Assembly (NCBI GenBank): GCA_944389445.1
Contig: CALXMJ010000083.1
Span: 1-34,904, forward strand
Direction: 5' to 3'
Source: an uncultured Victivallales bacterium
Lineage (GTDB): Bacteria > Verrucomicrobiota > Lentisphaeria > Victivallales > UBA1829
DNA length: 34,904 nucleotides
This document shows positions 1-34,904 of this stretch, piece by piece. The notes below the pieces were generated by a model, which ran no database searches, was not told where the DNA came from, and saw only the letters and a list, made by a program, of their open reading frames with translations. The position numbers and the translations under genes were made by a program. Numbering within the stretch: position 1 is the stretch's first letter; every line of letters begins with the position of its first letter.

Positions 1-2
1 AC

Positions 3-593
3 GATATTCTGAGATTCGACTACAGGATGCACGCCGCCCTGCCGTCGGAATTCGCCCCGCTCGACCGCAGTATGAAACTCGCGGGACAGGCGTTCACGAT
101 CAAGGGAGCGCCCGACATCACCACCGACGGAGAGTTTGAAATGCGCGCGCAGATGCTCGAAGCTCTCCCGGAGGATTCCATCGTCGTCTGGGACTGCACC
201 GGAGACCGCGTCACCGCCCAGTGGGGGGAAGTCATGACCATGGCCGCAATGCGGGCCGGCTGCCGCGGCGCGCTCGTGAACGGAATCCGGGACACGGATG
301 CGATCCTCCGGCAGGGATTCCCGATCTTCAACATCTACCGCAGCAACGTCGGCATGCTCGGGCGGTTCCGCATGTACTACTATCAGAAGCCGATCCGGAT
401 CGGCGAGATCGTCATTGAGCCGGGAGACTGGATCTTCGGCGACATCGACGGCGCGATCCGCATTCCGGCCGATATCGCGTACGATGTTCTCCTCAAAGCC
501 GAGAAACTGCTCGACCGGGAGGAGGGAATCCGCGGCATGGTCAACTCCGGACTGCGCCCGACCGAAGTCGTCGAAAAGGGAGGATATTTCTAA
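3..593 (+). CDS. RraA/HMG-aldolase family protein (5'-truncated by window edge)
   Basis: Frame is open from base 3 (DILRFDYRMHAALP...). RraA-like motifs: GQAFTI, WGEVMT..A...G..G..V.GIRD, I.PGD.IFGD.DGAIRIP. Confidence 0.85.
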   Translation, partial: DILRFDYRMHAALPSEFAPLDRSMKLAGQAFTIKGAPDITTDGEFEMRAQMLEALPEDSIVVWDCTGDRVTAQWGEVMTMAAMRAGCRGALVNGIRDTDAILRQGFPIFNIYRSNVGMLGRFRMYYYQKPIRIGEIVIEPGDWIFGDIDGAIRIPADIAYDVLLKAEKLLDREEGIRGMVNSGLRPTEVVEKGGYF

Positions 594-596
594 AAA

Positions 597-2618
597 ATGG
601 CAATCTTTCTGACAGAAGCGGAACGTTCCGGAATCCGCGCATTCCGATCCGACCCGGTCTACTCCAACCTCTACTGGGGACTCCTGAACCGGGTGAGAAA
701 ATATGCCGCCTCCCCCTCGCTCGAATGCGCCGGGACCGACACGGAGTGGCCGCACCATGTTCTGGAGTATCTCACCGACGCCGCGCTCGTCTGCGCCGTC
801 GCGCCCGAAGAACGTCTGAAAACCCGGCTGCGCCACGCCGCGCTCGACGTGGCCGAACTGCCGCTCGACGACTGGATCGGGCCGTTCTTCCGGGATCACA
901 CGGCGACACCGCCGCGCGGCCACCTCGAAACCGCCCACTACGCGGCGGGACTGGCCATCGTCGCGGACCTCGTGCCGGAACTCTTCCGCGCCGAAGAGGC
1001 CGAAATCATCCGGGGAGCGCTGCGGGAAAAAGCCGTCCCGCTCTGCCGGGAGTGGCTCAGGTGGAACGATCGTCTCATGAACTGGCGCTGTATTCTGCTC
1101 TCCGGACTCGCCGTCGCGGGGGCGGTTCTCCGCGATGAAACCGTCCTCGACGAAGTGAGCGAAGAGTACCGGTTCTGCCTGAACGCAGTCCAGCCGGACG
1201 GCAGTTACGGCGAATCGCTGCAATACTCGAACTACTGCTTTCGCGGATTGATGCTGACGTATGAAGCGCTGCTGCGCAGCGGGCGCAACCCGGGCGATAT
1301 GCCGTATGCAAAAGCGGTCCGCTGGTTCCGCCACAGCCTGCTCTACAACAAGCCGCTCTCCGGCTGGGGCGGGCATCCGCGCCCCCGGTCGCTGAATTTC
1401 AACGACAGCGCCGCACTCTTCGGGCCAGATCCGGATCTGCTCATGCACATCGCCGTCCGCGCCGGAAAAGAGATGCCGGCGGAAGCCGCAACCGCCCGGG
1501 AGCTCTTCGATGAACTCTACGCCGCGACTCCGGCGCAGGGGCCGTTCGACCGCAGCAGCTTCGGATTCCTGAACCGCTACGGGTTCCTGAGCGTCGTGCT
1601 CTATCCGCAGAGCGCAGCCGCCGCCCCGGAGAAAGCGGGAGGGGAACCGCCCTGGGCCGCTTTTTCCAACGGCGACCGCATCGCCCGGAACAGCTGGGAA
1701 AATCCGCGCACAATCCTCGGATTCCGCGCCGGATCGGAGTACCTCAACGCACCGGGACACCTGCACGAGGATGCGAACAGCCTGATTCTCGCCTATGCCG
1801 GGGAACGGCTGCTCGTCGATCCCGGTCACTGCTGCTACCGCAACTGGCTGCATCACTTCGATCTGGCGGCGGGCAGCCACAACACGTGCGTCTTCCGCTG
1901 CGGCGGAACGGAGCTCGGCCAGAAAGGGACTCCGGGCCGCCGGATCGGCCCCGGCCGGACGCTGAGTCCCGCCCTGCCGCGCGGCGGACGGCCGCTTCTC
2001 GCGGGACGGTGCGGCAGCGTAACCGTCTTTGCCAACGACGCCGCCGAAGCCTATGGCGCGCCGATCCGGCGTTTTGAACGGTTCGCGCTCCTCTGCGGGG
2101 AGCACGTGCTCTTCCTCGTCGACCGGATCGAGAGCAGCGAACCGGTGACCGCAATCTGGAACTGGCTGCTCAACAATCGCGACGGGGAACTCGAATGGAA
2201 ACTTCTGCCGCCCGACCGGCTCGTGGCGCGGCGCGGACCCGCCGGGATGAAGCTCTTCCACATCGGCGCGGCGGACGATTTCCCGCAGGGACCTTTTTAC
2301 GGTCACGTGCACGATGCGTACCATCCGCTGCCGGGGCAGAAAGGGGAAGGAGCGCCGGGCAGCGGTCTGCAGTTCCGCTGGCTGGAGCGCTCCGACCGCA
2401 CCTCGCGGCGCGTCGTCCACGCGATCGCTCTCGACGACTACGGGCCGGTCACGCAGTGGCATCTGCAGACTGGCGCGGCAATCGCCCTGAAAGGGAGGGC
2501 TGAAGAGTGGGCACTCGCATTCGGGGACTCCGGGGAGATGCTCGTATCGGAAAAAAATTCGGGAGAATCCGTCCGCGTGGTTGAAACGGCGGAAAAGTGG
2601 AGTATGTTTCCGGCATGA
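597..2618 (+). CDS. Heparinase II/III-like polysaccharide lyase (alpha-toroid plus beta-sandwich), no signal peptide
   Basis: 673 aa. Motifs NWR, DGSYGESLQYSNY, GHLHEDANSLIL..GERLLVDPG..Y and SHNT are typical of heparinase II/III-like proteins. Confidence 0.8.
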   Translation: MAIFLTEAERSGIRAFRSDPVYSNLYWGLLNRVRKYAASPSLECAGTDTEWPHHVLEYLTDAALVCAVAPEERLKTRLRHAALDVAELPLDDWIGPFFRDHTATPPRGHLETAHYAAGLAIVADLVPELFRAEEAEIIRGALREKAVPLCREWLRWNDRLMNWRCILLSGLAVAGAVLRDETVLDEVSEEYRFCLNAVQPDGSYGESLQYSNYCFRGLMLTYEALLRSGRNPGDMPYAKAVRWFRHSLLYNKPLSGWGGHPRPRSLNFNDSAALFGPDPDLLMHIAVRAGKEMPAEAATARELFDELYAATPAQGPFDRSSFGFLNRYGFLSVVLYPQSAAAAPEKAGGEPPWAAFSNGDRIARNSWENPRTILGFRAGSEYLNAPGHLHEDANSLILAYAGERLLVDPGHCCYRNWLHHFDLAAGSHNTCVFRCGGTELGQKGTPGRRIGPGRTLSPALPRGGRPLLAGRCGSVTVFANDAAEAYGAPIRRFERFALLCGEHVLFLVDRIESSEPVTAIWNWLLNNRDGELEWKLLPPDRLVARRGPAGMKLFHIGAADDFPQGPFYGHVHDAYHPLPGQKGEGAPGSGLQFRWLERSDRTSRRVVHAIALDDYGPVTQWHLQTGAAIALKGRAEEWALAFGDSGEMLVSEKNSGESVRVVETAEKWSMFPA

Positions 2619-3790
2619 AAATCCTGCGCACAATAAAACTGCCAGGGCTGTGGGCACTGCACAGCTACTACACGCTGCCGCCGTGGGCGCCGGACAACTC
2701 CGGGCGGCTGCTGCTCGCGGGGGTGGACCTCGCGACGCGCGAGGGAGAAGTGTTTGTGGTCGGGAAAGACGGCGAAATCGAAGAGCGCTTCGGCCGCCAT
2801 GCGGTCGAGTCGGACTTCTTCCACACCGGGTTCTGGCAGAGCTGGAGTCCGGACGGGCGCAGCGTCTACTTTCTGAACGGTTCGCTGCGTCATCCGCAAA
2901 TCACCCGCCGCGAACTCGCGACCGGGCGGGAATGCTCCATCGACGGCGCGATGGAGGGGGCGTCGCCGGACGGGGAGCCGATCGTCTCTGCCCTGATCGG
3001 CATGCTTTACGCGGCCGGCTACGGGACCGGGGTCTACAATCCCGGGCTCAGCCCGGTTCCGTTTGAAGAGCGTGACCGTCACGGGGTGTTCGAGTACGAC
3101 CTTGCCGCCGGGAGCGCCGAACTCCGGCTCAGCGTGCAACAGGTGCTCGATCTGCATCCGGACCGGGAGAAGCTGCTCCGGCTCGACCGCGAACTGGCGG
3201 AACGCAACGGCACTCCGACCGGACTCACGCTCATGTGTTACTGTGTGCGCTGGAGCCGTGACGCGCGGCGAATGATGTTTCACTTCGGCAACCACTGTGT
3301 CGTCAAAGAGCGCGGGGAACCGAAAATCCTCTATCTTTTCACCTGCAACCGGGATTTCACGGATCTGCGTCTGGCGCTCGATCTCTGCGACGGCGGCGTG
3401 CACTGGAGTTTCCATCCGGACGGGGAGCATCTCGTCGGGTACGCCCGGAACGTCCTCTCGTCGGTCGGGATTGACGGAACGGGATTCCGGCAGCTGTGCG
3501 ACGCGCGTGGCGGCGGCCATCCGAGTCTCTCTCCGGCGGATCCGCTGCTCGCGGTCACCGACACCTACAACGGAATGATCGAATTCTGGGACATCGGAAA
3601 AAACCGGAAAATCGATGAGGCGTTCTTTCCCGCCCTGACGCCGGGGAAAGAGGCTTATCGTCACGGACGCAACGAGTTCCGAGTCTGTCATCACCCGGTA
3701 TTTTCGCCGGACGGGCGGAGGGTGCTCTTCAATGTACTGGAGGATGAATTGAGTTATCTGGTTGAAATCGAACCCCCGGTGCGGCGATGA
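2615..3790 (+). CDS. Beta-propeller protein, oligogalacturonate-lyase/TolB-like
   Basis: ATGA overlap with the upstream stop, GGAG at 2599-2602. Repeated propeller motifs WSPDG, WSRD, FHPDG, HPSLSP and HPVFSPDGRRVLFN. Confidence 0.65.
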   Translation: MKILRTIKLPGLWALHSYYTLPPWAPDNSGRLLLAGVDLATREGEVFVVGKDGEIEERFGRHAVESDFFHTGFWQSWSPDGRSVYFLNGSLRHPQITRRELATGRECSIDGAMEGASPDGEPIVSALIGMLYAAGYGTGVYNPGLSPVPFEERDRHGVFEYDLAAGSAELRLSVQQVLDLHPDREKLLRLDRELAERNGTPTGLTLMCYCVRWSRDARRMMFHFGNHCVVKERGEPKILYLFTCNRDFTDLRLALDLCDGGVHWSFHPDGEHLVGYARNVLSSVGIDGTGFRQLCDARGGGHPSLSPADPLLAVTDTYNGMIEFWDIGKNRKIDEAFFPALTPGKEAYRHGRNEFRVCHHPVFSPDGRRVLFNVLEDELSYLVEIEPPVRR

Positions 3791-4368
3791 GCGTCCTCGG
3801 AAACATTCTCTGCCGCGGCAACACCTGGCCGGTCGGACGGACGCTCACGGCGCGTTTCGCGCGATGGCTCGGGCGGCTGCTTGCGCTGCGCCACCGGAAC
3901 GTCGAGCTCGCCCGCTCGGTCATGATCGCTCCGGACGCGCGTGTGAATCCCCGCGACGGCAGAATTGCGATCGGGGAACGCTCCCTCCTCGCCTCGGGCG
4001 CGATGGTCGAGGGGGAAGTCACGATCGGGGACGACTCTTCGGTCCAGAACTACACGATCATCGTCGGCTATCCCGGCAACGGAGCGGTCCGCATCGGCAG
4101 CAAAGTCCGGATCGCCGCCCACACCATGATCGTCGCGACAAATCACGTGTTTGCCGATCCGAATCGTCCGATTCACGGACAGGGGTTGAAACCGGAACCG
4201 ATTACGATTGAAGATGATGTATGGATCGGGGGGAATGTTTTCATCACGGCGGGAGTCACCATCGGCAGCGGCTCGGTCATCGGGGCGGGGTCGGTGGTGA
4301 CCCGGTCCATTCCGCCGCGGAGCGTCGCGGTCGGCGCTCCGGCCCGGGTCATCCGTCGCCGGGAGTGA
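3787..4368 (+). CDS. Hexapeptide-repeat (left-handed beta-helix) O-acyltransferase
   Basis: PITIEDDVWIGGNVFITAGVTIGSGSVIGAGSVVTRSIP...VGAPARVIR; ATGA overlap with the upstream gene. Confidence 0.9.
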   Translation: MSVLGNILCRGNTWPVGRTLTARFARWLGRLLALRHRNVELARSVMIAPDARVNPRDGRIAIGERSLLASGAMVEGEVTIGDDSSVQNYTIIVGYPGNGAVRIGSKVRIAAHTMIVATNHVFADPNRPIHGQGLKPEPITIEDDVWIGGNVFITAGVTIGSGSVIGAGSVVTRSIPPRSVAVGAPARVIRRRE

Positions 4369-4387
4369 GCCGAATTCCGGATCGGGC

Positions 4388-4416
4388 TTGACTTTCCGTT
4401 GCAGAAGCGCTATTTT
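4388..4416 (+). promoter_or_regulatory. Putative sigma70 promoter for the beta-helix/AraC genes
   Basis: TTGACT (4388-4393), 17-nt spacer, TATTTT (4411-4416) in an 80-bp intergenic gap. Confidence 0.45.
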
Positions 4417-4448
4417 CGTTTCCATACAGAAAATCGGCAGGTGTTCTC

Positions 4449-6320
4449 ATGAAAAAAATTCCGCTCATGCTCGCGGCCGGAATTCTCTCGGCCGGGTTGT
4501 TCGCCGCAACGCTGCACGTGGCTCCAGACGGCGACGGGGAATCCGTGTTCCGGACCATCGGAGCGGCCGCGATCCGGGCGCAGCCGGGCGATGTGATTCT
4601 CGTCCGCCCCGGCGTCTATCGGGAACACATCGCACCGGAACGCGGCGGCGAGGCGGGAAAACCGATCGTCTACCGCGCCGCGAAAGCAGGAACGGTGTTC
4701 GTCCGCGGCAGCGAAATCTGGAAACCGGAACTCACTCCGGTGGCAGGACAAAACAACGTTTTCACCACTCCGACACCGGACGACGCATTCTTCGGAGATT
4801 TCCCGAATCCGTTCAAACGCAAGCTGAATGCGGGCAGCTCCGACAAAAAAGAACCCGCCCGCCCTGCCGACAGTGCGCTGCTGCCCTACTCGCTCGGGCA
4901 GATTTTCTGCGACGGACGGGAGCTGCGCCAATCGCAGACGGTCGAGGAAGTAGACCGGGTACCGGAGAGCTGGATCCTCTCGCCCGACGGAAAGAGTCTC
5001 CGGCTGCACATGCCTCCGGGATATGACCCGAGCCGTTCACAGCTCGAGCTTTCCGTGCGAGACCGGGTGTTCGCTCCGGCGCGACGCGGGCTCGGCTACA
5101 TCGAGATCGAGGGTTTCATCTTCGAGCACTGCGCAAATCAGGCGCCCTTTCCGCAGCTCGGGATGGTTTCGACCCGCAGCGGTCATGACTGGGTGATCCG
5201 CAACAACGTGATCCGCCATGCCAAAACGGTCGGCCTCGACGTCGGCAGCGAATACTGGCGCACCGATCTGCTGCCGAAAACCACACCGGAAGACCGGAAA
5301 CTGCTGCGCAAAGGCGGACGCCACCTCGTCACCGGAAACCTCATTGTCGAAAACGGTCTCTGCGGCATCGCCGGATGGAGCTGCCGCGGCGTGAAGATCA
5401 TCGGCAACACCATCGAACGCAATAATTTACTCTCTCTGACCACGAGCGAATGCAACTGGGAGGAGTGGGCCGGAATCAAACTGCACGAAGCGGATGAGGC
5501 GCTTGTCGAAGGCAATCTCGTCCGCTTCAACGGCGCCCATGGGATCTGGTTCGACAACGGCTACAATCAGGCGCGCATCACGCGGAATTTCGTTTTCGGC
5601 AATGTCGGGACGGGGATATTCATCGAGCTCGGCGCTGGCAACATCCTCATCGACAATAACATCGTGGCGAATACGACGCCGTTCTTCGGGCCCTATCCGG
5701 GACGGGGGATCTACGCGCACGACGCCTCCGGCGTGCGGATCTGCCACAATCTCGTCATCGACAACAAGGCCGAGGCGGTCTACATGCAGAACGTCACCGA
5801 CCGGAAATATCACGGCAAAATCGTCGAGACCTCCGATGAACTCGTGGTCAACAACATCTTCGCAAACAACGGCGGCGGCGTGAGCCTGCCGTTCCCGGAG
5901 AAACGTTCCGGCAACTGCGTCACGGACCACAATCTCTTCGTCGGCGACGTGAACTTCCGGTACAGCGCCGGGACCGCCTGGGAACAGATTCTCGCCGCAG
6001 TGAAACCGAAGCTGACGCGGGAAGAACTGGTTCGCGCGGAACTCATCCGCGGCTTCGCCCCCGCCGTGTGGCCGAAAGTATCCGGCCGCGAAACGGGATC
6101 GATCTTTCTTTCGCAGCGCGAATTCCAGATCCGGATCAAACCGTTTGAACCGTCGATCTACATCCGGAACGTCTCCGGGAAAACCTTTGTGTTCGAGCCG
6201 GTTGCGGGAGTGGAGCGGGATTTTCTCGGTCAGCCTTACGGGAAAACCGTCCAGCCCGGTCCGTTTCAGGATCTCAGCAGCCGGACCGATTACCGGCTGC
6301 TCTTCCCGGTCCGGAGATGA
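4449..6320 (+). CDS. Secreted right-handed parallel beta-helix protein (putative polysaccharide lyase/hydrolase)
   Basis: Signal peptide MKKIPLMLAAGILSAGLFA; FRTIGAAA..AQPGD.I.VRPGVYRE N-cap; repeated GIKLH/GIWFD/GIFIE/GIYAH and NN ladders. Confidence 0.85.
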   Translation: MKKIPLMLAAGILSAGLFAATLHVAPDGDGESVFRTIGAAAIRAQPGDVILVRPGVYREHIAPERGGEAGKPIVYRAAKAGTVFVRGSEIWKPELTPVAGQNNVFTTPTPDDAFFGDFPNPFKRKLNAGSSDKKEPARPADSALLPYSLGQIFCDGRELRQSQTVEEVDRVPESWILSPDGKSLRLHMPPGYDPSRSQLELSVRDRVFAPARRGLGYIEIEGFIFEHCANQAPFPQLGMVSTRSGHDWVIRNNVIRHAKTVGLDVGSEYWRTDLLPKTTPEDRKLLRKGGRHLVTGNLIVENGLCGIAGWSCRGVKIIGNTIERNNLLSLTTSECNWEEWAGIKLHEADEALVEGNLVRFNGAHGIWFDNGYNQARITRNFVFGNVGTGIFIELGAGNILIDNNIVANTTPFFGPYPGRGIYAHDASGVRICHNLVIDNKAEAVYMQNVTDRKYHGKIVETSDELVVNNIFANNGGGVSLPFPEKRSGNCVTDHNLFVGDVNFRYSAGTAWEQILAAVKPKLTREELVRAELIRGFAPAVWPKVSGRETGSIFLSQREFQIRIKPFEPSIYIRNVSGKTFVFEPVAGVERDFLGQPYGKTVQPGPFQDLSSRTDYRLLFPVRR

Positions 6321-7105
6321 AAGGCGGTGGCGGGATGGATTATCCGATCGACTATCCGGTCAAACTGCTGAATATTCACACTTCCAGTTTCGATGGATCC
6401 TATTCCTACCCTCGTCATTACCAGAAATTTCCGCAACTCTATCTCGTACTGGAGGGGAAAGTTTTCTATGAGGCGGACGGCGAGGAACTCACATTGACCG
6501 GCGGCTGCGGCGTCTGGGTTGCGCCCGGTTGCCTGCGGGCTCCGCGCGCGGGATCCGATTCCGGGCGGAAACTCGTCGGCATTTTTCTCGCCCGGCAGGA
6601 GCTGTTTCCCGACTCGGCGGGGATCCGGCGGATCACCCTCGACGGGTCGGGTCGCCGCGACGCAGCGGAATGCGCCGATGCCGTCGAACGCGGCGGTTCC
6701 GGCGCAGTGATTCAACTGCTGTTCAACCGCCTCTGCTACACGCTGGAGGCGGCTCTCTTCGAGCCGCCTCCCCCGCACGATCCGCGGCGGGAGCGGGAGG
6801 AATCGACGGTCCGCGCCCTCGAGAGAATCATGAGTGCAAATTTAGGCAACCCGCTCTCTTTCGAGGAATTATGTCGTCTCGCCCATCTCTCGCAATCGAG
6901 TGCGGGGAGGAGTTTCCGCCATCGGCTCGGAGTCTCACCGATGGAGCATTACCGCAGAATGCGCCTCGAACGCGGAGCGGAACTGATCCGATCCGGGCAC
7001 AGCACGGTCTCGGAAGCGGCATTCGCGACCGGATTCTCCTCTTCGCAACATTTCGCGACGGCATTCCGAAACTGTTTCGGGAAAACCCCGACGGAACGGA
7101 ATTGA
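6317..7105 (+). CDS. AraC-family transcriptional regulator
   Basis: N-terminal cupin-like domain; C-terminal double HTH ending VSEAAFATGFSSSQHFATAFRNCFGKTP. Alternative start at 6335. Confidence 0.92.
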   Translation: MKGGGGMDYPIDYPVKLLNIHTSSFDGSYSYPRHYQKFPQLYLVLEGKVFYEADGEELTLTGGCGVWVAPGCLRAPRAGSDSGRKLVGIFLARQELFPDSAGIRRITLDGSGRRDAAECADAVERGGSGAVIQLLFNRLCYTLEAALFEPPPPHDPRREREESTVRALERIMSANLGNPLSFEELCRLAHLSQSSAGRSFRHRLGVSPMEHYRRMRLERGAELIRSGHSTVSEAAFATGFSSSQHFATAFRNCFGKTPTERN

Positions 7106-7204
7106 CCGGATTTTATACAGAAAAGAGCAGTTCTTGAACGAAATTCCTGATTTTTCCGGTTATATTTCGTCAGTTTTCCATACATGAAACTGGAGGATGA
7201 AGCC

Positions 7205-8281
7205 ATGGATCCAATCAAAGTCGGAATCATCGGATTCGGCCGCAGCGGATGCAACATCCATGCCGACGCAATCGCCCGGATGCCGGAACTGTTTGAAGTG
7301 TGTGCGATCTGCGACCTGCTGCCGGAACGACGCAAGCATGAGGCGTTTCCGCACGCGAAACCGTATGCGGACCATCGCGAACTGCTTGCGGACCCTGCGG
7401 TCGAACTTGTAGTGGTTGCCCCGCCGAACTGTTACCACGCCTCTTTCGCCGTCGAAGCACTGAACGCGGGCAAACACGTGCTGTGCGAAAAGCCGTTCGG
7501 CTTCACCACCGCGGATGTCGATGCGATGATCGCGGCGTCGAAACGGGCGAACCGCATTCTGCAGCCCTTTCAGCAGCGGCGCTATGAGGAGGATTTCCGC
7601 AAAGTGCTCGAGATCTGCCGCAGCGGCCGGCTCGGGGCCATCGATTTCATCCGCATTTCGTGGGTCGGATTCAGCCGCCGCTGGGACTGGCAGACCTCCC
7701 GCCGGTTCGGCGGGGGTCAGCTCTATAACAACATGCCGCACCTCGTCGATCATGCTCTCGAACTCTTCGGAGAAACAGTCCCGGCAGTCTGGTGCACGAT
7801 CAACAACGCCCTTTCCAGCGGAGACGCCGAGGACGAAGTTCACCTGATTCTGCACGCGCCGGGAGCTCCGACCGTGGAAGTCGAAATGGCGGCGACTGCC
7901 GCCTATCCGCTCGACCGCTGGTATGTCTGCGGAACGGCCGGCGGACTGCGCGGCAACGCAACTCATCTCGAATGGAAGTGGGTCGACTGGAGCAAAATGC
8001 CGGAACGCCCGCTCGATCTCCATCCGACAGCCGGGCGCAGCTACAACAGCGAAACCCTCGAATGGCACAGCGACAGCTGGGATGCGGAACAGCAGAGCGA
8101 CGCGGGTGCCGGCGCCGCGCCCGCGCCCAAACCGGTCATGGCTCTCTACTCGGGCCTCTACCGGGCCATCCGGCAGGGAGCGCCTCAGGAGATCACGCCG
8201 GAGCAGGTGCGCCGCCGCGTAGCCGTCCTTGAACAGTGTTACCGCATGAATCAAATCCCGTTTCCGAAAGGGACCCGCTGA
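7205..8281 (+). CDS. Gfo/Idh/MocA family oxidoreductase
   Basis: GGAGG RBS; IKVGIIGFGRSG Rossmann motif; ALNAGKHVLCEKP. Confidence 0.92.
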   Translation: MDPIKVGIIGFGRSGCNIHADAIARMPELFEVCAICDLLPERRKHEAFPHAKPYADHRELLADPAVELVVVAPPNCYHASFAVEALNAGKHVLCEKPFGFTTADVDAMIAASKRANRILQPFQQRRYEEDFRKVLEICRSGRLGAIDFIRISWVGFSRRWDWQTSRRFGGGQLYNNMPHLVDHALELFGETVPAVWCTINNALSSGDAEDEVHLILHAPGAPTVEVEMAATAAYPLDRWYVCGTAGGLRGNATHLEWKWVDWSKMPERPLDLHPTAGRSYNSETLEWHSDSWDAEQQSDAGAGAAPAPKPVMALYSGLYRAIRQGAPQEITPEQVRRRVAVLEQCYRMNQIPFPKGTR

Positions 8282-8283
8282 AA

Positions 8284-9027
8284 ATGGATTCTCTTACCGC
8301 TTATCTCGGAATTAAGACCTATTCGTTCCGCTCCATCCCGGCCAACCCGGATGTCGCCGCAGCCGTGAAAGAGTGCGGGGTACGCACGGCGGATCTCTCA
8401 GGATGCCATGTGAACTATGCGAAACCGCGGAGCTGGCCGGATGTGATTGCGGCTTACCATGATGCGGGAGTTCGCCTCTCCGGCATCGGCGTGGCGGGAT
8501 GTTCGCCGGACGAAGAAAAAAACCGTCCGTTCTTTGAATTCGCCCGACTGGCGGGATGCGGCGTCGTGAGCGTCACGTTCCCGCCGGAAGAGCACGAGAT
8601 GACGCTGAAAATCCTCGAGGCGCTCTCGGAAGAGTACGGATTGCGCGTCGCGATCCACAACCACGGCGGCTATGACTGGCTCGGCAACTCGACGATTCTG
8701 CGCTATATCTTTGCGCGCACCTCATCCCGGATCGGGCTCTGCCTCGATACGGCGTGGTGCATGCAATCGGGTGAAAATCCCGTTGCCTGGCTCGAAGAGT
8801 TCGGCAGGCGGCTTTCCGGAATCCACTTCAAGGATTTCACGTTCGCCCCCGACGGGACGGCCCGGGACACCGTCGTCGGCGAGGGAGCGCTCCATCTTCC
8901 GGAGCTGCTCGCCCGGTTTCGCGCGCTCGATTTCTCCGGCAGCGCGGTTGTGGAATATGAGGGTGACGATCCCGTCGCCGCTTCCGCCGCCTCGGTGCGG
9001 AACATCCTCCGGCTCTATCCGGAATGA
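8284..9027 (+). CDS. Sugar phosphate isomerase/epimerase (xylose-isomerase-like TIM barrel, IolE-like)
   Basis: Metal-binding motifs AIHNH, LCLDTAW, IHFKD, VGEG and VVEYE. Confidence 0.85.
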   Translation: MDSLTAYLGIKTYSFRSIPANPDVAAAVKECGVRTADLSGCHVNYAKPRSWPDVIAAYHDAGVRLSGIGVAGCSPDEEKNRPFFEFARLAGCGVVSVTFPPEEHEMTLKILEALSEEYGLRVAIHNHGGYDWLGNSTILRYIFARTSSRIGLCLDTAWCMQSGENPVAWLEEFGRRLSGIHFKDFTFAPDGTARDTVVGEGALHLPELLARFRALDFSGSAVVEYEGDDPVAASAASVRNILRLYPE

Positions 9028-9051
9028 ACCACTCTCCCGCCTCGCTTCAAC

Positions 9052-9075
9052 CGGCCGCCCGCGCGGCCGTTTTTT
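9052..9075 (+). terminator. Rho-independent terminator
   Basis: CGGCCGC-ccgc-GCGGCCG 7-bp stem followed by TTTTTT, about 25 nt after the stop codon. Confidence 0.8.
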
Positions 9076-9132
9076 GTTTTCAATGCCGGAGAAATCCTTT
9101 TCCCGGTGGAAAAAAATAGTTTTTTGAAGAGA

Positions 9133-9210
9133 GAATGCCGTCTGGTGCTCAAACGCCAGATGGCATCACCTTTTCCTGTTCTAATCTTTTCAAAACTCTA
9201 TCGCTGATAT
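9133..9210 (+). repeat. ~78-bp dispersed direct repeat with hairpin, copy 1
   Basis: First 36 nt match 14644-14679 at 35/36, with weaker similarity continuing to 9210. Contains the stem ATGCCGTCTGG...CCAGATGGCAT. Confidence 0.85.
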
Positions 9211-9211
9211 T

Positions 9212-9333
9212 TTCCTTTACCATGGGGCTCACTGGGCATACACGCCGCAAGCCGCCGAAAAGTGCTGAAAGAGTTTCGCGGCGAATGGTTCGGCGCTCAC
9301 ATTACCTATCCCGGAAAGTACCGGAATCCGTAA
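9212..9333 (+). pseudogene. Possible orphan 3' fragment of a deleted gene
   Basis: With one frameshift it reads FLYHGAHWAYTPQAAE/KVLKEFRGEWFGAHITYPGKYRNP*. Looks protein-like but the family was not recognised. Confidence 0.25.
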
Positions 9334-9351
9334 AGGGACTCCGCCGCCGGA

Positions 9352-9507
9352 GCGATTGAAATCGCTGAAAAAGAGATTCGGACGCATCTTGACGGACTGG
9401 TTCGGCAGTCCAGCGAGGGATACGTTGCATACGGGAGGCTCCGCCAAGTCACGTTTGTCGTCTGTAATCGCTCAGGAACAAATGTGCGCAAAACTTCGGA
9501 CACTACC
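9352..9507 (+). mobile_element. Internally deleted IS256-family remnant
   Basis: AIEIAEKEIRTHLDGLVRQSSE/DTL resembles the IS256 transposase N-terminus. It ends in an IS256-type terminal sequence GTGCGCAAAACTTCGGACACTACC (reverse complement GGTAGTGTCC...). Confidence 0.7.
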
Positions 9508-10354
9508 GAGCAGAGTGAAGCATATTTCTTTGTTTGAAAAAAGTGCGATATTCAGTTGGAGAACGGCCGGTATGCTTTTTCATGAATCGAGAAAGATAGA
9601 ATTCCGAACTGAAAGCAAGTTTTCCCGCCACCTCTCTCAAAGTAATTGACGGATCAGCAAGAAGAGCCATTACTTTCCGCAGAAGTATATTGGTCAGATA
9701 TGTTTTTGGTGTTAGCTTAAACCTGTTTTTGAATCTTCTGCGGAAAACATCCGCATTCATTTCCATTTTTTCAGCCAGTGATTCCACTGTCATTAACGCA
9801 TTGCATTGTTCAGAAATAAACGGCAGCAATCGGTCTAAAATCGGATCGGATTTTTGCATTTCACTCTCGGTTCCTTCCGGCCAATGTTTCAAAAAGAAAT
9901 CCAGCAGCAAAGCGCGGATGCGGCAAACTTGCCGCATTGCATTTTCATCCTGCCAAATCCGGGCCATTTCCTGAATCATTGCAGAGGCGTCTCCTTCAAG
10001 GCATTGAGAATTTTCCGAATTGAAAAGATCTATCCCTGGAAATTTTTCAAAACCAACATGAAATGTATAATACATAATTCCAGGTTGGAGACAGTAATCA
10101 GCCGCTTGCCCGCTTGGAATAAAATAAAAATGATTTTCCTTCAGAATACGGGAAAAACCAATTCCGTTGTCGATAAAACTCTCTCCTGAATTATCGCTTT
10201 CAAATACAAGAACCAAAATATTGTAAGGGAAAACGCATCTGTCATGAAACGACAGGCGTTCTTTGCGGAGAAGATGCAGAACAATCATGTTCGATGCATT
10301 GAACAACGAGAGATGACTTTTATCTTCAATGTCGGGAAAGTGCATGATTTCCAT
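9503..10354 (-). CDS. AraC-family transcriptional regulator
   Basis: C-terminal HTH pair (TVESLAEKMEM...TLREVAGKLAFSSEFYLSRFMKKHTGRSPTEYR); divergent from the SDR-GRE operon. Confidence 0.9.
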   Translation of the reverse strand: MEIMHFPDIEDKSHLSLFNASNMIVLHLLRKERLSFHDRCVFPYNILVLVFESDNSGESFIDNGIGFSRILKENHFYFIPSGQAADYCLQPGIMYYTFHVGFEKFPGIDLFNSENSQCLEGDASAMIQEMARIWQDENAMRQVCRIRALLLDFFLKHWPEGTESEMQKSDPILDRLLPFISEQCNALMTVESLAEKMEMNADVFRRRFKNRFKLTPKTYLTNILLRKVMALLADPSITLREVAGKLAFSSEFYLSRFMKKHTGRSPTEYRTFFKQRNMLHSAR

Positions 10355-10434
10355 TATAAAAATCCATTCCTTTTGCCTTTTTTTGATATATAATAATATA
10401 CAAAGAAATTACAAAAAAACAAAGAGCGGTTCAA

Positions 10435-11202
10435 ATGAAAAAAAATGATCTTGACTTTACCGGAAAGACAGCAATCGTTACCGGAGGAAGGCGCGGTATC
10501 GGGCGGGCCATAGCGTTGGCGTATGCCGAACATGGCGCAGAAGTGGCAGTCATTGCAAAGAACCATGATGGAAGCGGGATTCTTGCCGATCTGGAAAAAA
10601 CAGGAACGCCGGGACATTATTTTTCATGCGACATCGGTGACGAATCGTCACGCCGCGGCTTAATCGCCGAAGTCGTGAAACAATTGGGAGGGCGGCTTGA
10701 TATTCTGGTGAACAACGCAGGAATGCAATTCGTTGAAACCATAGAAAACTGTACTGAAGACAACTGGAAAAAAAGCGAAGCGCTTATGCTGGATGCTCCC
10801 TATGACTTTTCCAGGCAGGCGATCCCCTTTATGAAAGCCCAACACAATGGAAAGATAATCATGATCTCGTCCATTTGCGCCATACGGGAAGGCGGTGCAA
10901 ATTTCGGCTATGGAGTCATGAAAGCCGGAGTTGCCGCCATGGCTCGCTGCATGGCGAATTCGCTTGCTCAATACAACATTCAGGTCAATGCGATCGCTCC
11001 CGGTATTATTCGTACTGATCTGACAGAGCGGCAAGGTTGTTTTGAGGATCACCGTTACAAGTCCGTTATTCAGAAATATCCGGCCGGACGTTTGGGAGAA
11101 CCGGAGGAAATCGCCGGAGTCGCTTTGTTTCTCGGCAGTAACTTGAGTTCATTTATGGATGGGCAGCTGTTGATTGTAGATGGCGGCTTTTCCGGTAATT
11201 AA
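10435..11202 (+). CDS. Short-chain dehydrogenase/reductase (SDR)
   Basis: TGGRRGIG, LVNNAG, YGVMK (YxxxK), VNAIAPG and VDGG motifs. Confidence 0.95.
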   Translation: MKKNDLDFTGKTAIVTGGRRGIGRAIALAYAEHGAEVAVIAKNHDGSGILADLEKTGTPGHYFSCDIGDESSRRGLIAEVVKQLGGRLDILVNNAGMQFVETIENCTEDNWKKSEALMLDAPYDFSRQAIPFMKAQHNGKIIMISSICAIREGGANFGYGVMKAGVAAMARCMANSLAQYNIQVNAIAPGIIRTDLTERQGCFEDHRYKSVIQKYPAGRLGEPEEIAGVALFLGSNLSSFMDGQLLIVDGGFSGN

Positions 11203-11221
11203 CTGAAATATGGAGTTTTTT

Positions 11222-13468
11222 ATGAAATATGCAGAAATCAAGCGGGAATGGGGAAATTACTATCGTGGGATATCATCCCATTGTGTCTCAAGGCCGTTCA
11301 ACCCTCTGAAAAAGGAGATGGACGCTTTCGCGGAGGCCAATCCCGGTCTTTCCCCCATGATGCTCAAGGCCGGACAATATGAAATCATCGCCGATAAATT
11401 CATACCGGTTTTGCTGCCGCATAATCCGTTTTTCTTTGAAACCGGTCTGAAAATGGCGGAATATGATGGCCGCGTTGATCTGAGTTCCGGCGGCTGGTTG
11501 TATTTACGCAATGTGGCGCTGTATTCAGATTCTCCGGAAAAGGCCGCAGATTACAGGCGGTACTGCTATGGCGATTTGATCGGTCTGCATCTGTCGTACG
11601 GGCCGTACTATGATTACGATCACCACTGTTTCCCGTTCTCCAACATGCTGGAACTGGGATTGTCCGGTATATTGAAGCGTCTTGAAGAGGGACATGCCGG
11701 AAATACGGAACCGGAAAAAGCCGAATTCTATGAAGCTGCCCGGCGCGGCATTCTGGCAGTTCGGAAAATCGCCGAAAAGTTTGCCGCCGCCGCAGAGGAG
11801 AAACTCGCCTCGGCCGAATCTCCGGAGGAAAGGAAAAATCTGGAACGGATACGGACGGCCGCACGCCGGATACCGTGGAATCCGCCGCAGACATTTTACG
11901 AAGGCCTGGAATGCCTTTGGTTCTTCCATGAGCTCGGCAGTGTTCTCGACGGCATCGGCATGTCCGTTCTGGGGTCTCCCGACCGCCAGCTTATCCGGCT
12001 TTACCGCCGGGATATTCAGGAGAAACGCCTGACTGAAGCGGAAGCCTACGAACTGATCTGCCTGTATATGCTTCAGACGGACAGCAAACTTGATTTCGAC
12101 CGTCCGATTGAGGGGCAGTTCAACGCCGGAGAACAGGGAGACACGCTGATTCTTGGCGGTCTGGATGAGAGCGGCAATGATGTGACCAATGAACTCACCT
12201 TCCTTTTTCTGAAGGCGCATCGCGAATTGAAACTGACCTATCCCAAAATTCATATCCGTTTCAGTTCCAGGACGCCGGCAGTTCTGTTCCAGGAGGCGGC
12301 CAAAGACTTTCTGGCCGACCGGAACGTGCTGTCGTTTCTGAACGACGACATTGTCATCCCGTCCCAGATCATGGCGGGCAAAACGCCTGAAAGCGCAGCA
12401 AGGTATGTGGCGGGCGGCTGCTGGGAGAACATTCTGGAGGGATATGAGCACAGTCAGGGCGCCAACAGCTATTTCAGTCTCGGAAAATGCGTTGATCTGA
12501 GTATCCATGAGGAGAATGAGGATGAAAAGTCACTTGAACTGCCGTTCCGGAAACTTGACGGCGCCACTTCGTTCGAGGGGGTCTATTCCATTGTAATGGA
12601 TAATATAAAACTGGCGCTGCATCAGCTTTTCAGCATCCAGCAGAAATATGGCGCTCTGTGGACGCAGGTCAATCCCTGTCCGTTTTTCTCCGCCTGTCTG
12701 AACGGCTGCGCCGAAAGCGGCCGGGACTATTCCGCGGGCGGAGCATGTTACAGTCCGCATGGCATTCCGTTCACCGGGGTTGCGGTACTGGTAGATTCCC
12801 TGCTCGCGCTGAAGACGATCTGTTTCGGAGAAAATCCCGTTCCGCTGCCGCGCCTCCTCGCAGTGATCCGCAATGACTGGCGTGATGCGGAGGCGCTGCG
12901 CTGCCGGGCTATGGCTTCTCCGCATCTGGGCGACGGCAAGGGGGAAGCCGCACGGTTGACGGCTCGCATTCTCAATGACCTAGCGGATTATGTCGCCGGT
13001 TTCCGCAACGAATTGGGCGGAATATATCAGTGCGGGCTCTACAGTTACCGTGATATCATCGACTGGGCGAAGGTCACCCGGGCGACACCGGATGGCCGCA
13101 GAGCCGGAGATTTTCTCTCGCAGGGACTGACCCCGGCGCGGACGCACGCCGATGCCGTAACGCAGGTATTCTCCGACACGGCGTCGTTGCCGCTGCTCCG
13201 CTTCCCGGCCAATTCCGTGCTGACCTTGAGCCTGTCGAAGAACGGTCTGACGGAGGCGCTGCTGAGCGGGTTCCTGAAAGCGTGGGTACTTGTCCGCGGA
13301 AGCGGTATGCTGCAGCTGAACTGCATCAGCCGGGAAGAGCTTGAGGATGCGCAGAAAAATCCGCAGAATCATGCTTCGCTGATTGTCCGGCTCTACGGAT
13401 ATTCCGCAAAATTCATCACGCTTTCAGAAGAAAAGCAGCGTGAATTCATCTCCCGCAACATATACTGA
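11222..13468 (+). CDS. Glycyl radical enzyme (PFL-like superfamily), substrate unknown
   Basis: P.TFYEGL, Cys loop GGCWEN, ATPDGRRAG, LQLNC, Gly loop LIVRLYGYSAKF; activase adjacent. GGAG RBS favours the ATG at 11222 (ORF opens at 11210). Confidence 0.9.
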   Translation: MKYAEIKREWGNYYRGISSHCVSRPFNPLKKEMDAFAEANPGLSPMMLKAGQYEIIADKFIPVLLPHNPFFFETGLKMAEYDGRVDLSSGGWLYLRNVALYSDSPEKAADYRRYCYGDLIGLHLSYGPYYDYDHHCFPFSNMLELGLSGILKRLEEGHAGNTEPEKAEFYEAARRGILAVRKIAEKFAAAAEEKLASAESPEERKNLERIRTAARRIPWNPPQTFYEGLECLWFFHELGSVLDGIGMSVLGSPDRQLIRLYRRDIQEKRLTEAEAYELICLYMLQTDSKLDFDRPIEGQFNAGEQGDTLILGGLDESGNDVTNELTFLFLKAHRELKLTYPKIHIRFSSRTPAVLFQEAAKDFLADRNVLSFLNDDIVIPSQIMAGKTPESAARYVAGGCWENILEGYEHSQGANSYFSLGKCVDLSIHEENEDEKSLELPFRKLDGATSFEGVYSIVMDNIKLALHQLFSIQQKYGALWTQVNPCPFFSACLNGCAESGRDYSAGGACYSPHGIPFTGVAVLVDSLLALKTICFGENPVPLPRLLAVIRNDWRDAEALRCRAMASPHLGDGKGEAARLTARILNDLADYVAGFRNELGGIYQCGLYSYRDIIDWAKVTRATPDGRRAGDFLSQGLTPARTHADAVTQVFSDTASLPLLRFPANSVLTLSLSKNGLTEALLSGFLKAWVLVRGSGMLQLNCISREELEDAQKNPQNHASLIVRLYGYSAKFITLSEEKQREFISRNIY

Positions 13469-13471
13469 GAG

Positions 13472-14389
13472 ATGCCGCCTGATATGACCGCTGCTGATAC
13501 AAAAATCTTTGATATCGGACACTTCTCCGTGCATGACGGGCCGGGCATCCGCACGACTGTGTTTCTGAAAGGATGTCCTTTACGGTGCCTCTGGTGCCAT
13601 AACCCGGAATCGCAGTCAGAAAAAAGTGAAATATTCTTTACCCCGTCCCGGTGTGTGGGCTGCGGAGCGTGTTTCACTGTCTGCCCGGCGTCATGCCACC
13701 GCATGGAAAACAAGATGCATCTCTTTGACCGGAAACGATGCACGCAATGCGGGATTTGCGCCGCAAACTGTCCCGCCGGCGCCCTTGAGTTGTGCGGCAG
13801 GCATCTTTCACCGGAAGAAGTCATGGCGGAAGTTCTGAAAGACCGGGTTTTTTATGAAACTTCAGGCGGCGGCATGACGGTTTCCGGCGGGGAGCCGCTG
13901 GCGCACTTCGATTATCTGTTCCACCTGCTTTCACTGGCCCGGAAGGAGAAAATCCATACCTGCGTTGAAACATCCGGCTATGCTTCGTTCGAGCATATCC
14001 GCGCCCTGATTCCGCTGGTCAGTCTGTGGCTGTGGGATTTCAAGGCTTCCGAAGCGGATCACCGCAGGCTTACCGGCGTGGAGGCGGAGCGGATCCGCGG
14101 CAACCTGCGAAAGCTCGATGCGTGCGGCGCGCCGCTGGTTTTACGTTGCCCATGGATTCCGGAGATCAACGATTCCTCCGCTTACAGCGAGGAACTTCTT
14201 GAAATCTCGGCAGAGCTGAAAAGTGTCAGGAGAATTGAAATCGAACCCTACCAGCCATTAGGAGAGGACAAATATAAGCGTCTGGGACGGCCATTGCTCT
14301 GTGAAGCGAAATTCCCTTCAAAAAAGGCGAGCGGGGATTACCTGAAATTCCTTCAGAACCGGACAAACATCCCGGTCGTCGAGGGGTAA
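13472..14389 (+). CDS. Glycyl-radical enzyme activating enzyme (radical SAM with 2x[4Fe-4S] ferredoxin insert)
   Basis: HDGPGIRTTVFLKGCPLRCLWCHNPES, CVGCGACFTVCP, CTQCGICAANCP and SGGEP. Confidence 0.95.
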   Translation: MPPDMTAADTKIFDIGHFSVHDGPGIRTTVFLKGCPLRCLWCHNPESQSEKSEIFFTPSRCVGCGACFTVCPASCHRMENKMHLFDRKRCTQCGICAANCPAGALELCGRHLSPEEVMAEVLKDRVFYETSGGGMTVSGGEPLAHFDYLFHLLSLARKEKIHTCVETSGYASFEHIRALIPLVSLWLWDFKASEADHRRLTGVEAERIRGNLRKLDACGAPLVLRCPWIPEINDSSAYSEELLEISAELKSVRRIEIEPYQPLGEDKYKRLGRPLLCEAKFPSKKASGDYLKFLQNRTNIPVVEG

Positions 14390-14610
14390 CAACAAGCCGT
14401 CCGAACGCCTCACCTGGAACATCCGAAAGAACTGCCTCTTTGCCGGAAACGAAGCCGGTGGGCAGCGTCTCGCAACTGTATTCATTCGCTGCAACATGCA
14501 AAGCGAACGGCATCTGCTTTCGCAAGTGGCTCGAAGACGGTCTGCCGCGTTTGAATTCCACTCCAGCAGAGCAGATTGATTCTCTGATCCCCAAGGGAGA
14601 AGTAAAATAG
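14388..14610 (+). mobile_element. IS66-family transposase (TnpC) C-terminal remnant, frameshifted
   Basis: NN..SER...RKNCLFAGNEAGGQRLA/YSFAATCKANGICFRKWLEDGLPRLNSTPAEQIDSLIP matches the IS66 TnpC C-terminal pattern (RKNWLF.G...G...A..YS...TCK.NG). Confidence 0.8.
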
Positions 14611-14643
14611 TCAATGAGCTCAGGCTCATTATTATGAAGCGGG

Positions 14644-14721
14644 GAATGCCGTCTGGTGCTCAAACGCCAGACGGCATCATTTTCTCCTAGCTCTAATTTT
14701 TTCCAAAGCTCTCCGCGATAT
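14644..14721 (+). repeat. ~78-bp dispersed direct repeat with hairpin, copy 2
   Basis: Perfect 11-bp stem ATGCCGTCTGG-N10-CCAGACGGCAT; matches 9133-9210. Confidence 0.85.
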
Positions 14722-14883
14722 GTGAATTTTTACAACTCCGGGCGGATTCATTCGGCACTCCATATCGGACGCCGGATGAAGTCTGTTTCGGTACTTGCAA
14801 TCGGCCAACAATGGGATATAGTAAACCAAGACTTTTACACTAATTTTCCCATAAAAATTGTCTAGGCGGCAGGGCGATACGCA
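14716..14883 (+). mobile_element. IS3-family remnant: integrase C-terminus plus probable right end
   Basis: RYVNFYNSGRIHSAL/YRTPDEV (YN..R.HS.L.Y.TP motif, frameshifted), stop at 14841-14843, then ...TTGTCTAGGCGGCAGGGCGATACGCA ending in CA. Confidence 0.7.
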
Positions 14884-14933
14884 TTATTCTCTGAATGTCT
14901 GAGCTTTATAAAACCAGAAACGAGTATAAAATT

Positions 14934-17231
14934 ATGAAACCATGGGAATTGCAATATTTTTCTCCGTCACCGCAGAGTGAAGTCAGAAAACGTCCGGCGT
15001 GGAAACTGCTGGATGACGGAACCTATGAGATTCATACCGGCTGGGGCGGCGAGGAGCCCGGATGGGAGCAGTGGGCTCTTCCGCTCGGATGCGGCTGGTT
15101 CGGAACAAAGATCTTCGGGGGAGTCCCGCTTGAACGGATTCAAATTACGGAAAACTCCCTTGCCAATCCTTACCCGGAGGGACTCAACAGTTTTGCGGAA
15201 CTCTTTCTGGAAACCGGTCATGAGGAATACACCGGCTACCGGCGTGCCCTTTCGCTGGACGATGCGGTCGCCGAGACGGAATATGTCAGCGGCGGGGTCC
15301 GATACCATCGCGAATGTTTCAACTCCTATCCCGACCGCGTTGCCGTCCTGCGGATTACCGCCTCGAAACCTGGAGCAGTAAGCGGTCGGATCTTCGCGAT
15401 CCTTCCCTTTCTCAAGGAGTTCGGGGCACAGCCCGGTGACGGCAAAGGAAAATCCGGAAAAATCTATTACGAAAACAATCGGATTGTCATGTCCGGTCAT
15501 ATGGACTATTATGAAATCGACTACGAAGGCGAGATCCGTGTACAGGCGGAAAACGGAGTCGTAAGTGCCGATTCAAACGGCATTTCGATCAAAGAGGCGG
15601 ACCGCCTGACTCTCTATTTCTCGTGCGGCACAAACTATTGTCTGGAAAGCAGGGTTTTCGAAGAGAAGGACCCGAAAAAGAAACTTGCGCCGTATCCGCA
15701 TCCGCAGGAGAAAATCCGGCAGACGCTCGACCGGGCTCTCAAACTCGGATTCGAGGAACTCAAGCTCCGTCATCTGGAGGATTATCACGACCTTTTCCGA
15801 CGAGCTGAGATTGATCTGGGAGGCGTTCGGGAGCCGGACAAAGGCACCGATCTTCTGCTGGAAGAATATAAAGCGGGAAAAGAATCCCGTTATCTGGAGG
15901 AACTCTACTTTCAGTACGGCCGTTATCTGCTGATCTGTTCCTCGCGGAAACAGACTCTTCCATGCAATCTTCAAGGCGTCTGGAATGTCTACGATTCCAG
16001 CCCTTGGAGCTGCGGCTACTGGCACAACATCAATGTGCAGATGAACTACTGGCCCGTTTTTTCCTGTAATCTGACCGAACTGTTTGAATCCTATGCGGAT
16101 TATCATAAGGCCTATCTTCCTCAGGCGCGGAAATACGCCGCACAGTATCTGAAGGAGATAAATCCGGATCAGACACATTCCGAATGCGGCTGGACGATCG
16201 GAACCGGAGCATGGCCCTATCGGATCTCCGCGCCCTCCGCGAAAGGGCATTCGGGACCCGGAACGGGTGGCTTGACGGCAAAACTTTTCTGGGAATACTA
16301 CGATTTCACAAGGAATCCGGAGATCCTGCGCAGAATCTATCCGATTCTCCGGGGAATGTCCGTTTTTCTGTTTCACTGTCTCCGGAAACGCGGAGATGTG
16401 TTTCTTGCCGTGCCCTCCGCTTCGCCGGAACAGGTGGATGTCTCGCCGGAACAGAAAGGCTATCTCCATACGGAAGGGTGCGCCTTCGATCAGCAGATGA
16501 TTTATGAGACCTTTCACGATACACTCCGTGCCGCGGAAGCATTGCAGATCGAAGAGCCATTCCTGAATACGATTCGCGAAATTCTGCCTCATCTGGAGCC
16601 GGTTCTCATCGGAGACTCCGGACAGATCAAGGAGTTCCGTGAGGAACACGAATACGGGGAATTCGGAGAAAAGCATCATCGCCATATCTCCCAGCTCATC
16701 GGACTGATGCCGGGAACCATCATCAGCGAGAAGACGCCGGAGTGGATGGAAGCCGCGCGCGTTTCCCTCACGAAACGCGGCGATCTTTCCACAGGATGGG
16801 CGATGGCTCACCGTCTGAATGCCTGGGCAAGACTCGGCGACGGGGAACATGCCTTCCGCCTTCTTCAGACGCTTCTTTCCAAAGGGACTCTTCCCAATCT
16901 ATGGGATACGCATCCTCCGTTCCAGATCGACGGCAATCTTGGTGGAACCGCAGGGATTGCGGAGATGCTTCTGCAATCGCATTCGGGCAGGATCCGTCTT
17001 CTTCCCGCTCTTCCCGCCGTCTGGAAGAACGGATCGTTTTCCGGCCTCCGTGCCCGTGGAGCATTCGAACTTTCCGCCCGGTGGGAAGACGGCATTCTGA
17101 CGCGGCTCATCATAAAATCAGAGCGTGGCGGCGAATGTCGTCTGGTCGGTCCGGGAATCCCCGGCGGAGAGAACGGACTTCATCTCCGCCTGACCGCGGG
17201 AGAAGAGCGGAACATTATTCCGGCAACGTAA
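14934..17231 (+). CDS. GH95 glycoside hydrolase (alpha-L-fucosidase/alpha-L-galactosidase family), no signal peptide
   Basis: FQYGRYLLICSSR, LQGVWN, NINVQMNYW, SPE, HRHISQL, TGWAMA.R...WARL, NLWDTHPPFQIDGN. Alternative start at 14895. Confidence 0.93.
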   Translation: MKPWELQYFSPSPQSEVRKRPAWKLLDDGTYEIHTGWGGEEPGWEQWALPLGCGWFGTKIFGGVPLERIQITENSLANPYPEGLNSFAELFLETGHEEYTGYRRALSLDDAVAETEYVSGGVRYHRECFNSYPDRVAVLRITASKPGAVSGRIFAILPFLKEFGAQPGDGKGKSGKIYYENNRIVMSGHMDYYEIDYEGEIRVQAENGVVSADSNGISIKEADRLTLYFSCGTNYCLESRVFEEKDPKKKLAPYPHPQEKIRQTLDRALKLGFEELKLRHLEDYHDLFRRAEIDLGGVREPDKGTDLLLEEYKAGKESRYLEELYFQYGRYLLICSSRKQTLPCNLQGVWNVYDSSPWSCGYWHNINVQMNYWPVFSCNLTELFESYADYHKAYLPQARKYAAQYLKEINPDQTHSECGWTIGTGAWPYRISAPSAKGHSGPGTGGLTAKLFWEYYDFTRNPEILRRIYPILRGMSVFLFHCLRKRGDVFLAVPSASPEQVDVSPEQKGYLHTEGCAFDQQMIYETFHDTLRAAEALQIEEPFLNTIREILPHLEPVLIGDSGQIKEFREEHEYGEFGEKHHRHISQLIGLMPGTIISEKTPEWMEAARVSLTKRGDLSTGWAMAHRLNAWARLGDGEHAFRLLQTLLSKGTLPNLWDTHPPFQIDGNLGGTAGIAEMLLQSHSGRIRLLPALPAVWKNGSFSGLRARGAFELSARWEDGILTRLIIKSERGGECRLVGPGIPGGENGLHLRLTAGEERNIIPAT

Positions 17232-18558
17232 TTTCAAACTCGTTCTTCCAAGAGGACGACAGAAGAATTTCAGCAGGGAAACAACCGGAATCCGTTTGAA
17301 TTTCCAGATGATACGGCCCGTAAAATCCACGGAAATATTCCATTCCTTTTTCGGTATCATATTCCAGAATGCCGCTCGTATTCCATTCGTCGCGGATCAG
17401 ATGCTTCAGAACGGAAAAGACCGGTTTTTCACTCAGTTCCGCATCGTTGTTCAGAAGACCGCCGAACGCTTTGTTTTCGTTGTAGATCGGTTCATCGGGA
17501 TTTTCCGGCAGCTGGGCTGTATTGTCGACGAGGTTCCAGTAGACAATTCCGTTGAGAGCTGGGTGCGAAAACCAGAGCCGATACAGCCGTTCCGCCATTT
17601 TCGCCTGAAAATCGAACCGATCCGGACCGATCATCTCGTACGCCGTCAGCGTAATCTCTGAAATGTTAATGGGAATTCCGAGTCCAGCATACAGGTCCAG
17701 CATCCGGAATTGATTGAGTGCGTTGAGCTTGTATTCGCTCCATTTGAGCATGTCCGGAAATGCGGCGCACATCAGGTGGAACTGGAGTCCGAGCCCGTCC
17801 ACCTTCCGGCCGCTGCGGAGCAGGTGCCGGACAAGCATGAACAGCGGTGTATATTCTTTATTGTATCCTTCCCAGCAGTTGAAATCGTTATAGTGAAGCA
17901 CGGCGGATTCGGGAAAATAGCGTTTCGCAAGATCAAAACCGAATTCCACCTGGCGGTACGGCAGTTCCCGGATGTCGTTTCTCCAGAGACTGAGTCCCTC
18001 GTTGACGACATCCCAGAGCGGAATCCGTTCCCCGTACCGCTCCGCGATCCGGCGAATTCGCCGCTCCCATTTGAGTTTGAGTCCGGCATCGGCCGTGAGC
18101 CAGGACGGAAGATTGCACTGCCAGAGCAGCGGATGCCCTTTGGGTGTCAAATGTGCGGATTCAGCCCATTCCAGGAGTTCGTCCACGGCGGGACGGCGGA
18201 AAAATTTCGGAGAATCTTTTGCAAACCGCTCCTTTCCCGGTTCCGGTTCCAGACCATCCCAGTAAAACGGCACAACAACTGTGTTGAAAAGCTCCTTGAA
18301 TTTCCGCTCGTACTCCTCATTTTTTCTTTCGGTGTCAAACTGCCGGTACATAAAACCGTTGCAGCCGAATTTGAATTCGTGTCCGGTCTGACGGAATCGG
18401 ACAGTCGCTTTCGAAACGGCTGATCCGTCCTGGTGTTTGAGAATCAGATGCGCCTGTCCTTTGCGGTTCAGCTCGGTTCCATGCTCGATTCGGGCTTCCA
18501 CTTCCGGATTTTCGCGAAGCAGCGAACGGCTGACCGCTTGAATAAATTCATTTTCCAT
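17215..18558 (-). CDS. GH10 family glycoside hydrolase (xylanase-like), no signal peptide
   Basis: KGHPLLW, WDVVNE (acid/base), YND, DGLGLQFH, INISE (nucleophile); GAGGAGG RBS before the ATG at 18558. Confidence 0.88.
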   Translation of the reverse strand: MENEFIQAVSRSLLRENPEVEARIEHGTELNRKGQAHLILKHQDGSAVSKATVRFRQTGHEFKFGCNGFMYRQFDTERKNEEYERKFKELFNTVVVPFYWDGLEPEPGKERFAKDSPKFFRRPAVDELLEWAESAHLTPKGHPLLWQCNLPSWLTADAGLKLKWERRIRRIAERYGERIPLWDVVNEGLSLWRNDIRELPYRQVEFGFDLAKRYFPESAVLHYNDFNCWEGYNKEYTPLFMLVRHLLRSGRKVDGLGLQFHLMCAAFPDMLKWSEYKLNALNQFRMLDLYAGLGIPINISEITLTAYEMIGPDRFDFQAKMAERLYRLWFSHPALNGIVYWNLVDNTAQLPENPDEPIYNENKAFGGLLNNDAELSEKPVFSVLKHLIRDEWNTSGILEYDTEKGMEYFRGFYGPYHLEIQTDSGCFPAEILLSSSWKNEFEITLPE

Positions 18559-18604
18559 GAAGAATCCTCCTCTTGATTGGACAGGGAACAATATATCTGC
18601 TGTC

Positions 18605-18698
18605 GCGGGGAAAACAAAGAGGTGTTCAGCGTGTTAAAGCACTTTCCCCGCTTTTCCCGGCTTCCGCATCTTGTATCTTCCCTGTTTTTCAATATAAT
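18605..18698. promoter_or_regulatory. Divergent control region: 9-bp inverted repeat, imperfect palindrome and putative promoter
   Basis: GCGGGGAAA (18605-18613) and TTTCCCCGC (18643-18651) enclose GTGTTAAAGCAC (18631-18642). TTGTAT-16 nt-TATAAT lies at 18671-18698, upstream of the GntR gene. Confidence 0.4.
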
Positions 18699-18722
18699 TA
18701 ATAGCAGCAGAAGGAGACGATC

Positions 18723-19757
18723 ATGGGGTACAAAAATACAAATGAGTTCATGCGGATCCGCGGAGTGATTCTTTCCTCCATAGCGAATTCAAACCGGACG
18801 GAAATCCGGATACCATCCCTTCGGAAGCTTGCCGAACTTTACCGGGTATCGCCTCCGACTGCAATGCGGGCGATCCACTCTCTGCTCGAAGACGGCTATA
18901 TTGTCCCGCTGAAAGGCGGCGGTTACCGCTCCCTTTCCCAGATGCGAAGTTCCATGAAAATTTTCGGGATGATCAACAGCTTCGGCAAACAAATTTACGA
19001 TATTCACTGTTTCTGGCTTCTGAACGCGGCTCTCGGGATCGAACTGACCGGACGGGGACCCGAATTCTGCACAAAGGATCTCTATCTTGAAACCCAAACC
19101 GATCTTCGCCGCGCCATCTTTGAACATGGTCTTGCGGGATTGATCTGTTCCGGTGTAACAGCGGAAATCGTGGATGAAATCGTCCGGCTCCAGAAGGAAA
19201 CGCCGATCCCGGCGGTTGCATTCTACACCTCCACGCGGAAAATCACGGCGGCTGCGCCGCTCGCTGAGGATTTCTATGGACTTTTCCGTCAGCTTCTGCG
19301 GGAAAAGCGCACGAGCTTTCTGGTTCTCCTTTCGGAACACCATCCGTTTTATCGGGAAATCGCCGAAGCCATTGAGAAAACGCGTCTCCAGAACGGTGTC
19401 AGTCTGACACGCATTTCCTGTGCGGAAGAGGAGGCGCTGTTTCAACTCCGGACTCTCTACAGAACGACTCCCTCCTTTGACGCGATTCTGTTTTTCTCCC
19501 TTATGCCGGGAACCTATGAATTTCTGGCAAAACGGGAAAATCCCGATCAGTGCCGTTTTGTTCTGGATCAGTTTTCCCTTTATGAAAGCCTCCGCTTTAC
19601 AGGTTATGTCTACTCCATTGATCTGAAAAAAACAGCAGGAAAGATCATCGGGAATCTTCTGGAACAGACCAGAGGAAACGAAAACAAACACTTCTTTCGA
19701 ACGGAATTTTCAATTGTTCAATATGAAAATGGACATGTTCTCAAACCACTCACATGA
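18723..19757 (+). CDS. GntR-family regulator with divergent (periplasmic-binding-protein-like) effector domain
   Basis: AAGGAG RBS; wHTH IPSLRKLAELYRVSPPTAMRAIHSLLEDGYI...GGG. Confidence 0.85.
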   Translation: MGYKNTNEFMRIRGVILSSIANSNRTEIRIPSLRKLAELYRVSPPTAMRAIHSLLEDGYIVPLKGGGYRSLSQMRSSMKIFGMINSFGKQIYDIHCFWLLNAALGIELTGRGPEFCTKDLYLETQTDLRRAIFEHGLAGLICSGVTAEIVDEIVRLQKETPIPAVAFYTSTRKITAAAPLAEDFYGLFRQLLREKRTSFLVLLSEHHPFYREIAEAIEKTRLQNGVSLTRISCAEEEALFQLRTLYRTTPSFDAILFFSLMPGTYEFLAKRENPDQCRFVLDQFSLYESLRFTGYVYSIDLKKTAGKIIGNLLEQTRGNENKHFFRTEFSIVQYENGHVLKPLT

Positions 19758-19772
19758 AAGGATTGCACAACT

Positions 19773-22700
19773 ATGACAATGAGAGTCGCTCTGCTGACAA
19801 GCTGTCTATTCGCGCCCGCCCTTCTCTTCGGACAGATTCTGTTTGAAGATTCCTTTCAGGATGCGGATACGCTGAACAACAGAAAACAATGGCCTCCCTA
19901 CCGGGAAGGCGCGGAAATCCTCCGCATGGAGGATGGAAAATTTGCACTTCATCTCTCACCGAAACCGGTGAAACCGGGATGCAGGGCCATGGTCAGCCGG
20001 CAGTTCGATCTGAACAGCGTCCGTGGCAAACGGCTGACTGTTACCGCGGATGTCAAATGGGACATCAAGCTGCCGTTCAGCAAATGGATGGGATCGCGTT
20101 TCATGCTCTGCATCACCGGTTCCGACAAGAAAACGTCCTATGTCAGTGCATCCATTCCGCCGGGGAAATCCGACTGGAAACCCGTCGAATTTTCCGCACA
20201 GATTCCGGATGATGCCCAGAGAGTCATGCTGTTTCTCGGAATCCAGGATGCTCCCGGCGATCTATATGTGAGAAATTTGAAAGTCCGTTCCGGCGACCTT
20301 TTTCTGGACCTCTCCTCCGCGGCAAACATGACCTATCAGGATCAACAGGCCGGCGACGGCAAAGGAGGCTGGTCCGATCAGGGACCCGACAACGATGCCT
20401 CCGGATTCAATTTCCGGCAGACGACTTTCGCCAATGTTCCCTTCAACCCGCTTGATCCGGGAGCAAAAAAACGAAACACCGTCCTGACGTTTGCATCCCC
20501 GAATTTCCCGAAAGGGCTGGAAAAGGCGGAAATTTCCCTTTCCGGCACCGGAACGAATGCGGAATATCTTTATCTTCTGCACACATGCTCCTGGGGCGGA
20601 ACCAAAGGACCGGCAGGATTCATCTCAATCTCCGGCGACAGCGGAAAAATGCAGAAAATCACCGTTCAGGACAGCCGGGACGTCAGCAACTGGTGGTTCC
20701 CGAAACAGGTGGAAAACGGTGCGATCGGCTGCATCTGGAGCAATGTCTCAGGCGGAAATGTCGGATTGTATGTTACGAAATACAAGTTGGATTCCTCGCT
20801 TGGAAAGATTCGAAAGATCACATTGGAAAGCGCTCATGCCGCGCCCATCTGGATCGTAGTCGGCGCCACGCTTTCCTCCCGGGACTATCCATTCCCCAAA
20901 ACAGAAAGCACTCATATCAAGGCGGACCGGGTCTGGAAGGCGGTTCCTGTCGATACGCAGACGCAGGGAATCCGGAAAGGATCGGCGCTGGATCTCTCCC
21001 GGATTCTGCCGCTGGAGAAAGTCGGAGTTTACGGACGTGTCGTGGTCGCTCCGGACGGACATTTCACCTTTGAAAAACGTCCGGATAAACGGATCCGCTT
21101 CATGGCAGCCACCATTGACTTCTCCCTCCTCTGGGAAAAAAATCCCGATCTGGCCGGTGCTGATGATGCGGAAATCAAACGGAGAATTCGGGAATTCGCC
21201 GAAGAGATCCGCAGAAACGGATACAACATGGTCCGTCTTCATTTCTTCAATACCGCGATGATGGGAAGCGCCAGACAGGATCTGGAATTCGATCCCGTCT
21301 TCTTCGACCGATTCGATTATATGGTCCACTCCTTCAAGGAGAATGGAATTTATCTCAACTGGGATGTCTGGACCAGCGCCCCCGGTTTTCAGGCGGGCAA
21401 TCACTGGGCAAACCGTGTCGGGGATAAAAGACATTATTTCTACTATCTCTATGTGGATCCGAAGGTCCGGAACATGTGGAAGGAAGGAGTAAGGAAATTC
21501 CTGAATCGGAAGAATCCGTATACGGGAACAACACTTGCCGAAGATCCGGTGCTCGCCATTACCATCGCCGCAAACGAGCAGGACGGAATGCTCCGCGGCT
21601 GGCGCGACACCTCCGAACTTCTGCCGGAATGGAAAGCCTTCCTCCGGAAACGCTACAGCTCAATCGACGCCCTGAAGAAAGCATGGGGAAAACGGGCGGC
21701 CGCCCTCCGGGATTTCGACTCAATCACTCCTTACCGGAGTGCCGATTTTGCCACACCGGATCAGTATGGACGCGATATTACCGAATTTATCATGGAAAAG
21801 GAAAACGCTCTTGTCGATTTTTATCGGAAATCGCTTGAGGAAGCCGGATACAAGGGACTCTTCAGCCAGTGGAACATGGGACAGGAACTGTTCCGGAATC
21901 TGGAGCGTCAGAAAGTGGATGTCGTGACCATCAACGGCTATCACGCCCACCCGTCTGCATATACCAGTCCGGGATCGACAATCAGCCAGGCAAGTTCGAT
22001 TTCGCAGATTGCCGCCTGCATCCGGAATCTGAATGCCACAAAGCTCTATCGGAAACCGCTGGTGCTTACGGAATACGGCCATGTCTTCTGGAACAAATAC
22101 CGCTATGAACAGGGATTTGTCACGGGAGCCTATTCGGCCTTCCAGAATCATGACGGAATCACCGGATTCTGCAATCAGGTCCGTTCAGCACAGAAAATCA
22201 AAAATCCCAAGCAGATGTGGATCAGTCCATTTACAGGATTTGCATTCGATCCGGTGGCAAAATCGCAGGAATTCCTGACCGCTCTGATGTATCGGCGCGG
22301 GGATGTGACCCCGGCAAAAAATATGGTGCGGATCGCCGTTTCCGGCAAGAAAATCATGAAGGCTGGAGAGTGGATGGATGCGGTTCACAGCGGACAGACG
22401 CGTCTCTCTCTGGTTACAGGATTCGCTGTGGACTGCGAATCAAATCTGCCCGTCAGTCCAAACGAGCTGATTCTCCCGCTCAGCGGGAGGACTCAGCTCA
22501 ATGTTCAGGAGAAGTTCATTGAAACAAAGGAAAGTGAGGTCAACGCCTTCGACTTTGATTCAACCATCCGGATGCTGAAACAGAAAAAACAGCTGCCGGA
22601 ATCCAACCGCACCTCGGCGGAAAAAACTCAGTATGAAAGTGCAAGCGGAGAACTGTTCCTGGATCAGCACAAACGCTTCATGTCCGTTGACACACCGCGC

Positions 22701-23126
22701 CTTCAGGGAATTTGCGGAGAAGCGGGAACAAAAGCAAAACTTTCCAATCTGGAAATCCGGCAGATGAGTCCGCGTGGCAACCTTTCGCTTGCCAGTGTGG
22801 ATGGAATGAAGGATTTGCAGCAGGCGAAGCGTCTGGTCGTGGTGTTTGCGACCAATGCGCTCAACAGCGATATGCAGTTCCGTGATCTGGAAATGCGGGT
22901 TCTGAATCGGATCGGCACGCTTCCGGTTCTGGTGGAAACCGGTTCCTTCTCGCTGACCTTCCGTAATGTCAATGCGAAGAAGATGAAAGGATATGCTCTT
23001 GCCATGGATGGCTCCCGCATCGCGGAAATTCCGCTGAGACATTCCGGGAACACTGTTGAGCTGACCCTGAAATCCACAGCGTTCCCGCAGGGGCCGGCCG
23101 TCTATTTTGAAGTGGTCGCTGAATAA
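19773..23126 (+). CDS. Secreted multidomain glycoside hydrolase (CBM-like beta-sandwiches plus clan GH-A barrel, GH5/GH42-like)
   Basis: Signal peptide; [18 protein letters not shown]......NE (acid/base), [29 protein letters not shown] (nucleophile). Confidence 0.8.
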
Positions 23127-23144
23127 ATATAAGGAGTCCGGAAA

Positions 23145-23231
23145 ATGAAACCATGGAATCCGCTTCTCCTCTCTGCAGCTCGTTCTTTCGCCGTAGAAAA
23201 TGCGGAAAAAATCGGGAAAACGGATCCATGA
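23145..23231 (+). CDS. Putative 28-aa small ORF or truncated signal-peptide gene
   Basis: Strong AAGGAG RBS at 23131-23136, then [28 protein letters not shown]. The stop overlaps an ATG (23228) that is in frame with the prepilin-like gene. Confidence 0.35.
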
Positions 23232-23293
23232 AAAAATGGAATGAAATAACACTCCGGAACACAGACAGAAACCACGAAAGGAGAACTGGATAC

Positions 23294-23995
23294 ATGCAGA
23301 AACGGATTTTCACACTTCTGGAACTGCTCATTGTTGTGGCTGTGATCGCCATCCTTGCCGGACTGCTGCTGCCTGCTCTGAACAAGGCACGGGAAAGCGC
23401 AATCGCAATCAAATGCACGGAAAGTATGAAACAGCTTGGACTGGCATATCATCAGTATGCACAGAGCTGTGACGACTGGACTTTGAGTTATGAAAATCCA
23501 AGATGGTATATCAACGAGTTCTTTCTGGATATTCTGAATGTCAAAGTCAGAGGACCGAGCGGCTGGAATCTGGAATACTGGGACAAGAGTTTCATCTGCT
23601 CCAATGCAACCCGCTGCGGAACCAATGCGGCAATCTACAAATCCCTGTCGCCGCTTTACCGGTCCGTCTGCAATGCCTATGGACTGAATGTTTCCGGAAC
23701 GGAAGGGCCCTCCTGGACCAATTATAAACTGACCAAAGTCAGAAATTCCTCAGCCAAAGTCGCTTTTTCCGAGACATCCGCAGGAGGCCTGATTCCCTCC
23801 TGGAGCCGTGATCCGGCAGAGAAATGGTGGCTGCTTGGAAACGGTCAGCTGACAGATACCGATCAGTACATGGCCTATCGCCATAGAGAAAACACAGCGG
23901 CAAATACTCTTTTTTTCGACGGTCATGTTGCAGCAATTCCTTATTCCGTTTTCATGCAGAGTCAATTCTCTTACCACCTGACGCCGTATCAGTAA
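23294..23995 (+). CDS. Prepilin-type N-terminal cleavage/methylation domain protein with H-X9-DG-type C-terminus (DUF1559-like)
   Basis: AAAGGAG RBS; [34 protein letters not shown]...C...MKQLGLA; C-terminal [18 protein letters not shown]. Confidence 0.9.
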
Positions 23996-24007
23996 TCCCG
24001 TGTCTTG

Positions 24008-24037
24008 CCCCGGAAATGTGGACTTTCATTTCCGGGG
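24008..24037 (+). terminator. Strong intergenic hairpin (terminator or mRNA stabiliser)
   Basis: CCCCGGAAATG-tggacttt-CATTTCCGGGG, a perfect 11-bp stem with no U-tract. Confidence 0.6.
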
Positions 24038-24073
24038 GGATTCAACAAACCGTCAATGCATAAGGATGATGCT

Positions 24074-25252
24074 ATGCTGACATTTCAGAAAAACGAAGAC
24101 AGCAACTTCGCCGCGGAAGAAAGTTCCGTTCAAGATGGATACTGCCGCATTGCGTTTACCCCGTCGCCGCACGATGGAATTGCAAAATTGTGGTTTCACT
24201 GGGTTGTCCGGAATGAATCTTCCGAGCCGCTCCCTCCGCAGACCCGAATCATTTTGAAGAACCTGCAAGGGGTGCTCGGCGCTGAAGACGGCTCCTTTCA
24301 GCCGGTTATCCGGACGGACAAATCCGACTGGGAACGTCTGCACAGCGGCGTTCGAAGTGTTCTGCCGGATGGCCGCACTCAACTGGAATGGATCGTGAAG
24401 ACGCCGCAACGGAACGGATTTCTGGAGTGTGCGCTCTGTTATCCGTACTGGATGCCGGAGCTGGAACGAATGTGTCAGGAGACGGGCGGATACTGGGTCG
24501 CGGACGAGATCGGCGTGACCAGGGAAGAGCGGAGAATTCTCCGGCTCTCCAACTGCTATGGCAATCCGGAGCGCCCGGAACGCGGACTCTATCTTCTTGC
24601 GCGGCAGCACGCCGGGGAAACACCGGGGTCCTGGGTGCTGGACGGCCTCCTGAGGCGCCTTGCGGAACGAAAGGCTCCTTTCCCGGTCTGGTGCATCCCA
24701 TTTGCCGATCCGGACGGCATTGCAAACGGTGATTACGGAAAGGATTCCTTTCCGCAGGATATGAACCGTTCCTGGGGGCCTTTTGAATTTATGCGTCATG
24801 AGACGAAAGTGATCGGTACCGATCTTCGGGAATGGCGCAGACGCATTCTTCCCGGAGAGTCGCTGGTTCTGGATTTTCATGCTCCTGGAGCGGATGAAAC
24901 CGGAGTTTATGCTTACGTCTCCGACGAATCGCGGAAACATCCGTTCCGATGGAAAATCCATGATCTTCTCCCGCGGCTCGACAGAGCAATCGCCCCCTGT
25001 TCGCAGACGCCATTTCTCAGGACAGGCGGTTACAAGAAATATTCCGCCTGGGGAGAGTTTGCAAATCTTTCGGAGTTCTGTCTCTGGACTCTTCCGCTTC
25101 TTTTTGCTTCGATTGAGATCAGTTACTGGAAGGCGGGAGGAAAAGTCCTGACCAGAAAGGAATATCAAAATATCGGAAGCCGGATCACAGATGAGATCAT
25201 TTCTATTTTTTCGGAATCATTACAGTCAGGAGTCAGCAAAAAATGCGTTTGA
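24074..25252 (+). CDS. M14-family zinc carboxypeptidase-like protein
   Basis: ARQHAGETPGSW (HxxE), PDG...K...DMNRSW, LDFH; TAAGGA RBS before the ATG at 24074. Confidence 0.85.
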   Translation: MLTFQKNEDSNFAAEESSVQDGYCRIAFTPSPHDGIAKLWFHWVVRNESSEPLPPQTRIILKNLQGVLGAEDGSFQPVIRTDKSDWERLHSGVRSVLPDGRTQLEWIVKTPQRNGFLECALCYPYWMPELERMCQETGGYWVADEIGVTREERRILRLSNCYGNPERPERGLYLLARQHAGETPGSWVLDGLLRRLAERKAPFPVWCIPFADPDGIANGDYGKDSFPQDMNRSWGPFEFMRHETKVIGTDLREWRRRILPGESLVLDFHAPGADETGVYAYVSDESRKHPFRWKIHDLLPRLDRAIAPCSQTPFLRTGGYKKYSAWGEFANLSEFCLWTLPLLFASIEISYWKAGGKVLTRKEYQNIGSRITDEIISIFSESLQSGVSKKCV

Positions 25253-26904
25253 AAACCCGTCTCTGCAGTTCTCTGGCAAAGATTTTTCCTCAGGAGGAAC
25301 CGCAGGGAGTTCCATACCATTCCGCCTCGGCGCTGAAGGGAGAACGATTCTCGTTCCAGTTTGTGTTTCATACAAAAAAGCAGTGGACCCCTTTCCGAGT
25401 GGAGGTGGACTCCGCTCTGCGTAAATATGTCCGGGTTCGGAAAGTGGAGCTTGTCCCGGTACCAAGCCTATCCCCCTTTCTTCCGGAGGAATGGGCGGAA
25501 GAGGATCTTATTTCCCATCAGCCCGGTTTGTATCCGGATCTTCTGGAAGAACTTCCGGATCCCTATTATCCGCTTCCGGACGCCTGGAATGCTCTGTGGA
25601 TTACCGTGGAACTGCCGGAGACGATTCAGGGCGGCAGATATCCAATCCGGCTTCGTCTCCTGGAATCGGGAGCCGATGCAGGAGAACAGGTTTTGATTCT
25701 GGATGTCATTGATTTAGTTCTGCCACCGCAGAAACTGATCTGCACCAGCTGGGTCCATGCGGACTGTCTTGCCGTTTATTATGATACCCCGATGTGGAGC
25801 GGAAAACACTGGAGCATTCTGGAAAAGTTTATCCGTTCGGCAGTCCGGCATGGCATCAACATGCTCTACACACCGCTGCTGACGCCTCCGCTGGATACCG
25901 CACCCGGAGAGGAACGGCCAACGACTCAGCTGATCGGGATCCGGAAAAAGAAAGGGGACTACTTTTTTGATTTTTCCAGACTGGATCGCTGGATCAACAT
26001 GGCGCAGAAGTGCGGAATGAAATACTTTGAGTTTTCGCATCTGTTTTCTCAGTGGGGGGCGAGGTATGCACCGAAGGTCGTGGCGGATGTCAATGGAACC
26101 GAACAACGGATTTTCGGGTGGGAGACGTCTGGAACTGATCCGGAATACCGAAAATTCCTTGCGCAGCTTCTCCCGCAACTGACGAATTTTCTGATCCGGA
26201 AAAATCTGCGGAAGCAATGTTATTTCCACTGTTCCGACGAACCGAATCGAAAACAAGTGGAATCCTATCGGGAGGCTTTTCTGTTCCTGCATAAATTTTT
26301 GAAGGAGTTTCATTTGTTTGATGCGATGTCCGATACCGGAGTTGCCCGACGAATCCCGGAAGTCATTCCGATTCCTGCAGAAGAACATATCAGGACTTTT
26401 GCATTGCAGAAGCCGGACCAGCTCTGGACCTATTACTCCTGTACTTCGCAAAAGAAAGTCAGCAATCGTTTTCTGCACATGCCGTCCTCCCGGAACCGGA
26501 TTCTCGGAGCACTTCTTTACCGGTACGGAATTTCCGGATTTCTGAACTGGGGTTTCAATTTTTATTATTCGGGTCTTTCCCGTTTTCCGCTTGATCCCTT
26601 TCGCCGAACAGATGCTGGGGGAGCATTCCCGCCGGGAGATGCTTTCCTGGTTTATCCGGGAAGAAATGGTGCGCCTTTGGATTCCATTCATTATGAAGTT
26701 TTTGCAGAGGCTTTGCAGGATTTCCGTGTTCTTTCACTACTGGAGAGATATCTCCATAGAGACAAAATTATGGATATGCTGGACCACCATTCTCCCGGAG
26801 GACGAATGACAATGACAGAGTATCCGCGAGGAGAAAATGCCGTATTATCTCTTCGAAAGCGAATAAACAAATGCCTTGCAGGGAGTGTAAAAGAGACCAG
26901 CTAA
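25243..26904 (+). CDS. DUF4091-domain putative glycoside hydrolase (GH123-like)
   Basis: LYPDLL, GINMLYTP, SDEP, GFLNWGFNF, GDAFLVYPG....DSI.YE...EALQD.R.L. Confidence 0.8.
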   Translation: MRLKTRLCSSLAKIFPQEEPQGVPYHSASALKGERFSFQFVFHTKKQWTPFRVEVDSALRKYVRVRKVELVPVPSLSPFLPEEWAEEDLISHQPGLYPDLLEELPDPYYPLPDAWNALWITVELPETIQGGRYPIRLRLLESGADAGEQVLILDVIDLVLPPQKLICTSWVHADCLAVYYDTPMWSGKHWSILEKFIRSAVRHGINMLYTPLLTPPLDTAPGEERPTTQLIGIRKKKGDYFFDFSRLDRWINMAQKCGMKYFEFSHLFSQWGARYAPKVVADVNGTEQRIFGWETSGTDPEYRKFLAQLLPQLTNFLIRKNLRKQCYFHCSDEPNRKQVESYREAFLFLHKFLKEFHLFDAMSDTGVARRIPEVIPIPAEEHIRTFALQKPDQLWTYYSCTSQKKVSNRFLHMPSSRNRILGALLYRYGISGFLNWGFNFYYSGLSRFPLDPFRRTDAGGAFPPGDAFLVYPGRNGAPLDSIHYEVFAEALQDFRVLSLLERYLHRDKIMDMLDHHSPGGRMTMTEYPRGENAVLSLRKRINKCLAGSVKETS

Positions 26905-26919
26905 GCCTGCTGGTCTTTT
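26894..26919 (+). terminator. Rho-independent terminator overlapping the stop codon
   Basis: AGACCAGC-taagcct-GCTGGTCT followed by TTT. Confidence 0.65.
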
Positions 26920-27110
26920 GCTTCGCAGGACGGAGATCTCCGCTTCGCGGCTCTGCGGAGAGAAGGCGCACCGAATACAGCAGATCAGCCAGGACAACTG
27001 AGGGATGGAAATGTCCCTCATAAGTCGGGATTCCTTGAGGAATATGGTTTCGATGGAAAAGGGATTTATGCGGATTATGAATTCCTGAGAGGACGACATC
27101 TGGAATATGA

Positions 27111-27263
27111 ATTGTGGAGGTCGTCCACTCCTGGTTCAATCGATTCCGGAAATTGCTTGTCAGATATGAAAAGACAAATCGGGCATATGAATCATTGCTT
27201 CAATTGGCCGTTAGTATTATCATTTTTGGAAAAAACAGGCATTATTCAGGGATATATTCTTAA
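27111..27263 (+). mobile_element. IS5-family transposase C-terminal remnant with right end
   Basis: IVEVVHSWFNRFRKLLVRYEKTNRAYESLLQLAVSII (IS5-type VE..HSW.NRFR.L.VRYEK pattern); ends GGATATATTCT followed by TAA. Confidence 0.8.
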
Positions 27264-27495
27264 TACAGTATCTATTTTCTATTTTGTCAGATGGAATCCT
27301 ATCTTTACACTCTTATTGACGCATCATGCTGACTGTCAATTTATTATTTGGAAGAAACGTGTCACATGTCTTTTTTATTGAAAAACAGAATCATCTGTTC
27401 AACACATGCATCCCGCCTTCCCAATGAAGATGCACCCCCTTAATCAGTTGAAATTAATATCAGAAAGAAATTTCATAAAAATGAAAAATACCCTC

Positions 27496-27524
27496 TTGAC
27501 AAAAAAATGATTTTATGCTATAAT
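27496..27524 (+). promoter_or_regulatory. Consensus sigma70 promoter of the lacI-family gene
   Basis: TTGACA, 17 nt, TATAAT with an extended TG. Confidence 0.85.
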
Positions 27525-27530
27525 TAAAAA

Positions 27531-27548
27531 TGCTGAACCGATTCAGCA
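27531..27548. promoter_or_regulatory. LacI-type operator
   Basis: TGCTGAACCGATTCAGCA: near-perfect palindrome with central CG at the predicted +1. Confidence 0.75.
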
Positions 27549-27578
27549 AAATCTTGATTTTACGCAGTACTTTTCTGG

Positions 27579-28577
27579 ATGGGCATGAAAATGAAAGTGA
27601 CATTGAAAGATATTGCTGAAAAAGCCGGAGTCTCCAAGGCTCTGGTTTCAATGTATTTGAATCATGATCCCCGTGCCCGTCTGACCAGAGAGAAACAAAA
27701 TAAGATAGATGAACTGGTCGCAAAAATGGGATATCGCCCCTCCCATTTAGCAAGAGTTTTGCGGCAAGGACGCACCAAAACCATCGGAATGGTTCTTGGC
27801 GGCTTGAACGACCCTTTTTTCCATCATTTGGCAGAACTTGTTTTGAAATACAGCAGTGAACAGAATTATCAAATTCTGATTGCTCTGACGGAATGGGATC
27901 CGGAAAAAGAAAAACAGGCCCTTCAGCTTCTTCTTGACCGTGGCGTCGATGCAGTGATCCTCACAGCGGATACTATGAATGACCCGGAAGCGTTTACACA
28001 GATCATCGGAGACCATCCAGGAATTCTTTTGCGCAGGATACACCCGGCTTACAGCTCCGTCACAGGAAACATGAGGGATATTTTCCACGAGACCATCAGC
28101 CATTTCCGATCTCTCGGGATTTCAGAAATTTCTTTGATTGAACATGATAAACAAGTTCAAGCTCTTTTTCAGGAAGTCGCGGAAAAAGAAAATTTCAGAA
28201 TTCGGATTCCAGAAATCCGATGCCGGGCCGATGACAACGCCTCGCTAGGGGAATTTGCCCTGAATGCATGCCGGGAAACCGAGGGACTTTATATTGCATC
28301 CTGCTGGGTCGCCAAACAGTTTCTGCAAAAACTCCCAGAGCATCCGGAACTTCATCCGAAAATAGTGACGAACTATAATTTCCCGGAAGATTTTATTGGA
28401 GATTCCTCTATTACAGGAATTATAGACAATCATTTTTCAGATTTTGTCCGTCTGCTGACCGATACCATTATTGATCTTGCAGAACATCCTCAGAAACCAG
28501 TTATCAAGACAATGAATTTTCATTTTTATTCCCGTCAGGATTTTCTAGCCACGCATCCGGAGGCAGTCGGAAAATGA
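27579..28577 (+). CDS. LacI-family transcriptional regulator
   Basis: VTLKDIAEKAGVSKALVSMYLN...MGYRPSHLARVLRQGRTKTIG. True start may be 27585 or 27591. Confidence 0.95.
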   Translation: MGMKMKVTLKDIAEKAGVSKALVSMYLNHDPRARLTREKQNKIDELVAKMGYRPSHLARVLRQGRTKTIGMVLGGLNDPFFHHLAELVLKYSSEQNYQILIALTEWDPEKEKQALQLLLDRGVDAVILTADTMNDPEAFTQIIGDHPGILLRRIHPAYSSVTGNMRDIFHETISHFRSLGISEISLIEHDKQVQALFQEVAEKENFRIRIPEIRCRADDNASLGEFALNACRETEGLYIASCWVAKQFLQKLPEHPELHPKIVTNYNFPEDFIGDSSITGIIDNHFSDFVRLLTDTIIDLAEHPQKPVIKTMNFHFYSRQDFLATHPEAVGK

Positions 28578-28610
28578 AAGCCGGAAACTGCAGAAAGGAA
28601 TTCTTGAAAT

Positions 28611-29336
28611 ATGAAAAAGAATTTTTCTCTTATTGAATTATTAATTGTAATTTCCATTCTTTCCATTTTAGTCAGCCTGCTTCTTCCATCCCTGTTCAAG
28701 GCGAGGATGTCCGCACGTCAGGTCCAGTGTCTCTCCAACATGAAGCAACTTGCCACGGCATTTCAGTCTTATCTTGGAGATTACAACGACTGCTATCCGC
28801 TGATAGCCCCGGTCTCCAATTGGAGTATGGAAGGTGCAGGTAATGCAGCACGCTGGTACAATACAGGGTTCTACAGTCTTCATCTGATTGCCACCTACAT
28901 TGTGCCCGGAGCTGCACAGTGTTTTAAAAATACGGTCTGGGAACCGGTTTCAAAGGTTTTTGTGTGTCCGGGGAATCAGCTGAATCCAAACAATACGCAG
29001 GCAAATTACACTGCCAATTACTTTGTTTTCGGCAATCCCAATGAAGTGCCCTCCGTTTTCTCCTCCGGGAAGATGAAATATCCAACAAAAATTTTCACAA
29101 CCGCGGAAGGCCTTTCTCACACATTTGATTACAACACGGCCTCTCTGAATGTTTTTCCGGCTGCGGATTTTGAAAATCACACGACCAGCGGAGTCTATCA
29201 ATGGCACTTCCGCCATGAAAAAAGAATCAACTTCATATTTGGAGACGGCCACGCAGCCTCACATGCACCACCATTTTTCGGAATCGGGTCCTGGACCCAG
29301 CGGAAGAGCGGTCCTTTTTTCTGGTACAACTACTGA
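28611..29336 (+). CDS. Prepilin-type N-terminal cleavage/methylation domain protein with H-X9-DG C-terminus (DUF1559-like)
   Basis: MKKNFSLIELLIVISILSILVSLLLPSLFKAR..A..VQCLSNMKQL; FVCP; FRH-EKRINFIFG-DGHA. Confidence 0.9.
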   Translation: MKKNFSLIELLIVISILSILVSLLLPSLFKARMSARQVQCLSNMKQLATAFQSYLGDYNDCYPLIAPVSNWSMEGAGNAARWYNTGFYSLHLIATYIVPGAAQCFKNTVWEPVSKVFVCPGNQLNPNNTQANYTANYFVFGNPNEVPSVFSSGKMKYPTKIFTTAEGLSHTFDYNTASLNVFPAADFENHTTSGVYQWHFRHEKRINFIFGDGHAASHAPPFFGIGSWTQRKSGPFFWYNY

Positions 29337-29380
29337 GTAATAGTAACAATAAAATCCAACAAAGAGAAGGAATCCATTCT

Positions 29381-30043
29381 ATGAAACAAATGCTCATTCT
29401 CAGCATCCTGAGCGGGCTTATAGTGGGTGCTCATGCCGATCATGTCATTCTCGGCAAAGGAAAATTCGCACATTTTAATCATTATGGGAATGCGGAGATA
29501 CAAAAGAATAAAGATTCTCTCTCGATTCGATTCGGAGGATGCAATTCCGACCGGGGCGGAGCTCTTCAGATTTTCCGAAATGCACTGGCTGCACCGGCAA
29601 ACGATGACAGCAATGCGCTGACAATCACAATGAAAGGAGACGGTTCCAATGGACGTTTTGTCATTCTCTGCTCCGACACTTCCGGGAAATCATGGTGCTG
29701 GAACGGAGAGCGCTGGATGGATTCCGCACAGATTTCCGTTCTGGAGGACACCTGGCACAAAAAAGTCTTTCCTGCAAAAGAATTTGTCCAAATCACTCCG
29801 ACTCCCCAAAAAGGAGAAAAAAGCGAACTGAATTTGCAGAAAATTCAAAATCTTCAACTGGCAATCGGAGCGAATCTGACCAATCCGGGAAAGAGACTTC
29901 TTTCCATGGAAGTTTCTGAAATTGCAATGGAAAAAGATCCCCGTCCATCGCGAATCGAAGCGGAAGATAATAATAAATCGAAAAAGAACGACGGGAGCCC
30001 CATAAAAAAAAAGCAGTCCGCCAGCCGGAACGTTCTGAACTAG
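29381..30043 (+). CDS. Secreted CBM11/CIA30-like carbohydrate-binding domain; probable N-terminal part of a frameshifted CBM-GH2 gene
   Basis: Signal peptide MKQMLILSILSGLIVGAHA; LTITMKGDGS..F.I...D..G..W...W....F...F...LNLQKIQNL; ends in a polar linker containing an A9 run. Confidence 0.7.
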   Translation: MKQMLILSILSGLIVGAHADHVILGKGKFAHFNHYGNAEIQKNKDSLSIRFGGCNSDRGGALQIFRNALAAPANDDSNALTITMKGDGSNGRFVILCSDTSGKSWCWNGERWMDSAQISVLEDTWHKKVFPAKEFVQITPTPQKGEKSELNLQKIQNLQLAIGANLTNPGKRLLSMEVSEIAMEKDPRPSRIEAEDNNKSKKNDGSPIKKKQSASRNVLN

Positions 30044-30056
30044 TTCCGGCGGATTG
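29993..30056 (+). other. Candidate -1 recoding cassette (SD-like, A_AAA_AAG, hairpin)
   Basis: GGGAG at 29993-29997; in-phase A AAA AAG at 30007-30013; stem GCCGGAAC/GTTCCGGC at 30024-30050. Confidence 0.5.
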
Positions 30057-30072
30057 GTGCTCTCCCCCATGG

Positions 30073-33000
30073 GTGGACTGGAATTTACACAACCATTTCC
30101 GGGAAAACCTGGCCTGTCGTGAACGGATTTCATTGAACAATTACTGGATGTTCCAACCACGGGAAGAGTCGGCGGAAGAAAAGATTCTGGCATCTGGCGG
30201 AAAATGGCCTTCTTTTCCAGACCATCCGGAAAAGATGGGGAGCTGGTATCTTTTGAAAGTTCCGGGGCGCTGGGATGCCCGCGGCGCATTTTACATGTAC
30301 GATTTTTCCAGGAAAAAGGTGGATAAAATCGGCGGGCGGACTCGCTCCGCCTATTCCCAAGGCTGGATCCGACGCACATTTTTTGTTCCGGAAACATGGA
30401 AGGATAAGGAGATTTCTCTGGAATTTTCCGGCATAAACCGGGATGCACGGCTGTTTCTCAACGGAAGGCGGGTCTGCGACTTCTCTTTAAGTACAAAAGT
30501 TATGATTTCTCCCTGGCTGGTTTACGGGAAAAAAAATGATCTTACCCTTTTTGTTTCCCTGAAATCCCTTCCGCTTTCTCCTGAACACTCAAGATACAAG
30601 GAATACTGCGGTTTCCGAAGAGGAGATGGAGCGGACTGGTGGTTCAATTGGAATCCCGGACCTGGAATCAGCGGAAATGTCTTTCTCAACGTGCGCCCTC
30701 GAAATGTCAGTCTGGACAATCTGCGGATCGTCACGACAACAAATGACAAAAAAATACTCGCCGCGGCAGAACTCACCAACCGGACAAAACAGACGCAGAT
30801 ATTCCGTCTCGACGGAAGAATTTCCAGACAATCGAAAACGCTCTTTCAGCTACCCGGAGTTACAGTAAAACTGGCACCTGGTTCCACACGATCCATCTCT
30901 TTGAGCGGTATCTGGAAGGATGCCGTGTTCTGGTCACCAGAGCACCCGAATCTGTTTCGCTTTCATCTTTATCTTCGGGATTCCCAAGGGATTCCACAGG
31001 ATGAGCTTTCAACCCGCTTCGGCTTCCGGGACATCAAAATCCAAGGGAGTGATTTCCTGCTGAACGGGAAAAAAATCCATCTGAAATTTCTGAGTTCACA
31101 ACTCAGGATTGCCGAGAAAACCGATGAGGAAATCCGAAAAATTCTACAGGAATTGAAGCGTCTTCATTTCAACGGTCTGCTCTATGAATCTCTGGATGAA
31201 CGGGTTCTGAATCTCTGTGATGAACTTGGCCTGATGGTTTCGCTTCGTCATGTCTTCCCTCCCCTGGTCCGCGGAGGAGATTACCTCCCCGGGGTTCCGA
31301 ATCAAGGAATTCCTTTTGCAGCCTATTTGAGTACAAAATATGCAGATGCCCGAACCGAACTGGAAAGCACAATTTCAGAAGTGGTTCGCAAATTTCGCAA
31401 TCATCCTTCTCTTGTCATCTGGATGCTCAACCCACTTCTCTGCTGGAATCCCGACTGGATCAATCCGAACCGGATTGATGAGGAAACCCGCCAAAGCGAT
31501 GTCGTTCTGGCATCTCTGCGGGAAGAAGCATTTCTCCGTCGGGAAGATCCGACACGGATCGTCATTCAAAGTATGGGTTCCAACACCGGCGCAGTCATTT
31601 CCTGCAATCCGTATCCGACGTTCAGCAACCAGCCGGATGAATGGGCCGACTGGCCGATGCGTTGGGCAGAACACCGTAAAAAACCTCTTTTACTGGAAGA
31701 AGTCGCTCTCCCTTTTGTATTCAATTTTGCCTCATTTCACAGTTCTTCTAAAAAGAGGTTCAATTCCTGGACAGAAATGCGGCAGCTTTTCTATGAGCAT
31801 GCCGCACGCTACTTCGGGGACCCGATATATTCTTCAGCGGACGCATCCATGAGTGATCTGGCCTGGCATACCCTTTCCAACGGAATCCAGAAAAAACCGG
31901 ACGGCTCTTCCTTCTACCCGTTAAATCCCGCGGCGGAAGCCGCACATGCCTACTGGCTTCGACGTTGCGGCCTGGCCTGGCGGCTGTATGACATTTCCGG
32001 AATCTGGCCGTTTCAATCGCATCAACTCTACTATTCCAATGGGAAAGGAGCAAAGCGCGATTACGCATATAAGGATATCACGACCCCAGGAATCAAAAAT
32101 GACTATGGCATTCCGGAAACATTTACCCATGTCAATCGAATTTTCGCTGAACAGAAACGCATTCAGCAACCGTTTCTTGCCTGGATTGCCGGTCGTCCGG
32201 AACGTTTCACCTCTCTGGAACACAACTATTACTCTGGAGAAGAGCTGATCAAACAGCTGATATTCTCCAATCATCATGAGAATCCGGTAAAGATCCATGC
32301 GGAATATCGGATCACCGAAGGCGATCGAATTCTCTTTTCCTCGCAATGGTCCGGAGAAATCCAGTCGGGGGAGAACTTCCGTCTTCCTTTCCGCTGGCGT
32401 CTTCCAACGTTTTCCAAGCGGAACCGCCTCTCGCTGGAGCTGACAGCCCGAAGCGGTGGAGAGACCAGCCGAGACACATTCCAGTTTACTGTTTTTCCCC
32501 GGGAAAAAACGATTTCCACCTCCGACGTAACTCTTTATGATGAATACGGGACAACAGAACGTCTGCTGCAGAAAATGGAAATTCCATATCGAAAGTTCAC
32601 CACATCTTCGGCCATGACGGGAACACTTGTGGTCGGCAACAACTCTTTTACAGAACAATTTCTCTCGCGCATTCCCGATCTGAAGCAGAAGCTGCAAGCT
32701 GGATTGACACTTCTGGTCATGAATCAGAATAAGGATACGGTACTGGGTCCGTATTTGGAAGAACGGCGTGCGCGGCATGTTTTTTTGAAAGATCCGCAGC
32801 ATCCCATTCTGCAGGGAATTCAGCCAGAGGATCTCTTGCACTGGCGTGGAGAAAGCGATGTCGCCGAAGCCTATCCGGAGAGCAGAACAGCTGTTCACAG
32901 AGACCGCTTTATGCACTGGGGACAGGAAGGAACCGTTTCCTCCTATGTACTGGATAAACCTTACAGTGGACGATTCCGGATCCTCTTGGACTGCGATGCG

Positions 33001-34224
33001 GATTTGTCTCGAACAGTACTGATGGAATATCTGCTCGGGAAAGGCCGACTGATCTTCTGTCAGCTGGACCTGGATTCCCGTTTTGGAAAGGATCCCGTGG
33101 CAACCCGGCTGACGGAACGACTGCTCGCCTATGCGGCAAAACCGGAACAGACGGTGCGGAAAAAAGTCGTTTTCATCGGCCAGGAAATGTTGAAAGGAAC
33201 CCTGGAAAGACTTGGCTTCCGATTCCAGAAAATTCCATGGAAGAAGGCCGATGTTCTGATCTCGGCGGATTCGACTCTTGCTCCGGAAGAACTGAATCGT
33301 TTTGTATCCGGCGGAGGAACTCTTCTTTTCCTGGGGAACTCGAACAGACAGTATTGCGCATTCGGGATTCCTGTTCCGGAAAGCACCCTCTGTCGTCTGG
33401 CGGCATATGATCCATCGCCTTACTTGCGCGGGATCGGGAATTCCGACTTCTATCTGAATCCGGCAATGAGTCCTGCACTCTTTCCGGGAAGATACGCATT
33501 TCTCTGCAAAAAAACGGGAAAAGGTACGGTATCCGCATTCTCTCTGCTTCCCGAGCAGTTCCAGGAATACGCTTCCAGGATCAAAATCAAAAGAGTTTTA
33601 TCAGTGCTTCTGACCAATCTTGGAGCAGAAGGAGTGGATGAAATCTCATTCCATACAGACAAAGAATCCGGAATGCTGACGGGACGGAAGGTGGCGTTTC
33701 TTACGGATCCGGAGGAACAGGGGCTTCGAAAAGGCTACCACCTTCCGGAATTTCCTGATTCTACCTGGAAACATATCAAACTGGGATTTGACTGGGAAGG
33801 TCAGGGAATCAACATGAACAATCCCAGATACAAAAATGCCTCTGCTCCGTATGATGGCGATGCCTGGTACCGTGTCCGCGTTTTTATTCCAGGTTCATGG
33901 AAAGGGAAGCCGATCGTGTTCCATGCGGACAGCATTGATGATCTGGACTGGGTCTGGCTTAACGGAATCCCTGTCGGTCATACGGGAATGGAAAATCCGG
34001 AGTACTGGGCGGTTCCGCGAAATTACAGAATACCGGAAAAAGCTATTCGGTTTGGGAAAGAAAATCTTCTTGCCATACGAGTACGCGATCTAAGAGGAAA
34101 TGGAGGTGTTTTGAATGCCGTTTATCTTGCTCCGGAAGGAGCGCCTCCTGCAAAAGACGCCTTGTGGGAGCGTCCACGACGAGAAATCCGGGATTTCGAT
34201 CCCAACTTCTGGAGACAATGGTGA
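30073..34224 (+). CDS. Large GH2-like multidomain glycoside hydrolase (frame open from 29977; probably joined to 29381-30043)
   Basis: RERISLNNYW.F, WSPEHPNL, RFGFR.I....F.LNG, CDELGL, NHPS.VIW, DPTR, KPLLLEE; C-terminal sugar-binding sandwich YDGDAWYR...IDD.D.VWLNG. No RBS or signal peptide at the GTG. Confidence 0.85.
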   Translation: MDWNLHNHFRENLACRERISLNNYWMFQPREESAEEKILASGGKWPSFPDHPEKMGSWYLLKVPGRWDARGAFYMYDFSRKKVDKIGGRTRSAYSQGWIRRTFFVPETWKDKEISLEFSGINRDARLFLNGRRVCDFSLSTKVMISPWLVYGKKNDLTLFVSLKSLPLSPEHSRYKEYCGFRRGDGADWWFNWNPGPGISGNVFLNVRPRNVSLDNLRIVTTTNDKKILAAAELTNRTKQTQIFRLDGRISRQSKTLFQLPGVTVKLAPGSTRSISLSGIWKDAVFWSPEHPNLFRFHLYLRDSQGIPQDELSTRFGFRDIKIQGSDFLLNGKKIHLKFLSSQLRIAEKTDEEIRKILQELKRLHFNGLLYESLDERVLNLCDELGLMVSLRHVFPPLVRGGDYLPGVPNQGIPFAAYLSTKYADARTELESTISEVVRKFRNHPSLVIWMLNPLLCWNPDWINPNRIDEETRQSDVVLASLREEAFLRREDPTRIVIQSMGSNTGAVISCNPYPTFSNQPDEWADWPMRWAEHRKKPLLLEEVALPFVFNFASFHSSSKKRFNSWTEMRQLFYEHAARYFGDPIYSSADASMSDLAWHTLSNGIQKKPDGSSFYPLNPAAEAAHAYWLRRCGLAWRLYDISGIWPFQSHQLYYSNGKGAKRDYAYKDITTPGIKNDYGIPETFTHVNRIFAEQKRIQQPFLAWIAGRPERFTSLEHNYYSGEELIKQLIFSNHHENPVKIHAEYRITEGDRILFSSQWSGEIQSGENFRLPFRWRLPTFSKRNRLSLELTARSGGETSRDTFQFTVFPREKTISTSDVTLYDEYGTTERLLQKMEIPYRKFTTSSAMTGTLVVGNNSFTEQFLSRIPDLKQKLQAGLTLLVMNQNKDTVLGPYLEERRARHVFLKDPQHPILQGIQPEDLLHWRGESDVAEAYPESRTAVHRDRFMHWGQEGTVSSYVLDKPYSGRFRILLDCDADLSRTVLMEYLLGKGRLIFCQLDLDSRFGKDPVATRLTERLLAYAAKPEQTVRKKVVFIGQEMLKGTLERLGFRFQKIPWKKADVLISADSTLAPEELNRFVSGGGTLLFLGNSNRQYCAFGIPVPESTLCRLAAYDPSPYLRGIGNSDFYLNPAMSPALFPGRYAFLCKKTGKGTVSAFSLLPEQFQEYASRIKIKRVLSVLLTNLGAEGVDEISFHTDKESGMLTGRKVAFLTDPEEQGLRKGYHLPEFPDSTWKHIKLGFDWEGQGINMNNPRYKNASAPYDGDAWYRVRVFIPGSWKGKPIVFHADSIDDLDWVWLNGIPVGHTGMENPEYWAVPRNYRIPEKAIRFGKENLLAIRVRDLRGNGGVLNAVYLAPEGAPPAKDALWERPRREIRDFDPNFWRQW

Positions 34225-34230
34225 GTTGAG

Positions 34231-34515
34231 TACAGTGTATACGGAATTTTAGACACGATCTTTGAGTCCTGCTAAAATTCCGTTTTTTATTTTCCCGCTG
34301 AAACAGGCTGAAAACTCCATCGCAGGACAGAATGGTCGGAGTATTTTTCAGAACAGGCAGAAAATCTGTTTTTCTGCTCATATCCGAGGGGTACTGGATT
34401 ATGAAACATTTATACCAGGCTTTTGTATCCCATTAAGCCCAAAACTGTGTTCAAAATCATCCGGAGACAGATTGTGCAGTTTGCGATGAGGACGCATGGA
34501 GTTGTAAAAGTTCAT
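34231..34515 (-). mobile_element. IS3-family remnant: integrase C-terminus plus probable right end
   Basis: Minus strand reads MNFYNSMRPHRKLHNLSPDDFE (YN..RPH..L...SP..FE), followed downstream by GTGTCTAAAATTCCGTATACACTGTA. Confidence 0.7.
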
Positions 34516-34690
34516 CCTATGGAAATCCAATCTGGGGGACGAGGCGCCCCTTATTTTAGGGTTGTACAATTTTTTATGAATCTCACGGAGAATTTTTCGA
34601 GATAATGAAATATCCCATCTTAAGGACTTTGAAAAATTCGCCATTTTGTGCTTGAGAGAAAATTACTGAAAAGCCTCAAAATGCTCCAGG

Positions 34691-34900
34691 GGCAATATGG
34701 ATCCCTATCTTCTGCGGAAGGGAAAAGCGGAAATCTCTTTGAAGAACTCCGCCAAAGGAGTTGTGCGGATTCGCGCGCTTGATGTCAACGGAGCAGTTCT
34801 CGCCGAGATTCCGTTCCGGGAATCAAAAGGATCAGTAATCTTTACCGCCGATACGGACCAATACGGAGCAATGGCTTATGAACTTCTCCGGATTCCATAA
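34691..34900 (+). pseudogene. C-terminal remnant of a paralog of the 19773-23126 hydrolase
   Basis: GNMDPYLLRKGKAEISLKN....RIRALDVNGAVLAEIPFRES.GSV..T aligns by eye with [18 protein letters not shown]....[25 protein letters not shown]. Confidence 0.7.
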
Positions 34901-34904
34901 CAGC

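Follow-up and report, generated by a model that had tools for sequence, protein, structure and literature searches.

A 34,904-nucleotide stretch of DNA (the window) from the gut bacterium Victivallis holds a complete, self-contained glycyl radical enzyme (GRE) system that consists of an AraC-family regulator, an SDR oxidoreductase, the GRE and its activase. The GRE belongs to a family, GCW, that is monophyletic, strongly conserved and matches no characterized GRE, and the main clade of that family has inherited the SDR along with the GRE as a genuine, conserved partner. The cassette is a real and compact unit that is possibly mobile. As for what the system does, we put at about even chances the whole reading of an AraC-controlled SDR, GRE and activase that together perform radical elimination of water, or of another C-O leaving group, from a small uncharged diol or polyol. 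The features to which the text refers are as follows:

9133-9177, + strand: left-hand one of two 45-nt direct repeats, with a hairpin inside it, at the left edge of the cassette (repeat search)
9503-10354, - strand: AraC-family regulator, 283 aa, divergent from the operon (Pfam HTH_18, 60.6 bits; HTH_AraC, 52.7 bits)
10435-11202, + strand: classical SDR oxidoreductase, the GRE partner, 255 aa (Pfam adh_short_C2, 193.6 bits)
11210-13468, + strand: GRE of the GCW family, main clade, 752 aa (PF02901, PFL-like, 284.4 bits; PF01228, Gly_radical, 40.4 bits against a cut-off of 22.2 bits)
11621-11623, + strand: His138, proposed general acid, aligned with glycerol dehydratase His164 (profile alignment, high posterior)
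12131-12139, + strand: Glu308-Gln309-Gly310, with Gly310 at the position of glycerol dehydratase Tyr339 (alignment and family conservation)
12413-12430, + strand: Cys loop GGCWEN (aa 402-407; Cys404, Trp405, Glu406), from a motif search of the GRE
13385-13405, + strand: Gly loop VRLYGYS (aa 726-732; Gly730), from a motif search of the GRE
13472-14389, + strand: GRE-activating radical SAM enzyme with a ferredoxin-like insert, 305 aa (TIGR02494, 309.2 bits against a cut-off of 174.35)
14417-14610, + strand: frameshifted remnant resembling the C-terminal end of a transposase (translations)
14644-14688, + strand: right-hand one of the two 45-nt direct repeats, with a terminator-like hairpin at 14646-14677 (repeat search)
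14721, no strand: breakpoint at which similarity switches between genome lineages (DNA comparison, join sequences read)

The locus and its conserved partner

The four reading frames are all open and intact by ORF analysis, and the operon has intergenic gaps of 7 nt between SDR and GRE and 3 nt between the GRE stop codon and the activase. The GRE may start at Met5 (11222) instead of 11210, because its database twin (P0005) is 748 aa long. The activase carries CX3CX2C at aa 35-42 (13574-13597), followed by two Cys motifs of ferredoxin type, one at aa 61-71 (13652-13684) and the other at aa 90-100 (13739-13771). In four runs from three studies, RNA libraries yielded contigs that match the SDR, GRE and activase genes with 0-1 differences, and one of these contigs crosses the GRE-activase junction (13344-13571); this is weak evidence of transcription, as such libraries can hold DNA. 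The earlier note had described a minimal module devoid of microcompartment, transporter and acyl-CoA genes, and this description holds: only AraC, SDR and activase recur adjoining the GRE in a neighbor survey of the family loci, the shell gene PF00936 was found in none of the four genomes searched (G000, 89.6% complete; G002 and G010, 99%; G136, 94%), no transporter or acyl-CoA gene was present among the window ORFs scanned, and the cassette contains neither a kinase nor an aldolase.

Conservation of the SDR-GRE-activase neighborhood, which the note had proposed as a check, is clade-specific. The SDR lies directly upstream of the GRE at 22 of 30 assessable main-clade loci, with fragments at two further loci, versus 0 of 34 in the sister clades. 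SDR orthologs beside main-clade GREs show 41-72% identity, and in G000 the only SDR matches above 150 bits are those adjoining two family GREs. A related Clostridia clade has the SDR at 0 of 26 loci, and there Asp, Gly or Ala replaces Glu406. A divergent AraC gene was detected by tblastn at 15 of the 26 main-clade loci whose upstream sequence extends for 2 kb or more. The SDR itself, with motifs TGGRRGIG (aa 16), NNAG (aa 93) and YGVMK (aa 159), falls below all NCBIfam cut-offs, and its best solved relatives, at about 1e-37, are gluconate 5-dehydrogenase (1vl8) and the DHPS dehydrogenase HpsO (8wwf, 1.9e-37). Its preferred cofactor is probably NADP(H), judged by a sequence rule.

The GCW family and its catalytic loops

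Profile, structural and phylogenetic comparisons bear out the proposal that this is an uncharacterized GRE. None of the NCBIfam cut-offs, equivalog or subfamily, was reached, all scores being far below: TIGR01774, 277 versus 678; HypD, 196 versus 1100; CutC (TIGR04394), 186 versus 1050; the PflD-type PRK09983, 204 versus 1109; HpsG/HpfG, 216 and 201 versus 1000; and decarboxylase profiles, 121 and 75 versus 1100 and 1150. The AlphaFold2 model (mean pLDDT 94.8) adopts the GRE fold, with TM scores of 0.81-0.86 to solved GREs, and identity to every one of these is 18-22% in the Foldseek comparison. Profile scores against solved GREs were 414 bits for CutC, 410 for glycerol dehydratase, 407 for PFL2 and 375 for PflD. 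Some 100 database clusters show 41-60% identity to the GRE. In a FastTree tree of 85 rows, the phylogenetic placement that the note had asked for, the family forms its own clade (support 95), within which the main clade has support of 93 and three sister clades 97 to 100; several of these paralogous clades coexist within one genome.

Both catalytic loops lie exactly where they had been reported. CWE is found in 57 of 57 database relatives at least 41% identical and RLYG in 50 of the same 57, and the two motifs are, judged by this conservation, family traits and not chance. Asp135, His138, Glu308, Lys346 and Trp405, the last directly after the catalytic Cys, are each invariant at 77 of 77 related genome loci, and all 44 rows of the main clade and C137-type carry Glu406. 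Leu728 occurs in 34, and Tyr729 in 32, of the 37 main-clade rows covering the Gly loop. The sister clades carry RV[CF]GF or RMCGF at the Gly loop. In them Glu406 gives way to Asp, Gly or Ala while Gly310 becomes Glu, so the acid/base layout within the family is plastic. The RLYGY loop had been called atypical: it is present as described, but it is restricted to the main Lentisphaerota clade and still fits the Gly-radical domain. Compared with the published fingerprint RVxG[FWY]x6-8[FL]x4Qx2[IV]x2R (PMC13450708), it deviates only mildly, with Leu for Val, Tyr at x and Phe746 for the expected Ile or Val.

Borders and possible mobility of the cassette

The two repeats are 91% identical, lie 5511 nt apart and have no further copy in the 4.3-Mb assembly. 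The transposase-like remnant, which we take to belong to an IS family, has one more copy on contig C147 (87% over 196 nt), and in V. vadensis DSM 14823 the same 309 nt is found on the opposite side of the cassette. That genome carries the 5.4-kb cassette in unrelated flanks, with similarity beginning at 9122. At the breakpoint, a match to one genome (G002:C6, window 9020-14721, 99.3%) gives way to a match to another (G175:C63, 14721-17070, 99.7%). Cassette and left flank together match a genome of another GTDB family at 99% identity, and the DNA right of 14721, the GH95/GH10/GH123/GH2 side, is 99-100% identical to a same-genus genome over two matching stretches. The flanks differ among three genomes, protein identity between three genomes is 99-100%, and cassette DNA is at least 99% identical across different genomic contexts. 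The CAZyme-rich neighborhood, to which the earlier note had appealed as evidence for the substrate, fails as an argument because the lineage matched by the DNA beyond 14721 is not the one matched by the cassette and the flanks vary. A sugar or polyol substrate is something we infer.

Candidate chemistry, alternatives and known systems

Radical 1,2-elimination is the best reading of the GRE chemistry from its sequence, because Gly730, Cys404, Glu406 and the equivalent of glycerol dehydratase His164 are retained; the reaction is probably the loss of water from a small alcohol derived from a sugar. The AraC-type regulator would control the operon of SDR, GRE and three-cluster activase, and the activase would place the radical on Gly730. 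The Cys404 thiyl radical would abstract a hydrogen from the carbinol carbon of the substrate, Glu406 would deprotonate the hydroxyl of that carbon to give a ketyl radical, and His138 would protonate the leaving group on the adjacent carbon, so that water, or another C-O leaving group, would be eliminated to yield a carbonyl product. The SDR could turn this carbonyl into an alcohol and so serve as an electron sink, as DhaT does in the glycerol dehydratase operon, or it could convert a keto precursor to the hydroxylated substrate of the GRE. That substrate is most likely a small, uncharged diol or polyol, probably sugar-derived, because the cassette lacks a transporter, kinase and aldolase and the family-specific residues are mostly acidic, His or aromatic. 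Which of the conserved residues would line the pocket is judged from the sequence alignment and from the glycerol dehydratase and CutC active sites. Lys346 could bind an anionic group, which would argue against a neutral substrate.

The retained Glu had been read as a sign of eliminase or isomerase chemistry. This fits, with His138 aligned to His164 and with sections 5.6 and 5.7 of PMC13450708, which describe what Cys, Glu and His do in glycerol dehydratase and the CXE of eliminases and isomerases, but Glu alone is no proof, since section 5.4 of the same source gives CXE in GRE decarboxylases as well.

It is unlikely that the GRE is a divergent but isofunctional diol dehydratase acting on 1,2-propanediol, glycerol or ethylene glycol, with the SDR as lactaldehyde, hydroxy-ketone or aldehyde reductase, in which case the chemistry would be familiar and the lineage new. 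Cys, Glu, His, Ser252 and Tyr611 are common to it and glycerol dehydratase, the operon logic resembles that of glycerol dehydratase with activase and product reductase, and deoxyhexose-releasing enzymes lie near 3 of the 33 main-clade loci with listed neighbors (GH95 at L041, GH106 at L046, rhamnogalacturonan lyase at L053; 110 of 136 listed ORFs scanned). However, glycerol dehydratase Asp447 and Tyr339 are replaced, the TIGR01774 score falls short, the similar profile scores (375-414 bits) reveal no special affinity, the coexisting paralogous clades suggest different substrates, and neither a recurring aldehyde dehydrogenase near GRE loci nor, in the four genomes, a shell gene was found.

Less probable again is a YbiW/PflD-type isomerase whose substrate would be a cyclic ether or anhydro-sugar without phosphate, where the SDR would reduce an anhydro-ketose to an anhydro-alditol and the GRE would open the ring to a deoxy-ketose. 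The upstream reductase fits this order of steps, and the PflD/YbiW enzymes (8yjo, 8id0, 8id7), which open the ring of 1,5-anhydro-hexitol-6-phosphate, resemble the proposed system in having CXE and a substrate of the sugar type. PflD 8yjo is the top Foldseek match (E 4.8e-41), though barely ahead of others and at 21% identity, the PRK09983 score is low, no PTS, kinase or aldolase recurs at GRE loci, and the cassette GRE has Gly-Ala where PflD and glycerol dehydratase share His-Asp after the Cys loop.

Lower still in our estimate is other radical chemistry on a charged metabolite, for example by a C-N or C-S lyase or a decarboxylase, with the invariant Lys346 binding an acid group. CXE in decarboxylases (PMC13450708, in the section cited) is compatible with this, HpsO is a partner of sulfonate GREs, and Clostridia sister-clade loci adjoin ester- or amide-cleaving hydrolases (beta-lactamase fold at six loci); yet the HpsG/HpfG, CutC and decarboxylase scores are far below cut-offs, the HpsO match is generic (237 PDB sequences match the SDR below 1e-25), and genes for handling sulfite, amines or CO2 do not recur in the neighborhood. 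That the cassette is a decaying or nonfunctional passenger of mobile DNA, as the remnants, repeats and differing flanks might suggest, is very improbable given four open frames, near-identical proteins in three genomes, matching RNA-library contigs and catalytic residues invariant across 77 loci.

Among characterized systems, CutC gives the best profile score and shares CXE, but the cassette has no microcompartment or cut-cluster genes. Roseburia inulinivorans 1,2-propanediol dehydratase (5i2a/5i2g; Foldseek E 1e-39, identity 20-22%) has its catalytic Cys, Glu and His at aligned positions, but the cassette GRE lacks the Asp that follows the Cys loop in that enzyme and its aromatic residue equivalent to Tyr339; the His138 equivalent is also aligned in 5i2a, PFL2 (2f3o) and PflD (8yjo). 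The B12-independent glycerol dehydratase of Clostridium butyricum (1r8w/1r9d) shares the fold (TM 0.83) at 21% identity, and His164, Ser282, Cys433, Glu435 and Tyr640 of 1r8w correspond to His138, Ser252, Cys404, Glu406 and Tyr611. Residues contacting the distal end of glycerol in that enzyme are lost (Asp447 to Ala418, Tyr339 to Gly310), Val434 is Trp405 and Ser642 is Tyr613, and because these four positions are changed the pocket differs from those of known dehydratases. The cassette GRE is also about 35 residues shorter and has Glu308 and Lys346 as extra invariant residues. The glycerol dehydratase system likewise combines an adjoining ferredoxin-insert activase and a dehydrogenase in a compact operon with no microcompartment; its partner is an iron alcohol dehydrogenase, whereas that of the cassette is an SDR.

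A Four-Gene Glycyl Radical Enzyme Cassette

Glycyl radical enzymes (GREs) open chemically hard substrates to anaerobes, and the Lentisphaerota are a glycan-degrading phylum whose metabolism has been little studied. An AraC-SDR-GRE-activase module with a ferredoxin-insert activase had been proposed in the window by the earlier note, and it was recovered as four intact genes whose domains are confirmed by Pfam and NCBIfam:

9503-10354, minus strand, AraC-family regulator (intact ORF; Pfam/NCBIfam domain assignment)
10435-11202, plus strand, classical SDR (intact ORF; PF13561, 193.6 bits)
11210-13468, plus strand, GRE of 752 aa (intact ORF; PF02901 and PF01228)
13472-14389, plus strand, activase of 305 aa (intact ORF; TIGR02494, over cut-off)

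From the SDR to the GRE gene the gap is 7 nt, and from the GRE to the activase gene it is 3 nt. The GRE scores 284.4 bits on PF02901, the PFL-like ten-stranded barrel domain of Pfam, and its C-terminal glycyl radical domain scores 40.4 bits on PF01228 (cut-off 22.2). The GGCWEN Cys loop (12413-12430) and VRLYGYS Gly loop (13385-13405) noted previously are found at exactly those positions. When the C-terminal region was compared with the Gly-radical fingerprint RVxG[FWY]x6-8[FL]x4Qx2[IV]x2R given in the sections used here of a review (PMC13450708), Arg727, Gly730, Tyr731, Leu738, Gln743, and Arg749 fitted it, and the two departures, Leu728 for Val and Phe746 for Ile/Val, are conservative. The activase, with 309.2 bits on TIGR02494 (NCBIfam cut-off 174.35), carries the radical SAM CX3CX2C motif and two ferredoxin-type cysteine motifs. 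By its barrel, Gly domain, Cys, and activase, the window protein is predicted to be a member of the PFL-like GRE superfamily.

The cassette is unusually tractable, as a cultured organism, the type strain of Victivallis vadensis (DSM 14823), has a 99% identical GRE protein encoded by 99.5% identical DNA. The GRE substrate, once found, would bring a further reaction, and perhaps also an electron-sink pathway, into the picture of gut and rumen carbon flow. A near-identical cassette (at least 0.90 of sampled words) was detected in 14 metagenome runs from five studies, mostly of chicken gut. In four metatranscriptome libraries of three studies, short contigs with 0 or 1 difference matched SDR, GRE, and activase sequence, and one of them bridges the GRE-activase junction; parts of the cassette that these contigs leave uncovered are uninformative, and the RNA-library contigs give a weak hint that the cassette is expressed.

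A Composite Contig and a Discrete Cassette

The window assembly belongs to one GTDB family, and 100% and 99% identical copies of its GRE are found in another family, in the genus of V. vadensis; the best GRE matches in same-genus genomes are only 49-52% identical. Positions 1-14721 are 99% identical to the other-family lineage (comparison genome G002), and a same-genus genome (G175) matches positions 14721-17070 and 21238-26149 at 99-100% identity. No match across the join at 14721 was found in either genome, and the join lies inside a repeat, where it cuts the end of an apparent transposase gene. The frame at 14722-14800 resembles the cut C-terminal end of what we take from its appearance to be a transposase/integrase, and it runs on upstream in contig C63 of G175. 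For the composite contig there are two readings: at least 14.7 kb was transferred recently, or the assembly is chimeric. The GH95, GH10, GH123, and GH2 genes that had been read as a CAZyme-rich neighborhood hinting at the substrate all sit to the right of 14721 and, under transfer and chimera alike, are uninformative about the cassette. The overall interpretation in the earlier note is partly supported: this part falls away, and the uncharacterized GRE with an SDR as its partner stands.

Between V. vadensis DSM 14823 and the window, only 9122-14475 is common, at 99.5% identity, and the flanks are unrelated. A 309-nt remnant, a frameshifted transposase-like piece to the right of the activase in the window, lies on the opposite side of the cassette in DSM 14823. 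A 45-nt direct repeat with a hairpin brackets the cassette (9133-9177 and 14644-14688), and these two copies are the only ones in the assembly. Because of the lineage join, the unrelated DSM 14823 flanks, and the bracketing repeats, we conclude that the cassette is a discrete unit that has been recently rearranged or is mobile.

Just downstream of the cassette in DSM 14823 there is an IS110-type transposase fragment (L023:9618-10115; DEDD_Tnp_IS110, 1.2e-11). Excised or circular forms of the cassette were considered and rejected, as the joints came from one short, diverged RNA-library contig and are most plausibly explained by a further copy of the repeat. GC content was likewise set aside as a sign of transfer, the cassette at 0.511 being unremarkable beside the genome at 0.535. 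The left flank (1-9100) is the outlier, with a GC of 0.625 that exceeds the 95th percentile for 5.5-kb windows in this assembly, and encodes RraA-like, beta-helix, AraC, GFO/IDH/MocA, and xylose-isomerase-like TIM barrel proteins.

The GCW Family and Its Co-Inherited SDR

A search space of 5.8 billion proteins yielded ~100 protein clusters that are 41-60% identical to the GRE, the next level down being at most 33% identical, and the named members among these clusters are Victivallales or Lentisphaeria. Of the 57 relatives of at least 41% identity, all 57 have CWE and 50 have RLYG, both motifs being traits of the family. In species genomes, a pattern scan identified 77 loci of this family, termed GCW. 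In a FastTree phylogeny of 85 rows, from which eight partial sequences (<640 aa) and one duplicate were left out, the family has a support of 95 and falls into four clades, and a neighbor-joining tree agrees. The main clade, to which the window GRE belongs, has 39 rows (support 93), mostly from Lentisphaerota, the remainder being a few bins of Armatimonadota, Verrucomicrobiota, and WS1; two small clades, both of Lentisphaerota, have five and four rows, and a Clostridia clade has 29. All 77 rows have Trp405, Asp135, His138, Glu308, and Lys346. The RLYGY loop is limited to the main clade, with RVFGF, RMCGF, or RVCGF in the others. Both Cys404 and Gly730 are invariant across the family, and the latter rules out an aminoacyl radical enzyme, in which Ala, Ser, or Thr would carry the radical.

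The SDR, which the earlier note had singled out as the partner enzyme, proves to be co-inherited with the main clade: of the 30 main-clade loci with enough upstream sequence, 22 have an ortholog (41-72% identical) in the same orientation no more than 1 kb upstream of the GRE, vs. none of 34 assessable loci of the other clades. Two further main-clade loci contain SDR fragments. In the window assembly, the only SDR matches >150 bits are the two adjoining family GREs. The protein is, by its motifs (TGGRRGIG at aa 16, NNAG at aa 93, and YGVMK at aa 159), a generic classical SDR; it falls under every NCBIfam equivalog cut-off, and its closest solved relatives, at ~1e-37, are gluconate 5-dehydrogenase and the DHPS dehydrogenase HpsO. 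Basic residues, which we take to be a marker of NADP(H), occur within the glycine motif and following the second strand, suggesting that the SDR may use this cofactor.

When 718 neighboring ORFs were clustered, only the activase (43 loci), AraC (41), and SDR (22) recurred, and the next cluster (eight loci) is a pseudopilin-like family abundant in this phylum. Neighborhood was therefore rejected as a substrate clue, nothing beyond these three genes recurring; the 110 neighboring ORFs of main-clade loci screened with Pfam combine housekeeping functions with glycoside hydrolases of various kinds, too little to point to a substrate. The activase adjoins the GRE in 10 of 32 main-clade loci vs. 24 of 27 Clostridia loci, and the sparse linkage would fit GRE-rich genomes in which activases are shared. 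Together, the 77 loci, ~100 clusters, invariant Trp next to the catalytic Cys, and co-inherited reductase make the GCW clade, mainly from Lentisphaerota, a well-defined one.

Several loci depart from the usual arrangement. At L036 and L037, ~860-900 nt of extra sequence lies between SDR and GRE, and at L036 it encodes an N-terminal extension of 275 aa in which Pfam finds no domain; an SDR-GRE fusion in this 1023-aa protein (P0007) was rejected, as the extension has no SDR domain. L055 and L062 have one SDR flanked by two GREs in tandem, both family members (42% and 47% identical) at L055, the first being 26% identical and having its own activase at L062. In the Clostridia clade, a beta-lactamase-fold hydrolase recurs (L081, L082, L083, L090, L092, and L096), and other loci have GDSL esterases, an alpha/beta hydrolase, or an amidohydrolase.

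The window assembly has 13 PFL-like matches. None of the nine non-PFL GREs tested in it reached a curated cut-off, all being far below, and it is a GRE-rich genome whose GRE chemistry is wholly uncharacterized. Approximately ten non-PFL GREs were seen, on contigs C85, C440, C150, C58, C30, C127, C176, C137, and C287; where flanks were scanned, a divergent AraC accompanies most of these GREs, and several come with an activase of their own or a transporter (SSF, AEC). The PFL-like set of the Victivallis genome G002 consists of pyruvate formate-lyase and the window-type GRE and nothing else. Microcompartment shell genes were found in none of the four genomes searched, in agreement with the absence noted earlier.

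Active Site and Relation to Characterized Glycyl Radical Enzymes

An AlphaFold2 model of the GRE (pLDDT 94.8) aligned with solved eliminases, isomerases, decarboxylases, and X-succinate synthases at TM 0.77-0.86 and 18-22% identity, none standing out, and with the family profile CutC, glycerol dehydratase, PFL2, propanediol dehydratase, and PflD all scored within 375-414 bits. The GRE falls far under the cut-off of every NCBIfam model, including the broad PFL2/glycerol dehydratase subfamily TIGR01774 (277.3 vs. 678.2 bits), which was rejected as its assignment.

GRE scores against NCBIfam models (bits; cut-off; outcome)
HpsG: 216.5; 1000; below
PflD-type: 204.4; 1109; below
HpfG: 200.8; 1000; below
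HypD: 195.5; 1100; below
CutC: 185.6; 1050; below
IAD: 120.6; 1100; below
HPAD: 75.3; 1150; below

Pyruvate formate-lyase proper is dismissed, as a single Cys, in place of a Cys-Cys pair, follows Gly403 and TIGR01255 matches the C-terminal domain only (43.7 vs. 994.2). An ESM Atlas search returned generic GRE clusters only. In the sections used here of the 2026 review, no characterized GRE class has this loop or context, and whole GRE clades are described as still without experimental validation (PMC13450708, section 7). Nonexhaustive literature searches returned only unrelated microbiome papers for glycyl radical with Lentisphaerae or Victivallis and no paper on the GCW family. The earlier note had named clustering with a characterized GRE as part of an outcome that would overturn its reading; no such clustering was found, as none of the solved GREs stands out and no NCBIfam cut-off is reached. 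The GRE clade is real, conserved, and uncharacterized.

The active site was compared by alignment to the glycerol dehydratase of Clostridium butyricum (1r8w).

Active-site residues (glycerol dehydratase; window GRE; outcome)
His164; His138; kept
Ser282; Ser252; kept
Cys433; Cys404; kept
Glu435; Glu406; kept
Tyr640; Tyr611; kept
Tyr339; Gly310; changed
Val434; Trp405; changed
Asp447; Ala418; changed
Ser642; Tyr613; changed

Cys404-Trp405-Glu406 matches the Cys-loop motif of GRE 1,2-eliminases and isomerases as defined in two sections of the review (PMC13450708, sections 5.6 and 5.7). According to the same review, Glu435 is the base and His164 the acid in glycerol dehydration (PMC13450708). The Cys/Glu motif is not exclusive to eliminases and isomerases, as the decarboxylase HPAD has Cys503/Glu505 (PMC13450708, section 5.4). 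Because Cys, Glu, and His are kept, we propose a radical 1,2-elimination from a carbinol; the GRE would most likely perform it on a small uncharged hydroxylated compound. We infer that Glu308, Lys346, and clade-specific His, Asp, and Glu residues lie in the pocket.

Glu406 gives way to Asp, Gly, or Ala in the Clostridia clade and one of the small clades; all 33 rows of these two clades have Glu at position 310, where the other 44 rows have Gly or Ala. Because Glu406 is replaced where position 310 becomes Glu, the alignment suggests that the acid/base residue may shift within the pocket across the family. The loci that combine a replaced Cys-loop Glu with an invariant Glu at the Gly310 position are L075-L103 (Clostridia), L011, L070, L071, and L073.

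A more far-reaching and rather improbable reading is that the GCW family represents an undescribed GRE reaction on unphosphorylated sugar-derived molecules (a free hexose, 6-deoxyhexose, or alditol, for example, might be deoxygenated by a radical route or have its ring opened), in which Trp405, Glu308, and Lys346 would form a new binding and acid/base arrangement and the four-gene cassette would spread the trait among Victivallales as a mobile unit.

His138 also aligns to the equivalent His of propanediol dehydratase 5i2a. In glycerol dehydratase, we take Asp447 and Tyr339 to be substrate-binding, the list of residues being in part our assumption. The general-acid His of the glycerol and propanediol dehydratases is shared with the window GRE, whereas the substrate-binding Asp447 and Tyr339 are absent from it.

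Follow-up and report, generated by a model that had tools for sequence, protein, structure and literature searches.

The window, a stretch of 34,904 nucleotides from the draft genome of an uncultured Victivallales bacterium (G000; 4.3 Mb in 456 contigs, 89.6% complete), contains at positions 29381 to 34224 two overlapping open reading frames on the forward strand, with a frame break at a run of adenines. The first, ORF1 (29381–30043, 220 aa), reads from a signal-peptide-like segment, judged by eye, through a beta-sandwich of the CBM11/CIA30 kind and a polar linker to three lysines and a nine-residue out-of-frame tail, followed by TAG. The Pfam CIA30 profile scores 20.7 bits against ORF1, under the cut-off of 24. 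The AlphaFold model of ORF1 (pLDDT 77; above 85 over residues 31–190) has its top Foldseek matches in the PDB among CBM11 structures (1v0a, E 2.6e-6, TM 0.50/0.62, 0.62 being the target-normalised value). The model points to a CBM11-like fold and to ORF1 as a candidate carbohydrate-binding module. The second frame (29977–34224, 1415 codons, stop at 34222–34224) lies at -1 relative to ORF1 and comprises a GH2 N-terminal domain, an immunoglobulin-like domain, a TIM-barrel, a long C-terminal extension and a second sugar-binding-like domain. All three GH2 domains score above the Pfam cut-offs (PF02837 53.2, cut-off 28; PF00703 33.4, cut-off 23; PF02836 24.3, cut-off 21), which assigns the predicted protein to glycoside hydrolase family 2, and the solved structures closest to it are GH2 chains (E 3e-16).

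The break falls within the polar linker between the two domains. ORF1 reads K-K-K there (ATA AAA AAA AAG) across a run of nine adenines (30004–30012) followed by G at 30013, which places the heptamer A_AAA_AAG (30007–30013) in phase with ORF1, in the X_XXY_YYZ arrangement looked for in a dnaX-type signal. The ATA codon that lengthens the run is rare (8% of the Ile codons in the ORFs counted), and the remaining two KKK tripeptides in ORFs of the window are both encoded as AAA AAG AAA. The -1 frame, open from 29977, reads HKKKAVRQPERSELVPADWCSPPWVDWNL across the run, and a product shifted at the run is predicted to have 211 + 1403 = 1614 aa, a length that fits the 1609–1694 aa of relatives in which the two parts are fused. 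An SD-like GGGAG (29993–29997) is found 6 nt before the run and 9 nt before the heptamer. On the 3' side a hairpin (30014–30056) overlaps the stop codon of ORF1; its inner stem of 8 bp, the GC-rich GCCGGAAC/GTTCCGGC (30024–30031/30043–30050), starts 10 nt past the heptamer, and its outer stem CAGTCC/GGATTG (30014–30019/30051–30056) starts 0 nt past it. The segment 30014–30060 folds at -21.1 kcal/mol against a mean of -12.6 for shuffles (z = -3.1; 1 of 200 shuffles as stable). All of these positions, the open -1 frame and the location in the interdomain linker agree with the description in the earlier note. The genome contains 96 A/T runs of nine and 551 of eight, mostly outside long frames, and 33 runs of eight or more separate two frames of at least 150 codons each. 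Inspected by eye, the contexts of the 32 others look like ordinary gene boundaries or antisense frames, many with a ribosome-binding site and an ATG shortly 3' of the run; none but the run at 30004–30012 resembles a broken gene.

Comparison with relatives indicates that ORF1 and the GH2 ORF are one ancestral gene, as had been claimed. Among the 11 examined loci of the same genus with both CBM and GH2 parts, nine have them in one frame, the exceptions being G000 and G008:C8, and distant fused relatives are single ORFs of 1609–1694 aa. The full-length matches at 47% identity or less comprise nine proteins of 1609–1654 aa and two CBM-less ones of 1368–1369 aa (P0015 and P0016); a twelfth match, of 1017 aa, covers just 54% of the query. 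The database clusters at least 67% identical to the GH2 part are all of split length (1356–1358 aa; P0005 with 16 members, P0006 with 25, P0007 with one and P0008 with 113). Homologs of the CBM part are likewise split only, and of similar length (P0003 at 81% and P0004 at 68%, two matches from 116 candidates). No longer homolog turned up among 729 candidates in word-based searches, which the tool itself describes as weak evidence, and none of the cluster representatives is a fused close ortholog. In the tree the four split proteins group together with support of 100/100, nested among fused proteins. The break occurs at the same K-K-K/A-run column in all four close lineages (67–100% identity): [IV]KK[KS] aligns at a single column in all four ORF1 proteins, which continue into tails of 9, 20, 0 and 5 residues. 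The tail of P0003 follows the 0 frame just as in G000, and the VKKK-stop end of P0004 is what A9 + G + TAA would give; run lengths and the need for a -1 shift in the P0003/P0006 and P0004/P0007 lineages are deduced from the protein tails. Scanning genome contigs with P0003 brought up G008:C8 and three fused relatives and nothing else. Searches of JGI/ENA metagenome contigs with P0001 yielded no relative, and those with alignment A2 yielded 12 loci of which just one, L025, is a close ortholog. L025 is identical to G008:C8 (= L037) over 5618 nt; both are assemblies of one strain, not independent lineages, so that the A8 state described below stands for one strain. An apparent second break in a paralog (G007:C74, L023) proved to be an NN gap in the record and not a frameshift.

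Strong purifying selection acts on both halves of the gene: between G000 and G008:C8, dN/dS is 0.073 over 205 codons of the CBM part and 0.082 over 1403 codons of the GH2 part, at a saturated dS of about 3. The run itself looks selected as well, judging from the motif CAT-A(n)-G, which is conserved inside an otherwise poorly conserved linker; in the fused relatives the longest run is at most seven, and no run of seven lies in the linker. One might assume that the break reflects a mutational hot spot, with recent frame losses or consensus errors and an enzyme part that is dead or dying. Homopolymers are the commonest indel sites, the assembly is a draft, and two different out-of-frame lengths could be independent hits. 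However, four lineages keep stop-free ORFs of 1356–1403 codons at a dN/dS of 0.08 with dS saturated, the split forms are one clade, G000 and P0003 share their frame relation, A9 recurs in independent contigs, and G000 does not appear by eye to be riddled with homopolymer breaks. We regard decay or artefact as very unlikely.

The two ORFs could also be the outcome of a stable fission into two genes, with GH2 translation starting at GTG 30073, at ATG 30148 or by re-initiation. Gene callers do give proteins of 1356–1358 aa in all four lineages, the CBM-less homologs P0015 and P0016 exist naturally, and the ORF1 stop lies 30 nt before GTG 30073. However, a conserved N-terminal GH2 segment, PPWVDWNL...RERISLNNYW (30061–30147), lies upstream of ATG 30148, the start used by the gene callers (codon 58 of P0002), and straddles GTG 30073. 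This segment (W-V-[DN]-W ... ISLNNYW) is kept in G008:C8, in the fused relatives and in CBM-less homologs that begin MPL.PAWVDW, and solved GH2 chains begin to align, by their N-termini, at P0002 residues 49–50. Over the 45 codons past the run, 22 of 45 residues are identical between G000 and G008:C8 in the GH2 frame, against 12/44 and 11/44 in the other two frames, which contain stops, and ISLNNYW is preserved through synonymous changes. The start itself is not conserved: GTG 30073 is GTA in G008:C8, where no ATG, GTG or TTG occurs before codon 50 of the GH2 frame, and the called starts differ (ATG at P0002 codon 58 versus a GTG 50 codons past the run in G008:C8). No SD motif is visible by eye before GTG 30073 or ATG 30148, and a pattern scan found no promoter- or terminator-like site between ORF1 and the GH2 frame, with site counts near shuffle expectation. 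Because conserved GH2 residues precede any usable start, translation must, on the evidence of the alignments, reach the GH2 frame before any start codon. The GH2 ORF has neither a conserved start codon nor a signal peptide of its own. Fission would in addition leave the enzyme part without the signal peptide that every fused relative has, and would leave the conserved A-run unexplained. We consider it highly improbable.

The length of the run was followed in sequencing runs through Logan contigs, which drop minor variants. Contigs of runs X1 (DNA) and X18 (an RNA library) repeat A9 exactly. Independent contigs from other studies thus make a simple assembly error unlikely, and the A9 reported earlier holds. 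In run X2 the run is A10 through a 30013 G>A substitution without a gap; among the three runs with bridging contigs (X1, X2 and X18) no indel was found at the run. In run X7 no contig bridges 29848–30004, and one contig begins inside the run at 30005. G008:C8 has A8 and would need a +1 shift to reach the GH2 frame, as opposed to the -1 needed in G000 and the X2 strain; the orthologs thus differ in the shift they require, and none of the lengths 8, 9 and 10 restores the frame. If replication changed the run length, the enzyme part could be switched ON and OFF in subpopulations, the assemblies having captured an OFF majority. A homopolymer within a gene for a secreted protein, run lengths of 8, 9 and 10 between lineages, and selection on both halves, as expected if ON cells are selected now and then, would suit such phase variation, and an intragenic G-tract in Bifidobacterium pilus genes has been shown to work by replication slippage (PMC9187656). 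The X7 contig that starts inside the run, with none bridging, is a weak hint in the same direction, from which nothing is concluded here. Against this, no in-frame length was seen among the contigs and cluster representatives, which make for a weak test; G000, X1 and X18 agree exactly on A9, the difference in X2 is a substitution and not an indel, and A8 is found in both assemblies of one strain. Furthermore, no fused close ortholog occurs among the cluster representatives, and runs of A8–A10 are short for a contingency tract. Phase variation seems to us quite unlikely, if less so than decay or fission.

The E. coli dnaX gene undergoes -1 ribosomal frameshifting with A_AAA_AAG, an upstream SD-like element and a 3' stem-loop, and the high shiftiness of this heptamer in E. 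coli is due to AAG being read by a single tRNA-Lys(UUU). The earlier note had proposed a signal of this type, in which GGGAG and the hairpin would aid a programmed -1 shift on A_AAA_AAG. Part of that proposal stands: the heptamer is in phase, an SD-like element lies about 10 nt upstream and a 3' stem-loop with z = -3.1 follows in G000, GAGGA occurs in G008:C8 at almost the same place as GGGAG, and the P0003 tail, reading as in G000, and the VKKK-stop of P0004 both fit an in-phase A_AAA_AAG, as deduced from protein. The hairpin does not carry over, unlike the broken frame and the A-run, which are conserved in the close orthologs as the note's ortholog comparison called for. In the 67%-identical ortholog G008:C8 the corresponding region shows no conserved hairpin (z = -0.8), and in G000 the stems start 0 or 10 nt past the heptamer rather than at about 6 nt; of the stimulators expected to be conserved in orthologs, the SD-like element is present in both species, but a stem-loop at about 5–8 nt is not, the hairpin being significant only in G000. 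The hairpin is not followed by a T-run, and the terminator scan does not call it. An Rfam search gave four matches (E 0.46–6.7), all far below gathering scores and none a frameshift element. The run is longer than the heptamer needs, extended as it is by the rare ATA codon, and G008:C8 with its A8 calls for a shift in the other direction. ARAGORN finds 41 tRNAs in G000, including one tRNA-Lys(CUU) and two tRNA-Lys(UUU), and the presence of the former should make A_AAA_AAG less shift-prone, an argument made for Thermus (PMC5009743). A dnaX-type signal is therefore unlikely to be the main explanation, although it stands somewhat higher than phase variation; the earlier note's own alternatives, transcriptional slippage and phase variation, fit the A8 with its +1, the unconserved hairpin and tRNA-Lys(CUU) better.

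Since every close relative retains the split and selection acts on both halves, the cell probably slips at the adenines, and we judge recoding at the run, by RNA polymerase or ribosome, to be reasonably likely. As the main route we tentatively prefer transcriptional slippage to a dnaX-type ribosomal signal. The frame is broken at 8, 9 and 10 adenines alike (A8, A9 and A10 in three lineages or strains, within the range of about 8–9 or more looked for in transcriptional realignment at a frame junction), and the conserved run and broken frame are combined with selection on both ORFs. One lineage requires +1 and the others -1, tRNA-Lys(CUU) is present and the hairpin is unconserved, and A-runs longer than seven are the class tied to transcriptional realignment (PMC3711429). 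Nevertheless, A8 is short for efficient slippage by RNA polymerase, three of the four lineages also fit a -1 shift on A_AAA_AAG (P0003 and P0004 from protein tails), G000 has its SD-like motif and strong hairpin, and the single RNA-library contig across the run shows plain A9, which could be DNA carry-over. The 60 nt upstream of the run, where a slippage-stimulating RNA hairpin might lie, fold no better than shuffles in either species.

On this reading the frame of a single gene, comprising ORF1 and the GH2 ORF, would be deliberately interrupted at the conserved run within the linker. Ordinary translation would yield a stand-alone CBM11-like protein of about 220 aa for secretion, and a fraction of expression events would slip at the run and go on in the GH2 frame to give the predicted 1614-aa product with signal peptide, CBM and GH2 enzyme. 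RNA polymerase would turn A9 into A10 in G000, and A8 into A7 or A10 in the sister species; ribosomal slippage on A_AAA_AAG may contribute in G000. A plausible but still tentative reading is that an entire clade of gut Lentisphaerota shares a permanently out-of-frame gene for a secreted CBM-GH2 protein, in which slippage at the RNA level, tolerating +1 and -1 states, would co-produce a free CBM protein and the enzyme in a ratio set by the run.

Comparable arrangements are described in other genes. In Citrobacter rodentium and Yersinia pseudotuberculosis, tssM has an A11 run from which RNA-polymerase slippage gives two length variants; mass spectrometry of cDNA demonstrated the slippage, and both variants proved necessary (PMC4256274). 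There too the genomic ORF is broken right after a poly-A run that is conserved in a relative, and a short and a full-length variant result. However, the tssM run is A11 as against 8–10 adenines here, slippage was demonstrated there and is proposed here, and the tssM product is part of a secretion system, whereas ours is a predicted secreted carbohydrate-active enzyme. Thermus thermophilus dnaX relies on RNA-polymerase slippage at A9 (Atkins et al. 2016, PMC5009743), and Chlorobi dnaX candidates are described with two ORFs and 7–10 A's (Antonov et al. 2013, PMC3711429). These runs are of the same length class and vary among orthologs, the long product of the Chlorobi candidates needs the shift, as proposed here, and Thermus has two tRNA-Lys species, as does G000. 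The gene family is a different one, however, and the long product of Thermus is the unshifted one. The site in G000 resembles that of E. coli dnaX in its in-phase heptamer, SD-like element and stem-loop, but the stem is unconserved and differently spaced, one ortholog needs +1 and tRNA-Lys(CUU) is present; in E. coli the shift yields the short product, whereas here it would yield the long one. The same reversal distinguishes E. coli copA, where a -1 frameshift gives the stand-alone N-terminal domain CopA(Z) (PMC5009743), although there too both a free N-terminal domain and the complete multidomain protein come from one gene. A further case, which also lends some weight to a dnaX-type shift, is fucA of Saccharolobus solfataricus, a GH29 alpha-L-fucosidase made whole from two overlapping ORFs by -1 frameshifting on the A-rich heptamer A-AAA-AAT (PMC8037382). 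That enzyme is archaeal and of another GH family, and the interruption falls within its catalytic protein (81 + 426 aa). In our locus a complete binding module is cut off from the enzyme by the break, and the unshifted product could thus be functional alone.

Our literature searches found no published slippage or frameshift case for a bacterial CBM or glycoside hydrolase, the archaeal fucosidase being the only relevant one; the supplementary tables of Antonov et al. 2013 might list such a cluster. Searches combining Victivallales with frameshifting found nothing related. The locus may be, though we put this forward with some reserve, the first case of conserved recoding in a bacterial carbohydrate-active enzyme, its unshifted product being a complete functional module. 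If slippage is real, a carbohydrate-active enzyme would join the short list of bacterial cellular genes in which poly-A slippage gives two length variants, and the free CBM released beside the enzyme might attach to the glycan substrate or mark it. The natural pair of A9 (-1) and A8 (+1) would allow slippage by RNA polymerase and by the ribosome to be told apart. It would also follow that these genes are wrongly called in annotation: all of the closest orthologs are filed as truncated GH2 proteins of about 1357 aa, without signal peptide, binding module and first conserved strand, together with an orphan hypothetical protein.

The sequence elements that the earlier note had described at the frame break are all present, at the positions it assigned to them. 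The upstream, CBM-bearing frame (ORF1; 29381-30043, plus strand, 220 aa) ends in ATA AAA AAA AAG CAG ... TAG, which contains an A9 run (30004-30012) and, in phase with ORF1, an A_AAA_AAG heptamer (30007-30013). An SD-like GGGAG precedes the run at 29993-29997, and a hairpin follows it at 30014-30056 (-21.1 kcal/mol, z = -3.1; one of 200 shuffles as stable). The A-run exceeds the length needed for the heptamer; the rare codon ATA (8% of Ile codons) lengthens it in the window, and the two KKK tripeptides elsewhere in the window's ORFs are both coded AAA AAG AAA. The GH2-type frame (29977-34224, plus strand) is open in -1 relative to ORF1, and GH2_N, GH2 and GH2_C all score above the Pfam cut-offs in its product; a frame change at the run would give a predicted product of 1614 aa. 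The N-terminus of ORF1 resembles a signal peptide when judged by eye, and ORF1 is predicted to fold as a beta-sandwich, with CBM11 modules as the top solved matches; its Pfam CIA30 score falls under the cut-off.

Comparison with relatives indicates that ORF1 and the GH2 ORF derive from a single ancestral gene. The CBM part is present in eight of 41 related genomes, all of the same genus. Eleven loci have both, and the CBM and GH2 parts are in a single frame at nine of them; the only exceptions are the window and the 67%-identical locus of a sister species (G008:C8). Among the full-length database relatives at no more than 47% identity, nine of 11 are fused (1609-1654 aa); the other two (P0015 and P0016, 43-44% identity) naturally lack the CBM, measure 1368-1369 aa and start with MPL.PAWVDW. 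A twelfth match, of 1017 aa and 54% query cover, was set apart from the full-length set, and a 45%-identical relative carries the source label Victivallales.

Closer relatives share the break. The database clusters of the GH2 part at 67% identity or more, with 16, 25, 1 and 113 members, have lengths of 1356-1358 aa in all four cases, as read from the cluster representatives. In the tree the split GH2 proteins, four in all, group as a single clade (support 100/100) nested among fused proteins; a single origin of the break is the simplest history. In the database the CBM part has just two relatives of similar length (P0003, 81%, 230 aa; P0004, 68%, 210 aa), whose clusters comprise 26 member sequences, and a word-based search, which is weak evidence on this point, found no relative of greater length. 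The four ORF1 proteins all have [IV]-K-K-[KS] in the same alignment column, and the tails after it are 9, 20, 0 and 5 residues long. The tail of P0003 has the same 0-frame reading as that of the window, and P0004 ends in VKKK-stop, which would match the G008:C8 DNA plus one A.

Both halves of the gene are alive. Between the window and G008:C8, dN/dS is 0.073 in the CBM part and 0.082 over 1403 GH2 codons (at a dS of about 3, which is saturated), both parts are stop-free, and CAT-A(n)-G is retained although the surrounding linker is poorly conserved. Residues 3' of the run are identical at 22 of 45 positions in the GH2 frame; the two other frames, which contain stops, share 12 of 44 and 11 of 44. 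Because a conserved GH2-frame segment, W-V-[DN]-W ... R-E-R-I-S-L-N-N-Y-W, precedes the gene-caller starts in both loci (ATG at 30148 in the window; GTG 50 codons past the run in G008:C8), and because the window's GTG at 30073 is GTA in G008:C8, the GH2 frame would most likely be entered by translation coming from ORF1. Solved GH2 chains have N-termini that align from GH2-frame residues 49-50, within the W-V-[DN]-W segment, and P0015 and P0016 start just before this motif, which in the split clade lies upstream of the called starts. Stable gene fission, which would leave the two parts as separate genes, seems to us a very improbable account.

Although the genome (G000) is a draft assembly of 456 contigs, breaks at homopolymers are not rife in it: two long frames flank 2.4-3.1% of its runs of at least eight, compared with 1.3% of random positions, and the 32 other such runs, judged by eye, resemble normal boundaries between genes or antisense frames; in many of them an RBS and ATG come directly 3' of the run. 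In the lineage of the window, contigs from a DNA run (X1) and from an RNA library that may include DNA (X18) span the run with zero differences, and a contig from X2 has G>A at 30013 and no gap, which gives A10 with the frame still broken as in the window. No indel at the run was found in these three sequencing runs with bridging contigs (those of X7 do not bridge), the lengths being read from contigs, where minor variants drop out. The strain of G008:C8 has A8 in both of its assemblies, which are identical over 5618 nt and hence not independent. Decay or artefact is, in our view, highly doubtful. Phase variation, by which the length of the run would switch the enzyme part on and off, we regard as quite unlikely; here a Bifidobacterium G-tract (PMC9187656) counsels caution.

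G008:C8, which reads ATA AAA AAA AGT ... TGA, has a run of A8, and where this run begins a TAA stands in the GH2 frame; the locus hence needs +1 (or -2), not -1. Ribosomal -1 frameshifting of the dnaX type, which the earlier note had proposed, can draw on the in-phase heptamer, on the SD-like motif, for which G008:C8 has GAGGA at the corresponding site, and on the strong hairpin in G000. However, the hairpin is not kept in G008:C8 (z = -0.8), it is spaced at 0 or 10 nt, +1 is required in one lineage, an Rfam search returned no significant match, and G000 encodes tRNA-Lys(CUU) as well as tRNA-Lys(UUU), a pair argued in the case of Thermus to disfavour ribosomal slippage on AAG (Atkins et al. 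2016, PMC5009743). As the main route we consider it unlikely. Slippage of RNA polymerase may be the main route, for which we see somewhat less than an even chance; PMC3711429 associates transcriptional realignment with A-runs of more than seven, and the Chlorobi dnaX candidates there have 7-10 A's. Ribosome sliding on poly-A, a known phenomenon, could contribute. That recoding of either kind takes place at the A-run we consider moderately probable.

Genes that yield two length variants by poly-A slippage or by frameshifting are already known. In tssM a poly-A run yields two length variants, both needed (PMC4256274), and the closest CAZyme precedent is an archaeal GH29 fucosidase (PMC8037382). 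The literature searched, which did not extend to the supplementary tables of large frameshift surveys, contained no description of this type of CBM-GH gene in a bacterium.

The window is a glycan-degradation locus, with genes for GH95 (14895-17231), GH10 (17215-18591, minus strand) and GH123 (25243-26904), and, within 14895-29336, a GntR-like gene and a 1117-aa GH42-like protein. Two DUF1559/prepilin-type proteins are encoded at 23153-23995 and 28611-29336; the second of these genes and that of a LacI regulator (27579-28577) lie directly 5' of the CBM-GH2 gene on the same strand. The sequencing runs in which this DNA occurs carry the labels of bird or chicken gut metagenomes.

The G>A at 30013 in X2 is silent in ORF1 (AAG to AAA), and in the GH2 frame it replaces Ala by Thr. 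A second X2 contig (29711-29943), which ends short of the A-run, has about four times the depth (41.7 versus 9.4-9.9) and differs at 20 of 233 positions; this sample harbours a related, more abundant lineage beside that of the window. X2 also has T>A at 30236, and at about 30230-30240 the window reads PEKMGSW where P0005, a cluster representative listed as 100% identical, has PEKKGSW; this is a common Met/Lys polymorphism. An apparent second frame break, in a paralogous CBM (L023, G007:C74, 966-967), is an assembly gap, with NN in the record. The 4.3 Mb of G000 (53% G+C) contain 551 A/T homopolymers of length 8, 96 of length 9 and 23 of length 10-18; such runs are far above the expectation from base composition, depleted within long frames, and in many cases directly 5' of an RBS and ATG. 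A distant GH2 paralog on the minus strand (G000:C384:11412-14651; 28% identity) has a single in-frame TAG within the match.
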